NCBI GenBank assembly: GCA_016191325.1
Contig: JACPOV010000008.1
Coordinates: 910,351-974,350 of the forward strand
Length of the DNA: 64,000 bases
DNA from: Candidatus Babelota bacterium
GTDB lineage: Bacteria; Babelota; Babeliae; Babelales; JACPOV01
Reading direction: 5' to 3'
The number at the start of each line of letters is the position of its first letter. Position 1 is the first letter of the stretch. A program made the translations under genes and the position numbers. This document shows, piece by piece, positions 1 to 64,000 of the stretch. Under the pieces are notes generated by a model. It was given only the letters and a program-made list of their open reading frames with translations. It was not told the DNA's origin and made no database searches.

Positions 1-1204
1 ATTTAAAAAAACCAGAAACCTGTGGCCTAAATCCCCTGCATTCTGGAATAATGGCTTGAAAATCGTAACCAACTTTGAAGATAAGCTCATTAATTGTCCA
101 ACCTTGCAAGCTTTGGGCGCTATTTGCAATATCTTGATTAAACTCATTCGAGCACAGGCTCAAACCATCATCGTCGTGACGCCAATATTGGTACGCCGCC
201 CCAAACCAAAATCCACCGCCCAAAAGATTATAAACGTCGGCATGCACATCAAACCGCTGAGTGAAGCCGTACTCTTTAAATGCGCGCGTTTTTGCCAGCA
301 AAAGAAAATCGGTTTGATCAAAATTAACTTTTATTCGTCGTTCACGAATATTGCCAAAAAGATGAATAAATTCTGCATCGATGCCGGCGCGAATATAATT
401 CCACCAATCAACGTTGATGCCGCCCCCAAGAATAATGCCCACAGAACGATCAAATCCATACGGCATCGAAAGAATATCGTTAATATTGGTTGGCGCACCA
501 AATGGAATAGTGAGCCCCGCTCGCGCATTGAGTTGCACACTTTTCAATACGGGCCTGCCTTGATAAAATTCGCGCAGCCATTCTACAACAACTGCCGCAT
601 CTCCAATCCCAATGTGCTTCCAACCTCCGATATTAAGTGTTGGATCAAACTGACTCAGAACGAATGCGAACTGATCGGTTAAATTTTCGCGTACTGTAAT
701 ATCCGAAGCGGTAACAAAATTTGTCTGATCAATGAAAACAACATTTTTCAAATGTGTTGCGTAAAAAGGAATATGAAAACCTATCGTAAAATTATGGGGG
801 GCATGATAGCGGGCAGTCCACCCAAAAGTGCTTGCCTCATAATCTCCAGTAACCTTAAAATTTCCTCGGATACCATCGTCAACGGGAGAACCCAAAACAT
901 CGACAAAAAAATCGGTTTCCGGAGAATCTGGCCCGAAACCTTTGAGCATCGCAATCGCATCTTGGTTTGGCGTCCAAATTTGGGTTACAGGAACTTTTTT
1001 GCCCTCAGCATTATAACCGTACGCACGTAATCCAAATTCTCCCCACCCAGTAAGTTGCACATGGGTGTTGCACCATTTTGGCGGTCGCAAATTGATGTCC
1101 CACGGTCTAAATAAATTTATCGGAAACATTCCATAAGAATGGGCGCTCATAATCGCAGCAAACCCAAGAAGAATAATTTTTATACTACTTTTTTTTATCG
1201 TCAT
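1..1204 (-). CDS. Putative outer-membrane (beta-barrel-like) protein, partial; C-terminus lies outside the window
   Basis: Absent from the ORF track because it runs off the window edge. Manual minus-strand translation from the ATG at comp(1202..1204) gives MTIKKSSIKIILLGFAAIMSAHSYGMFPINLFRPWDINLRPPKWCNTHVQLTGWGEFGLRAYGYNAEGKK... The frame was open in every segment I checked (1204-961, 600-541, 60-2). It has a Sec-like leader and Gly/aromatic-rich composition. Plus-strand ORFs 56..682 and 752..1030 look like its shadows. The function is inferred. Confidence 0.6.
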   Translation of the reverse strand, partial: MTIKKSSIKIILLGFAAIMSAHSYGMFPINLFRPWDINLRPPKWCNTHVQLTGWGEFGLRAYGYNAEGKKVPVTQIWTPNQDAIAMLKGFGPDSPETDFFVDVLGSPVDDGIRGNFKVTGDYEASTFGWTARYHAPHNFTIGFHIPFYATHLKNVVFIDQTNFVTASDITVRENLTDQFAFVLSQFDPTLNIGGWKHIGIGDAAVVVEWLREFYQGRPVLKSVQLNARAGLTIPFGAPTNINDILSMPYGFDRSVGIILGGGINVDWWNYIRAGIDAEFIHLFGNIRERRIKVNFDQTDFLLLAKTRAFKEYGFTQRFDVHADVYNLLGGGFWFGAAYQYWRHDDDGLSLCSNEFNQDIANSAQSLQGWTINELIFKVGYDFQAIIPECRGFRPQVSGFFK

Positions 1205-1231
1205 TGATGCATTCCTCGCCCGCTAAAATCT

Positions 1232-3910
1232 CTATTCGCGCACATAGATACCGCCGTTTCCGCATAGCATTAATCGCCCCGTACTTGTATCAAAAACAGT
1301 ATGATCAAGCTCTGTCCAATACGGCCCGGAAGCTTGTATAAAAGTATTATTAGTTTTGTGCAACCCTAAGCGCATGCCAGGGTTTATTAATTGATGAACT
1401 TGGAAAAATGGAGCCACTCCGCGGCCGGCAGCTTTGGTCATCAAAAGATGTGATCCTTCAGCTAAAATAGAACGGCGATACTCTTTACAATTAAGAAGCA
1501 TATCCTGCTTCTCTTTGCACGAAACAATTTTCAATTCACCGTTGAGATAATAAAAACGATATACCCACGAATTGGCCTCAAGAACTGAACCAGCAAGCAC
1601 ATAGATTTGTTTTTTTTCGCTAGAACCCGCGCAATCGCCACCGCAAACAGCGTAAAGACTTATTATCGATTTATTCTGCAATGGCGCAACTGCTTGCCAA
1701 TTGCAATCGATCGCTCCCTGAACACTGCGCAGAGAAACGCCAGGAGCTGTATTAAATAAACCATGGGTGGTTGCTACAATCGCTCCGCTACTGCCAATAA
1801 TCGCATCGGTAATCGTTCCTCGCGTATATTCTTTTATTGAAAAAACTTGCGTTGATAAAAGCTCATTTTTAACAATCGCTTCATCAGACAATTCTACTCG
1901 TTCAATCCCGTTTCTCGTCATTACAAAAAGACAATCATCTCCGGAAATTAACTTTTGTATGCCTCGATGCGTACCTATTTTTTTCCACGAATACTCTTCT
2001 TTTGAACTTTCAAATAAAAAATCCTCAAATGTTGCCTGTGCAGGTATTCCCTTGCCATCCTTATCGCAAAGAATCGCAAGACCTTTAATACCGCCGGCAA
2101 CTAACCACGTTGATCCATCACTGGCAACTGATGTAACGCACGTTATTGGCCCAAGATCATCTAAAGCACTACCCTCGAAGGTATAATGCAATGGCTGACA
2201 AGTACGGCTTGTGAGCCCAAGAAAAACTTTCTTAAATCCTGTCGCTGCGATCAAACCTGCATGATCATCGTTAACCATCATTCCTGGCGTATTTTTATCA
2301 AAAAACGCAACTCCCTGAACACCACCCAAAGCAGGAGAAAAAGAATTCACCAGTTCGCGCGCCAGAGTGAAAGTTGTTTGATGTTCTTTAATCTGCTCAT
2401 TATCCACCGCAGGCATCCAGGCAGATTTATAAGGATGCAGAGCCTTTTGATTATCAACTCCCATTATTTGAAGAACGCGATGCTGATCGTTGTAAATAAA
2501 TTTGAGCGGTTGTTCTTTTGTCGGGAAGGAGCGTTTCCAAGGTGTCCACGAAGCAATGCGGCCCTGTTCATCGAAAATAGGATCGGATGCAAAAAGCCCA
2601 TGCGCATTTGCATCTGTACCTCGCACAGCTACCCATACCGAATCTCCCACCGTTTGCATATCAATTATTGATCCTGGAAGCTCTTTGCCGCCGCCGATGG
2701 AAATAGATTCAGGATCGAGTTTTGTTTGCGTAAATTTATTTCTAAACAAAAACCCCCATGCAGAGCTTGCTCCGGTTTCGTTATTTGCTAACGTTCCAAG
2801 TGCAGGATCTTCACTCCATTCTGAAAAAGATGTCGTCCACGATCGATCAACCACAGGAAAAGCAAACATCTTTTTGTTCGTTTCCTCAGGAGAACCATTA
2901 CCGCCAACGATAATTAAATAAAGAGCTCCCGTTGATGTTCTGAGAGTTTGAATTTTATGTAAACTTATTTTTTTTGAAGAACCCATTGAACTGAACGGAG
3001 TATCGCCCAATTGCGCAAGAGATTCATGCGGCGCAAATGGCTCAAGGCATAAACGATCGCCAACCAATCTGCCAACGAGCAATGCGCAGCTTCCTTGATC
3101 ATGAGTCGCATGTTTTTTTGTCGTCGATTGAACCGCAATGAAAAGGCGTCTCAGATGGTGATCCCAATGTAAAGCTACAGCATTCGGCATCAAGCTATCC
3201 AAACCACCATTAATGGAGAGGAGATTTGAATTCCCTTCTCCGTTATCGATCGGATAAGCACAGTTTCCATTACTTTTGCCGCTGTGCGCATCCAGCGGAT
3301 TAAAATAAAAGCGTTTAATGTACGGTTGCGGCTCTTCTTTGTTTGTTTTTTCGTTGCGAACCATGGTCGTGCCGATCTCGCGATCAAGCCGGAGTACCGC
3401 AATCCCACCACCAATTTCTCCAAATTGGCGGCCGTGCCCTTTTACAGCAGCAAAAAAATAATCGTGATCAATATTCTCTTGTGTTCCGGAAGCGCCAATG
3501 CTGAGCCCAAGAATACCATCGGTTGGAAGTGGCCCAGTTCCACTCGTTCCCGCATCGTTGATTCCTTCAATACTATTAATTGCTAATACTGGAGACGATG
3601 GTGCTGAAACAATGTGATAAAGTGTACTCGGTTCGTCTTTAGTAACAATGAGTGGTTGATCGACCAATAAATCAAATAAACTAACTTCTTTATCTTCTAG
3701 CGGATTATCTTTAACTTGTTGCCCGTTAATGTATACGGTTGAGGAATAACCAAATGAAACTTGAATATCACCAATCATTTTTAAAGAAGATGTTCTGCCA
3801 TCTTCCATAGCAAATGCGAGATTGCGATTGGAAAAATCAACAATTGGATCAGCGGCACCATGCAAACTCAAGGCCTGGTTTAAAATCATAAGAATAAACA
3901 GAAGCATCAT
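1232..3910 (-). CDS. Large secreted protein of unknown function (892 aa), probably beta-rich
   Basis: Long ORF with an N-terminus (MMLLFILMILNQALSLHGAADP) that resembles a cleavable signal peptide. No family recognised. It ends 27 bp upstream of the OMP-like gene on the same strand. Confidence 0.75.
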   Translation of the reverse strand: MMLLFILMILNQALSLHGAADPIVDFSNRNLAFAMEDGRTSSLKMIGDIQVSFGYSSTVYINGQQVKDNPLEDKEVSLFDLLVDQPLIVTKDEPSTLYHIVSAPSSPVLAINSIEGINDAGTSGTGPLPTDGILGLSIGASGTQENIDHDYFFAAVKGHGRQFGEIGGGIAVLRLDREIGTTMVRNEKTNKEEPQPYIKRFYFNPLDAHSGKSNGNCAYPIDNGEGNSNLLSINGGLDSLMPNAVALHWDHHLRRLFIAVQSTTKKHATHDQGSCALLVGRLVGDRLCLEPFAPHESLAQLGDTPFSSMGSSKKISLHKIQTLRTSTGALYLIIVGGNGSPEETNKKMFAFPVVDRSWTTSFSEWSEDPALGTLANNETGASSAWGFLFRNKFTQTKLDPESISIGGGKELPGSIIDMQTVGDSVWVAVRGTDANAHGLFASDPIFDEQGRIASWTPWKRSFPTKEQPLKFIYNDQHRVLQIMGVDNQKALHPYKSAWMPAVDNEQIKEHQTTFTLARELVNSFSPALGGVQGVAFFDKNTPGMMVNDDHAGLIAATGFKKVFLGLTSRTCQPLHYTFEGSALDDLGPITCVTSVASDGSTWLVAGGIKGLAILCDKDGKGIPAQATFEDFLFESSKEEYSWKKIGTHRGIQKLISGDDCLFVMTRNGIERVELSDEAIVKNELLSTQVFSIKEYTRGTITDAIIGSSGAIVATTHGLFNTAPGVSLRSVQGAIDCNWQAVAPLQNKSIISLYAVCGGDCAGSSEKKQIYVLAGSVLEANSWVYRFYYLNGELKIVSCKEKQDMLLNCKEYRRSILAEGSHLLMTKAAGRGVAPFFQVHQLINPGMRLGLHKTNNTFIQASGPYWTELDHTVFDTSTGRLMLCGNGGIYVRE

Positions 3911-4107
3911 TCACCCGTCTCCTCTATGCATGCATTTTTTTGGTTACGCACCAGTTTACGCAAAATTTTAAAAAGTACTACTGTGGCTGCTTTTAACCTT
4001 TCTTATTTTCGAGCCCCAGGTCCCTTATAAAATTGAAAAGTTTTGCCTGTTAACTTATACTTTGAACAAAAATGACGCGTTATGCTCATTAAACAACAAG
4101 GATTTAT

Positions 4108-4980
4108 ATGAATTTTTATTTAATTCGCTTTTTTGTGCTCGCATTTGTTTTTTCTTTTTCAGCTAATGCAAAAGTTGCTGATTTAAGATTTATTAAAAAT
4201 AGCCTTAACCAAGAACAAAAGGCGGTTGTAGAAAATATCGAAGCAATAAATCACAACAATTTGGCCGACAGTTTGATAAAACTCCTTGTAACGGTTCCAG
4301 AAAGGCCAGTGCAGCCGCAACTTGAACATTATAAAAAAGTTAAAACAACAGCTCGACTGAAGAATTCTGAAATCATGCTTAATTCTAACGGCGCAGGCGG
4401 TTCACACAAAGATAATTTACGGACCACTGAAGGATCTGTCTCGACCGAATACGATTATGCAGCGTATAAAAAAGATCTGGCTGCGTTCGAAGAAAAATCG
4501 GCCGTATACCAAGAGAAATATTATCTTGCTATGGATGTTTTGAGAAAGGTAAAAAGCGAAGATCTTGAGATGCTTCAAAAGATTAACGAAACTCGCCCAG
4601 ATTTAAATCTAGTGCAAAAAAAATCATCACTTGTTCAATTTTTGAAAGACGCAGCGTACACCGCTCAAGCGCGCGAACGAGAAGCAAAGGCTGAGCAAAA
4701 ATTTCAAACGACCTCTCCGCAATTGGAAAGCTGGTATCGTTTCTATACCAAATTGATAGTTGGCTGGGGAGCGCTTGCAGTGGTTGGAGTGGTTGGGGCT
4801 GTTTATGGCAACTCGCCAGAACTTAGAGGAGCGGGAGCCGCAGCTACATTGCTTGGTGCAGGCGGAGCCATTCTCACAAATTCAACATCAAATAATCACA
4901 TTCACCATTATCAAAAACGCACCGAAGATGCCAACCACAATATCGAGCTTATTAACAAATTCGAAAATCTAAAATTTTAG
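4108..4980 (+). CDS. Leader-bearing protein with coiled-coil-like middle and Gly-rich C-terminal membrane segment (paralog 1)
   Basis: Signal-like N-terminus MNFYLIRFFVLAFVFSFSANA and C-terminal LIVGWGALAVVGVVGAVYG...GAGAAATLLGAGGAIL. It aligns by eye with the next ORF (YDYAAYKKDLAAFEEKSAVYQEKY versus FDTAAYQQAYQRYQAELVIYKKL). Confidence 0.7.
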   Translation: MNFYLIRFFVLAFVFSFSANAKVADLRFIKNSLNQEQKAVVENIEAINHNNLADSLIKLLVTVPERPVQPQLEHYKKVKTTARLKNSEIMLNSNGAGGSHKDNLRTTEGSVSTEYDYAAYKKDLAAFEEKSAVYQEKYYLAMDVLRKVKSEDLEMLQKINETRPDLNLVQKKSSLVQFLKDAAYTAQAREREAKAEQKFQTTSPQLESWYRFYTKLIVGWGALAVVGVVGAVYGNSPELRGAGAAATLLGAGGAILTNSTSNNHIHHYQKRTEDANHNIELINKFENLKF

Positions 4981-5006
4981 TAAAAGTCTCGAGAATAAAG
5001 ATTTTA

Positions 5007-5032
5007 GGGGCAGCGCCAAGCTGCCCTTTTTT
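5007..5032 (+). terminator. Rho-independent terminator
   Basis: Stem GGGCAGC (5008-5014), loop GCCAA, stem GCTGCCC (5020-5026), followed by TTTTTT. Confidence 0.7.
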
Positions 5033-5125
5033 GTGCTCTTTATCCGCCAAAGCCCAACCCCCCCATCGCGCAATCTTTAAAAACCTGCTAAAATGGACTT
5101 TATCTCTTCTTTTAGCGAGGAAAAA

Positions 5126-6064
5126 ATGAAAATAAAATTGTTTTTTTTATCTCTTTTGCACATAGTAGCAACGAACGCGCAACACGCAGAAATCGATTTA
5201 CGGGATGTCTACAATTCTCTCCCTACTCAAAATCATGAGCAAGTTGTTGATGGTATCAATCAGCTCCATCCTTCCTTAATTTCTCGAGGAATTTCTGCAA
5301 TACTCGTTAATTTGCCTGCATTGCCGGTCGCTCCCAACAAAGTTGATTTTCAATTTACAGAGACTATCAACACCCAAAAATCGGATAATATGATCACGCT
5401 CTTGTGGCGCGATGCAAAAGATATAAAAATGAGCCACAAAGAAAGCTCTATGCAAAAATTTGATACAGCAGCTTACCAGCAAGCGTATCAGCGCTATCAA
5501 GCGGAGTTAGTTATCTACAAAAAACTCCTGAAACTGATCGATGCGATTCAAGCAAATATTTCTTCACTTACATTGAAAAATCTAAATGTTATTCACAAAC
5601 TAAATCAGTCGCTCGATATCGCTCGCAAAAAACTCGAAGAAGAATATTTCTTTAATAACGCTGTGCATACTGCTCGAACAAAATTAAATGAAATTACTGA
5701 TGAGCAAAAAAGCGAAACGAGCCAAGAAGGAATTGATAAATGGCAGTTTCGGTATCGCACCATTGGCCTCTTGAGCGCATTTTTAGGGCTTGCAGGTTGC
5801 TACCATGGATCAAAAACTGAAAATTGCGTTAACGGCTCGTACGATGCAGGAAAACTCGTTATTGCAATTCCGTGCGCTGCATTAAGCGCAGTAGGAATCA
5901 TCTGGGGCATTTATAATTCGCTTTATCACAACTGGTATTATCAACATCGTGTCGAAAAAGCGGTACAGAATTATACCATGATCAAAGAGTTTAATGAATT
6001 TGAATTTGATTCAGCATTTGAAAATCCGATCGCTGTTCCCATGCCTTCAAATGCAGGAATGTAA
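5126..6064 (+). CDS. Leader-bearing protein, tandem paralog 2 of 4108..4980
   Basis: The track ORF starts at 5093. I prefer the ATG at 5126, which gives the leader MKIKLFFLSLLHIVATNAQHAE. Domain order matches the upstream gene, with C-terminal hydrophobic segments (IGLLSAFLGLAGCY, LVIAIPCAALSAVGIIWGIY). Confidence 0.7.
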   Translation: MKIKLFFLSLLHIVATNAQHAEIDLRDVYNSLPTQNHEQVVDGINQLHPSLISRGISAILVNLPALPVAPNKVDFQFTETINTQKSDNMITLLWRDAKDIKMSHKESSMQKFDTAAYQQAYQRYQAELVIYKKLLKLIDAIQANISSLTLKNLNVIHKLNQSLDIARKKLEEEYFFNNAVHTARTKLNEITDEQKSETSQEGIDKWQFRYRTIGLLSAFLGLAGCYHGSKTENCVNGSYDAGKLVIAIPCAALSAVGIIWGIYNSLYHNWYYQHRVEKAVQNYTMIKEFNEFEFDSAFENPIAVPMPSNAGM

Positions 6065-6078
6065 AAAGCAAAGACTGA

Positions 6079-6552
6079 ATGAGAAATTATATTTTTCTAT
6101 CGTTGCTTGTTATTGCTTTTCAGACATTATTTTTTCCAGATGGGTATTCTTTACTAAATAATCGTGAAGCAATTGGAATAATTATTGGCCTCTTTTTCTT
6201 TTGCGCTCATTACCTTTATATAAAAAAGAAAGTTGATGCGTTTAGCGTAGAACAAAGCGAAGATTCTAGAGAGCTTTTGGAAAAGATGTTTTTTGAAAAG
6301 ACACGAGCCAGCTTTCCGTTCATATTTTCAAGCAGTTATAATGATTCTGGCAATCCTAATATTGCTTATTTTTCTCATTATTCCTCGCCCACCTTTATTG
6401 GCGCCCATTTAAAAATGCTTCTCGACCCTAACACGAAAAAGGTTATTGATAGAAAAACACAAATTATGCTTTCTTTACCAGCCTTGTGCTCGTTAGTCAT
6501 ATTCGCTTGGCTATCAATAAAACTTCTTCATTTGCTCTTTAACGCGTTCTAA
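6079..6552 (+). CDS. Small integral membrane protein, unknown function
   Basis: 157-aa ORF with three hydrophobic segments (IFLSLLVIAFQTLFF, IGIIIGLFFFCAHYLYI, LPALCSLVIFAWLSIKLL). No family recognised. Confidence 0.55.
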   Translation: MRNYIFLSLLVIAFQTLFFPDGYSLLNNREAIGIIIGLFFFCAHYLYIKKKVDAFSVEQSEDSRELLEKMFFEKTRASFPFIFSSSYNDSGNPNIAYFSHYSSPTFIGAHLKMLLDPNTKKVIDRKTQIMLSLPALCSLVIFAWLSIKLLHLLFNAF

Positions 6553-6661
6553 TAAATGCCTAATTGTCTCTAATCGAGTTTTTTATTTTGCTAAAACTGT
6601 AAATTCTGTTTACTCTAATTACAACTTTAAAGTATCTGCTGCTTAGGGAATACAAAAAAAT

Positions 6662-8197
6662 ATGCATGCAAAAATATTTTCAGCTACAACGATTGGTATT
6701 GAAGCGCATCTGGTTGAAGTAGAGGTCGATCTTTCGTACGGCATGCTCCAATTTTTTATTGTAGGCCTGCCCGATACTGCTATTAAAGAAAGTCGTCAAC
6801 GTATTGCAACTGCCATAAAAAATAGCGGTATTCGTTTGCCGGAACGAAAAATTACGGTAAATTTAGCCCCCGCCGATTTAAAAAAAGAAGGAACGCTTTT
6901 TGATCTACCGATTGCTATTGGAATTCTGGCCGCGGCGCAATTAATTAAAATTGAATCTGCATTCTTGCACGAGACTCTTATTATTGGAGAACTTTCGCTG
7001 GATGGCACGATTCGTTCCATAAAAGGTGCTTTGCCTATCGCTTTTGATGCGCAAATATTAGGAAAAAAAAGATTAGTCGTTCCAAAAGAAAATGCGCACG
7101 AAGCGGCGCTTATTAATGGCGTGGAAGTAATTGGTGTTTCAAATCTTGTAGAAATAATCTCGTTTCTCAGGGGCGAATTATCGATCCCGCCAACCAAAAC
7201 TTCTTATATTCCAAAAAATATAATTTCTGCTGATTTAGATTTTGGGCAAGTAAAAGGCCAACATCAAGCAAAACGCGCTTTGCAAATTTGTGCTGCGGGC
7301 CGGCATAATATTTTATTTATAGGCCCTCCAGGTTCCGGAAAAACGATGCTTGCAAAACGACTGCCCTCAATTATGCCTCCTTTATCGTTTCAAGAAATTT
7401 TAGAAACCACCAAAGTTTATTCGGTAAGCGGTAAATTGCAAAAACAATTGATTACCGAGCGTCCGTTTCGTAATCCGCATCATACCATTTCGCAAGCGGG
7501 GCTCGTAGGCGGCGGTTCTTTTCCGCAACCGGGCGAAATAAGTTTAACGCACAACGGCATTCTCTTTTTAGATGAACTTACCGAATTTAAACGCACAACG
7601 CTTGAAGTGCTTCGCCAACCACTAGAAAATAAATCGGTCTGCATCTCACGCGCAAATCAAAGCGTCACTTTTCCAGCATCTTTTTTACTTATTGCGGCAC
7701 TCAATCCTTGCCCGTGCGGATTTCTTGGCGATGCAAAACGGAATTGCCACTGTTCGCGCACCGCAATTGAACATTATTTAGCTAAATTATCGGGCCCGCT
7801 TTTGGATCGCATCGATTTGCAAATTAATGTGCCTTCTCTTGATTACGATACCCTCAAGAAAACTGACGCGCCAGCTCTTACTTCGGCAGAACTTTTTGCT
7901 GGCGTACAAAACGCACTCGATGCGCAAGCAAAACGATTTGGCAATCAGCATGAATTTAATAGCAACATGAATTCGCAGCAGATTGATGCATTTTGTGTTT
8001 TAACTCCCGATGCGGAGCATCTGATAAAGCAAGCTTTTGAGAAACTTCATTTAAGCATGCGCGGATATCATAAAATATTAAAAGTTGCGCGCACCATCGC
8101 AGATATTGAAAACTCTTTAATAATCGAAATGCCTCACATTCGTGAAGCGATCTTTTATCGCTCACTTGATGCAACGCTAGAAAAAATGCGCTCATGA
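6662..8197 (+). CDS. comM: Mg-chelatase-like AAA+ ATPase, YifB/ComM family
   Basis: Typical family N-terminus (AHLVEVEVDLSYGMLQFFIVGLPDTAIKESRQRI), Walker A ILFIGPPGSGKTMLAKRL, Walker B ILFLDELTEF, and the CPCGFLGD...CHC zinc-ribbon-like motif. Confidence 0.92.
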   Translation: MHAKIFSATTIGIEAHLVEVEVDLSYGMLQFFIVGLPDTAIKESRQRIATAIKNSGIRLPERKITVNLAPADLKKEGTLFDLPIAIGILAAAQLIKIESAFLHETLIIGELSLDGTIRSIKGALPIAFDAQILGKKRLVVPKENAHEAALINGVEVIGVSNLVEIISFLRGELSIPPTKTSYIPKNIISADLDFGQVKGQHQAKRALQICAAGRHNILFIGPPGSGKTMLAKRLPSIMPPLSFQEILETTKVYSVSGKLQKQLITERPFRNPHHTISQAGLVGGGSFPQPGEISLTHNGILFLDELTEFKRTTLEVLRQPLENKSVCISRANQSVTFPASFLLIAALNPCPCGFLGDAKRNCHCSRTAIEHYLAKLSGPLLDRIDLQINVPSLDYDTLKKTDAPALTSAELFAGVQNALDAQAKRFGNQHEFNSNMNSQQIDAFCVLTPDAEHLIKQAFEKLHLSMRGYHKILKVARTIADIENSLIIEMPHIREAIFYRSLDATLEKMRS

Positions 8198-8598
8198 TCC
8201 TTGGCCTTGGTATCGATTCGGCAGAAATCGAACGATTTATACATTGGCATAGGTTTACCGAGCAGCAACTGCTCAAATTTTTTAGCCAGCATGAAATCGA
8301 TTATTGTAAAGCAATCCCCGCAAAAAGTGCTGAACGATTTGCCGCCCGATTTGCAGCAAAAGAAGCGCTGTTCAAAGCGCTTTCAAATCTTATCCCCGAA
8401 AAGCCACTTTTGCTCCTGGCCGTCGCTAAAAAATCTGAAATTTACCAAGGAATTCATGGTGCGCCAATAATTCGGATCGATTGGCCCTTCTTTATATCAA
8501 CATTCTTCCCACAGCTCAAAACGGCACCAGTTGCTCATATAAGCATCACGCATACGCGCACAATCGCTACAGTTTGTATAATTTTAGAGAGTAAATAG
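8194..8598 (+). CDS. acpS: Holo-[acyl-carrier-protein] synthase (4'-phosphopantetheinyl transferase)
   Basis: MILGLGIDSAEIERF... and FAAKEALFKAL are classic AcpS motifs. The ATGA start/stop overlap with comM (8194-8197) implies translational coupling. Confidence 0.88.
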   Translation: MILGLGIDSAEIERFIHWHRFTEQQLLKFFSQHEIDYCKAIPAKSAERFAARFAAKEALFKALSNLIPEKPLLLLAVAKKSEIYQGIHGAPIIRIDWPFFISTFFPQLKTAPVAHISITHTRTIATVCIILESK

Positions 8599-8608
8599 GT
8601 TTAACCTG

Positions 8609-8636
8609 TTGACAAAGAACAAAAAAAGCGTACTAT
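8609..8636 (+). promoter_or_regulatory. Sigma70-like promoter candidate upstream of tRNA-fMet
   Basis: TTGACA (8609-8614), 16 nt spacer, TACTAT (8631-8636). The same hexamers precede ssrA at 43054-43082. It sits 70 nt upstream of the mature tRNA 5' end. Confidence 0.45.
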
Positions 8637-8706
8637 TACCAGTACAAAAGCGCATTTCAATAAGATATTGCAAATAAGCGTTTTGAAAATTGAAAAACAA
8701 GTTTGA

Positions 8707-8783
<77 letters not shown>

Positions 8784-9350
8784 ATTTATGCTCCAAAAAA
8801 GCTAATTCTGGCCCGGCCCTTTCTTAACGAATCGTCTTCTCTTCCTCAATTTTTATGTGTTCATATTTTTTTATTTCATTCGTAGGATTACGACTTTCTT
8901 TATTACTATCGCTATTAACATGATTTTTCAGCACCTTTTTGATTAAAAAAGTGCCCTCGTTTTCATTACTCTTTTTTAAGGAATCTTCTTTCTTGATAAC
9001 TATATTTATCTATTTAGCCCTGCGCCGCTTTTTTTAGATCGGCCAGAGTTTCTCGATAGCCTGATTTGTCAGCTATCAACCAATTTCACATTTGTCATTT
9101 ATTTAAAAAAGTAGCCAGTTTGACATAGTTTTTTAATTCAATTATTATGAATAGAGCATGCGTATATTGGTGTTTTCCGTTAGGCCGAGCCTTTTAACTT
9201 AAGTTTCAAATGTTGGTTATATTCTTTTCTTTAGCATTATTATTTGAGCTTTGCGCTCTTCCGATGAATAACACCCAAGATTCTATCACGAACTTGCCCT
9301 TGCCAAGTGAACTTAATTAATATCAATTATTTATTTATATGGGGTTATTT

Positions 9351-10157
9351 ATGAACTTTTTATTATTGATATGTGCATTCATCATGCATTTTTCTATTTT
9401 TTCTATGGAAAATCCAGACAACAACAATCAATCTGCCAATGATGGATCGGCGATCATCAAAAAGTTAGATGGTCACCCAGCGATCGTTGATAAGATATTT
9501 CAATATGTCCAAGCCGCACGAATCAGAGAGCTTAATGGTTTTAAAGCATTAAAACCAAAAAATGAAAATGTTCTATTTTGCGATGAAGATGAAAATCCTA
9601 TCGCGATTGATCCTGTTCTTATTTTTGGCGGAATACAAACAAGCGGAGATAAGCAGATTCTTATTGCTCCCAATAAGACTATTCCGGGATTTCGTGTAAA
9701 AACCGAAGGAACTCCCAAGAAAATAAACGCGTTGCAGCAGGAAAATTACTCTATACAATTCGAAACTAAACCATCGAGCAAAGCATCGCCACAAGCAAGG
9801 GTAATTAAAACACTGGATGATAAAAAAGAAACACTTTATTCGCCAAAATCATCAATCGTTATTAATAACAATAACCCGCTAGCAAATCTTTTTGCTCGAG
9901 TTGCTCCTGCAACTACGCAGCCAGCTGCGCGCAGTCTTTTTTCGAATGGTAAGCCAAAAAGCGTTGGTCTCAAGACATTCGGAAATGGCCGCTTCGTTTA
10001 TATGGGCAATGATCACGTATTTGATCACCTCACCCATCAAATAGCTATTCTTCCGGAAAAAACAAATCTATCATCGGTTATATATTTCACGCCGACTATT
10101 TTGGAATCGGCTCCGACGAATAAATTGGCGAATATTGAATCTGCAAAAAAAGCATAA
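9351..10157 (+). CDS. Leader-bearing hypothetical protein (leader class ...S-M-E)
   Basis: The track ORF starts at 9339. The ATG at 9351 gives MNFLLLICAFIMHFSIFS|MENPDNNNQ. No family recognised. Confidence 0.65.
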   Translation: MNFLLLICAFIMHFSIFSMENPDNNNQSANDGSAIIKKLDGHPAIVDKIFQYVQAARIRELNGFKALKPKNENVLFCDEDENPIAIDPVLIFGGIQTSGDKQILIAPNKTIPGFRVKTEGTPKKINALQQENYSIQFETKPSSKASPQARVIKTLDDKKETLYSPKSSIVINNNNPLANLFARVAPATTQPAARSLFSNGKPKSVGLKTFGNGRFVYMGNDHVFDHLTHQIAILPEKTNLSSVIYFTPTILESAPTNKLANIESAKKA

Positions 10158-10195
10158 AAAAAATTAAATCTTTGTTTTGAAACTACAGGATTATT

Positions 10196-11014
10196 ATGAA
10201 TATTCTATTTTTAGCCTTTGTAACTTTCTCATTTTCTACCCTATGTATGGAAAATGGTTCTAAGAAAATCGTTAAAACATACCAGGGACATGCGCGCCTG
10301 CATAATGTAGACCTGAATAAGAGTGAAGCTACGACGCTAGAAACAAACGCTCAAAATTCAACTTGCGCATACGTACCTAAAAAAACAAAAGCTCCAAAAC
10401 ATGTAACTTTTGGATTAGTGAAAGTTATTGCTGATCAAGATAATAAGAACATAGTTTCTGAAGTAAAAAAAGATGATAAATGGGTTCACTTTGATGACGA
10501 AGTGAGCGTTGCGGCACATTTATTAAAACCTAAGCCTGCGTTCAGAATTCAGAAAAAAGTTACATTTATCCCTCAAGGGTTGAAGTTCGAGAGAGATCAA
10601 GACGGAAAACTCCAAAAACAGGACGGATGCTTCATCGTAAAAGAACCTAAGTCTGGCAAAACTCACCTATGGCAGCATGGGGCTCACGAGCAAGCTTTGC
10701 TTAACCATGTCGGGCAAAAAGGGATCCATACTATTGGCGATAACATCCAAGTCGTTATTAAGCCAGATACGGAAGCGCGATTGGTTACCACAGTTAACGC
10801 GCAAGATAGAAGACTCACCTTATATTCTCTCTTGCCGGCAAAAAACAGCGGATTAGACGCCGTTTCTGAAAGTTATGATATCAAGACTCTTGAAAATGAT
10901 GGCATTAATAAGATTATTGTTGGCCCCGATGCTCACGTTAAATTCCGTGGAACAAAATCAGGTTCACAAAAACCAATGATATTCTTTACTGAGCAAACGC
11001 AAGAAAAGAAATAA
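10196..11014 (+). CDS. Leader-bearing hypothetical protein (leader class ...C-M-E)
   Basis: MNILFLAFVTFSFSTLC|MENGSKK. AGGA lies 7 nt upstream of the ATG at 10196. No family recognised. Confidence 0.7.
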   Translation: MNILFLAFVTFSFSTLCMENGSKKIVKTYQGHARLHNVDLNKSEATTLETNAQNSTCAYVPKKTKAPKHVTFGLVKVIADQDNKNIVSEVKKDDKWVHFDDEVSVAAHLLKPKPAFRIQKKVTFIPQGLKFERDQDGKLQKQDGCFIVKEPKSGKTHLWQHGAHEQALLNHVGQKGIHTIGDNIQVVIKPDTEARLVTTVNAQDRRLTLYSLLPAKNSGLDAVSESYDIKTLENDGINKIIVGPDAHVKFRGTKSGSQKPMIFFTEQTQEKK

Positions 11015-11034
11015 TCGTTACTAGTTTTGTTTAA

Positions 11035-11068
11035 TAGGGATATCGCGCTCGATATCCCTATTTTTTTT
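11035..11068 (+). terminator. Rho-independent terminator between convergent genes
   Basis: Perfect 11-bp stem TAGGGATATCG (11035-11045) / CGATATCCCTA (11050-11060), 4-nt loop, then T8. It overlaps the stop codon of the convergent Nudix gene. Confidence 0.75.
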
Positions 11069-11489
11069 CATCTGACTTATTTAAAAACTGTTCCATATTT
11101 TTAAGCAATTCTTTTGCATTTGGATACGTGAGTTTTTCCACAGCTTCCTTATACGGCAGCCATTCGTAGCCAACATGCTCGTGCGACAACGTAACTTTTT
11201 TTGTGTTCACTTTTCCTATAAAAAAATACACGGTTTTAAGAATTAACTCGCCCGTTTTTGAATTTTTAAAGAAATACTCAAACGATTCTTCAAATCCATC
11301 AACCAACGTTGCAGTCAACCCAGCTTCTTCTTGAAGTTCTCGCATTGCCGCTGTAATTTTATCTTCGCCTTTCTCAATGTGCCCTTTAGGAAAATCCCAG
11401 TGGCCCGACGCGTAATGAAGTAATAGATAGGTACGCACTCCCGCTCGCTCATAATAAACAACGACACCCGCAGAAAATTCGCGATTCAT
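11058..11489 (-). CDS. Nudix hydrolase (Ap4A-hydrolase-like)
   Basis: Nudix box GHIEKGEDKITAAMRELQEEAGL (GX5EX7REUXEEXGU). Confidence 0.85.
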   Translation of the reverse strand: MNREFSAGVVVYYERAGVRTYLLLHYASGHWDFPKGHIEKGEDKITAAMRELQEEAGLTATLVDGFEESFEYFFKNSKTGELILKTVYFFIGKVNTKKVTLSHEHVGYEWLPYKEAVEKLTYPNAKELLKNMEQFLNKSDEKK

Positions 11490-11495
11490 ACTTTA

Positions 11496-13145
11496 TTACT
11501 CCAAAAAATAGAGCGATATGCCAAAATAGCGGCGCGTTCTAAAGAGCGCAAGAAAAAAAGCTACCGCAAGCGGGCAGAACCATGCCCAAAACATCAATGT
11601 AGTAAGAAGCGTTGGTGCCCACGAACCCAGAGAGTTTATGAGTGAAACTGCTGCATAATAAATCACCGCAAATGCCGCTCCCAACAAAGTACATTGCGTT
11701 ACGCTTTTGAGAGCAAATGATGCAAATCTTTTTGTATACAACACAATACCAAAAAAATACTGCAGCCCTAACGTGAAGAGCACTGTTTGCAACGCACTGA
11801 CGATTACGGTGGTGAGTGCAATGCCCGCTGCACCAAAAAGCGGCATCAAAATATAATAACTGAGCACTACATCAATGAGTAAAACTGCGACAGAAATATA
11901 CAGCGGAATGCGCGTTTCATGCAATGCATAATATAAATTCAATAAAATATGATTGAGCGAAAAGAAAAAAAGCCCTGTGACGAAAATAATCAAAATAGTG
12001 CTCGCTTCCTGTACATGGACCATCGTGAATTTTTTTGAAAGGAAAAGCGTTAAGAAAAGTTTTTCTGAAATAAACGCAAAAATAAGTGAAACAGGAACCA
12101 TCACCCAAAAAATAAGCTTTGCCGCTTCAAAAAGAAAAAAGCTCAAACGCGAGCGCGCATACGTGCCCACCCGGGCAAAATAAGGAAATAAAACGGTTGA
12201 AAACGCGCGAGAAAAAACGCCGAGCGGAATTCCCATAAATCGATTCGCATAATAAACGAGCGAAATCGATCCTGCAGGCAAAAAGGATGCAATGCTGGTT
12301 GAAACAACGAGCAATAATTCCATAACGCTCATTGAAAGAAGGCAGGGCAAAAATTTTCTGAGCACTTGCCGAATGGAAACCCAAGTTTTTTCCGTTATTG
12401 GCGCAAAACTAAAACCAACTCTAAAATAGGCGATTAAATGCCAAAGCATATGTGCTAAGCCGCTGAATAAAATAAAGCCACACAACACCTTTATTGGCCA
12501 ATTAAAAATCATGCATAATAAAATGCCGCCAATAAAAATAACATTAATAAGCACCTGAGCAAACGCGGGCACGAAAAAATCGTTCACCGATTGCAATGCA
12601 CTTGCAAGCAGCGCGCTGGTTGATAAGAAAAGAATAAATCCAATGAGCAGCCGCAGGAAAGAAACAGCGTACGCTACTTGTGCTCCTGCTTGCCCCTGCG
12701 CTAGAAAGGCGACGCATGCGCCGATAGTTTTATCAAGCACCGGAATACCAAAAACCACAAATTCGCGCTGCTGAGGAATGCAATACCAACCTGGCGCAAT
12801 AAAACGAATCACTGCTTCCGCTTTCCAGAAAATCAGAACGCATAGAACTAATAAGATTCCTTCAAAAATAAGTAATGATAGCGTCATTAAACTGCTGACT
12901 GCTTGCTTATCATCTTTTTTGCCTAACGAAACAAACGTGGGCACCAGCGCCGCACTTAATGCGCCTTCAGCAAAAACTTTTCTCATAGAATTAGGAATTT
13001 TAAATGCGGTGATGAAAGCATCGGCAATCACGCCGACGCCCAAAAGATTTGCCATGAGTACTTCGCGCACCATGCCCAAAAGACGACTGATCATGGTTGA
13101 GCTTGCAACTTGAACCGTTTTTTGACGAATCGCTTGTCTATTCAC
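11496..13145 (-). CDS. murJ: Lipid II flippase MurJ/MviN
   Basis: N-terminus SRLLGMVREVLMANLLGVGVIADAFITAFKIPNSMRKVFAEGALSAALVPTF is a typical MurJ signature. Multi-pass membrane protein of 549 aa. Confidence 0.88.
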   Translation of the reverse strand: MNRQAIRQKTVQVASSTMISRLLGMVREVLMANLLGVGVIADAFITAFKIPNSMRKVFAEGALSAALVPTFVSLGKKDDKQAVSSLMTLSLLIFEGILLVLCVLIFWKAEAVIRFIAPGWYCIPQQREFVVFGIPVLDKTIGACVAFLAQGQAGAQVAYAVSFLRLLIGFILFLSTSALLASALQSVNDFFVPAFAQVLINVIFIGGILLCMIFNWPIKVLCGFILFSGLAHMLWHLIAYFRVGFSFAPITEKTWVSIRQVLRKFLPCLLSMSVMELLLVVSTSIASFLPAGSISLVYYANRFMGIPLGVFSRAFSTVLFPYFARVGTYARSRLSFFLFEAAKLIFWVMVPVSLIFAFISEKLFLTLFLSKKFTMVHVQEASTILIIFVTGLFFFSLNHILLNLYYALHETRIPLYISVAVLLIDVVLSYYILMPLFGAAGIALTTVIVSALQTVLFTLGLQYFFGIVLYTKRFASFALKSVTQCTLLGAAFAVIYYAAVSLINSLGSWAPTLLTTLMFWAWFCPLAVAFFLALFRTRRYFGISLYFLE

Positions 13146-13239
13146 GATGATAAATCCTTTCTTTTTCCCCCAGAAAACCTTGGTTTTGAAGCCGCGGGTG
13201 AATGAGAAAAATATTTTCCGGGGTCCCCACTGGGGTTAA

Positions 13240-13905
13240 TTAATGTTGTTCATTCGTTATTTCGATGATTGTATCCATTTTTGATAAAATAGCATGATCA
13301 TGGGTACTTAAAATGAGTCCCACTTGAAAATCTTTTTGGTATTCAAGTAACAGATTAATAATTTCCTCGCCGGTTTTAGCATCAAGTGCGCTCGTCGGTT
13401 CATCTGCGAGTAAAAAATCTGGCTGTGTAATTAATGCGCGTGCAAGCGCCACCCTTTGCTGCTGCCCGCCTGAAAGCACTGGTGGAAATGAATGCGCATA
13501 TTCTTGCAAACCCATCTGCGCAAGAAGAAGCATCGCTTTTTTTATAGCCTCGCTTTGAGAATAACCGGCAATGATACCTTTAATAGCAATATTTTCTAAT
13601 GCCGAGAGTTCATAAATTAAATGGGGGGATTGAAAAACGATGCCAATATTTTTTTGCCGTGCTAAATCACCAAGCGAAGCGGGAATCTGCGATCCATTAT
13701 CAAATTCGTAGATAATAGAACCGGCTGTTGCTTGTTCAAGCCCTGCTGCAAGATGCATAAACGTAGATTTGCCGGCGCCAGATCGCCCTACAACTCCATA
13801 GCATCTATTTTTTTCAAAACAAACTGTTATTGGATTGAGTGTAAAACGATTCAGTCCCGAAAACGATTTACTAACGGCTTGAAAAATAAGGGTTTTTAAG
13901 CGCAT
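13240..13905 (-). CDS. ABC transporter ATP-binding protein (LolD/FtsE-like), no adjacent permease
   Basis: Walker A GRSGAGKST, signature LSGGQQQRVALARAL, Walker B FLLADEPTSALD. Confidence 0.85.
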   Translation of the reverse strand: MRLKTLIFQAVSKSFSGLNRFTLNPITVCFEKNRCYGVVGRSGAGKSTFMHLAAGLEQATAGSIIYEFDNGSQIPASLGDLARQKNIGIVFQSPHLIYELSALENIAIKGIIAGYSQSEAIKKAMLLLAQMGLQEYAHSFPPVLSGGQQQRVALARALITQPDFLLADEPTSALDAKTGEEIINLLLEYQKDFQVGLILSTHDHAILSKMDTIIEITNEQH

Positions 13906-14107
13906 GTTGCTACAATCATTCTATTGGGAAACAGCCGCTTGTTTAAATGCCCTTGGGCAACTCTCACGCAATTATTGTTTTCAATTGTGTTCATACTCTA
14001 CAATGAAGATAAAAGGGATACGGACAACACCAATATTACAAGCGGTATTTGCGCTGAATGAGTATACGGTGTTTTGGGTAAAATACAAATAAGGGGGAGT
14101 GAGTGTA

Positions 14108-16465
14108 ATGAAAACATTGTCATCTAAAAATATTAAAGAAACCATTCCTGATATACTCCCAGTCATCCCCACAATGGACGTCGTTGTTTTTCCGCACATG
14201 ATCGTTCCATTGTTGGTGCTTGATGAACGGATTATTAAAGGTGTACAAGAAGCTGTTGAAGGTTCAAAGCTTGTTATGCTTTTAGCTTCAAAAAAACAAA
14301 TTGATAACCACGAAACCGCTATAGGAACCCAAGATCTTTTCTGCATCGGTACCGTCGCTTCAATTATGCGTCTCGTTAAAATTCCTGAAGGCGGCATTAA
14401 AGTTTTAGTTCAGGGTCTGCACAAGGCAACTGCAAGTGAAATAATAACCGATAATTCTATTTTATCGGCACGCGTTCAAGTTTTAAATCATGAAGATATG
14501 CCTGAAAGCGCAGAGGTTGTCGCGCAAATTAAAAATATTAAAGAATTAACAGAACGCATGGATGCCGCAGGCCAAACATTTAGCCCCGATTTTCACACCA
14601 TCCTTTCAAAAATGCAGGATCCGCAAAAAATTGCCGATTTTATTCTTTCTCATTTAAGTTTATCGGTCGTCGACGCGCAAGGCCTTCTTGAAAAACCGAC
14701 ATTACGAGAATTCCTTGAAGTAATTTATCTGCTCTTAAGCCGCGAACTTGAAGTTGCGGAAGTACAAGAACGGGTGAAAAACCGCGCGCGCGAATCTATG
14801 AACAAGTCGCAAAAAGAGTTTTACTTGCGCGAACAATTAAAAGCGATTAAAAAAGAACTCGGCGAAGATGATGTTGAAGATGTTGAAGAAATGCGCACAA
14901 AAATTGAAACGCTCGCGCTTTCTGAAGAAGCACGGGTTGAAGTTAATCGTCAATTAAATCGTCTTGAGCGAACCGCTGCCGATTCTATGGAAGCATCGGT
15001 AACCCGCACCTATCTTGATTGGATGCTTTCAATGCCATGGGGTTCTGAAACTTCCGATAATCTTGATATTAAGCACGCGCGAGAAATTCTTGATCAAGAT
15101 CATCATGGCCTTAAAGAGATTAAAGAACGTATTTTAGATTTCATTTCGATCCGCAAACTTAAACAAGATTCGCACACACCGATCCTGTGCTTTTTTGGCC
15201 CCCCAGGAACAGGCAAAACTTCACTTGGGCAATCGATCGCTAAATGTTTAGGAAGAGAATGTTTCCGCGTTTCTCTTGGCGGTGTAAAAGATGAAGCAGA
15301 AATCCGTGGCCATCGCCGCACCTACGTTGGTGCAATGCCCGGCCGCATAATTCAAGGTTTCCGCAAAGTAAAATCGCTCAACCCGGTTATTGTTATCGAC
15401 GAGCTTGATAAGATCGGTGCAGATTTCCGTGGTGATCCTTCAGCGGCGTTACTTGAAGTGCTCGATCCGCAACAAAATAAAACGTTCTACGATAACTATT
15501 TAGGCGTTCCGTTCGATTTATCTAAAGTCATTTTTATTGCTACCGCCAACTCGCTGGAAACAATCTCAGAACCATTGCGCGACCGGATGGAAATTATTCA
15601 ACTTTCTGGCTACACGCTCGATGAAAAACTGCATATTAGTAACCTGCATCTGATTAGAAAAGCGATTAAAGATGCTGGCATGGAAGATCATAATTTAAGT
15701 TTCCACAACGATGTGCTTAAAGATCTCGTGCTTAACTACACGCGAGAATCTGGTGTTCGCCAACTTGAGCGTTTAATCAGAAAACTCTGCTCAAAAGCTG
15801 CACGATGCTATGTGGAAGAAAATCGCACCATTAGTTTTGCTCCTGAAAATATTGAGCTTTACTTGGGGCCGCGCCGCTTCCTTGAAGATGATGTTAATAA
15901 GGAAAATCATGTGGGCGTAACCAACGGCCTTGCATGGACTTCTTATGGTGGCGAAATGATTCGCATCGAAGCGGTTGCAATGCCCGGAAAAGGACGCTTG
16001 ATTTTAACGGGGCAACTTGGCAACGTGATGAAAGAATCTGCTCAAGCGGCGATGAGTTATGCGCGTGCACATTCAAAAGAGTTCAACATTAATAGCAAGA
16101 TGTTTACACACTACGATCTGCATATTCACGTTCCTGCTGGCGCAATTCCTAAAGATGGCCCGTCCGCGGGTATCGCGATGCTCACGTCGATTCTTTCGGC
16201 GCTCACCTTGCGCCCAATTAATGCACAATTTGCAATGACGGGAGAACTAAATCTTCATGGCGATGTGATGCCAATTGGCGGCGTTAAAGAAAAAATCTTG
16301 ACCGCAAAACGTAATCGCGTTCCGCATGTGATTTTACCGCAGAAAAACAAATGCGATTTAGTTGGCCAAGAAGATATTGTAAAAGATATCAACGTCATTT
16401 GGGTGACGCACGCAAATGAAGTGTTAAGCCACGTACTCATGCCAGAAACGAAAGAAAAACATTGA
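14108..16465 (+). CDS. lon: ATP-dependent Lon protease
   Basis: Walker A GPPGTGKTSLGQSIA, RRTYVGAMPGRIIQ, catalytic-Ser motif PKDGPSAGIAMLTSILSAL. The track starts at GTG 14099. The ATG at 14108 sits 8 nt after GGGGGAG. Confidence 0.95.
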   Translation: MKTLSSKNIKETIPDILPVIPTMDVVVFPHMIVPLLVLDERIIKGVQEAVEGSKLVMLLASKKQIDNHETAIGTQDLFCIGTVASIMRLVKIPEGGIKVLVQGLHKATASEIITDNSILSARVQVLNHEDMPESAEVVAQIKNIKELTERMDAAGQTFSPDFHTILSKMQDPQKIADFILSHLSLSVVDAQGLLEKPTLREFLEVIYLLLSRELEVAEVQERVKNRARESMNKSQKEFYLREQLKAIKKELGEDDVEDVEEMRTKIETLALSEEARVEVNRQLNRLERTAADSMEASVTRTYLDWMLSMPWGSETSDNLDIKHAREILDQDHHGLKEIKERILDFISIRKLKQDSHTPILCFFGPPGTGKTSLGQSIAKCLGRECFRVSLGGVKDEAEIRGHRRTYVGAMPGRIIQGFRKVKSLNPVIVIDELDKIGADFRGDPSAALLEVLDPQQNKTFYDNYLGVPFDLSKVIFIATANSLETISEPLRDRMEIIQLSGYTLDEKLHISNLHLIRKAIKDAGMEDHNLSFHNDVLKDLVLNYTRESGVRQLERLIRKLCSKAARCYVEENRTISFAPENIELYLGPRRFLEDDVNKENHVGVTNGLAWTSYGGEMIRIEAVAMPGKGRLILTGQLGNVMKESAQAAMSYARAHSKEFNINSKMFTHYDLHIHVPAGAIPKDGPSAGIAMLTSILSALTLRPINAQFAMTGELNLHGDVMPIGGVKEKILTAKRNRVPHVILPQKNKCDLVGQEDIVKDINVIWVTHANEVLSHVLMPETKEKH

Positions 16466-16472
16466 AAACTAT

Positions 16473-16588
16473 CCCGACCCTTCGATACAAACGCTGTCGC
16501 ATTTACTCAGGGCGAGCGGGATTTATGTCTTCCGCTCGTGGTGAGTGTTTTGCAAACCTTAGTGAGCAAAATGTATCGAACCATAGCG
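16473..16588. repeat. Nested-palindromic intergenic repeat element, copy A
   Basis: Left arm CCCTTCGATACAAACGCTGTCGCATTTACTCAGGGCGAGCGGG (16478-16520), 10-nt spacer, right arm TCCGCTCGTGGTGAGTGTTTTGCAAACCTTAGTGAGCAAAATGTATCGAACC (16531-16582). The arms are imperfect reverse complements. Both recur at 26.7 kb, and a variant at 28.5 kb. Confidence 0.8.
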
Positions 16589-16598
16589 GAGACTAAAA

Positions 16599-17666
16599 AT
16601 GAAAGTATTAACTATTGGTGGCGCCACGCAAGATATCTATATTGTGCCCAAGCAGCTTGAAACACTCAATCTAAAAGGGACTTCGTATCTTGCGCTGGAA
16701 GTTGATACAAAAATAGAACTAGAAACAATACTCTACTCTACCGGCGGAGGAGCTACAAACTCCGCCGTTTCTTTTTCTCGACTCGGATTTCAAACATTTA
16801 TTAACTGCCTGCTAGGCAAAGATCTTGCCGCGCACGCAGTTATTCAAAAACTTGAACAAGAAAACGTAAACACGAATTATATTCATACTACCGACGAATC
16901 ACAAACAGGCAGATCGTTCATTATTCCGTCCGCGGGCGGAAAGCGAACTATTTTATCATTTCGCGGTGCAAACACGCATTTGCATCGGGAGCATATGCCG
17001 CTTTCAATGCTCAAACAGTTTGATTTGATTTATATAACTTCACTCAGCGATGCAGCAGCTCCTCTCTTATTGCCAATTGCGCTCCAAGCGCGTGAGCTTG
17101 GCGTAAAAATTGCGACAAATCCTGGCGGCAGCCAATTGCATGCAGGAATCGGCGCCCAAATTCTTTTTCAATCGCTTCACGCGATCGATATTTTAATTTT
17201 AAATGCACAAGAAGCTGAACTTTTTATGGGAACGATTTCTAAAGAACATTTAAAAGCCGGTGCGCCGATTAGCCAAAAAACAAATAATTTACCATCGCTA
17301 CTGCATGCCACTTCTTGTTTTAATCTCCTGGATTATTGTGCCACGATCATCGCCCAGGGCCCCAAAATTGTTGTTGTTACTAATGGCGCTGAAGGTGTGT
17401 ACGTCGCGACTCAAAATGAAATTCTTTTTCATCCTGCTTTGAAAATAGATGTGATCAATACCGTGGGTGCCGGCGATTCATTTGGTTCGTGCTTTGTCGC
17501 TTCAATCGTTCAAGGAGAATCGATCGAGCAAGCGTTAATAAATGGGATGATCAATAGCGCAAGCGTGCTCACGCATCACGATGCAAAAGAAGGATTATTG
17601 ACCCAGCAGGAACTACAAAAAAAAGCTACGACATCTGCCGTAGATGTAAAAAATTGTACATGGTAG
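16599..17666 (+). CDS. PfkB-family carbohydrate kinase (ribokinase-like)
   Basis: GGGATNSAVSFSRLG near the N-terminus and the C-terminal VINTVGAGDSFGSCFVASIVQG PfkB signature. Confidence 0.85.
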   Translation: MKVLTIGGATQDIYIVPKQLETLNLKGTSYLALEVDTKIELETILYSTGGGATNSAVSFSRLGFQTFINCLLGKDLAAHAVIQKLEQENVNTNYIHTTDESQTGRSFIIPSAGGKRTILSFRGANTHLHREHMPLSMLKQFDLIYITSLSDAAAPLLLPIALQARELGVKIATNPGGSQLHAGIGAQILFQSLHAIDILILNAQEAELFMGTISKEHLKAGAPISQKTNNLPSLLHATSCFNLLDYCATIIAQGPKIVVVTNGAEGVYVATQNEILFHPALKIDVINTVGAGDSFGSCFVASIVQGESIEQALINGMINSASVLTHHDAKEGLLTQQELQKKATTSAVDVKNCTW

Positions 17667-17675
17667 CTTTAATTT

Positions 17676-19772
17676 TTAAAATATTATTCCCATTTTGTTT
17701 ATCAAACGCTGTTGCAAAGGATGCGGCAAGGTGCCAAACAGGCTTTTAAGATCACTTGGCAATTCCACCGTCTTCTTAATTTTACCTAAATGAAGAATAA
17801 CTCTTACAAGTAATGCTTGTTCCAAAGTCAAACGAGCTACATAAGGGGTGACATCATCCCATATAATTACTGACTTACTGTTCATAAGAAAAAACGCGAG
17901 TACATTTTCACTCAAGGCAAACTGCATAATGTTATCATCAAAACCTGTTACGATCGGATAAGGTGAAGATAATGCAAGTTCCGGTATCCAAAGGGCTATT
18001 CCGTTAGAAGCAGAACTGTCTTTAAAAGAATACGCAAGCATAGTACCAGCACCATTAAAAACAAAGGAATTAGCAACCAAGGATCCCTTAATCTCCTGGT
18101 CATATACAGTTACCGTCTTCTGAAGTTTATGATCAGCAGCGTTTAGTATTCCTATGTGGACGTTATCCAATCCGACCGCAATTTCTTCCTTTCGAGGATT
18201 AAATACTGATTGGTACACTTTTTTCGGATAAGTACTCACCGTATCTTTATCCAAATCCCATAGAGTGAGAGTCAAATTGCTTATTCTTATCGCTAATTGT
18301 GTACCATGACTATTAAAAGAAAGAGAAACAATACATTGTGTAAGAGCTGTAAACTCGTTCAGCTTTTTTCCACTCATTGTGTCTACTGCTATAATATCAT
18401 TATGGATGCTCTCATAGGCCAATCGACGACCATCAGCACTCATCGTCACGAGGCGATTATACAATTTTCCTGCTGGATCAACTATTGTTTGAATGATTTT
18501 GCCTGTATTCCAATCAAGGATAACAATCTCAGATCCATTCCATTCATCAGCAGCTAGAACCGATCCACCAGAGATCAAAGATTTAAGTGATGTAAAATGA
18601 GGAATTTCAATTACTCTTACTTGTTTCCCTGTTTGCACATCAAAGATAGCAATACTATTACTCGCCATAGCAACAGCAATTTGCGTCGCATCACTATTAA
18701 AAGCTATCGCTCGTATATCAGTACGAATGCTCCCTAATGCTATTTTACCTTTGGTTTTCCAATCCTCTGGAGCAAAGGTAAGCGTTAGTTTTTGAGCCCA
18801 GCCAAAGAGTGCTGATTTATCTGCAAGCATGTTTGCAATGATTTTTTCCTGCAATGTTAACTGCAAATCTGGCACAATTTCATCAACTATCTCAAACAAT
18901 AAAGTTGGATTCTTAGCAACTTGTGTTAAAAAAGCAGGAGTAGCCACTTTATGCGCTAGCGCGCTTTCAACAAGATCAAGTACGGTTGGCATCGCCAAGT
19001 AATTTGCTACTGATAAGAGCTCGATAAGCTGTTTTCGCTCATAAGAAGAGAGATCTTCTGCTAACTTTTCTTTAAGGAGATTAGTTTTTTTGGCAAGGAT
19101 AAAAAGAAGGTTCCAGCCTATGCCGGTTACGTTGGGCAACGACATTTGTGTATCAGCAGGAAGCTCCTTAGGATCTTTATACCCCAAGAATTCTGATAAA
19201 TTTTTTAGTGTCTCCGAATTTTCAATGATGTTTATCGTTATAGCTCGCGCTTCACCTTCAGCAGGTATTGTGAGCGTATAATTAACAAGTGCTTTTTTTT
19301 CAAAGCTACTTGAAGGGATAGAGCAAACGTCGTGCTGCGATGATTTTTTTTGTGCAGACTTAATAGCAGGGGCAACGCCAGTAAGCGCAAATTGCTGATA
19401 TATCTTTTGCAGTACTGGTATATCTAAAAATCGTATTACTTTTCCTAGTTGTGTAAATGCGGTAGTGCCATGAAATTTTCTAAAATTGTTGAAGGTGATA
19501 ACCAGCTCGTCAGGCCTCGAAAGTTTAAGCAATACGCTCAGAATAAAATTAAATGATGTTTCATCCACATCAGGTAGACCAAATTCATTTGCAAACCTCT
19601 CATCAGCGATGATATCTTTAATAGTAGGCGATATTGCTGCTAACTCTTGCAATTGTTCTGATGAAATCCTAGCAGATTTATCATTTTTAAGATGCACCGT
19701 AATAGATGAAGGCAAACTTGCCTGCAACAAAGTGACAAAAAATAATAAATAAATTACTATCAACTTTTTCAT
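17676..19772 (-). CDS. Skp1/BTB-POZ-like (x2) + WD40-like beta-propeller protein, family member E1
   Basis: The preferred ATG at 19772 lies 4 nt after AAGGAG (the track uses GTG 19790). Leader MKKLIVIYLLFFVTLLQA. ITVHLKNDKSARISSEQLQELAAISPTIKDIIADE...GLPDVDETSFNFILSVL and LIELLSVANYLAMPTVLDLVESALAHKV resemble Skp1 ([13 protein letters not shown]...[10 protein letters not shown]...PLPNV; [28 protein letters not shown]). Propeller-type blades include IAVAMASNSIAIFDVQTGKQV and LTLTLWDLDKD. Confidence 0.7.
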   Translation of the reverse strand: MKKLIVIYLLFFVTLLQASLPSSITVHLKNDKSARISSEQLQELAAISPTIKDIIADERFANEFGLPDVDETSFNFILSVLLKLSRPDELVITFNNFRKFHGTTAFTQLGKVIRFLDIPVLQKIYQQFALTGVAPAIKSAQKKSSQHDVCSIPSSSFEKKALVNYTLTIPAEGEARAITINIIENSETLKNLSEFLGYKDPKELPADTQMSLPNVTGIGWNLLFILAKKTNLLKEKLAEDLSSYERKQLIELLSVANYLAMPTVLDLVESALAHKVATPAFLTQVAKNPTLLFEIVDEIVPDLQLTLQEKIIANMLADKSALFGWAQKLTLTFAPEDWKTKGKIALGSIRTDIRAIAFNSDATQIAVAMASNSIAIFDVQTGKQVRVIEIPHFTSLKSLISGGSVLAADEWNGSEIVILDWNTGKIIQTIVDPAGKLYNRLVTMSADGRRLAYESIHNDIIAVDTMSGKKLNEFTALTQCIVSLSFNSHGTQLAIRISNLTLTLWDLDKDTVSTYPKKVYQSVFNPRKEEIAVGLDNVHIGILNAADHKLQKTVTVYDQEIKGSLVANSFVFNGAGTMLAYSFKDSSASNGIALWIPELALSSPYPIVTGFDDNIMQFALSENVLAFFLMNSKSVIIWDDVTPYVARLTLEQALLVRVILHLGKIKKTVELPSDLKSLFGTLPHPLQQRLINKMGIIF

Positions 19773-19843
19773 AAGGCTCCTTTTGCTCACATTTTTTAAT
19801 CACTGTAGCAAAAAGGCTCAGAGACCCGCATTAATTTTGTAAT

Positions 19844-20434
19844 CTATTTTAAATCGGCAAGTAGCTTTTCTATTGCTTTATCGCGAAGACAAACATAGGA
19901 AATGTTTTCTTCATCTAGCTCAGCCAACGTTTTTCCATATTCAGGCAAGAAGAAAATTGTTTTATAGGGAAGCCCTGGAATTAATTTCCCCTTCTGCTCA
20001 CGTGAAATAAAACCATCCAGTGTTCCGCGATAATAATGAATTGTGCCATCTAAGTGAGCGACAGCAAGTGCCGCTACAAACGATGCCGTTCTTTTTCCTT
20101 CAGGGATATCTTTCATCAGCTCAAGAGCTTTGGCGATTCTTTGTTCATCCGTAGCATTCTCGCCGGCAAACCGCTTGGAGTAAATACCGGGTGCACCGTG
20201 CAATGCATCAATGCAAAGCCCACTATCGTCTGCTAGCGTCATCATATGCGCGCGTTCCGCAAAAAAACGTGCCTTGATTCCTGCATTTTCCTCAAAGGTA
20301 AGTCCAATTTCTTCAACATCATCAGTTATTCCAACCTCTTTTAATGAAGTTGTAGGTAAAAACTTTGATATTCTAGAAGAAAGTTCATGAAATTTTCCTG
20401 GATTATTCGTTGCAATAAGAAGCATCTTGCTCAT
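19844..20434 (-). CDS. rdgB: Non-canonical purine NTP pyrophosphatase (RdgB/HAM1 family)
   Basis: LLIATNNPGKFHEL at the N-terminus, ENAGIKARFFA, FFLPEYGKTLAEL. The start is uncertain (GTG 20449, ATG 20434 or ATG 20425). Confidence 0.85.
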   Translation of the reverse strand: MSKMLLIATNNPGKFHELSSRISKFLPTTSLKEVGITDDVEEIGLTFEENAGIKARFFAERAHMMTLADDSGLCIDALHGAPGIYSKRFAGENATDEQRIAKALELMKDIPEGKRTASFVAALAVAHLDGTIHYYRGTLDGFISREQKGKLIPGLPYKTIFFLPEYGKTLAELDEENISYVCLRDKAIEKLLADLK

Positions 20435-20529
20435 AGTAACTGCCTGCACACATTCTTTCTAAGAAGGTTTTCTACAAGCTTATCTTCTAAAAATGATCTA
20501 AGCAATTCACCAGAATATTATTTATAATC

Positions 20530-22632
20530 CTAGAATTTAATTTTTAGTTTTTCAGTCGATTCTTTTTTCAATTCTTCAGGCAGCGCTTGGAAATATGGCA
20601 TCATGTCTTGAGGCAGTTTAAATTCAGGTTGTTTGTTGATTCTGTGCAACTGATAGATCATTAAAAGAGTAAATAGTTGCGTTAGCGCTAATTTATTAAC
20701 GATAGGACGTAATGCATTCCTGGATAAGTTAACTCTATTTTTTATAGCTGCAAGAAATAACCTATCACTTGAATTAACCGCAGCAGCTGTCAATTCCTGG
20801 TTCACTTTAATACTTGTGAGCACTTCACCTGTTTTCAACCCAACAATTTTAATCGCATTATTTTTATTTTGCATAATAATTTGTTCGTTTATTGAATTAA
20901 ATCGCAGGATCCTATCTGTAGCCGAAAATGATCTAAGCTGATTACCCGATTTAATATCTAAAGTCACAAATAAATTTCGAGTTTTTGTTATTAAATTGCC
21001 ATCTTTATCAAACCATATTCGTTCAATTCCATTCGCGACTGAGATGACTCTTTGTTTTGGCGAAGATGAAATATCCCAAAGCTGGATCTCTAAAGTGGTC
21101 GGATCGGCAATAGCCAATGTTTTTTTTGCGTCATCAAATGCCATAGTACAAATTAAAGAAAATGTTCCGTCAAGCGGAATAATACGAATATTTTTCTGGT
21201 TTGCTAGATTAATAATCTGAACTCGTGTATCTGAAGTACGAATTGCTGCCATAGTGCCATCATTACTCAAAATCCCAGGGACTAAACCCAAATCAAAAAT
21301 CGAGGCAGCCATTCCTAATTGTTCCAAGGGGATTGCTGTCATATCTTTTTTTGCACTCAGATCACAAAAACGGAGGGCTTGCTCTCCCAAAAACATACAC
21401 ACGGTGCCTTTTTGACTTATTCTCAATCCTTTTCCAGCCAACTCGTAAGTAAGACGGTAAACTTCTTTTGTTATCCAAAGAATTTGAAGAGGAGAATCTG
21501 GACTCTTTAAAAAAATTATTGGCGTGTTGGTATCTTCATTAACTATTAGATCTGAAATTATCTGATTCGTCGCAATATAATTTGAGAGGTGTAATTCTTC
21601 AGTTTTCCATCCATACGAATTGAGAAAATCCGTTTGTGAAATAGTATTACGAACAATTGAAGCCTCCGCGGTGCTGGGCAATGACGAAACCCATTTTAAG
21701 AAGGTTGCGACATCAGCTGCTTCAGTCGCTAAGAGTTTTTTAATGAGAGCATTTGCCATTTTTTTTTCGACAACATTGCTCAATATTCTCATATCCAAAT
21801 AATCGGCAAGCTGCAGAAATTTGAGCAATTGCTCAGAGTTGAAGCTAATGTTGTTGAATAAATGCGTCACATTTTCTTCATTATTTAAATCGCGCACGGC
21901 TATTGCAAGCTTTTTGAGAATCTCCCACTCTTCTTGGCTGATATTACCAATCACAATTTTTTTTCCTGGAGCAAGTTTTTCAGGAGATACTTCATAAATA
22001 TCTTGAATTAACGTTTTTAAAACGGTCGATGCATTAAAAATCCTAATGATCGTTTGAGCTTCTGTTTGCTCTTTTGGAAATATAACTGCGAACAGCTCGC
22101 GTTCCTCCGTTTTTAGTCTTTTAGTTTCCTCTGTTGATTCAATTTTGCGTTTCCCCTGCTGCAAAGGAGTTACAAGCTGTTCTTGTTGAGCAAGCTCTTC
22201 TCGGTTCTTAAGAATTTTTGAGTACATATTTTGAAATGAAGGAGGCAATTGAATATCAAGATAATTCAGCATATCTAGAACTGACTCAAATCCTCCCAGC
22301 TTTTTTGTTTGTTCTAAGCGAAGTTTTTCGTCAAATTGTTGCAAATCGTTCAAAACCGCTTCGGGCAATGATTTTAGAAAGACAAAAGACTTTTCATCAA
22401 TATCTGGCAGGGCAATTTCTTGTAATTGGCCTTGTTGTAAAATATCCTCTATCAATTCCTTAAGTGTTTGAGATTTAGTCGCAAGAAATAGGAGCTTATT
22501 TTTAGGAATCGTTATCTCCACATCGCCTTTAAGTTTGACCAAAACCTGATCAGGCGGGCAGCTGCCCATCATGAATAAAGCGGATGCAATGATAATTGCA
22601 CGTTGAGCTACTTGTTTTATTATATCTTCCAT
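20530..22632 (-). CDS. Skp1/BTB-POZ-like (x2) + WD40-like propeller protein, family member E2
   Basis: VLVKLKGDVEITIPKNKLLFLATKSQTLKELIEDIL...IALPDIDEKSFVFLKSL, then LLKFLQLADYLDMRILSNVVEKKMANAL. Blades include TLEIQLWDISSSPKQ. The C-terminal tail is shared with E1, E3 and E4. Confidence 0.7.
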   Translation of the reverse strand: MEDIIKQVAQRAIIIASALFMMGSCPPDQVLVKLKGDVEITIPKNKLLFLATKSQTLKELIEDILQQGQLQEIALPDIDEKSFVFLKSLPEAVLNDLQQFDEKLRLEQTKKLGGFESVLDMLNYLDIQLPPSFQNMYSKILKNREELAQQEQLVTPLQQGKRKIESTEETKRLKTEERELFAVIFPKEQTEAQTIIRIFNASTVLKTLIQDIYEVSPEKLAPGKKIVIGNISQEEWEILKKLAIAVRDLNNEENVTHLFNNISFNSEQLLKFLQLADYLDMRILSNVVEKKMANALIKKLLATEAADVATFLKWVSSLPSTAEASIVRNTISQTDFLNSYGWKTEELHLSNYIATNQIISDLIVNEDTNTPIIFLKSPDSPLQILWITKEVYRLTYELAGKGLRISQKGTVCMFLGEQALRFCDLSAKKDMTAIPLEQLGMAASIFDLGLVPGILSNDGTMAAIRTSDTRVQIINLANQKNIRIIPLDGTFSLICTMAFDDAKKTLAIADPTTLEIQLWDISSSPKQRVISVANGIERIWFDKDGNLITKTRNLFVTLDIKSGNQLRSFSATDRILRFNSINEQIIMQNKNNAIKIVGLKTGEVLTSIKVNQELTAAAVNSSDRLFLAAIKNRVNLSRNALRPIVNKLALTQLFTLLMIYQLHRINKQPEFKLPQDMMPYFQALPEELKKESTEKLKIKF

Positions 22633-22665
22633 TTTTTACCTATTGCTTAATTAACGCGCCCGCGC

Positions 22666-24786
22666 CTATTTATTTAATTTTAGATCCGACATAAATTTAG
22701 GATAATACTGCTCAACAAGAATCTTAATATCCATTGGTAAGCTAGTTATCTTTTTTTCAAAATCTTGGCTTAAAATCACTTTTTCTTTTTGCGGACCAGA
22801 AAGCGCATGGTATTTCTTTATTAACGCAAGTGTAAAAACTTTATCGATTGAAAGCTTATCGAGTTGGTAATCAATGTTTTTCCATACAAGTACGCCTTGC
22901 CGTGTCGCGATTGCTATGCGAGACCCATCACCATTAAACGAGATTAAATCATGTCGAGCCATTTCGCCTCTCACCAGAGACCAAACTTCCTGAGGGAGAA
23001 TAATAGTTTGATAGTGTTGAGGATTCGAAACTTGCCAAATTCGTATCTCTTTCCAGTAGTCTGCTGCAATTTTTGCACCATTGGGACTGAAAATAGGATT
23101 CGTTATCCAACCAGGCGCTTCATTGTATTCGAAAGACATGTCCTCAATTATTTTTTCTTTTTCGATATCCCACAGTCTCATCTTTCCTTCGTATGACTTA
23201 GCAAGAAGCTGCTTTTCACTTAGGAACGCAAGGCTTTCAATCGGCTTCATATCTTCAGTCAGCAGTCGCTTGATTATTTCTTTTGTGTTGAGATTTATAA
23301 AGAAAATTCGTCCATCCGCCAGGCCCAATGCAATCGTTTGATCGTTTGGCGAAAAAGCCATGCTATAAATACTCGAATGTGATAAGTCCCATGTATCAAA
23401 AACAGAATCATAGTTATTTGTAGCGAGATCATAGAGGGTGAAAAGTCTACCATTGGCAATATATCCAAGAAATTTATTATTATGGCTAAAGGCACTTGCA
23501 GAATTTGAGGCTTGCTTGACCGTTATTTGGTTTCCGTTTTTTATGTCCATCAAATAAAGGCCTTGAGAAAAGCCTATCCGAGCTTTAGTAGAAATATAAT
23601 TCCCGTTTGGACTAAATTGCATCGCATCTGGTGAAAATTCAAGACTTGCAAGGAAACTTATTTTTTTCGTAGTAGTATCTATGAGTATTATTCCTTTTTT
23701 CTCTTTGTGGGTATCGTTAATACCCGCGGCAACAATTAAACCATCAGGCCTCATCGCTATCCCGCTCAATTCTCGATCGGTGCCAATTTTCAATGGCCCA
23801 CTCCAATGGAATTTTCCCAACAGCTCGCTTTTTAGAATTCTTCGCTTTAGTATTTCGCGAACTTCTGGCGTTATTTGATTAAAAAATTTATCGTAGGCGC
23901 CTAAATGCGCAAGCGCATCAAAAACTATTTCTTCGCTTTCCAATCGTGCTAAAAGTAGATCAATAGCGTTATCCAACAATCGAGCCATTTCTAAATAGTC
24001 TGCAATCAAGAGAATATCTTTTAATCTATCTGCGCTGTATTGCTTGAGAGCATTATGCACTTGATTATCATTAGAAAAATCTTCAATATTATCAGCCAAC
24101 TCTAGGAGTAAATTCCAGTGATCGATCGAAATACTGGTAATAAGAAGGTCTGCTCCCGGCGCAATCTCATCTATGTTCTCAAGCTTACGCGCATCTCTAA
24201 CATAATCTGTAAGAACGCGTGAAGCTTTTACTATCTTTAATACCCGTTCTCTGCTTTTACCTCCTGTCGGAATCGAGATCGTTAATTGCTTACCTTCTAT
24301 TCTTAATTTCTTTGGCTCGGTTATCTCAGATTCTGGCTCTTTTCTTTTGATAGTGATCGGGCAAGCTTGCTTGAGCTGCGGCAAACTATCATACGCGTTA
24401 AGTAACTCTTTAATATCAAAAAATTCAACAACTCTCATCAAATTCGAAAATGAATTGGCGCCGCGTGTCTGCAGATAATTTTTTAATTTGATTATTAATT
24501 GGCCAGGCGATTGAATAATCTTAAGAGCCTCGACGATAAATTTGAGCGAGTCTTTGTCGACCTGTAAAAATGGCAGCTCTTTAACAGCGTTTGCACTGGC
24601 TTCGACTTCTCCAGCAGCATTGTTGATAGTCGGAGAATATTCTCTCAGTTGAATGAATGTCGACTGCGGCACAATAACCGTTTGATCATCTTTTAGATTA
24701 AATTGAACATCGCCAAAACGTGCAGTATAGGCACCCTGACTTATCATTACTGGTAAAAATAAAAGCACCACAGCTATTTTTTTCAT
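22666..24786 (-). CDS. Skp1/BTB-POZ-like (x2) + seven-blade WD40-like propeller protein, family member E3
   Basis: The preferred ATG at 24786 follows GGAGGG (the track extends to 24846). Leader MKKIAVVLLFLPVMISQGA. LKDILLIADYLEMARLLDNAIDLLLARL. Blades include IALGLADGRIFFINLNTKE, GKMRLWDIEKEK and EIRIWQVSNPQ. Confidence 0.7.
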   Translation of the reverse strand: MKKIAVVLLFLPVMISQGAYTARFGDVQFNLKDDQTVIVPQSTFIQLREYSPTINNAAGEVEASANAVKELPFLQVDKDSLKFIVEALKIIQSPGQLIIKLKNYLQTRGANSFSNLMRVVEFFDIKELLNAYDSLPQLKQACPITIKRKEPESEITEPKKLRIEGKQLTISIPTGGKSRERVLKIVKASRVLTDYVRDARKLENIDEIAPGADLLITSISIDHWNLLLELADNIEDFSNDNQVHNALKQYSADRLKDILLIADYLEMARLLDNAIDLLLARLESEEIVFDALAHLGAYDKFFNQITPEVREILKRRILKSELLGKFHWSGPLKIGTDRELSGIAMRPDGLIVAAGINDTHKEKKGIILIDTTTKKISFLASLEFSPDAMQFSPNGNYISTKARIGFSQGLYLMDIKNGNQITVKQASNSASAFSHNNKFLGYIANGRLFTLYDLATNNYDSVFDTWDLSHSSIYSMAFSPNDQTIALGLADGRIFFINLNTKEIIKRLLTEDMKPIESLAFLSEKQLLAKSYEGKMRLWDIEKEKIIEDMSFEYNEAPGWITNPIFSPNGAKIAADYWKEIRIWQVSNPQHYQTIILPQEVWSLVRGEMARHDLISFNGDGSRIAIATRQGVLVWKNIDYQLDKLSIDKVFTLALIKKYHALSGPQKEKVILSQDFEKKITSLPMDIKILVEQYYPKFMSDLKLNK

Positions 24787-24924
24787 AGACCCTCCATTTA
24801 AGATTGAAATTAGTCTAAAAGATTTAGCTCTTGCGGAGCAACACATTGTAGCCGATCAAAATAAAAGTTTTATCGGGGTATCTTTACAACTCAAATGCAT
24901 TCAACTAGCCTGATACCTATATAA

Positions 24925-26406
<1,482 letters not shown>

Positions 26407-26646
26407 ATGGATTTCACGATTATTAGTCCCCGCGAAAAAAAAGAGCTAGCAATATCTTGGCTTGAAGTAAACACGCCTAATGGAAATTTTATCATTCAGC
26501 GCGGCCACGCACCGATGATCGTTCTTGTCTCGCCGAACCAACCGCTTACTGTTTGCTTGAAGAACGGTAAGCAGGAGACGTTTTGCACACCAGGTGGCAT
26601 TTTAGAAATCACCAGAACAGCCGCATTTTTATTATTAAACGAATAA
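26407..26646 (+). CDS. atpC: F1 ATP synthase epsilon subunit, N-terminal beta-sandwich domain only (79 aa)
   Basis: Starts immediately after the atpD stop. GNFIIQRGHAPMIVLVSPNQPLTV...GGILEI matches the epsilon N-terminal domain pattern. There is no C-terminal helical hairpin. Confidence 0.75.
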   Translation: MDFTIISPREKKELAISWLEVNTPNGNFIIQRGHAPMIVLVSPNQPLTVCLKNGKQETFCTPGGILEITRTAAFLLLNE

Positions 26647-26650
26647 TGAT

Positions 26651-26842
26651 CCCTCGTCCGCCATGGTTCGATACTTTTTGCTCATAAAATTCGCAAAACA
26701 CTCACCACGAGCGGAGTCGGCACTCACAATAGAAGGCCCCAAAAAAAACGTTAATAAATAAGAAAAAATTAATTCAAAAAATCTATCCACCCCGCTCGCC
26801 CTGAGTGATTTCGAACAGAGTGAGAAATTGTATCGAAGGGTT
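26651..26842. repeat. Nested-palindromic intergenic repeat element, copy B (inverted relative to copy A, longer spacer)
   Basis: 26665-26715 (GGTTCGATACTTTTTGCTCATAAAATTCGCAAAACACTCACCACGAGCGGA) is the reverse complement of copy A's right arm, with the last 23 nt identical. 26790-26840 (CCCCGCTCGCCCTGAGTGATTTCGAACAGAGTGAGAAATTGTATCGAAGGG) is the reverse complement of copy A's left arm, sharing blocks of 16 and 12 nt. The spacer is about 74 nt. Confidence 0.8.
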
Positions 26843-26849
26843 AAGTTTT

Positions 26850-28457
26850 ATGAAAAATAAATTGGGCTATATTATCTCAGGATCGTTAACCGAAGGATTC
26901 GTGATGCGGATCACGAACGCAGCGCATCTTGAAGAGATTAAAGCTGGAAAATTTGTGTGCATTGCGGGCGATCATCACACTTTTTTTTCACTAATCACCG
27001 ATCTTTCACTCGCCGTTACGCATCCAGATATCTTGCTTTTTCCACCAAGCGAAAAAGAAAAATTACTCGCCAAAATTCTTGCAAAAAAAGACATTTATGC
27101 GACCGCATCAGTTAAACCAATGCTTATGATGACCAAAGAACAGCGCGTGATTCCCGTAAAAACTATTCCACCACATTTTGCGCCGATTTTTGAAGCAGAT
27201 AAAAAAGATATCGCGCTCATATTTGGCGATGAAAACGATACTAAAACTCCCTATTTTAACATTGGCTGCCCACTTGATATGGATACGCCGGTTTGCATCA
27301 ATCTTGAACGGCTTACCGAACGCAGTAACGGTATTTTTGGAAAAACCGGAACGGGAAAAACATTCTTAACACGGCTCGTGCTTGCTGGATTAGTAAAACA
27401 AGACCAAGCGGTAAATTTAATTTTTGATATGCATAGCGAATACGGCCTGCAAGCGCGAAAAGAAGGATCGCATTCATTTGTTAAAGGTTTAAAAACGCTC
27501 TTTCCTTCAAAAGTTGCACTTTTTTCTCTCGATCCACAATCAACGCGCAGACGCGGTGCCACCCCTGATGTAGAAATCAATTTGCCGTATAGCGCCGTGC
27601 ATGTTGAAGATATTTTAGCGCTGCAAGAAGAACTTAATTTGCATAGTACCGCAGTTGAAGCAGCGCATTTAATTGCCGCACGGCACAAACACGAATGGCT
27701 CGGAGTTCTTTTAGCGCAAGGCGATCGCTTAAAAGAATTTGCAGCAGAAATTGGCGGCCATCCTGAATCTATTGCTGCACTTTATAGAAAATTAAAACGC
27801 ATTGAGCGATTTCCGTTTTTCCGGCACGCTGCGGGTGGCAATTTTCGGGAAGGTTCATCAATTGATCAGCTTATTGAATATTTAAGCAAGGGCATTTCGG
27901 TCATCATCGAATTTGGTAATTTCACTTCAAGCCTTTGCTATTTGCTGCTTGCAAACATGATCACGCGCCGTATTCATACCGAATATATTGAAAAAACAGA
28001 AAAATTTTTAGCAAGTCAGCGGGCTGAAGATGAACCGAAAAAATTAATGATTACTATCGAAGAAGCGCATAAATTTTTGAATCCGCACGCGGCACGCCAA
28101 ACTATTTTTGGCACGATCGCGCGGGAAATGCGTAAATATTACGTTTCTCTTTTAGTTGTTGATCAGCGGCCATCAGGCATCGATCCAGAAATTATTTCTC
28201 AAATTGGCACCAAAATTATTGCACAACTCAATGATGATAAAGATATCCAAGCAGTGCTCACTGGTATTTCAAATGCGCATCATTTGCGCGGCATTTTAGC
28301 ATCGTTGGATACAAAAAAACAGGCGATGATTGTTGGCCATGCAGTCGCAATGCCAGTTGTCGTACAAACCCGCGAATATGATGAAGTATTTTATCGCGCA
28401 ATGGCACCACAAGTTTCCGCAAAACAAATTGACGTGATGATTCAGGAACTATTTTAG
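26850..28457 (+). CDS. HerA-like / DUF87-type P-loop ATPase (COG0433-like)
   Basis: Walker A GIFGKTGTGKTFLTRLVLAGL, Walker B-like LMITIEEAHKFL, LLVVDQRPSGIDPEIISQIGTKIIAQLNDDKD. The track start at 26805 reads through repeat copy B, so I prefer the ATG at 26850 (MKNKLGYIISGSL). Confidence 0.8.
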   Translation: MKNKLGYIISGSLTEGFVMRITNAAHLEEIKAGKFVCIAGDHHTFFSLITDLSLAVTHPDILLFPPSEKEKLLAKILAKKDIYATASVKPMLMMTKEQRVIPVKTIPPHFAPIFEADKKDIALIFGDENDTKTPYFNIGCPLDMDTPVCINLERLTERSNGIFGKTGTGKTFLTRLVLAGLVKQDQAVNLIFDMHSEYGLQARKEGSHSFVKGLKTLFPSKVALFSLDPQSTRRRGATPDVEINLPYSAVHVEDILALQEELNLHSTAVEAAHLIAARHKHEWLGVLLAQGDRLKEFAAEIGGHPESIAALYRKLKRIERFPFFRHAAGGNFREGSSIDQLIEYLSKGISVIIEFGNFTSSLCYLLLANMITRRIHTEYIEKTEKFLASQRAEDEPKKLMITIEEAHKFLNPHAARQTIFGTIAREMRKYYVSLLVVDQRPSGIDPEIISQIGTKIIAQLNDDKDIQAVLTGISNAHHLRGILASLDTKKQAMIVGHAVAMPVVVQTREYDEVFYRAMAPQVSAKQIDVMIQELF

Positions 28458-28477
28458 GATTTTGCCATTTTTTTCGC

Positions 28478-28612
28478 ACATCCCTCGATACAAACGCAAA
28501 GCGTTCACTCGGGACGAGCGCTTCAAAAAATGTTATTTACTGGAAAACTCTTAATATTTTGTTAGCTGCGCTCGTCTCGAGTGCGCACGAAGTGCGTGTA
28601 TCGAGAGATGGC
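28478..28612. repeat. Nested-palindromic intergenic repeat element, copy C (variant, same orientation as A)
   Basis: Left arm CCCTCGATACAAACGCAAAGCGTTCACTCGGGACGAGCGC (28482-28521), right arm GCGCTCGTCTCGAGTGCGCACGAAGTGCGTGTATCGAGAG (28568-28607). It shares TCGATACAAACGC and GTATCGA(A/G) with copies A and B. Each arm contains its own small hairpin. Confidence 0.7.
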
Positions 28613-28633
28613 GCAAATTCAAAGGTTTAAATA

Positions 28634-28662
28634 TAAAAAGGCCCAGAAAGTCTGAGCCTTTT
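28634..28662. terminator. Bidirectional hairpin terminator candidate downstream of pal
   Basis: AAAAA, then AGGCCCAGA, AAG loop, TCTGAGCCT (one mismatch), then TTTT. A-run and T-run flank the stem. Confidence 0.5.
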
Positions 28663-28684
28663 TATGTAAGATTTTTAAACTTAT

Positions 28685-29293
28685 TTATGCATTAATCGCA
28701 TAAATCTCTACACGACGGTTTGGCGCTTGGCCTTCGAAAGTATTTTCAAAAGCGGCAAGTTCTTCGTTGCCTACGCCAAATACTTTAACGTTCCCTTTAG
28801 CAGAATCTCCAACTAGGGTTTGAGCCAAATCACTCGCACGTTGATTTGAAAGCGCTAAGTTATAATCTTTGGTACCGTGCCAGGTGCATGAATGCCCTTT
28901 AACGACAACCTTTTTCCCTTCATCTACCCATGTATCAACTTGTTTTTTTACGGACGCAAGTTTTGCTTTTTGGTCGTCCCGGACTTTTGGGCTATCGTAG
29001 TCAAAATAAACAACGAGTACATCTTCATCATTCTGATCGAGCTCGCCAAGCGCTAAAACATCGTTCTTTGCGCCTTTTTGTGCATTTTCCTCATCTAAAA
29101 CCAATGTTTCTACATCTTCAAATGCACCCAAATCCTCATCAAAGAAACTCACTTTAGGCTGGCCCTTTGACGGGACCGGCATATCAACTGCAGCTGCTAA
29201 ATTTGCAGGATGTTCCCGCTTTACCTTCTTTTTTCCGCACCCTGATAGGACAATTATGAATAGAGTAACGAAAACTAATAATTTTTTTTGCAT
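28685..29293 (-). CDS. pal: Peptidoglycan-associated lipoprotein (OmpA-family C-terminal domain)
   Basis: Lipobox in MQKKLLVFVTLFIIVLSGC. OmpA-like domain VYFDYDSPKV...GHSCTWHGTKDYNLALSNQRASDLAQTLV...NRRVEIY. The start is taken at ATG 29293 rather than the track's 29329. Confidence 0.88.
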   Translation of the reverse strand: MQKKLLVFVTLFIIVLSGCGKKKVKREHPANLAAAVDMPVPSKGQPKVSFFDEDLGAFEDVETLVLDEENAQKGAKNDVLALGELDQNDEDVLVVYFDYDSPKVRDDQKAKLASVKKQVDTWVDEGKKVVVKGHSCTWHGTKDYNLALSNQRASDLAQTLVGDSAKGNVKVFGVGNEELAAFENTFEGQAPNRRVEIYAINA

Positions 29294-29477
29294 AGGCTCT
29301 CCACCTCCAAAATGGGTTATGTTTCTCAAGCAACGGTGGGCAATTTACCATATTTTTCTCCTCTTTTCTATTAGTTTTAGCGAGTTTTTCTACTATTTGG
29401 CGATCGGATACGGTATACTTACGGTTATAAGGTATTTTACAACACGTTTTTCCAGCACCTTAGGGTGGGGACGATTC

Positions 29478-30980
29478 ATGAAAAAAATTATAATTAATGT
29501 TGCCGCGTGGCAGACACGAGTTGCAATTCTGCGCGATGGACAACTGCAAAACATTTACTTCTCTTCGCCAGTGAGTACGACGCTTGAGCAATCGTATTTC
29601 AAGGGCGTGGTTACCACGATTCTACCCGGAATCCAAACAGCGTTTGTCGATATCGGGCAGGAAAAAGCTGGGTTCCTTCATATTTCTGAGATAGACCGCG
29701 AGCTTGCTATAGATAGAATGAGCTCAACAGTCGATCTTGACGATGCACCCCAACAACGAGAATCGCACCATCGCCAAGCAATGGACATTGGTAAGATTCT
29801 TAAAGAAGGCGAGCATATTCTTGTGCAAGTCAGTAAAGAGCCTGTGTATGAAAAAGGTGCGAAATTAACCACCTGTTTTACGCTACCCGGCAGATTTATT
29901 GTCTTAATGCCAAATATTCCACGCATCGCGATCTCAAAAAAAATCGAAGAGCGCGAAGAGCGCATCCGGCTCAAGGAGATTTTGATGAAAAATCTTCCTG
30001 AAGGGATGGGCGCAATTATTCGTACCACTTCGCAAAATCGAACAGAAAAAGAAATCGTGCAAGATGTTCAGTACCTTACTGATATCTGGCAAACGATTAT
30101 GCACGAATATCAAAAAGCAAAACCCCAACAAAAAATTCACGAAGATCTTCCGCTGCCATTGCGCATGATTCGTGATCATCTTGATGACGATGTTGAAGAG
30201 GTCATCGTTGACGATAAACAAACACAGGCGGATGTTTATAAGTTTGTAAAAAAAATAGCACCGGAATATATGTACAAAGTGAAACTCTATTCTGGCCCCC
30301 AAAATATTTTTGAAAAATATCAAATCGATAAGCAAATTGAGCAAGCGCTCTCACACAAAGTACCACTCAGATCGGGCGGATCGCTCATTATTGAAACCAC
30401 TGAGGCGATGACGGTAGTCGATGTAAACACCGGAAAATATATCGGCAAGGCAAATCTTGAAGATACGATTCTCAAAACCAACCTTGAAGCTGCTGAAGAA
30501 GTGGTGCGTCAGTTACGCTTGCGCAATATTGGTGGTTTGATCGTTATCGACTTTATCGATATGGCTTCATCTGGAAACCAACAAAAGCTAATGCGCTTTT
30601 TGGAAAAAACACTCAAAGAGCGTGATAAATTTCAATCGGTTGTACTTAAAGTTTCTGAATTCGGCCTTGTGCAAATGACGCGTAAACGTTCTGGCAAAAC
30701 ATTATTGCAAGAATTAACACGCGCATGCAGTTGCTGCCACGGGCTTGGTTTTGTTAAATCGACACAAATGCAATGCTATGCAATTCTTTCTGAAATTCGA
30801 GAAAAATTGCAAAAAATGCGCGGCACTAAACACATCGAAATTACCTTCAATCCAACCATTTTCGATTATATAACGACGATCGAATATAATGCCATCTTAG
30901 CTTTTGAAAAAGAATTGGGATTAAAAATTACGCTGATGAGCAATCCAGAGATGCCTGTTGGGGAGTTCCATATAAAATAA
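29478..30980 (+). CDS. rng: Ribonuclease G/E family endoribonuclease
   Basis: MKKIIINVAAWQTRVAILRDGQL, S1-like segment GVVTTILPGIQTAFVDIGQEKAGFLHISE, GGLIVIDFIDM. The track start at 29256 would overlap pal on the opposite strand, so the ATG at 29478 is preferred. Confidence 0.9.
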   Translation: MKKIIINVAAWQTRVAILRDGQLQNIYFSSPVSTTLEQSYFKGVVTTILPGIQTAFVDIGQEKAGFLHISEIDRELAIDRMSSTVDLDDAPQQRESHHRQAMDIGKILKEGEHILVQVSKEPVYEKGAKLTTCFTLPGRFIVLMPNIPRIAISKKIEEREERIRLKEILMKNLPEGMGAIIRTTSQNRTEKEIVQDVQYLTDIWQTIMHEYQKAKPQQKIHEDLPLPLRMIRDHLDDDVEEVIVDDKQTQADVYKFVKKIAPEYMYKVKLYSGPQNIFEKYQIDKQIEQALSHKVPLRSGGSLIIETTEAMTVVDVNTGKYIGKANLEDTILKTNLEAAEEVVRQLRLRNIGGLIVIDFIDMASSGNQQKLMRFLEKTLKERDKFQSVVLKVSEFGLVQMTRKRSGKTLLQELTRACSCCHGLGFVKSTQMQCYAILSEIREKLQKMRGTKHIEITFNPTIFDYITTIEYNAILAFEKELGLKITLMSNPEMPVGEFHIK

Positions 30981-31009
30981 TTTTTGGGCAAATGGGGAGT
31001 GGGTAAAAA

Positions 31010-32383
31010 ATGGGGAATCTAAAAAAAATAATTGGGTGTTTATTTTTTTGTGTGATTGCACTTCCCAGTTATTCCCAAATGCATAAAGAAAAAAAGCCCG
31101 AGATGCGAAGAACCAATAGCTGTCGCGATTTAAAACAACTTCTGGAAGAAGATCCCTTTAAAACCAAAACCTTTGAACAATCTCCACAGCCTTTGGTTAA
31201 CAACAATAACAACAATTCAAAAGATGAAGTTACTGAAGTAAACCTCGCTTCAATGCCTGAAATAATGGAGAATTCTTTTGCGAGAATGATGAAAAAATAC
31301 GATCCATTCCGCAGAACATCAAGTGTGCCAAAAATCGCAATTGAACCAATCGAATCGTATACCTCCAAAAGGCAACCACTCACACGCAGTTTTTCTGAAC
31401 TTTCTTCTAAGGCGTACGCGATTACATATCCTGGTCCTGGGGTTTTTGCAGTTCACGATATGGAAGAGGATAAAGAGCTTCTCACTTTGAACGGTTCACC
31501 GTGGAAAACGCATACCACCTTTGCCAGCCCAACAAGCATTGCTTATATTACAAAGCCGGAAAGCGCTGTGTGCGTTGTAGAAGTGCCCACAGGAAAACAT
31601 GTAAAATGCACAGATTTTAAAGTAATTGATTTCAACAGTTCTACTTTTGAAATCCCACAAGGGGTGTCTAGCCCAGATCTTATTTCTCAAGGGAAAAAAC
31701 CTTATCCAGTTACGGTGAAAGGGCTCGATAATAATAAACTCTTAACCCTTTACCGATCAACTTCCACAACTATAAACAAACAAAAAGGTGGCATTCTTTA
31801 TTTGTGGGAGGTCGACCGAGGAACGTTCACTGAGCTCGACCCAAAAGCTGTTAATATTGATTCTGCGCTTCTTGCTGCCGGTAAATTAATCGATACAAAA
31901 GGGAATGAGATACAAATCTTTGAAAATCCTGGAAAGCAGACAGAATCGATAAAGACAATAGCAAAACATACCAAACCGATAGCGAGCATTTCATTATCAT
32001 CATTATCACAAAATGAACTTATACTCGCTTCAGGCTCTGCCGATAAAACCGTTAGGCTGTGGGATTTGGGAATGTATGGGAGCGAAAGCGCAACTTTTGA
32101 ATTTCCAGAAAAAATAAACGCTGTCGCTTTTCACCCAGAAATCGACTATCTTTTGGCCGTTGCAGCATTAGGAACTATTCATTTTGTCGACACCCGAACA
32201 AAAGAAAGTATTGGTACGTCGCCCCTGGGCGCAATGTGTAAAAATAATATAGTACGAACGCTTAAATGGAATCAAACGTCTCTCTACGTAGAAACCGGAT
32301 TACGCGTGTGGTCGAAATTAACCGGTCTTGATAAATTCTTACAGAGCGGTAAAAAAGTCGACACAACTGCACAATCTCAATAG
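31010..32383 (+). CDS. Leader-bearing WD40-repeat protein with Asn-rich low-complexity linker
   Basis: Leader MGNLKKIIGCLFFCVIALPSYSQ. Canonical WD40 repeat ELILASGSADKTVRLWDL, then INAVAFHPEIDYLLAVAALGTIHFVDTRTKE. GGGAG lies upstream of the ATG. Confidence 0.75.
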   Translation: MGNLKKIIGCLFFCVIALPSYSQMHKEKKPEMRRTNSCRDLKQLLEEDPFKTKTFEQSPQPLVNNNNNNSKDEVTEVNLASMPEIMENSFARMMKKYDPFRRTSSVPKIAIEPIESYTSKRQPLTRSFSELSSKAYAITYPGPGVFAVHDMEEDKELLTLNGSPWKTHTTFASPTSIAYITKPESAVCVVEVPTGKHVKCTDFKVIDFNSSTFEIPQGVSSPDLISQGKKPYPVTVKGLDNNKLLTLYRSTSTTINKQKGGILYLWEVDRGTFTELDPKAVNIDSALLAAGKLIDTKGNEIQIFENPGKQTESIKTIAKHTKPIASISLSSLSQNELILASGSADKTVRLWDLGMYGSESATFEFPEKINAVAFHPEIDYLLAVAALGTIHFVDTRTKESIGTSPLGAMCKNNIVRTLKWNQTSLYVETGLRVWSKLTGLDKFLQSGKKVDTTAQSQ

Positions 32384-32469
32384 TAAAACTTTCTTTTTAC
32401 TTGCAGTCTTTACTGTTCTGTTTAAAATCTGATTAGTAAATTTAATTTAAAACTATCGGATATTTAGCC

Positions 32470-32754
32470 ATGAAAAAAATTATCATTGCCGTTATCATTG
32501 GATATTCGATTCCGAACTTGCTAGGGATGGAAGCGCGCTCTAATGAAATTAGCAAGCGAACTTACACGAGCACGCAAGTAACCCAATTTTATGCTCTAGA
32601 ATCGTGGTACACAAGCAGGTTACAACAGTTGATTGATAGCCATTTTGACCAACAAATTGATCGAGCCAATTTTGATTCTAAGGCGCAAAAGCTCTACAAC
32701 AATTTTAAAACTGGAAAAGATAGAATTTTAAGCAATAAGAAACAACGTATTTAA
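32470..32754 (+). CDS. Small leader-bearing protein (leader ...G-M-E)
   Basis: MKKIIIAVIIGYSIPNLLG|MEARSNE. 94 aa, no family recognised. Confidence 0.55.
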   Translation: MKKIIIAVIIGYSIPNLLGMEARSNEISKRTYTSTQVTQFYALESWYTSRLQQLIDSHFDQQIDRANFDSKAQKLYNNFKTGKDRILSNKKQRI

Positions 32755-32784
32755 TTTCGCAAACGACCCCATAATGGAGTTTTT

Positions 32785-33087
32785 ATGAAAAAAATCATAG
32801 CGGGCCTACTATTAACGTTCAATGCATCTTCGATTCTAGCAATGGATAACACGCGTCGCCAAACGCCGCCGACATCAAGTATTGAAAATCTTTTGGAGGG
32901 CTTATCCATTGAAGAAAAAAAAGAAATAGTCCAAACCTATGAAAAACTTAATAGCACCCTCCAGGTGGTCTCAACGCTCGTCCCAACAGAAGAAACCGAA
33001 ATTCAAAAGAAAAAAGAAGATTTAAAAAAGTTTTGTATCCGTAGGATTGCCAATTCTTCCCATCGCGACTCAAAAGATAGCAATTAG
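32785..33087 (+). CDS. Small leader-bearing protein (leader ...A-M-D)
   Basis: MKKIIAGLLLTFNASSILA|MDNTRRQ. 100 aa, followed by a clear terminator. Confidence 0.6.
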   Translation: MKKIIAGLLLTFNASSILAMDNTRRQTPPTSSIENLLEGLSIEEKKEIVQTYEKLNSTLQVVSTLVPTEETEIQKKKEDLKKFCIRRIANSSHRDSKDSN

Positions 33088-33112
33088 GCAGGATAATTAT
33101 TTCATAATCTAT

Positions 33113-33141
33113 AGGCCAATTTTACGATTGGCCTTTTTTTG
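33113..33141 (+). terminator. Rho-independent terminator
   Basis: AGGCCAAT (33113-33120), TTTACG loop, ATTGGCCT (33127-33134), then T7. Confidence 0.8.
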
Positions 33142-33185
33142 CTATACTTATTCAATAAAAAGACTCATTCGGCAAAGGATTACCC

Positions 33186-34643
33186 GTGTCTGGCAAAACT
33201 TCGGTTCTTGATGCATACCCCGCTTACCGTGTTGATATTGGTATAGAAGTTCACGTACAGCTTACCACAAAAAGTAAGATTTTCTGCACATGTTCAAACG
33301 GGTTTGCAACCGAGCCAAATATCAATATTTGCGAAACCTGTTCAGGCCAACCGGGAGCTCTGCCCCGCCTCAACGCTCAAGTAGTTGAATACGCTATTAT
33401 GACCGGCCTTGCTACAAACTGCACCATTAGTCCAGAATCTACATTTGATCGCAAACACTATTTCTATCCAGATTTGCCAAAAGATTTTCAAATTACCCAA
33501 AACTACTTGCCCATTTGTACTGATGGATTTGTTACCATTCATTTGGAAGATGGCAGCAAGAAAAATATTCGCCTTATTCGTATTCATATGGAAGAGGATG
33601 CTGGAAAAAATATTCATGCACAAACGGGCGAAAGTTTTGTGGATTTAAATCGCGCAGGCACTCCGCTTCTTGAAATTGTCAGCCATCCAGATATTAATAG
33701 TGCTTATCAAGCGCGAGAATATCTGCAAATGCTTCATAAAACGGTGAAATATTTAAATGTTTCTACCGGCAACATGGAAGAAGGAGCATTTCGCGCAGAT
33801 ACCAATATTTCGGTGCGAAAAAAAGACGATCCAAATCTTGGTACCAAAGTAGAACTTAAAAATATTAACTCGTTTAAATTCATTGGCGATGCTATCGAAT
33901 ACGAAATTGAACGACAAATCGAATTGCTCGAAGATGGCGGCGCTGTAAAACAAGAAACGCGACTTTGGGATACAAAAGAACGCAAATCTGTTCCAATGCG
34001 CAGCAAAGAAGAGCTTGCCGATTATCGTTATTTTAGTGAGCCGGATTTGCCTATCGTTGCAATCGATCAAAAAAGAATCGACGCGATCAAAGCTACCCTT
34101 CCTGAACTTCCTGCACAAAAACTTGAGCGCCTTATGAGAGAAAAAAATCTCTCTGCATATGAAGCAGAAATTTTAGTTGATGCGCCAGAACTCGCAAATT
34201 ATTTTGAAAAAGCATATTCCATCAATCCAAGCAAACAGATCATTAACTGGATCTTGCGCGACCTCTTAAGCTATTTAAAAGAAGAAAAACTTGAATTAAC
34301 GGCAAGTAAAGTTACTCCCGAAAAATTAGCGGAACTCGTCGCGCTCATCGATAAAGGCACGATTAATAATCGGGCAGCACAAGAAATTTTTATGCACGTC
34401 GCGCAATCGGGAAAAAACCCTTCCGCTCTCGTTAAAGAACTTGGGCTGGAGCAAGTTGGTGCTTCTGCGGAACTTGAATCGATTATTAAGGAACTTATTG
34501 AAGCTCATCCTGAGCAAACGGCACAATATAAAGCTGGGCAGCAAAAACTTTTTGGATTCTTTGTCGGAGCTGCGATGCAAAAAACGCAGGGCAAAGGAAA
34601 TCCAAAAGTGATTCAAGAACTGCTCAAAAAATACTTAAGCTAA
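33186..34643 (+). CDS. gatB: Asp/Glu-tRNA(Asn/Gln) amidotransferase subunit B
   Basis: Full-length GatB-type sequence: GIEVHVQLTTKSKIFC, YFYPDLPKDFQITQ, HMEEDAGK, C-terminal YqeY-like tail. GTG start. No gatA or gatC adjacent. Confidence 0.93.
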   Translation: MSGKTSVLDAYPAYRVDIGIEVHVQLTTKSKIFCTCSNGFATEPNINICETCSGQPGALPRLNAQVVEYAIMTGLATNCTISPESTFDRKHYFYPDLPKDFQITQNYLPICTDGFVTIHLEDGSKKNIRLIRIHMEEDAGKNIHAQTGESFVDLNRAGTPLLEIVSHPDINSAYQAREYLQMLHKTVKYLNVSTGNMEEGAFRADTNISVRKKDDPNLGTKVELKNINSFKFIGDAIEYEIERQIELLEDGGAVKQETRLWDTKERKSVPMRSKEELADYRYFSEPDLPIVAIDQKRIDAIKATLPELPAQKLERLMREKNLSAYEAEILVDAPELANYFEKAYSINPSKQIINWILRDLLSYLKEEKLELTASKVTPEKLAELVALIDKGTINNRAAQEIFMHVAQSGKNPSALVKELGLEQVGASAELESIIKELIEAHPEQTAQYKAGQQKLFGFFVGAAMQKTQGKGNPKVIQELLKKYLS

Positions 34644-34646
34644 AAA

Positions 34647-35606
34647 ATGGCGCTGTATATTATTTTAAGTGCTTTGGCATCGATTTTATGCAGCGAGGCC
34701 AGCGGAATGGAATTAGCCGAATTCAAGAATGAAAAAAAAGATTATTCTTTCCCAGAGCTGTTAGCTATCAAATTAGAAAACTATCCCGTTTGCCTTGCAA
34801 TCAGCGACGATAATAAATATATCGCGTTTGTTACTCGCTACCAAACGGGATCTCTGTTTAGCTTAAATGAAGATGCATCAAAAGTTGTATCAACGACGAG
34901 CATTAACGTCCCTGATTGTTTTTGCAAAACTCTCTATTTTGACGAACAATCGAACCTGAGTTTTTGGAATCCTTCTCAGCCATATCCGCTAAGAAATTTG
35001 ATATATAATGAAGGATGCGATGAACCGCACGCATTCTCCTACAAGAAATCATTGATAGCTCAATCGAGCCATGATATGCGAATCCGCATTTTTTGTTTAG
35101 ATCGCCCCGAGAATAAGAAAAAACATAAAACGTCGCTTCATCATACCTCCGGCTCTGTTACATCCCTTGCATTTAATCAAGAAGGATCGCTATTGGCATC
35201 AGGGGCACACGGTGGCGAACTTTTTTTATGGGATACTCATAGTTGGGAAAAAAAATCCACCAAACTTTCGGGGCACGTACTTGCATTATCGTTCAGCAAT
35301 GATGATCAAAGATTGGCAGCGGGAAGTACACACGGAGAAGTGCTCCTGTTCGATTCTACTAACCTCGAAATAATAAAAAGAATTGATTACGCTAACCCGA
35401 AAGGAATCCATCACGCAGTTTTTAACGCAGATGATTCACTACTTATCAGCGGATTAGATGATGCACTTTGTATTTCAGAATTGAAACCAACATTTAAACC
35501 GCAATCCCCCGCCCTTGAAAACTTAAAAATTGAAAATAAGGGCAATAAATCGCTCCCAGAGTTTTGGGAAAAACTCATAAAAAAAATCGGCTTTCTTAAA
35601 GGCTAA
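34647..35606 (+). CDS. Leader-bearing WD40-repeat protein (leader ...G-M-E)
   Basis: MALYIILSALASILCSEASG|MELAEFK. WD40 repeats GSVTSLAFNQEGSLLASGAHGGELFLWDTHSWE and VLALSFSNDDQRLAAGSTHGEVLLFDSTNLE. It starts 3 nt after the gatB stop. Confidence 0.75.
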   Translation: MALYIILSALASILCSEASGMELAEFKNEKKDYSFPELLAIKLENYPVCLAISDDNKYIAFVTRYQTGSLFSLNEDASKVVSTTSINVPDCFCKTLYFDEQSNLSFWNPSQPYPLRNLIYNEGCDEPHAFSYKKSLIAQSSHDMRIRIFCLDRPENKKKHKTSLHHTSGSVTSLAFNQEGSLLASGAHGGELFLWDTHSWEKKSTKLSGHVLALSFSNDDQRLAAGSTHGEVLLFDSTNLEIIKRIDYANPKGIHHAVFNADDSLLISGLDDALCISELKPTFKPQSPALENLKIENKGNKSLPEFWEKLIKKIGFLKG

Positions 35607-35926
35607 TTATATATATCTTATAAAATTGCCACCTATAAAATTGAGCACTTATTGATGGCCAATTGTTATGGCTTTTTTTCAAAAATAACCATGCCCCACT
35701 TTTCAAATAGCATTGATTTTCCGCGTATAAATAAGCTATTCTGGTAATTGATTGTAGGTAATTTGAACAAATTGAAATGGTCAAATGAGTTGCCGCCTCA
35801 AAAAATGCCTGGCGGATTATATACTCAAAATTTCCAACCAATTCTTGCTCAATTCGACCTCAAAAAAGTTCTTCCATTTTTATAGCAAAATGGTGGATCA
35901 AAAAGAACATATTAAAAGGAGAAAAT

Positions 35927-36355
35927 ATGAAGTTAAAAAATATAGCATTCTTTGCCTTATCACTTCTCGTTGTCGTTCCAGTTGCACAAGCAAGTCTTGG
36001 TACAACTCGTGTAGATGGCACTATAGGTAGAACAACTACTTATTATGGTAACCGCGTGTATACAAACCCTACCGGTTATCCAACCACGGCAAACACTGGC
36101 GTAACTGCCACCGCATATCCAACTACTAAGGTTGGAACAACTGCGATTGGTTATACAAATCCAGGAACTGCAAGTTTGGCTAATCCGAATTATACAAATC
36201 CTAATGTTTACGGTACTGAAACGAATTATGCTACAGGAACACCTGAAGAGAATAACTACTATAACCGTACATACAGACAAGGGCGATCTGGTTTAGGTCA
36301 ATATAGACACGGCGGCGTGTTGAGCAACCCATCAGGGCGTGGCTTTTACCGATAA
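35927..36355 (+). CDS. Secreted Thr/Tyr/Asn/Gly-rich low-complexity protein
   Basis: Leader MKLKNIAFFALSLLVVVPVAQA, then repeated motifs such as TGYPTTANTGVTATAYPTTKVGTTAIGYTNPGTA...NPNYTNPNVYGTETNY. AGGAGA lies upstream and the gene has its own terminator. Confidence 0.65.
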   Translation: MKLKNIAFFALSLLVVVPVAQASLGTTRVDGTIGRTTTYYGNRVYTNPTGYPTTANTGVTATAYPTTKVGTTAIGYTNPGTASLANPNYTNPNVYGTETNYATGTPEENNYYNRTYRQGRSGLGQYRHGGVLSNPSGRGFYR

Positions 36356-36383
36356 TACATAAACCTTATCAGTAAATTTTCCA

Positions 36384-36416
36384 AATAGGCCTTGAAACTA
36401 TCGAGGCCTATTTTTT
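36384..36416 (+). terminator. Rho-independent terminator
   Basis: ATAGGCCT (36384-36391) / AGGCCTAT (36403-36410), followed by TTTTT. Confidence 0.75.
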
Positions 36417-36450
36417 ATTAAAAATATGAAAAAGAAATCAGGAGAAAATA

Positions 36451-36792
36451 ATGAAGCTAAAAAAAATTATGCTCGTCGTACTATCCATTGCGATAATTGC
36501 GCCTCTTGCACACGGTAGAGGCGGGGGCGGCCACGGCGGCGGCGGACATTTCGGCGGCGGTGGCGGTCACTGGGGCGGATATGGCGGTCGTGGTTATGGT
36601 AGAGGTTACGACAGAGGATTCTACGGCGGTACCGGAATAGGTTTTTATGGCGGCCCTGGCTACTATAGCGACTACGATGATTATGGCACTTATTACGACG
36701 ACGGCGGTTACGTTGGCGATGACGGCGTTGCTGTAGGCGTTGATGGCGTCGGCGTTGGTGTTGGCTCTGGCGGCATCGGTATCGGATTCTAA
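36451..36792 (+). CDS. Secreted Gly/Tyr/Asp-rich low-complexity protein
   Basis: Leader MKLKKIMLVVLSIAIIAPLAHG, then RGGGGHGGGGHFGGGGGHWGGYGGRGYGRGYDRGFYGG...YYSDYDDYGTYYDDGGY...GVGVGVGSGGIGIGF. AGGAGA lies upstream. Locally GC-rich. Confidence 0.65.
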   Translation: MKLKKIMLVVLSIAIIAPLAHGRGGGGHGGGGHFGGGGGHWGGYGGRGYGRGYDRGFYGGTGIGFYGGPGYYSDYDDYGTYYDDGGYVGDDGVAVGVDGVGVGVGSGGIGIGF

Positions 36793-36828
36793 AAATACGA
36801 TAGAAAATAAATCTTGCAAAAGATTATA

Positions 36829-36858
36829 GAGGCCATGGAATTCCATGGCCTTTTATTT
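36829..36858. terminator. Hairpin terminator between convergent genes
   Basis: 20-bp perfect palindrome GGCCATGGAATTCCATGGCC (36831-36850), followed by TTTTATTTT. Confidence 0.75.
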
Positions 36859-36901
36859 TGGTCAGTGTTCACTTTGTAAAAAAATAGAGAATCTATTTTT
36901 C

Positions 36902-37924
36902 TTAAAAAATATCGAGAGAATAGGTATCGAACTTATTCTGCTCAGCTTTATAATTTCCCACAAATGCAATCATAGCTGCGTTATCGGTGCAAAAGGCTGG
37001 CGATGGGCTCGCAAATGGCAAGTTATGTTTATTTGCTAACTGGGCTAACTTTGCTTTAATGAATCGATTGCACGCAACACCACCAACAAAAGAAATACCG
37101 CGCACATATGAAAACTCTTTTAATGCAAGTTCAATTTTTTGCTCAAACATTTTACTAATACAAACAAGAAGAGAACTGGCAACTTGCTTTTTGTTTTCAA
37201 AATTCATAGTAGCCAAAAGTGATTTTGCTGGTAGATCATACCAACCGCGTTTTACTAAATCGTAAAGAACTGCCGTCTTTAATCCTGAAAAACTAAAATC
37301 GAGTGTATGTGGATTACCGCGCGGATAATGAAAAAAATCTTCAAACGAAATTTCTTGAGCGTATTTTTCTATTAATGGACCGCCTGGATATCCGAGCCCC
37401 ATTAGTTTTGCAATTTTATCAAACGCTTCGCCCGCCGCATCGTCAAGCGTTTGTCCAATTATTTGAAATTCACCAAAATTTTTAACTAGATAGAGCGCCG
37501 TGTGCCCGCCTGACGCTGATAAACAAAGATAGGGAAATGGTAAAGATTTTTCCAAGAATGATGAAAAAATATGTCCCTCAAGATGATCAATGCCAATAAT
37601 CGGTTTTTTTTTGGCCCATGCTATAGCTTTTGCAAATGAAAGACCAACCAGAAGTGATCCGGGCAATCCCGGTTTTACCGTTACGGCAATGGCATCGATA
37701 ACATCGAGAGTCACGCCCCCGTGTTCCAGCGCGCGCCGTACAATGCTATTTATTTTCTCCAAGTGAGAGCGCGATGCAAGCTCAGGAATAACGCCGCCGT
37801 ATTCTTTGTGGATTTCCGTTTGAGAATATAAAACATTGGAACGAAGGCCATCATCACTTGAATACACAGCTGCCGCCGTTTCATCACATGAAGTTTCTAT
37901 CCCTAAAATCAATCGTCCCGCCAT
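36902..37924 (-). CDS. tsaD: tRNA N6-adenosine threonylcarbamoyltransferase TsaD (Kae1/Gcp)
   Basis: MAGRLILGIETSCDETAAAV, GVIPELASRSH, SASGGHT, GVACN. The ATG at 37924 lies 4 nt after GAGGGA (the track starts at 37936). Confidence 0.93.
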   Translation of the reverse strand: MAGRLILGIETSCDETAAAVYSSDDGLRSNVLYSQTEIHKEYGGVIPELASRSHLEKINSIVRRALEHGGVTLDVIDAIAVTVKPGLPGSLLVGLSFAKAIAWAKKKPIIGIDHLEGHIFSSFLEKSLPFPYLCLSASGGHTALYLVKNFGEFQIIGQTLDDAAGEAFDKIAKLMGLGYPGGPLIEKYAQEISFEDFFHYPRGNPHTLDFSFSGLKTAVLYDLVKRGWYDLPAKSLLATMNFENKKQVASSLLVCISKMFEQKIELALKEFSYVRGISFVGGVACNRFIKAKLAQLANKHNLPFASPSPAFCTDNAAMIAFVGNYKAEQNKFDTYSLDIF

Positions 37925-37957
37925 ACATTCCCTCATTTATCCAGAAGTTAACTTTTT

Positions 37958-38728
37958 CTATGCGCTGTATCCGCGCGCATTGAAAGGTATTGATATGAGT
38001 CTGTTTGAGGCGCATTGCACAATCGCCTTAAATGGTTTTTTGTGAAATGAGCGCAGATTGATTCCGCCAATAACCATGCGATCACGCATCGATCTTATCA
38101 TTTCTTTGGTAACTGAATCCTTAATTACAATCGTTGGCAAATAAATGCTCGTGCCGCCGCTTGCCCATTCACGGACATCAAGGCGATTGATATATTCAGG
38201 ATTCATGAAGACGATAACCGTATTATCAGGAACAATCATTTCGCCCTCTTTAAAGCGAATTTCTTGTACGCGCCATGAATCACGCCATTCAATTGATTTT
38301 TTATTTTGCAAAAGCTCAAGCGGATCAATTTGAGGCATATCAACCGTATACTTACTTAATTTATAAAGTTTATATGAAGCTTTAGGCGCCAATTGCAAGT
38401 GTTCAATGTGATTTGCGTCAGGGATTTTTAGATCCTCTGTGCTCATGATCAGAACGTGAATTTGATTCGGTTTATCATCCTCGTAAATTTCAAATGCAGC
38501 TTTTCTGATTTCGCTCTCTTTATCAACCGAAACACTATAGAGCCCACCCTTATAGCACACCGGCAAACCACCAAGATCTTCGGTACCATTTGGGCTACTA
38601 ATAAATCCAAAAATTGTTACCTGTTTGGTTGGTTGGCTAACCGCATATACTTGCAACACTGGAAAAATTATAAAGAGGCCCGAACCGACAAGAACCATCA
38701 ACAAAAAAGTTCCAAATCCCTTTTTCAT
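37958..38728 (-). CDS. Membrane-anchored or secreted hypothetical protein
   Basis: 256-aa ORF with N-terminal hydrophobic segment MKKGFGTFLLMVLVGSGLFIIFPVLQVYA. No family recognised. Confidence 0.6.
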   Translation of the reverse strand: MKKGFGTFLLMVLVGSGLFIIFPVLQVYAVSQPTKQVTIFGFISSPNGTEDLGGLPVCYKGGLYSVSVDKESEIRKAAFEIYEDDKPNQIHVLIMSTEDLKIPDANHIEHLQLAPKASYKLYKLSKYTVDMPQIDPLELLQNKKSIEWRDSWRVQEIRFKEGEMIVPDNTVIVFMNPEYINRLDVREWASGGTSIYLPTIVIKDSVTKEMIRSMRDRMVIGGINLRSFHKKPFKAIVQCASNRLISIPFNARGYSA

Positions 38729-38818
38729 GATTGCTCCTCAAGTTATATTGTGTATTTTTATTTTTTTTCTTAGTTTATACTAATGTTTACAAGGTGAAAA
38801 GAACTCTAGCAGCGTACC

Positions 38819-39277
38819 ATGATACAACGTTTCCTACTATTTATAAAACAGACCGTTACTCCTTCGATATCAGCCCAGCTGGCCGCCCGCTCGTGGTGCG
38901 TGGGTATGTTTGTCGCTTGGTCACCCTTTCTCGGGCTGCAAACGATATTGGCTATTATTCTTTCTTATTTTTTTTCGCTCAAAGCATCTATAACGCTCAC
39001 CGCTTCATTCATGATTAATAATATTTGGACCGTTATTCCTATTTCTTTAGCAAATTACAATTTTGGCCTCTTTCTGTTTGAAAAAGTTCTTCATCGAACA
39101 CCGCCAAAAAATCCAGCATTTTTTGCACCGATTGAACTCTGGCTTCAAACACGGCTGGCAATACCAACGCCAAGCTTATGGCCGTTTCTTATTGGCGGAA
39201 CGATTTTAGCTTTTATTATTAGTTGCGCAGCATATCCTTTTGTTAAGCGCTTTTTGTTGTATTTCTCTAAGCATTAA
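38819..39277 (+). CDS. Small membrane protein, DUF2062-like
   Basis: ARSWCVGMFVAWSPFLGLQTILAIILSYFFSLKASITLTASFMINNIWTVIP resembles the DUF2062 pattern as I recall it. The assignment is tentative. Confidence 0.45.
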   Translation: MIQRFLLFIKQTVTPSISAQLAARSWCVGMFVAWSPFLGLQTILAIILSYFFSLKASITLTASFMINNIWTVIPISLANYNFGLFLFEKVLHRTPPKNPAFFAPIELWLQTRLAIPTPSLWPFLIGGTILAFIISCAAYPFVKRFLLYFSKH

Positions 39278-39291
39278 TCGGAATCTTCATT

Positions 39292-39744
39292 ATGAAAATT
39301 TTAGCGCAAAATAAAAAAGCTTTTTTTGATTATGAAATTCTCGATCACATCGAAGCAGGAATTGTGCTCACCGGGGATGAAGTAAAATCGATGCGGGCCG
39401 GGCACATTTCGCTTGTTGGTGCCTATGCGACGATTTACCGAGGAGAGCTTTTTTTAATCAATTGCACCGTGGCACCGTATGCGCAGGCGTATCAAAAAAA
39501 AGATGAAACAAAAACTCGTTCACGAAAACTTCTCGTTCATCGGCGCGAACTTAATCGAATCGCCGGCGATATCTCTCGCAAAGGAGTTACGATCTTAGCA
39601 CTCAAAATTTACCTGAATGAAAAAAATCTCATTAAAGTAGATTTGGGAATTGGTAAACACAAAAAAGCTGGCGATAAACGAGAAGCAATTAAAGAAAAAG
39701 ATCTCAAGCGCGAATCGCAACGCGAGTTAAAAAATAAATATTAA
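39292..39744 (+). CDS. smpB: SsrA-binding protein SmpB
   Basis: NKKAFFDYEILDHIEAGIVLTGDEVKSMR...KLLVHRRELNRI...GKHKKAGDKRE is typical SmpB. Confidence 0.93.
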   Translation: MKILAQNKKAFFDYEILDHIEAGIVLTGDEVKSMRAGHISLVGAYATIYRGELFLINCTVAPYAQAYQKKDETKTRSRKLLVHRRELNRIAGDISRKGVTILALKIYLNEKNLIKVDLGIGKHKKAGDKREAIKEKDLKRESQRELKNKY

Positions 39745-39774
39745 AAAACCTAAGCATTTACATCTAGGATTATC

Positions 39775-40794
39775 ATGATGGTTCTCTACTCTTTGTTACT
39801 TCTTTTTGGTTCCTATGCCCATTGCATGGAACAAAACAAATCGTTCACAATTCAAGAAACCCGCCAAGTTATTCTGAAGGATCCCGTATCGTTCATACAA
39901 GAAATAAGAAATCATCAGAAAAAAATGATGGGCGAAATAAAAACAAAAAATCTTGATACCGTAAACAACTGGCCCGCAAGCATCGAAATTATAAAAAAAT
40001 ATCAAGCAATCATGCCCCTTGTTCAACTTGGCGAATGCCCAGGAATCTCAGGAAGAGATTGTCCGCTTGATCGAATGCTCTTTCCCGAGTTACGAGATGC
40101 ATACGAGAAAGAGGTTTCAAAAGAATTGGCGGCGCAATTGCAAACACAGAAAGAAGTGCACCTTGCAAGTTTTGGTTCGGGTGATCTTTCACAAGACCTC
40201 ATTGTGTACACAAAAGCACTTGCTAAAGTGACCGATAACCCAAAACTCACCATTCATAACATTGATCTAGTTTATAAGTTTAACACGCCTTATTCGGATC
40301 TGATTGGAAAAAAGCGTCTAATTGAACACGAAGACTTTACAGAAAATTTTGCGATCGAGTTCATTTCAAAATCGTTACAAACTAAGTCTAAGCAGCCTCT
40401 ATCAAAAGAAACAGCACGAAATATTATTCTATCCGGCTTGCATTACACGTCATTAAAGAATAACAGCATGCTTGATTTTCTTAAAAATGCATTTCCCAAA
40501 GCAGCGATCTCGTTATATGTCCACCAATCGGCAGATAGTTATTTGCAATATATGAAGCGTGAAAAGCTAAGCCCGCCCACTATTGTTACTGCTTGCGATA
40601 TCGATAACGTGGAAGACTTCAAGTCCGGCAGCACCATTGCTTATGCTGATATCTCTAAAAAAGCATTTGAAAATCCTAACGCGGCCACTTTTTTATTGGC
40701 CCGCGAAGATCCATCGTCGACACAGGCGCAATTGCTCGTTATGAAAAAAAAGAATGACCAAACTCCTATTGCGCTCATATCTCTTTTTTCATAA
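39775..40794 (+). CDS. Leader-bearing protein, tandem paralog P1 (possible Rossmann/methyltransferase-like core)
   Basis: MMVLYSLLLLFGSYAHC|MEQNKS. Conserved with P3: EC-x7-CPL-x-R, VHLASFGSGDLSQDLIVYTKAL...LTIHNIDL, FLKNAFPKAAISLYVH, TACDID. Function not established. Confidence 0.7.
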   Translation: MMVLYSLLLLFGSYAHCMEQNKSFTIQETRQVILKDPVSFIQEIRNHQKKMMGEIKTKNLDTVNNWPASIEIIKKYQAIMPLVQLGECPGISGRDCPLDRMLFPELRDAYEKEVSKELAAQLQTQKEVHLASFGSGDLSQDLIVYTKALAKVTDNPKLTIHNIDLVYKFNTPYSDLIGKKRLIEHEDFTENFAIEFISKSLQTKSKQPLSKETARNIILSGLHYTSLKNNSMLDFLKNAFPKAAISLYVHQSADSYLQYMKREKLSPPTIVTACDIDNVEDFKSGSTIAYADISKKAFENPNAATFLLAREDPSSTQAQLLVMKKKNDQTPIALISLFS

Positions 40795-40834
40795 TAAATA
40801 ACTATATTCTCAGAGTTGATCTGAAAGCAAACGC

Positions 40835-41878
40835 ATGAATTATTTATCGGCTATAATTTTATTTTTTTCAATTTTTAATGTTCCTCTTTCCTGCATGGAA
40901 AAAAAAACGCAATCAACAACAACAAAAAAATCTGCAGATTTTGAGAACTTAAAAAAAACAATTCTCTTAAAGCCAGTAGATCTATTGCAAGCTAATATGT
41001 TGTCTCAGGCTGCATTTGAAATTCAAGAACAAAAACTAGATGATGATGTTCCCAGAGAGGGGCTTGTAGCGCAAATAGAAAAAACAGTTCCATTTTTTTT
41101 TATTAATGAATGTGGTAGACACAGCAGTGAAGATTGTCTTTTAAGTCGTTTTAAAAATCCTAAACTCAGACAAAAATATGCTGAAATCGTTAGTGCTGCT
41201 CTTATTGAAAAGATTAACCGCACAGAAGAAACGGTTAAATATACTACAGTAAGCACACCGCTTTTTTCAGACTTGGAGATTTTAACGCGAACTCTTGATA
41301 AAAAAAGCAATGCCAAAATAGCGATTGATGTTGTTGATATCTTTCACGGCATTTTCGATTTATTTTGCACTGTTCAAAGCAAAGATCATTCTCTCGATAA
41401 TCTAATGGAAAAAACAATAGGACAAGAAGAGCTTGGCAAGATGCAAGAACTTGTTTCTACTCCTTGTTCAAGTGAAGTTAAAAAAGAACGGTTGGTTGAA
41501 AGCTTTTCTGTTGGAAAAACACGCAATAATCAATTACTCAATGGTTTGAGAAAGATGTTTCCAAAGGCCGATTTGACATTGTCCGTTTATAATTGTGTTG
41601 ATCATTATTTAAACCATGCAGCTGATGATGACTTCCTTGTTCCCGATATTGTCTGCGGGGACGATATTGAACACGAATTTGACCTGTCGGATAAAAATTT
41701 TGCATCGAAAGCCTTCCATGAACTCTCGATTGCTGCCCTTGTTGCCAATCCAACTGCTAAATCAATCCTCTTGAGCAAAAAATGCGAGGGCATTATTCAA
41801 ACGATAACTCGCAAGCCTACTACAACCTTCTATTATGAAGTTCAATACATAAAACCGTCAGTTGTAAAATTGAAATAA
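40835..41878 (+). CDS. Leader-bearing protein, tandem paralog P2 (divergent; Gly motif lost)
   Basis: MNYLSAIILFFSIFNVPLSC|MEKKTQ. Retains EC-x7-C-LL-SR, KMFPKADLTLSVY and CGDDIE, but has YTTVSTPLFSDLEIL in place of ASFGxG. Confidence 0.65.
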   Translation: MNYLSAIILFFSIFNVPLSCMEKKTQSTTTKKSADFENLKKTILLKPVDLLQANMLSQAAFEIQEQKLDDDVPREGLVAQIEKTVPFFFINECGRHSSEDCLLSRFKNPKLRQKYAEIVSAALIEKINRTEETVKYTTVSTPLFSDLEILTRTLDKKSNAKIAIDVVDIFHGIFDLFCTVQSKDHSLDNLMEKTIGQEELGKMQELVSTPCSSEVKKERLVESFSVGKTRNNQLLNGLRKMFPKADLTLSVYNCVDHYLNHAADDDFLVPDIVCGDDIEHEFDLSDKNFASKAFHELSIAALVANPTAKSILLSKKCEGIIQTITRKPTTTFYYEVQYIKPSVVKLK

Positions 41879-41994
41879 AAGTGTTCAGCCAAGCGCTCCT
41901 AAGTAATCACAATGCCAAGCAGTTCGATATTGATAGAAATCTGCAAATTTAAAAATTGAAAAAAAAGAATACCCATTAATATAGTTAGGATCTA

Positions 41995-43029
41995 ATGTTT
42001 AATCTTCTTTGCCTGTTCTTCATTGTTCCCTTTTACGTTATTGGAATGGATGAGCTGCCTTCAATTGAAACAACAAAAAACCAGATAATGAGTAACGAAT
42101 ATTTAAAAAATCATGAAATTATACGAAAAAAAGTTTTTCAAGAAATAGATGATCTTGGATTGACCAAAGAAGAAAAGTATACAGAGCGCATAGCCCTTCT
42201 GGAAAAGTACAAAAAAAAACATCCGCTCATAGCGCTATCGGAATGTGCATCCTCTCAAATGGGGGTTTGTCCATTGAGCAGAGCCATACATCCCAACTAT
42301 CGAGATACATATGAAAATACAGTTTCTCAAGAACTTGCACGACAATTAAAAAACCAAAAAACAATATCCATTGCAAGCTTTGGGTGCGGGCAACTTCTTT
42401 CTGATGCCATTATCTATACCAAAGCCCTTGAAACAACTAAGTCAGCAGAGCTCATCATTCATCAGATTGATCACCAATTAATTATTCCTCAATTATATTT
42501 GAATAAAACAGAAGAGAATCGACGCGTCAAAAGACAAACATTTTCATCAGAAGAAACCTTAAGTTCTATTCAAAAAACCTTAGAATCAACTAAAAACGAA
42601 TTTAGCGAAAACTCTGAAGAAAAAGCTTTGGCATCAGACAGCCTGGCTCTAAAAAATACAATACTGGACGAATTACATACTCAATCATTTCTGCATAATA
42701 GTCTATTAGATTACCTGCAAGAAGCATTCCCTCAAACTACTATTTCCATGTACGTTCACGGAACCGCACAAGATTATTTGCAAGATATAGAAAATAAAAA
42801 ATTCCCAAAACCGAATATGGCAATAGCGGCAGATATCGACGATGGATATGGAATGGAAAGAAATAGCGTGGCAGACTATTATTTAGTCAGATCAAAAGCT
42901 TTAGAAAATGATAATTCAGCAGCATATATTCTTGCACGATCTACAGAAAATCCAGATACCCAAGCGCAAATCAGATGTATAAAGATGGAAAATGGACAAC
43001 GAATTGAAGCATCTATGAAGAAATTATAG
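41995..43029 (+). CDS. Leader-bearing protein, tandem paralog P3
   Basis: MFNLLCLFFIVPFYVIG|MDELPS. ECASSQMGVCPLSR, ISIASFGCGQLLSDAIIYTKAL...LIIHQIDH, YLQEAFPQTTISMYVH, AADIDD. Confidence 0.7.
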   Translation: MFNLLCLFFIVPFYVIGMDELPSIETTKNQIMSNEYLKNHEIIRKKVFQEIDDLGLTKEEKYTERIALLEKYKKKHPLIALSECASSQMGVCPLSRAIHPNYRDTYENTVSQELARQLKNQKTISIASFGCGQLLSDAIIYTKALETTKSAELIIHQIDHQLIIPQLYLNKTEENRRVKRQTFSSEETLSSIQKTLESTKNEFSENSEEKALASDSLALKNTILDELHTQSFLHNSLLDYLQEAFPQTTISMYVHGTAQDYLQDIENKKFPKPNMAIAADIDDGYGMERNSVADYYLVRSKALENDNSAAYILARSTENPDTQAQIRCIKMENGQRIEASMKKL

Positions 43030-43053
43030 CAATCACCGATGAATTTTAGTTTT

Positions 43054-43082
43054 TTGACAAAATGAAGAAATTTTGTTACTAT
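43054..43082 (+). promoter_or_regulatory. Sigma70-like promoter candidate for ssrA
   Basis: TTGACA (43054-43059), 17 nt spacer, TACTAT (43077-43082), 28 nt upstream of the mature tmRNA 5' end. The hexamers match those upstream of tRNA-fMet. Confidence 0.55.
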
Positions 43083-43110
43083 TTGAATAGATGGATTCTT
43101 TGAAATTTTT

Positions 43111-43491
43111 GGGGGCGTACTGGCTTCGACGTTCTATAAACATCGTAGAAAGCATGCCGAGTTTGACTGAGACTCGTACAAAATTGGTCAAAAACAGAAA
43201 TGCAAACGCATCTCAACCGAATCCTAACGCTTACAACGCAGGTTTTGCCCTCGCTTAATCGTTAAGAGACACTTGTCAGTAAGGCGTGTCTATCAGTTGA
43301 ACTGACACGTATTAATCAGATAGAACTGATGCGGTAGATTTTTCAGTTGCGTAGCGTATCAGTATCACGAAACTGGCTCATGCGCATTCCTGTGTTTTCG
43401 AGGGGCGTATGAGTATATTCGAAAAATAAGCATGTAGCGTTTTACGTTTTTTATTTTGCGGACATGGGTTCGATTCCCATCGCCTCCACCA
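43111..43491 (+). ncRNA. ssrA: tmRNA (SsrA), one-piece
   Basis: The 5' GGGGGCGTACTGGCTTCGACG pairs with the 3' ...GGACATGGGTTCGATTCCCATCGCCTCCACCA (T-arm plus acceptor, G3:U70 alanine identity pair, CCA encoded). The tag ORF 43202-43258 (GCA AAC GCA ... GCC CTC GCT TAA) encodes ANASQPNPNAYNAGFALA. Confidence 0.9.
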
Positions 43492-43790
43492 GTCTTCGCT
43501 TATCCGGGCCTTCCGGCTCGACAAGCTACGCCTGGCTTCGCCATCTTTTCTAAGGACGGATACACAGTTAAATAGCGAAGACTGCCCGGCATAGCCTTTA
43601 GGCGACGCCTGGGCTGATCCAATCAAAAGAATCCTTATTTTCGCTTATCCGAGGCATTCCGGCTCGGTAAACTACGTATGGCAGGCCAGTTTTTTTTAAC
43701 GGATCAAAATAAATATCGCGAGCCAATTGAGGCGAAGTATGCCCTTCGTAGCTCGCCAACGAGCGAAGTAGGGCGAGTCTATTAAATCCA
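43492..43790. repeat. Repeat-rich region immediately 3' of ssrA
   Basis: Direct repeat TTCGCTTATCCGGGCCTTCCGGCTCGACAAGCTACGCCTGGC (from 43495) versus TTCGCTTATCCGAGGCATTCCGGCTCGGTAAACTACGTATGGC (from 43640). Inverted partial match ATAGCGAAGAC at 43572-43582. Hairpin-like GCCCTTCGTAGCTCGCCAACGAGCGAAGTAGGGCGAG (43741-43777) shares CCCTTCG and AGGGCGAG with the repeat family at 16.5, 26.7 and 28.5 kb. Confidence 0.6.
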
Positions 43791-43878
43791 TACTATTGCC
43801 TTCACGGACACATCACAAATAATTGATCTAGAAACCATAAGCTCTTATACTTTCCTTAATTATTTTTAAGGGAGAGCA

Positions 43879-44301
43879 ATGAAGTTATTTTTCACATTCA
43901 TTACATTTTCAATTACCTGCACTCTTTGCTCTATGAATATGAGCAGTAAACCTAAACCTATGCAAATTGATACGTATGTTTCGTTACATACCGGCGAAAC
44001 CGTTTTTACGGAGACGTTCAAAAACTTTTGGGGTAACATTCTGCGCGTTGCTCGAAGTGGAGATTATTCTCAAGATCTGCATGTTTCGCTTTTGGCTCTT
44101 TGCAAAGAAGGCACAGCGCTACCAGACCACCATAAAAAAATATTGGAAAAACACAGTCTTCCTACCAGCAGCGAGGAATTCGATGTGCATAAACGTTCTA
44201 TCATCATTGCAGCCCATGCAAATTGTAAGTTGATCATCAATCCATCAGATCCTAAAGATCTAACCGGCCAATTCATACTAAAACCCGAGAATATCCCCTA
44301 A
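43879..44301 (+). CDS. Small leader-bearing protein (leader ...S-M-N); intact paralog of 46393..46815
   Basis: MKLFFTFITFSITCTLCS|MNMSSKP. AGGGAGAG lies upstream. VSLHTGETVFTETFKNFW...SQDLHVSLLALC...INPSDPKDLTG aligns with the interrupted ORF at 46.4 kb. Confidence 0.65.
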   Translation: MKLFFTFITFSITCTLCSMNMSSKPKPMQIDTYVSLHTGETVFTETFKNFWGNILRVARSGDYSQDLHVSLLALCKEGTALPDHHKKILEKHSLPTSSEEFDVHKRSIIIAAHANCKLIINPSDPKDLTGQFILKPENIP

Positions 44302-44436
44302 GAAGCGCCTGCTATATAATTTGGCCAGACCCTTTTTTCAATCATCTCATTTTGTGCTAGCTTAATTAATAAGGGTTCGTTTTCATGCATTATTTGGAGT
44401 TTTTCTCTAAAAAAAGCAAAAACCGGAGGTATTACT

Positions 44437-45729
44437 ATGAACCGACTATTTTTAAAAATAGCATGGCCTATTGCTTCGATTGCCCACTTAGCAAGCGCAG
44501 CTCCTTCATTTGAATCACTAGCGCTTCTGGAGCGTCAAATTTCGGTATTGCCGGAAAAGACCTTCCGCTTCATGCCAACCTTTCTTAGCTTAGATCAGTT
44601 GCGAGCGACAATAGCCACTTATCGGGCACAACGAGTAATCGAACAACGCAACGCTCCATGGATAGACGCGCGTTCTTCAAATGGTCTTTTTGCGCAAAAG
44701 TTAATCGTACCGCAAGACAGCAAAATTCTTTTTTTTGGTGATATTCATGGATCAGTCCATTCGATCGTACGAATGTTTAATTCTTGCATAAAACAAGGAA
44801 TCGTGAACGATCAACTCGCGATTACACAACCAAATACTTACTTTGTTTTTCTGGGAGACTATGTCGATCGCGGTTTTTACAGCATAGAAACGCTCAATAC
44901 TCTTTTACAATTTGCAATACGAAATCCTGGCAAAGTGATTTTACTGCGCGGCAACCATGAAGATGAAATGATGAACCGTTCATTCGGGTTTGGCCAAGAA
45001 CTTACTACAAAGTTTCCGGAAATTGCCGCAGCCGACAATTCACTAATCTATAAATTATTTGATTTGATGCCCTCTGTGCTCTATTTAGGCGCAGGAATAA
45101 ATAATAATTTTGATATTATTCAATGTTGCCACGGGGGTATTGAAATTGGATTCAATCCTCAAAAATTACTAGAGCATTCATCACACAAAACTTTTCAAGC
45201 AATTGATCGAATCGAGAGAGCAAGCGCCATTCGCGCATTGCCGCAAGCGTTAAAAAAACCAATTCTCGATACGATTCCCGCGCAAGAAATATGCGGCTGT
45301 TCGCTCTCAGCTCCAACTTCGCCTACGCATCTTGGATTTTTATGGAACGATTTTATTGAAAAAGATACGCTGTATACATCATCTGCAATTGGCTATAAAG
45401 AAGATCGCGGTTGGGTGCTTGGTAAAATTCTAACCAAACATTTTCTAAGTATGCACAGCGCCGCAAATGCTCACATTCGCACAATTTTTCGCGCGCATCA
45501 GCACCATGGATCAATGCTTGAAATGATGAAAGAAAATCAGGGAATTGTTCCACTCTGGAACGGATTGGTTTATACCTTTGTTTCATCCCCTGTTAACGGA
45601 ATGAATATTCACTTCGACTCGTATGGGATTTTAAGCGTTGGTAAATCGTTTGACGAGTGGAAAATGAAGCACTGCATTATTACAAAAAATGGCATCGATT
45701 ACAAAGAGATGCCAAAACTCATCAACTAA
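44437..45729 (+). CDS. Secreted PPP-family (eukaryote-type) Ser/Thr protein phosphatase
   Basis: Leader MNRLFLKIAWPIASIAHLASA. PPP motifs in order: FFGDIHGS (GDxHG), LGDYVDRG (GDxVDRG), LRGNHED (GNHE), CCHGG (HGG), FRAHQH (RAHQ). Confidence 0.85.
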   Translation: MNRLFLKIAWPIASIAHLASAAPSFESLALLERQISVLPEKTFRFMPTFLSLDQLRATIATYRAQRVIEQRNAPWIDARSSNGLFAQKLIVPQDSKILFFGDIHGSVHSIVRMFNSCIKQGIVNDQLAITQPNTYFVFLGDYVDRGFYSIETLNTLLQFAIRNPGKVILLRGNHEDEMMNRSFGFGQELTTKFPEIAAADNSLIYKLFDLMPSVLYLGAGINNNFDIIQCCHGGIEIGFNPQKLLEHSSHKTFQAIDRIERASAIRALPQALKKPILDTIPAQEICGCSLSAPTSPTHLGFLWNDFIEKDTLYTSSAIGYKEDRGWVLGKILTKHFLSMHSAANAHIRTIFRAHQHHGSMLEMMKENQGIVPLWNGLVYTFVSSPVNGMNIHFDSYGILSVGKSFDEWKMKHCIITKNGIDYKEMPKLIN

Positions 45730-45760
45730 TTAAACGGTACACAGTTCTTAGGGGGACTTT

Positions 45761-46213
45761 ATGAATTATAAACTATTGTTTATGACACCTCTTTTCTATC
45801 CGCTTATAAATTGCATGGATCAGCAAAAACTTACGGAGCGACAACAAGGTATTAATGCCTATCAGTCGGTGCAACCAGCTGTTGCAAAACTCATGAAGCA
45901 TCCAAAAAATGATCCATGGCCTTTGATAACTCTAAACCATATCATCAACGGCAACAGGAAACAGGATCTCGACGGTCAATATAAAGAAAACGGTAAAGAA
46001 TATGAACAGGGCATTGGGATAGATGGCTTAAAGAATATCAAAGTTCTTGAAGAATACGGATTTCCCAAAAAAGCTCCCGAATATACCCCTTTAGTCAAAG
46101 AGGCAATAAATTTTGCAATCAACACCTCTAAATTGGGCGCAGAACTCAAAGCAGAAAAAACAGTAACGGAATTAGATGTTATTCGTGCACAATTGGTATC
46201 AAAAAAGAAATAG
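45761..46213 (+). CDS. Small leader-bearing protein (leader ...C-M-D)
   Basis: MNYKLLFMTPLFYPLINC|MDQQKL. AGGGGGA lies upstream. 150 aa. Confidence 0.65.
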   Translation: MNYKLLFMTPLFYPLINCMDQQKLTERQQGINAYQSVQPAVAKLMKHPKNDPWPLITLNHIINGNRKQDLDGQYKENGKEYEQGIGIDGLKNIKVLEEYGFPKKAPEYTPLVKEAINFAINTSKLGAELKAEKTVTELDVIRAQLVSKKK

Positions 46214-46392
46214 CTTTTCCCCTTTCACTACACAGCGTGATACACTTTCCCACTGAATTATTAACAAGTTCGGATCTATAGTTAACGAGGCTGTTTTTTA
46301 TTTAATAGAAAACAGCCTCCATTAATTGAACGCTTCTCCAATTATGATTATACTTTGCTGCAATAAGCTCTATATAATTAAAGGAGAAATGA

Positions 46393-46815
46393 ATGAAATA
46401 TATTTTTGCAGCAATAGCATTTTTTCCTACCTTAATTCATTCTATGGATAATCGAACGGTTGTTTTACATACAGGACAAGCTGTATCCCAAGAAAAATTC
46501 GATGAGTGATGGCCAAAGTTCAAAAAATTGCTCACCAGTAATACGTTGCAAAGTGACCTTCCCTATTGCTTGTATTCTCTCTGCCATGGACAAGAATTAT
46601 TGTTCAAGGATAGGAAACAACAAGTTGGCGATGCCGGCTTTCCTACCCATCCATCACAAATAGATGAAGACACAAAAAAAATTATTCTTGCTACTAATGC
46701 ATTATCACTTTCTCCTCAAAAAAGAATAGAATTGGAAAGAGAGAAAGATTTTACATTTGACTTCATTAACCCAATCGATCCAACAGAAGGATACTGCGAA
46801 TCTACTTGGGATTAA
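46393..46815 (+). pseudogene. Leader-bearing paralog of 43879..44301 interrupted by one in-frame TGA (46507-46509)
   Basis: Manual translation from ATG 46393 (AAGGAGA upstream): MKYIFAAIAFFPTLIHS|MDNRTVVLHTGQAVSQEKFDE*WPKFKKLLTSNTLQSDLPYCLYSLCHGQ...INPIDPTEGYCESTWD. Both halves are in the same frame and total 141 codons including the internal TGA, versus 140 in the intact paralog. The ORF track shows only the 3' part (46528..46815). Confidence 0.65.
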
Positions 46816-46847
46816 TAGCGCTCAATCAATTATTGCAAAGGAATAGG

Positions 46848-47258
46848 ATGCGTATACTATTATGCCTTTCATTTATTAGTTGCCAATCGATTTTATCGAT
46901 GGATCACGAGAGCATTTGGAAAAAAATTGCACAACTCGAGCATCAAAAGAATAAAAGTGGTTTATCTCGAACACTTGCGGGGTTAGCGCAAGATGAAAAA
47001 ATGGATGCACAAGATAAAAATAACCTCCCACAATTAGAACAACTTGGGCTGTTAGAAAATGGCCAGCTGTCTACGCAAATAAAAGATTACGTAAGTAAGT
47101 CATACCAAATGAATTTCATCACGATGGCATTGGAATTTGTAAAATTAAACGATACCAAGCAACGATTTGAAGTTTTTATTCCTGAAACCGGAATGGAAGT
47201 TTTAGCTAATGATATGATTGCAGATGAAGCAGTCCAAAACGCCAATCCGCATAAATAG
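46848..47258 (+). CDS. Small leader-bearing protein (leader ...S-M-D)
   Basis: The ATG at 46848 follows AAGGAA and gives MRILLCLSFISCQSILS|MDHES (the track ORF starts earlier, at 46806). Confidence 0.6.
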   Translation: MRILLCLSFISCQSILSMDHESIWKKIAQLEHQKNKSGLSRTLAGLAQDEKMDAQDKNNLPQLEQLGLLENGQLSTQIKDYVSKSYQMNFITMALEFVKLNDTKQRFEVFIPETGMEVLANDMIADEAVQNANPHK

Positions 47259-47368
47259 CAATCTTAAACAAAGCAAGATTGAAAACAGTTCATTCGTATT
47301 TTGTTTTTTAGAAGCTTCTTGACCATTTTTTAAATAACGTTTCATACTTGCAGAAAAGGAATGCTTTT

Positions 47369-48364
47369 ATGAAAATGTTATTTTTTGAATGTGAGCCTTT
47401 GCAAGAAGCTTCTTTTCGCACTGCTTTTTCGAAAGACCAACTATTTTTCTTTTCGGAACCATTGAATGAGAAAACCGTTCCAGGAAATCACAGCGATGCG
47501 GAAGTTATTTCAGTTTTCACCTCTTCCTGCGTCACCAAAAAAGTTATCGATCAATTCCCCAATCTTGCATTTCTTCTCACACGATCGGTAGGTTGTGACC
47601 ATATTGATTTAGATGCGCTAAAAATGCGCGGCATCTTATTCTCAAATATTGCACACTATGCGGATCGCTCAGTTGCTGAATACGCGTTTGCATTAATCTT
47701 TAATCTCGCACGCAAAATTAATCCTGCCGCTAAAAGAACTTCGCAAGAACATTCAATTTCGCTGCAAGGTTTGCGCGGATTCGATCTTTACGAAAAAACC
47801 ATAGGCGTTATTGGTACCGGAAATATCGGCAGCAACGTCATTCGGATTGCACATTGCCTTGGCATGAAAACAATCGCATTCGATATCGTTCAAAATCCAG
47901 AACTTAAAGAATTTGGAACAATCTATCTATCTCTAGAAGAATTATTAAAAACTGCCGATATAGTCTCAATTCATGTGCCATTAACAGAAAAGACTCATCA
48001 TTTAATAAATGAACAAAACATTTCGCTCATAAAAAAAGGCGCTTATTTAATAAATACCGCACGGGGAGGAATTATTCAAACGCATGCATTAATAACCGGT
48101 TTACAAAAAAATATACTTGCGGGCGCAGCCCTTGATGTACTGGAAGACGAAAGCGTCACAATCGAACCTTTGCAGTTCGTTTCGCAAAAGCACCCCAATG
48201 AATCGCAGCTAAAAAATATCGTAGAAAATAATTATCTTCTTAATCATCCACATGTTTTAATCACCCCCCATAATGCGTTCAATAGCAACGAAGCAATTGA
48301 TCGTCTTACGCACGAAACTATTGCAGCTATTGAAAAATTCAAAAATTCAGTGTCTTCAAAATAA
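47369..48364 (+). CDS. D-isomer-specific 2-hydroxyacid dehydrogenase (D-lactate dehydrogenase-like)
   Basis: NAD-binding GVIGTGNIGSNVIRIA, LINTARGGII, ALDVLEDE, ITPHNAF (catalytic His region). Confidence 0.85.
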   Translation: MKMLFFECEPLQEASFRTAFSKDQLFFFSEPLNEKTVPGNHSDAEVISVFTSSCVTKKVIDQFPNLAFLLTRSVGCDHIDLDALKMRGILFSNIAHYADRSVAEYAFALIFNLARKINPAAKRTSQEHSISLQGLRGFDLYEKTIGVIGTGNIGSNVIRIAHCLGMKTIAFDIVQNPELKEFGTIYLSLEELLKTADIVSIHVPLTEKTHHLINEQNISLIKKGAYLINTARGGIIQTHALITGLQKNILAGAALDVLEDESVTIEPLQFVSQKHPNESQLKNIVENNYLLNHPHVLITPHNAFNSNEAIDRLTHETIAAIEKFKNSVSSK

Positions 48365-48497
48365 TTTCTTCTCTCTAAAATTTTAATCAATACAAAAGAC
48401 TATTATTGTTCACTAATTTAATAAGCTCTTTTTCAAAAACATGCTTGAGTTCCTTAAATTTGCCATGCTACGGTAAAAAAAAAGGAAATAAAAAAGC

Positions 48498-51173
48498 ATG
48501 TATATTAAGCCTCCCTATCAAGAAACCGTTCAAGCCCTTTCTGAATATTTTAAAACAAATCTAACCGATGGCCTTTCTACTCAGCAAGCGCAATACGGTT
48601 TGAAAGAATATGGGCTCAATCAGCTACCGGAAAAAAAGCCGGTTTCACTGTTCCGAATTTTTTTAAGACAGTTTGAGAGTCCACTTATCTATGTACTCGC
48701 TGCCGCTGCAAGCATCATAATGATTCTTGGAAATTCAATTGATGCATTGATTGTTAGCGTTATTCTTTTTTTTAATGCTCTCATTGGAACAATCCAAGAA
48801 GGAAGAACGCAGACGCTCCTTGCTAGTTTAAAAAACTATTTAAAAACTGAAGCTCTGGTAGTGCGCGATGGAAAGCAAATTATTATTCCATCGAAAGAAG
48901 TTGTCCCTGGGGATATTATTATCATCCAGCAAGGAGAACAAGTACCAGCCGATTCTCGACTCATTAATGCTCATCTACTTATGGTTGACGAAGCATTACT
49001 CACTGGTGAATCTATGGGCGTTAATAAAACTGCTAATGCTATTGCAGATGAACGCGGCATTGCAAATCAATCAAATATGGTTTTCAAGGGAACGTATGTG
49101 CTTTCTGGAAATGCTTCCGCACTCGTTGTTGCGATAGGTGCGAAAACTGAGGTCGGAAAAATTGGAACTCTTGCAGAAACTATTCATACCGATATGCCGC
49201 TCAAAAAAGATCTTGATCGCATTTCGCTCTGGGTGCTCATTTTTATTGTAACCGCATGTATATTCCTATTTATTATTGGCATTTGGCATGGTCGCTCATG
49301 GACAGATTTACTCATTATTTTGAGCGCTTTATTTATCTGTGTCGTTCCTGAAGGGTTGCCAGTTGTTTTCACATTAACACTAGTTAATGGTGCATATCAG
49401 ATGGCAAAGAAAAATATCGTAGTAAAAAGACTTCAGGCAGTGGAAGGATTGGGACGCACTTCCGTTATCGTACTCGATAAAACCGGGACCCTTACCAAAA
49501 ATGAAATGATGGTTTCTCGAGTTTATACAAATCATCATTGGTACGAAATTACCGGTCAGGGTTATCACCCCCAAGGTTCAATGATCAGTGACGGTTCCAT
49601 CATAAAAAATATACATGAGCATCCAAATCTCGATCTCATGGCGCAGACAACCTCATTGCTTAATCGAACCCAAATGAATATAGATCAAAAAACAGGACTC
49701 TATTCCCTTAAAGGCGATCCTACACAGGCAGCTTTATACGTTTTTTCTCAAAAAGCAGGCTACGATCCGGCTCAATTGCGTAATCAATACATATTTTATG
49801 CTGAAATACCTTTTCAAGCAGATTTGCGTTATCAAGCAGATTTTTATCTGAAAGATAATAAACTTATAGCCCTCATAGTGGGCTCTCCTGAATTGGTGAT
49901 GAATCGCTCAACTATAACAACGCAAGATGACAAAAATGCTCTCGCTGATTTGCTTAGAGGCGGGCTTCGTACGATCGCTGCAGCGTATAAAGAATTTGAT
50001 TTACCAACGAAAAAAGAACTCAGTGGAGAAGTATTAAAAAATATGATCTCAGAAAATTTAATATTTTTGGGATTCTTCGGCCTACAAGATACCATTCGCC
50101 CAGAAGTTAGCGATATGATCAAGCAAGCTCGCGCGAGCGGCTTATGCGTAGTGATGGCAACCGGCGATCATCAGGGTACAGCGCTTTACGTCGCGAAAGC
50201 GGTTGGCATTTACAAAGAAGGCGATACGGCAATTGATGGGCCAGAATTTAAAAAATTGAGCGCGCAAGAACTTACTAAAGAATCAAAAGTAGCAACAGTT
50301 TATTCACGTCTTTCGCCAGAAAATAAACTGCAACTTATCGAAGCTTATCATCAACGGCGCCAAGTCGTAGCGATGACGGGAGACGGAGTAAATGATGCGC
50401 CTTCGTTGGTTGCCGCAGATATTGGAATTGCCATGGGAAGGATTGGCACTGAAGCTGCAAAAGAAGTTGCTGATATAATTCTGCTGGACGATTCATTTGC
50501 AAGTATTATGGATGCGATCGCCTACAGTGAACATATGTTTTCCACCCTCCGGCGTGTAATTCTTTATTTTTTTGCCACTAATCTCGCGGAAGTCCTGCTC
50601 ATACTTTTTTCACTGGGTTTAAATATAGCCACATTACCACTGAATGCGGTGCAGATTTTTTGGCTTAATTTAGTTACTGATGGTTTTTTAAATGTCGCGC
50701 TCGCAGTTGAGCCACAGGAAAAAAACCATTATTTGAAAGTATCGCACCGTCGTACCACACTCATTGATAAATCATTACTATTAAAAACATTTTATTTGTC
50801 TCTGCCTATGGCAATCGGTTCGCTCGGAGTTTTTTTATGGTACCAATCAACAAGTATTCCACTGGCTCAAACCATGGCCTTGGTCACCATGGCACTTTAC
50901 CAGTGGATGAACGCGTGGAATTGCAGATCTCAACATTTAACTAACTTCCAAATTGGTTTTTTTAGCAACCATTGGCTGATTGCAGCAACCTCATTCGTTT
51001 TATTTCTGCAGCTCCTCCTGGTTTATGCGCCATTTATGCAGCGTTTCTTTCATACGGTACCCTTAACCCTAAACCAATGGTTTCTAATTTTTATACTTAC
51101 TAGTTCATTAGTAATTATTGAAGAAGCACGCAAATTTATTGCGCAATTTTTGCAACAAAAAGGAATGCAATAA
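48498..51173 (+). CDS. P-type cation-transporting ATPase (P2-type, Ca2+/Mg2+-ATPase-like)
   Basis: N-terminal cation-ATPase domain (GLSTQQAQYGLKEYGLNQLPEKK), TGES, phosphorylation site VLDKTGTLTKNEM, hinge MTGDGVNDAPSL, about 10 TM segments. Confidence 0.93.
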   Translation: MYIKPPYQETVQALSEYFKTNLTDGLSTQQAQYGLKEYGLNQLPEKKPVSLFRIFLRQFESPLIYVLAAAASIIMILGNSIDALIVSVILFFNALIGTIQEGRTQTLLASLKNYLKTEALVVRDGKQIIIPSKEVVPGDIIIIQQGEQVPADSRLINAHLLMVDEALLTGESMGVNKTANAIADERGIANQSNMVFKGTYVLSGNASALVVAIGAKTEVGKIGTLAETIHTDMPLKKDLDRISLWVLIFIVTACIFLFIIGIWHGRSWTDLLIILSALFICVVPEGLPVVFTLTLVNGAYQMAKKNIVVKRLQAVEGLGRTSVIVLDKTGTLTKNEMMVSRVYTNHHWYEITGQGYHPQGSMISDGSIIKNIHEHPNLDLMAQTTSLLNRTQMNIDQKTGLYSLKGDPTQAALYVFSQKAGYDPAQLRNQYIFYAEIPFQADLRYQADFYLKDNKLIALIVGSPELVMNRSTITTQDDKNALADLLRGGLRTIAAAYKEFDLPTKKELSGEVLKNMISENLIFLGFFGLQDTIRPEVSDMIKQARASGLCVVMATGDHQGTALYVAKAVGIYKEGDTAIDGPEFKKLSAQELTKESKVATVYSRLSPENKLQLIEAYHQRRQVVAMTGDGVNDAPSLVAADIGIAMGRIGTEAAKEVADIILLDDSFASIMDAIAYSEHMFSTLRRVILYFFATNLAEVLLILFSLGLNIATLPLNAVQIFWLNLVTDGFLNVALAVEPQEKNHYLKVSHRRTTLIDKSLLLKTFYLSLPMAIGSLGVFLWYQSTSIPLAQTMALVTMALYQWMNAWNCRSQHLTNFQIGFFSNHWLIAATSFVLFLQLLLVYAPFMQRFFHTVPLTLNQWFLIFILTSSLVIIEEARKFIAQFLQQKGMQ

Positions 51174-51646
51174 TGCTATTTTTTCTCGCTTTATTATTTG
51201 TTTTTTCATCAACTTCATGTATGGATAATTCCTTTAACAATTCCAAGAAAGAAAAAGAAAATATTCTAATATCAGACGAAAATGAGACCGATTATCTGGT
51301 AGATAAACAAACCTATAACGAATATTGGCCGCGTCTACAAAAAATTCATAAGGACATTTCTAATGCACCATCGAAAGCAGCGTATCAACTTTTAATTAAG
51401 TTGAGCTCAGGGCAGCAGTGCATTATTTCAAAAGAATCTGCAAAAATGCTTGAGCGATACGAATTCCCTCTAGATCAGAACAAATACACCGATGATCTTT
51501 GCGAAGTGATAGTAGTATTCAATACCATTAACGGGACTAAAAATTCAGATAAGGCGATTAACTTTTCCAACTCAACCATTGATTGGTCGCAATTTAATCA
51601 AACAAATAAAAATGATCCTGCCAATACGAACAAACAAAGTCAGTAA
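51173..51646 (+). CDS. Small leader-bearing protein (leader ...C-M-D), start overlaps the ATPase stop (TAATG)
   Basis: MLFFLALLFVFSSTSC|MDNSFNN. AAGGAA lies upstream, within the ATPase 3' end. Confidence 0.6.
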   Translation: MLFFLALLFVFSSTSCMDNSFNNSKKEKENILISDENETDYLVDKQTYNEYWPRLQKIHKDISNAPSKAAYQLLIKLSSGQQCIISKESAKMLERYEFPLDQNKYTDDLCEVIVVFNTINGTKNSDKAINFSNSTIDWSQFNQTNKNDPANTNKQSQ

Positions 51647-51744
51647 AAGCTTGGGCTTCTTTGAATTCTGCCCATTTGACTGCTCATCCAAATGGGATAG
51701 ACTAAAATAACATTTTAAAACTTCTATTTGCAAAAGGATGAGCC

Positions 51745-52416
51745 ATGAAATCGGTCTGCATCAAAACGTATCTAACTCTCTTTACAATGCTGCTCTGCCC
51801 CAAAATGTATTCAATGGCGGGAGTTGCTCAAATGCCTTCAGATAAAAAAGTTGCCGATCTTTCAATAAAAGATTTGCAACAAGTGATTAAGGATACCATA
51901 CAAAGCTTGCTCGCGTTCGTAGATCCATATTCAATTTTGCAAAAACTTGATGAAGTAAAAGATGCTGAGCAAAAACTCAAAGCGGATTTTGAAACAAAAG
52001 AGCGTCAGATTGTTGATATTCAAAATAAGATCAAACAAAAAGAGGCAGAATTTCAAGCAAAGGCTCCTGCACTTAGCCCCGATGCTCGTGAAAAATATCA
52101 ATCCGATATTATGAGCTTACGCGCACAAGGGCAAACAAAAATGGAAGGCTTGCAAACGTTCGTGCAACAAGCGCAACAAGAGCTCGAAATGCGTTTCTTT
52201 AAAAAAATCCAAGAGGCTGCTGAAGAAGTTGCAAATGAAGAAGGAATCATTCTCGTGCAAGGCGCCGGCATTGTATACGGTTCTAAAGCGCTCAATATTT
52301 CTGATAAAGTTTCAGCTCGCATGAATAAAAAATACAACGAAGAAAAACGCAAAAGCATGAAACCAGTACTAACTCCAGCTGCGCAACCATCTTCATTGCC
52401 AACAGCACCAAAATAA
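51745..52416 (+). CDS. OmpH/Skp-like periplasmic chaperone
   Basis: Leader followed by a long coiled-coil region (KLKADFETKERQIVDIQNKIKQKEAEFQAKA) and C-terminal FKKIQEAAEEVANEEGIILVQGAGIVYGSKALNISDKVSARMNKKY, which fits the OmpH family pattern. Confidence 0.55.
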   Translation: MKSVCIKTYLTLFTMLLCPKMYSMAGVAQMPSDKKVADLSIKDLQQVIKDTIQSLLAFVDPYSILQKLDEVKDAEQKLKADFETKERQIVDIQNKIKQKEAEFQAKAPALSPDAREKYQSDIMSLRAQGQTKMEGLQTFVQQAQQELEMRFFKKIQEAAEEVANEEGIILVQGAGIVYGSKALNISDKVSARMNKKYNEEKRKSMKPVLTPAAQPSSLPTAPK

Positions 52417-52419
52417 CTC

Positions 52420-52965
52420 ATGCAAATCGCTCCAATAACAGCGTTAAAAGATATTAAAGCAATTATCGGGCTAGGAAATCCTGGCCCGAAATTTGCCCGT
52501 ACGCGGCACAATATCGGTTTTATGATCGTTGATGCACTGGCAGATCAAGCAAATGCTTCGTGGCACGCCAAAGGAAATATGGAAGTTGCCGCTATAGAGA
52601 TCAATGGCAATAAAGTTATTTTGGTTAAACCACAAACGTTTATGAATGTATCAGGAAAAGTTTTACCCGAACTGGCCAAGCAAGGCATCAAAAAAGAAAA
52701 TATTCTCGTGATTCACGATGAATTGGAATTGCCGTTTGGTAAACTTAAGGTACGCGCAGGCGGCAGCGCCAAAGGGCATAATGGATTGAAATCCATTATC
52801 GAACTCGTCGGCCCGGAATTTGCACGCCTCTCTGTCGGCATCGATCGCCCCGCAAATCGAGAACAAGTGCCCGATTATGTATTGCAAAATTTTTCGCAAA
52901 ATTCTGCAGATCTTGATGCAATGATTGATCAGGCTATACAAAAAATTGAAGAAATATGCATTTAA
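52420..52965 (+). CDS. pth: Peptidyl-tRNA hydrolase
   Basis: IIGLGNPGPKFARTRHNIGFMIVDAL, GGSAKGHNGLKSI. Confidence 0.93.
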   Translation: MQIAPITALKDIKAIIGLGNPGPKFARTRHNIGFMIVDALADQANASWHAKGNMEVAAIEINGNKVILVKPQTFMNVSGKVLPELAKQGIKKENILVIHDELELPFGKLKVRAGGSAKGHNGLKSIIELVGPEFARLSVGIDRPANREQVPDYVLQNFSQNSADLDAMIDQAIQKIEEICI

Positions 52966-53030
52966 AAAAAATAGATTTCTCAAAGTTAAAAAAATTTTGC
53001 ATATAAAAGACGCAGCATTCAGTTTATATT

Positions 53031-54635
53031 CTAGTTTAATTTGAAATAATCTATAAGTTCAGTTTTTTGCTCTGAATTTAAACTATCGAATATTTTTTTT
53101 TGCATTTCTCCTTTTTTCAAATCAATCGGAGTATTTTTATTTTGCAAATGAAATAAAGCCGTTATTAATGCTAACTGGCTGGGGGAATTACACTGATTAA
53201 TAGCGGAGATTAACGGTATTGAATAAAGTGTTTTTTCAGAACATATATAATTAATTCCTGTAGAAGTAACTGCTCCATTATTGTTAGTTATATATGGCAT
53301 TTTAACCATTTTTTTTCTCATCAAATCATAAGCTACGGTTCTAATATCTCCATCTTTTTTAGCTATTGACCCTATGGCAAAATTTCCTCTTAACATAGCC
53401 CAATGTATATTTTGATCAGTTTTAGCTTGACTCCAATTACCATATTTATGGAGGTCATAATCTTTATCCAAATAATAGAGATCTGTGCCGACATCAGTAA
53501 ATCCAATCACATCTTCATAAACCGATCCGCTAGCGCCTTGAGGTGTATCAACTTGAAGCCAACCATCCATTCCTTGGACTATTACTCTTTCGTCTTTACA
53601 AAATTTAACACTTTTGGGAACTTTTGAACCAAATGGGCTTATTTTTCTAAAGGAATTTTTTTTAACAAGATCATACCATACAATTTCTTTTCCATTTATA
53701 TAAACCAGTTGCTTTTCCGATTTATCAAAAGAAATAAGGCCATCACTATTATTGTCCGATCTAATATCGTCAATAATTGCTTTATTTGAATCTAGTTGCA
53801 GTACATAGCCTTTTTGCGAAGAATTCTTAATTCCTAAAATAGCTAGATATTTACCAAACGGACTCAAGAAAATAGTTTTTAGCTGAGATATTTTATCAGA
53901 ATCTACAGCTAGTTCCTGCTGAAGCTTTCCCGAGAGAGTATCGTGGATATTAATTTTTTTATTTGATTCGCCAATAGCTAAAGAATTGCCATTTTCGGTA
54001 AAGCTAATCGTTTGGATTTCTCCTTTTGTACCCAAATGGTGTACTTTTCCTGTGGCTAGATCCTCTACCTTCAGATTAGTCCAAACAGATGTGTTCGCTA
54101 TAAATTGTTCCGTGGGGCTTAACCAAATAACATCAGACGCCGAATATCTTTTTTTTGCGATACGATCAATTACAATTCTTTTGGCTTCTTTTAATGTTTT
54201 ACGATCATTAAAAATTTCAGAATCAAATTTTGTGAAAAATTGTTTATCGAAACCGCTTAACTCTTCTTTCGATTCTTTTAAATTATTCTCTAAATCCTCG
54301 ATCAAATTATCAAATACTATATTTCCGTACATGCTCTTGTTGATAAAAGGAAGCTTGACCGGTTCTTTCTTGGCCCCCATCTCTCTCAAACGATTCAATT
54401 CCAAACTGGATAATTTCTCTTTAGTGGAGGTAGAATTGTCCCCAAAAACTGCCTCTCTAAAAAAACTACTCTTCTCAACAATATTCTCAATTACAGCTCC
54501 ATCTTTTTCTAAATGAGTACCGTCACTTAACTCCAGTAAATAGCTCGGTGGATTATTCGCACTAACTGAGTACTTATCCATAGAATAGGAAAAACTCGTA
54601 TGAACCATTAAAAAAAGCATTATAAAATAAATCAT
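53031..54635 (-). CDS. BTB-like + beta-propeller protein, family member E4 (leader ...S-M-D)
   Basis: The ATG at 54635 lies 7 nt after AGGGA and gives MIYFIMLFLMVHTSFSYS|MDKYS. YLLELSDGTHLEKDGAVIENIVEKSSFFREAVFG resembles the start of a BTB domain. Blades include NSLAIGESNKKINIHDTLSGK. The tail LALITALFHLQNKNTPIDLKKGEMQKKIFDSLNSEQKTELI matches the E1-E3 tails. Confidence 0.65.
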   Translation of the reverse strand: MIYFIMLFLMVHTSFSYSMDKYSVSANNPPSYLLELSDGTHLEKDGAVIENIVEKSSFFREAVFGDNSTSTKEKLSSLELNRLREMGAKKEPVKLPFINKSMYGNIVFDNLIEDLENNLKESKEELSGFDKQFFTKFDSEIFNDRKTLKEAKRIVIDRIAKKRYSASDVIWLSPTEQFIANTSVWTNLKVEDLATGKVHHLGTKGEIQTISFTENGNSLAIGESNKKINIHDTLSGKLQQELAVDSDKISQLKTIFLSPFGKYLAILGIKNSSQKGYVLQLDSNKAIIDDIRSDNNSDGLISFDKSEKQLVYINGKEIVWYDLVKKNSFRKISPFGSKVPKSVKFCKDERVIVQGMDGWLQVDTPQGASGSVYEDVIGFTDVGTDLYYLDKDYDLHKYGNWSQAKTDQNIHWAMLRGNFAIGSIAKKDGDIRTVAYDLMRKKMVKMPYITNNNGAVTSTGINYICSEKTLYSIPLISAINQCNSPSQLALITALFHLQNKNTPIDLKKGEMQKKIFDSLNSEQKTELIDYFKLN

Positions 54636-54668
54636 ATCAGAATCCCTAAACACCAAAATTTTAAATTA

Positions 54669-57257
54669 TTATTTTTTGCTTGCTATCCATTTTTTAAGCT
54701 CGTTAGAAAATGCATGAGCATCAACTCCCGGGCCGCCGCCTTGAAGCAATTCTGCTTTTCCGCCGCCGTGCATATTGAATGCTGTTTTGAGCCATTCTGA
54801 AACATTTTTCAGCGCAAACGTTTTTATTGTTGGCGAAAGAAGTGCCACAAATGAACTTTGCTGCGCAGAGTTCAACAAGAAGTAAAATCCTGGTTTTGTA
54901 CGCATTAATTCATGCCCAATTTCGCGCAATTCATCAACTGAAGCATCATTGAATGATAAGAATAAAAATGGAATGCCGTTAATATTTTCAATGCGTTCGC
55001 GCCACTGGGGAAGCTGCAAATGCATCATTTGTTTCTTTAGGTGTCGTATTGAATCTTGCGCAGATTTCAATTGCTCACGATGTTTTGCAATCGCATCCAT
55101 TACTTGATCAACCGGCACTTTAAAATCGGTGCTCAATTTTTTTGAAATGGTAAACGTTTGCTGATACATTTCTATCGCCTTAGGGCCAGTGAGCGCGACA
55201 ATTCGTTTTTGCCCAGCTGCAAGCGCTGTTAGTTCAGTAATTTTGAAGCAACCAATATCGCCCGTTTGGCGCACGTGCGTTCCGCCGCAAAGCTCTGCAG
55301 AAAATCCTGGTACATCGATCACACGAACTTTTTCTGGATTATATTTTTCTCCAAAAATCGCCATTACGCCGCGCTTTATTGCATCATTATAGTTTGTTTC
55401 GGTGATAGAAACTGGAATATTTTCTCTAATTTTTTCGTTAACTAAATCTTCGACTTGTTTTATTTGATCTGCAGAAATTGCTTCATGATACGTAAAATCG
55501 AAACGTAAATAATCGGGAGCCACCAGCGAACCAGCTTGGCGCACTTCGCTTCCCAGAAATTTAATGAGCGCAGCTTGAAGCAAATGTGTTGCGGTATGAT
55601 TGTACATAGTATTTAATCGAAGCTGTTTATCTACGATCGATACAACTGGATCACCTACCGAAATTGGCTTTGGGGTTTTTATCCGTGCAGCGATCGCATT
55701 ATCTATTCTCTTTAAACCAATCAATGGCGCTTGAAACCCATCGATTCTGAGAGAACCTTGGTCACTTACTTGCCCGCCCTTCTCAACATAAAATGGTGAT
55801 TTTGAGGCCACCACCCATACGTCGGAGCCAGCTGGCGCTTTTTCCACTTCATGATTATCGACAATAAGTGCCGTAATTTTTGAAGCGGCTTCAAGATCTG
55901 AGTAACCGGTAAAGTCTGTTTTAATATTTTCGCCCAGTTGAATTTCGTGAACCGTTTCCTTTTTTCCTGAGCGTTCTCGCTGTTGCTCCATCTCTTTTTC
56001 ATAAGAAGGAATATCAACTTCAAACCCTTTTTCTTGCGCAATAATGCGCGTTATTTCAAGCGGGAATCCATACGTATCATAGAGTTTAAAAGCTTGAGAG
56101 CCTGAAACTATTTTATTTTTTGCTTCTTTAAAATAGTCGGCTAGCATTTCCTGTCCTTTGGTCAAATTCGCATCAAATTTTTCTACTTCTTGTTCAAGAA
56201 GCATAACGATGCGCGCGCGATGCTGCGCAAGCTCAGGGTATACTGAACCCATATCTTCGATTACCGCATCAACAAGCAACGGAAAAATCGGCTTTTCAAT
56301 TAATTTTTTAGAAAATAATGCGGCGCGGCGGATAACTTTGCGTAGTACATAACCGCGACCATCATTTGAAGGGGTTGCGCCATCTGCAATTAAAAAGCTG
56401 GAAGCGCGAATGTGATCTGCAAGCACATGAAATGCCGCTTTTTTTTCTTTATCTTGCTGTCCATATTTTTTGCCAGTTAATTGCTCGATACGAGAAATAA
56501 CGTTCGCAAATACATCGGTTTCATAAACGGTATCTTTTCCTTCAAGAAGCAATGCGAGTCTCTCAAGCCCCATTCCAGTATCAACGCCGGGCGATTTGAG
56601 CGATTTGTCGCTGCCATCCGGTTGGCGATCGAATTGCATGAAAACCAAATTCCATACTTCTAAATAACGATCGCATGAGCATCCAGGCTTGCAGTCCGGT
56701 TTATTGCAGCCATATTTTGCGCCGCGGTCAATATAAATTTCAGAGCACGGGCCGCAGGGGCCAGTATCGCCCATTTGCCAGAAATTATCAGCTTCGCCTA
56801 ATTTGTGAATGCGCTCTGCAGGCAGGCCTACTTGTTTATTCCAAATTTCAAACGCTTCTTCGTCTTTATAATAAACCGATGCATGCATTACTTCCGGCTT
56901 AAATTTCATCGAGCCGGTCAAGAAATCCCAAGCAAATTGAATTGCTTCTTTTTTAAAATAATCGCCAAAAGAGAAATTGCCCATCATTTCAAAAAAAGTT
57001 AGATGGCGCGCCGTAAACCCAACATTATCAAGATCGTTGTGCTTACCGCCCGCGCGCATGCATTTTTGAATGCTTACCGCTCGTTTATAGCTGCGCGTTT
57101 CTTTACCCAAAAAGAGATCTTTAAACTGATTCATTCCAGCATTAGTAAAAAGAATCGTTGGATCTTGAGCGGGAATAAGCGAAGAACTTGGCACTTGTGT
57201 GTGCCCGCGGCTAACAAAGAAATCGAAAAAGAGTTTACGAATTTCAAGCGATTGCAT
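54669..57257 (-). CDS. alaS: Alanyl-tRNA synthetase
   Basis: MQSLEIRKLFFDFFVSRGH, FTNAGMNQFKD, GPCGPCSEIY, editing-domain HTATHLL and CGGTHV. The start is taken at ATG 57257 (the track extends to 57314). Confidence 0.95.
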   Translation of the reverse strand: MQSLEIRKLFFDFFVSRGHTQVPSSSLIPAQDPTILFTNAGMNQFKDLFLGKETRSYKRAVSIQKCMRAGGKHNDLDNVGFTARHLTFFEMMGNFSFGDYFKKEAIQFAWDFLTGSMKFKPEVMHASVYYKDEEAFEIWNKQVGLPAERIHKLGEADNFWQMGDTGPCGPCSEIYIDRGAKYGCNKPDCKPGCSCDRYLEVWNLVFMQFDRQPDGSDKSLKSPGVDTGMGLERLALLLEGKDTVYETDVFANVISRIEQLTGKKYGQQDKEKKAAFHVLADHIRASSFLIADGATPSNDGRGYVLRKVIRRAALFSKKLIEKPIFPLLVDAVIEDMGSVYPELAQHRARIVMLLEQEVEKFDANLTKGQEMLADYFKEAKNKIVSGSQAFKLYDTYGFPLEITRIIAQEKGFEVDIPSYEKEMEQQRERSGKKETVHEIQLGENIKTDFTGYSDLEAASKITALIVDNHEVEKAPAGSDVWVVASKSPFYVEKGGQVSDQGSLRIDGFQAPLIGLKRIDNAIAARIKTPKPISVGDPVVSIVDKQLRLNTMYNHTATHLLQAALIKFLGSEVRQAGSLVAPDYLRFDFTYHEAISADQIKQVEDLVNEKIRENIPVSITETNYNDAIKRGVMAIFGEKYNPEKVRVIDVPGFSAELCGGTHVRQTGDIGCFKITELTALAAGQKRIVALTGPKAIEMYQQTFTISKKLSTDFKVPVDQVMDAIAKHREQLKSAQDSIRHLKKQMMHLQLPQWRERIENINGIPFLFLSFNDASVDELREIGHELMRTKPGFYFLLNSAQQSSFVALLSPTIKTFALKNVSEWLKTAFNMHGGGKAELLQGGGPGVDAHAFSNELKKWIASKK

Positions 57258-57347
57258 TGATTTATCCTTATAAGACGAGCAGAATCGATGTATTTTTACT
57301 CTAGCACAAACCATTTTTGGCGTCGAGACCGTCTCGAAGTCGATTCG

Positions 57348-57860
57348 TTAATTTTTGAACCCGCTAAATGCGGGCAGTAGTTGTTCATAAATCTTTTTCA
57401 AATCGGTACTCACTTGCTTTGTTTCTCCAATTAAGGGGAAAAAATTAGTGTCGCCAACCCAGCGGGGAAGTACGTGAAAATGAAAATGGGCAGGAATGCC
57501 GGCGCCTGCCGCTTTTCCTAAATTGGCCCCAAGGTTTATTCCCTGAGCATTCAGTTCTTTTTTAAGTAGAGCTGTAGCAAAAGACGCCAATTCCATTAAT
57601 TCTGCACGCGATTCTTTGCTCAATTCTTCAATTCCGGGCGTGTGCTCATTTGAAATAATAAGCAGATGCCCGCCAGAATAAGGATACGCGTTCATCATCA
57701 CAAAATGATGCTTTGCTCTGAGTAAAATACCATAGTATGCGTCGTCGTTAGCAGCATATTGCTCGCAAAACGGACATTTTTCTTCAGCATTATTTTCTTT
57801 TTTTTGGCCATGTACGCCGCGGACATACGAATTGCGCCACGGAGAATATAACTTTTCCAT
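57348..57860 (-). CDS. HIT-family nucleotide hydrolase/phosphorylase
   Basis: Histidine triad HFHFHVLPRW, a CPFC zinc-like motif near the N-terminus, and NAYPYSGGHLLI. Confidence 0.85.
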   Translation of the reverse strand: MEKLYSPWRNSYVRGVHGQKKENNAEEKCPFCEQYAANDDAYYGILLRAKHHFVMMNAYPYSGGHLLIISNEHTPGIEELSKESRAELMELASFATALLKKELNAQGINLGANLGKAAGAGIPAHFHFHVLPRWVGDTNFFPLIGETKQVSTDLKKIYEQLLPAFSGFKN

Positions 57861-57976
57861 ACATCTTCCAATGTTTCTATTATAAAATTATTTATAAATT
57901 TATTTCTAATTTAAAGCTTTTCTGCTAGCATGATTTATGCAAAAATTTTCATACATCACCTATTAAAATTTAGTAT

Positions 57977-64000: not shown

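Follow-up and report, generated by a model that had tools for sequence, protein, structure and literature searches.

Dependentiae are a widespread phylum of obligate protist parasites, and the locus described here raises the question of whether one of them makes a eukaryote-type protein phosphatase, exports it and uses it on its host. The earlier note on this DNA had proposed as much, reading the gene as an exported phosphatase and a plausible modulator of host signalling. The gene lies in a Candidatus Dependentiae MAG, within a window of 64,000 nucleotides (the whole stretch of DNA that was analyzed). The open reading frame at 44437..45729 (+ strand) is a complete coding sequence of 430 amino acids plus a stop codon, and its product is identical to NCBI MBI2775367.1, annotated as "metallophosphoesterase [Candidatus Dependentiae bacterium]." Two observations favor the start codon: a GGAGG sequence 7 nt upstream, and an N terminus that is kept in an 83%-identical ortholog. 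The gene and its product are laid out as follows, with all features on the + strand.

44425..44429, + strand: Shine-Dalgarno sequence GGAGG, 7 nt 5' of the ATG, read from the sequence

44437..44499, + strand: predicted Sec signal peptide MNRLFLKIAWPIASIAHLASA (aa 1-21), with a putative signal peptidase I site between ASA and AP

44500..44688, + strand: N-terminal helical subdomain (aa 22-84), with helices at 28-36 and 52-72 in the model

44689..45711, + strand: PPP catalytic domain (approximately aa 85-425), from Pfam PF00149, PDB sequence matches and a Foldseek match to PP1

44737..44751, + strand: motif 1, GDIHG (aa 101-105); metal ligands Asp102 and His104 correspond to PP1 Asp64 and His66

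44854..44874, + strand: motif 2, GDYVDRG (aa 140-146); Asp141 is the bridging metal ligand

44950..44961, + strand: motif 3, GNHE (aa 172-175); invariant in the family alignment

45130..45138, + strand: motif 4, HGG (aa 232-234); metal ligand His232 corresponds to PP1 His173; invariant in the family

45148..45330, + strand: family-specific expansion (aa 238-298), from the model, the family alignment and a residue count against human PP1

45340..45354, + strand: LWNDF (aa 302-306), aligned to PP1 LWSDP; Asp305 corresponds to PP1 Asp208

45403..45414, + strand: DRGW (aa 323-326), aligned to the PP1 RG pair; Arg324, the second phosphate-clamp arginine, corresponds to PP1 Arg221

45490..45501, + strand: motif 5, RAHQ (aa 352-355); metal ligand His354 corresponds to PP1 His248

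45583..45597, + strand: degenerate motif 6, SSPVN (aa 383-387), standing where SAPNY is expected, from the alignment to PP1

The gene encodes a PPP-family phosphatase of the eukaryote/archaea-like class, with an intact active site and a PP1-like fold. All of the PPP motifs read in the earlier note (GDIHG, GDYVDRG, GNHE, HGG and RAHQ, in that order) were found, and the LWND and RG elements, missing from its list, are present as well, in LWNDF and DRGW, together with the degenerate SAPNY block. Conservation was scored in an alignment of 34 family members. Residues G101, H104 and G105 of motif 1, W303 and D305 of LWNDF, and R352, H354 and Q355 of motif 5 are invariant; D102, F306 and R324 are conserved in at least 90% of members, and LWNDF carries "DF" in place of the usual "DP" pair. 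Arg145, within motif 2, is the first phosphate-clamp arginine (equivalent to PP1 Arg96), and motif 3 supplies a metal ligand, Asn173, and the general acid, His174 (equivalent to PP1 Asn124 and His125).

The product matches database families and structures at levels that chance would not give. For the Pfam Metallophos family (PF00149), E was 1.4e-16, with a score of 61.9 bits (cut-off, 21.5). Matches to PDB chains of PP1, PP2A, PP2B and PP5 had E values of ~1e-15 with the single sequence and of 1e-32 to 1e-25 with the family profile, for which the best PDB sequence matches were BSU1, PP1, rdgC, PP2B and PP2A. NCBIfam equivalog models scored below their cut-offs (ApaH, 18.1 bits vs. 176; PrpE, 18.1 vs. 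340; Pnkp, 23.5 vs. 750). An AlphaFold2 model (mean pLDDT 92.3, pTM 0.91) predicts the alpha/beta sandwich of PP1, and its best 50 Foldseek matches are all PPP catalytic subunits, with PP1 at the top (E = 7e-17). Human PP1 alpha (PDB 1FJM, 3E7A) has the same metal ligands, arginine clamp and general acid, at a TM-score of 0.74-0.77 (normalized to PP1). The family profile aligns aa 22-84 to the N terminus of the phosphatase domain in BSU1, and this stretch is the counterpart of the N-terminal helices seen in the catalytic subunits of eukaryotic PPPs. Between HGG and LWND there are 67 residues, as compared with 29 in human PP1 (~38 extra); this expansion is predicted to form a small beta-hairpin and two helices, and it contains a conserved LPxxLK...P..E segment.

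The class was assigned with neighbor-joining trees (a distance method; 200 bootstraps) of 66 and 58 taxa, in which the four eukaryotic sequences were all human; these PP1, PP2A, PP2B and PP5 references match PDB chains end to end (738-876 bits). The best-supported split separates the window family from E. coli PrpA and PrpB, lambda phosphatase and ApaH (198/200 with 66 taxa, 199/200 with 58 taxa). The window protein is thus not among the PrpA/PrpB/ApaH-type enzymes, a placement that the earlier note had singled out as the check on its reading. Motifs 1-3 and the metallophosphoesterase fold are common to both sides of this split, but PrpA/PrpB, lambda phosphatase and ApaH are ~220-280 aa long and have GHT-type C-terminal motifs, whereas the window protein has RAHQ and a degenerate SAPNY block. 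Corrected distances from the window protein are 2.7-3.0 to these enzymes, near saturation, 1.45-2.0 to archaeal PPPs and 1.65-1.8 to eukaryotic PPPs. The label "eukaryote-type" survives in part: the enzyme belongs to the eukaryote/archaea-like class, with its equivalents of Asp208 and Arg221, but it is not nested within the eukaryotes. By sequence, it is best placed in a separate bacterial clade, about equally far from archaeal and eukaryotic PPPs. The core bacterial family forms its own clade in 196/200 replicates after removal of eight very divergent sequences, which account for the weak monophyly (98/200) of the family as most broadly drawn (39 taxa). Archaeal PPPs (PP1-arch type; Asgard, TACK) stand on the same eukaryote-like wing at similar distances; they are ~260-330 aa long and lack the leader peptide and the insertion, both of which the window protein has.

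The same trees bear on whether this is a recently captured host gene, that is, a true eukaryotic PP1/PP2A-type subunit that was given a signal peptide. Such an origin would account for the eukaryotic PP1/PP2A chains at the top of the PDB matches, by sequence and by structure alike, and for the RAHQ, LWxD and RG motifs. It is at odds with the grouping of the four human sequences without the window protein (194-197/200, against 0-1/200 for a family-plus-eukaryote grouping) and with an identity to human PP1 of 31% over 157 residues (motifs 1-4), the C-terminal half being undetectable by BLASTP. The GC content of the gene (0.40) is close to that of its surroundings (0.39), synteny is kept down to 53% protein identity, the family comprises at least 466 clusters at 50% identity, and the tyrosine and cysteine of SAPNYC are missing; each of these also argues against capture, which we regard as very improbable. 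Relative to eukaryotic PP1, the window protein lies outside the eukaryotic clade and carries the signal peptide and the HGG-LWND expansion.

A published survey of PPP sequences notes that Asp208 replaces the second arginine of bacterial PPPs, that the RG loop (Arg221) belongs to the eukaryote-like wing, and that PPPs of archaea and eukaryotes all keep a tyrosine equivalent to PP1 Tyr272 (Kerk et al. 2021, Sci Rep 11:13681, PMC8249667). Of these "EukaryoticPPP-Like" features, the window protein has Asp305 at the Asp208 position and Arg324-Gly325 as the RG pair, and at motif 6 it reads SSPVNG, with no tyrosine at the Tyr272 position of SAPNY, no Cys273 and a beta12-beta13 loop that is two residues longer. 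The family consensus, VYTFLSxPxxxxxF, keeps S-x-P and has no conserved tyrosine at or beside this position. A supposedly universal motif-6 tyrosine can evidently be lost with every catalytic residue kept. In PP1 this beta12-beta13 loop, which binds toxins, reads SAPNYC; because it is altered in the window protein, sensitivity to microcystin or okadaic acid cannot be assumed, and the lack of Tyr272 and Cys273 would lead one to expect it to be low.

The survey counted 59 bacterial "EukaryoticPPP-Like" sequences in UniProt, mainly from Deltaproteobacteria and Firmicutes (Kerk et al. 2021). Its Supplementary Table S3 includes two Dependentiae/TM6 proteins, one of them from MAG ADurb.Bin331, the genome in which we also found the syntenic ortholog of our gene at 53% identity; we do not equate accession A0A1V5R1C0 with OQA36045.1, as the supplement gives no sequences. 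The window protein shares with that set the six motif positions, the motif-2 arginine, the Asp208 equivalent and the RG loop, and it differs in having "DF" for "DP" and ~38 residues inserted after HGG. Its family, whose clusters are mostly from Dependentiae, makes the eukaryote-like class far larger on its bacterial branch; nearly all members have predicted signal peptides, whereas the survey is silent on export. A limited literature search, which included the genome papers for the phylum, found no published description of the family in Dependentiae.

How firmly can export be read from the N terminus? The signal peptide that the earlier note had placed before the PPP domain, with its cut just ahead of AP, reads as it was given and is credible from its n-h-c layout, its ASA-A cleavage site and its relatives. 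M-N-R (plus Lys7) makes up the n-region and IAWPIASIAHL the h-region; the c-region is A-S-A, followed by A-P. Such calls are heuristic, being made from layout, hydropathy and comparison with relatives. In the AlphaFold model the leader is a detached helix of low confidence (pLDDT 58-70 over residues 1-20 and <50 over residues 18-21). Signal-peptide-like N termini run through the family: a comparable hydrophobic N terminus occurs in 181 of 213 full-length relatives (~85%) and in 101 of the 120 closest. The supposition that bacterial homologs are usually cytoplasmic did not hold up, since nearly the whole family carries predicted export signals; the N termini of other bacterial eukaryote-like PPPs (L028, L058 and L065) are export- or lipoprotein-like too.

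The leader of the window protein has the weakest h-region among its relatives (best 10-residue hydropathy 1.66), and its interruption by Lys7, Pro11 and His16 would suit a cytoplasmic or inner-membrane-anchored bacterial signaling phosphatase whose N terminus is not a cleaved signal peptide. We consider this improbable. A 71%-identical ortholog (P0003), which shares 29% identity with the window protein in residues 1-21 as against 71-73% elsewhere, has a textbook signal peptide, MKIFSQLALLILFLSQIAIA followed by DPSF, that ends at the same aligned position. The high proportion of relatives with similar N termini argues in the same direction, and the archaeal relatives, which are presumably cytoplasmic, begin at the helical subdomain without a hydrophobic leader. 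As a membrane anchor the leader is too short and too polar (best 19-residue hydropathy 1.44). A type I membrane protein was considered and rejected: a second transmembrane helix between leader and catalytic domain was found in one of the 213 relatives, which is not the window protein. By the same crude measure, ~30 of the 53 open reading frames in the window carry signal-peptide-like N termini, so the presence of a signal peptide is a poor discriminator in this genome. N termini of this kind are also found on at least five WD40 proteins encoded in the window.

The gene is vertically inherited. The earlier note had set it in an effector-like cluster, and in place of a mobile effector island we found a gene order that is conserved with the 83%- and 53%-identity orthologs. 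In the genomes of both, smpB is followed, further along, by the PPP gene and then by genes for a 2-hydroxyacid dehydrogenase, a P-type ATPase, OmpH and Pth; only small ORFan neighbors differ between the syntenic loci. Being syntenic in three genomes, the PPP gene is not an island. The ssrA gene lies at 43111-43491, ~950 nt upstream, and a genomic island at this tmRNA gene was also rejected, given the lack of a downstream tmRNA 3'-end repeat, the typical GC content and the synteny of the PPP, dehydrogenase and ATPase genes in two other genomes. The neighbors gave no clue to function: the four flanking open reading frames had no Pfam matches, and a 344-aa neighbor had no homologs besides itself among 5.8 billion proteins. 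The two small open reading frames that flank the PPP gene are unrelated to each other.

Our preferred reading, held with moderate confidence, is that of a catalytically competent two-metal PPP that is exported by Sec and most plausibly acts on host proteins. The precursor would enter the Sec translocon by way of its 21-residue signal peptide, and signal peptidase I would cut after Ala-Ser-Ala21, leaving a mature enzyme of ~46 kDa (residues 22-430) outside the cytoplasm. Two metals would be held by Asp102, His104, Asp141, Asn173, His232 and His354, the phosphate would be clamped by Arg145 and Arg324, and the leaving group would be protonated by His174, as in PP1. The likeliest substrates would be phospho-Ser/Thr (possibly phospho-Tyr) proteins outside the bacterial cytoplasm, most plausibly those of the host, which the enzyme may reach through the type II secretion machinery of the phylum or in outer-membrane vesicles.

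A host-directed role is plausible. To our knowledge, Dependentiae have neither a type III nor a type IV secretion system, and the Dependentiae genome papers that we examined describe no type IV system for the phylum. TM6 genomes encode type II secretion components, including two copies of gspD. In Chromulinavorax, a cultured member of the Dependentiae that lies in the host cytoplasm, signal peptides are found on 44% of coding sequences and 78% of ankyrin proteins, and Sec has been proposed as the export route for effectors. Most of the effector candidates that have been put forward for Dependentiae are repeat proteins. A PP1-like phosphatase that is conserved, catalytically intact and predicted to be exported offers a concrete, assayable candidate for interfering with host Ser/Thr phosphorylation.

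Two effectors of Legionella pneumophila, WipA and WipB, have the PPP fold and work on phosphoproteins of the host; WipA prefers phosphotyrosine (PMC5454105, PMC5572681). The likeness is that of PPP-fold phosphatases from an intracellular protist parasite, host delivery of the window protein being a working model. WipA and WipB are substrates of the Dot/Icm type IVB system and have no Sec signal peptides, whereas the window protein has a predicted one, and the motifs of WipB are degenerate (GDLHA, GDELVDR and NHG), whereas those of the window protein are canonical. Neither was among the 60 PDB sequence matches listed or the best 50 Foldseek matches, so we regard them as analogues rather than close relatives. 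The fold does not fix the class of substrate, since PPP-fold enzymes can prefer phosphotyrosine, as does WipA, or nucleotides, as does ApaH.

Signal-peptide-bearing relatives also occur in high-GC MAGs that are not known as intracellular, so a role apart from any host has to be weighed, in which the exported phosphatase would work in the periplasm or at the surface on envelope proteins, secreted bacterial proteins or small phosphoesters. We hold this to be rather unlikely. The relatives in question form an exported-type subclade in MAGs of Verrucomicrobiota and Pirellulaceae (Planctomycetota) with 52%-60% GC, nested within the family in 174/200 replicates. Their gene context is mostly housekeeping, with one exception, a Pirellulaceae locus in which the gene next door, in convergent orientation, codes for a CotH-type kinase. 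CotH-type kinases are a family of secreted or spore-coat kinases, and this neighbor would fit an extracytoplasmic kinase/phosphatase pair. It is a single case, however, and we saw no CotH gene close to the PPP gene in the window. The window gene itself is a syntenic core gene beside housekeeping genes and outside any dedicated secretion locus, and its position beside genes for a P-type cation ATPase and OmpH/Skp would suit an envelope role, as would the N termini of the other bacterial PPPs noted above. Against such a role, the PP1-like architecture, with its arginine clamp, is one that typifies protein phosphatases, the family reaches by far its greatest diversity in a phylum that depends obligately on hosts, and we know of no periplasmic Ser/Thr phosphorylation system in Dependentiae. 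If the enzyme acts in the bacterial envelope instead, it would suggest that bacteria phosphorylate proteins outside the cytoplasm.

Extended from one protein to its family, the host-directed reading suggests a broader proposal, which we offer tentatively and would stop short of calling probable: that these sequences are a large, Dependentiae-centered and previously undescribed radiation of Sec-exported eukaryote-like PPPs, with offshoots in other phyla, serving as a general weapon against host phospho-signaling whose delivery needs neither type III nor type IV secretion. If this were true, the main reservoir of eukaryote-like PPPs among bacteria would be Dependentiae, in place of the Deltaproteobacteria and Firmicutes known from earlier reports, and the family would be a tractable source of PP1-like enzymes that are minimal and independent of regulators. 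A tblastn search for paralogs in the window returned the gene alone; at another locus of the family (L005), two PPP copies stand in tandem.

The phosphatase ORF begins with an ATG 7 nt 3' of a GGAGG ribosome-binding site, and its start codon is sound because the N-terminus is kept in an 83%-identical ortholog. The product is MBI2775367.1 (100% match), encoded on a 1.24 Mb contig and labeled "metallophosphoesterase [Candidatus Dependentiae bacterium]" at NCBI. The five PPP motifs claimed in the earlier note (GDIHG, GDYVDRG, GNHE, HGG and RAHQ) are borne out, in order, by their positions.

44425–44429, + strand: ribosome-binding site GGAGG
44437–45729, + strand: phosphatase ORF, 430 aa
aa 101–105 of the phosphatase, + strand: GDIHG motif
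aa 140–146, + strand: GDYVDRG motif
aa 172–175, + strand: GNHE motif
aa 232–234, + strand: HGG motif
aa 302–306, + strand: LWNDF, a further PPP landmark
aa 323–326, + strand: DRGW, a further PPP landmark
aa 352–355, + strand: RAHQ motif
aa 383–387, + strand: SSPVN, a degenerate SAPNY block

Chance is excluded as the source of this resemblance. The protein matched Pfam Metallophos at E = 1.4e-16, and all 60 PDB matches listed for the single sequence were eukaryotic PP1, PP2A, PP2B, PP5 or BSU1 (E ~1e-15), improving to 1e-32 to 1e-25 with a profile of 34 family sequences. With the AlphaFold2 model (mean pLDDT 92.3, pTM 0.91), the best 50 Foldseek matches were all PPP catalytic subunits, led by PP1 (E = 7e-17; TM-score 0.74–0.77 normalised to PP1).

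At the N-terminus, a brief, positively charged n-region precedes a hydrophobic stretch and an A-S-A/A-P site. Judged alone, the leader would be a weak signal peptide (best 10-residue hydropathy 1.66, with Lys7, Pro11 and His16 within), and caution is due because ~30 of the 53 window ORFs have signal-peptide-like N-termini by the same crude measure. Comparison with relatives supports export more strongly than the leader itself. A hydrophobic leader is found in 101 of the 120 closest relatives and in 181 of the 213 with a complete N-terminus, contradicting the statement that bacterial homologs are usually cytoplasmic; archaeal relatives have no leader. A 71%-identity ortholog carries a textbook signal peptide (MKIFSQLALLILFLSQIAIA, with DPSF after the cleavage site) ending at the same aligned position. 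Identity between the two proteins is 29% in residues 1–21 and 71%–73% elsewhere, a drop typical of leaders in which selection maintains physical chemistry alone. In the AlphaFold2 model, residues 2–19 form a detached low-confidence helix followed by a disordered linker, and hydropathy revealed no second membrane segment. This comparative evidence upholds the proposed export as probable; a cytoplasmic enzyme behind a non-functional leader is improbable and poorly supported.

A scan of 1.84 billion 50%-identity representatives recovered 466 proteins at E <= 1e-30 (3160 at 1e-10 and 11321 at 1e-3), and family members with names were nearly all Dependentiae, Babeliales or TM6. Full-length relatives in GTDB species genomes came from Babeliales and TM6 and, as a second group, from MAGs labeled Verrucomicrobiota, Pirellulaceae, Pseudomonadota, Saccharimonadales and Alteromonadaceae. 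Three loci of the second group cannot be Dependentiae because their GC content is 52%–60%; in the pruned tree described below, their proteins form a subclade nested inside the family (174/200). Archaeal PPPs were the next relatives out in the GTDB search, matched in the N-terminal half only. Some genomes carry two family copies near each other, as in locus L005 (436–1494 and 3271–4359) and on a 68 kb contig that encodes both P0034 and P0054; we therefore recognize lineage-specific expansions. Some long members (P0054, P0097, P0100, P0114 and L006) have a leader, then a GW(L/V)PxW(I/L)S motif, then an extra hydrophobic segment before the catalytic domain, which would imply a different topology. 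Distant eukaryote-like PPPs are present in other bacteria too, such as L048 (a Parachlamydiaceae MAG), and export-type N-termini occur in L065 (lipobox-like LAC) and in L028 and L058 (hydrophobic leaders); bacteria may export PPPs more often than has been supposed.

We built a neighbor-joining tree (200 bootstraps) from 66 taxa and 280 catalytic-domain columns after trimming. The set comprised 22 family proteins, 36 translations of bacterial and archaeal loci from GTDB species genomes, E. coli ApaH, PrpA and PrpB plus lambda phosphatase from annotated records, and human PP1, PP2A, PP2B and PP5, confirmed end to end against PDB chains. The E. coli and lambda enzymes stood apart from all other taxa in 198/200 bootstraps and the four human enzymes grouped in 197/200; the family grouped with eukaryotes in 0/200. 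With eight very divergent sequences pruned, the 31 taxa of the core family, the window protein among them, formed a single clade in 196/200; the small bacterial PPPs were separate in 199/200, and the family joined eukaryotes in only 1/200. The window protein lay at corrected distances of 1.65–1.8 from eukaryotic PPPs, 1.45–2.0 from archaeal PPPs and 2.7–3.0 from the E. coli and phage enzymes. The NCBIfam equivalogs ApaH and PrpE reached 18 bits, where the cut-offs are 176 and 340. These splits, distances and sub-cut-off scores place the phosphatase outside the ApaH/PrpA-type enzymes, in line with its first description. The label "eukaryote-type" stands for PPP membership and a eukaryote-like class, not for a strictly eukaryotic phylogeny; recent capture of a host PP1 or PP2A gene is highly improbable and poorly supported.

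The "EukaryoticPPP-Like" wing is marked by Asp208 in place of the bacterial second arginine, a loop bearing RG (Arg221), and an altered motif 6 in which Tyr272 is conserved (Kerk et al. 2021, PMC8249667). The family keeps the first two (Asp305, invariant; Arg324, at least 90% conserved) but lacks the motif-6 tyrosine and has DF instead of DP. The HGG-to-LWND stretch spans 67 residues in the window protein versus 29 in PP1; the ~38 extra residues, a family feature, are modeled as a small hairpin and two helices. BLASTP against PP1 gave 31% identity, over motifs 1–4 only. Two Dependentiae/TM6 proteins are already among the 59 bacterial sequences in Supplementary Table S3 of that survey, and the class assignment therefore has a precedent; the family and its export are both undiscussed there.

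The window has a GC content of 0.39, and the phosphatase gene is not atypical. The order smpB, PPP, 2-hydroxyacid dehydrogenase, P-type cation ATPase, OmpH/Skp, peptidyl-tRNA hydrolase is shared with GCA_036260945 (83% ortholog) and ADurb.Bin331 (53% ortholog). The phosphatase gene belongs to the core of its lineage and is inherited vertically; a mobile island is ruled out by this shared order and by our finding no duplicated tmRNA 3' end 3' of ssrA in the window. What varies between genomes is the small leader-bearing ORFans flanking the gene, which had no Pfam match. The description "effector-like cluster" therefore fits the neighbors and not the phosphatase itself.

Dependentiae (TM6, Babelota) are obligate protist parasites. 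The cultured Chromulinavorax destructans lives in the host cytoplasm and has signal peptides on 44% of coding sequences, with Sec the proposed export route for candidate effectors (PMC6561590); type II secretion components, including two copies of gspD, are found in TM6 genomes (PMC4776705). We lean toward an active PP1-like enzyme that would leave the bacterial cytoplasm through Sec and act on phosphoproteins beyond it, most plausibly host proteins given the Dependentiae lifestyle. Legionella WipA and WipB offer functional precedents as analogues, not relatives: They depend on type IVB secretion, their motifs are degenerate, and neither appears among the PDB matches listed for the phosphatase. 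A host-modulator role is at this stage an inference; the original observation is confirmed and its interpretation partly supported. Less probably, the enzyme works in the envelope or outside the cell in a capacity that does not involve the host; this reading is favored by exported relatives from high-GC PVC bacteria, and the gene for one such relative adjoins a kinase gene:

L004 (Pirellulaceae MAG CAYNJG010000013.1), 7118–7918, − strand: CotH-type kinase gene (PF08757, E = 2e-23)

On this planctomycete contig (52% GC), the kinase gene lies directly downstream of the gene for the exported phosphatase homolog and converges on it; in this single case, the two may form an extracytoplasmic kinase/phosphatase pair. 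The window phosphatase itself is an uncharacterised, probably exported variant of a known enzyme class.

At least 12 of the ~30 window ORFs with signal-peptide-like N-termini carry [S/C/G/A]-Met-[Asp/Glu/Asn] right after the hydrophobic stretch (starts 9339, 10196, 32785, 34647, 39775, 40835, 41995, 43879, 45761, 46806, 51173 and 53031; e.g., HCMEQNK, SCMEKKT, IGMDELP, NCMDQQK, LSMDHES, SCMDNSF), with chance expectation estimated at ~4%. The motif recurs in some family homologs of other Dependentiae (P0103, P0111, P0067, L068) and is absent from the phosphatase. It may serve cleavage or sorting in a way specific to the phylum; alternatively, it may reflect an alternative start inside the ORF, giving dual localisation. 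Other loci in the window were as follows.

17676–19790, 20530–22632, 22666–24846, 31010–32383 and 53031–54656: five WD40 beta-propeller ORFs
35927–36355 and 36451–36792: two small leader-bearing ORFs of extreme composition
39292–39744: smpB
39775–40794, 40835–41878 and 41995–43029: ORFan paralogs 1, 2 and 3, each ~340 aa with a leader peptide
43111–43491: tmRNA gene (ssrA), Rfam 140 bits, tag peptide ANASQPNPNAYNAGFALA
43507–43553 and 43653–43699: 47-nt imperfect direct repeat, 70% identity

The three paralogs lie in tandem in the 3.4 kb between smpB and the downstream tmRNA gene. Two are 37% identical (E = 5e-57), and all share a conserved ASFG(C/S)G.L..D.I.YTKAL segment; none had a Pfam match, and the third (HYX58_05145) matched only itself among 5.8 billion proteins. 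The repeat lies just past the tmRNA gene, inside a ~390-nt non-coding gap. WD40 appears to be an expanded eukaryote-like repeat family of this lineage, comparable to ankyrin in Chromulinavorax; four of the five window proteins have clear signal-peptide-like N-termini, and in ADurb.Bin331 a WD40 gene lies directly upstream of the phosphatase ortholog. Of the two small ORFs, one is Thr/Tyr/Gly/Asn-rich and the other Gly/Tyr/Asp-rich with GGGGHGGGGHFGGGG runs; these may be low-complexity proteins that are secreted or reside in the envelope.
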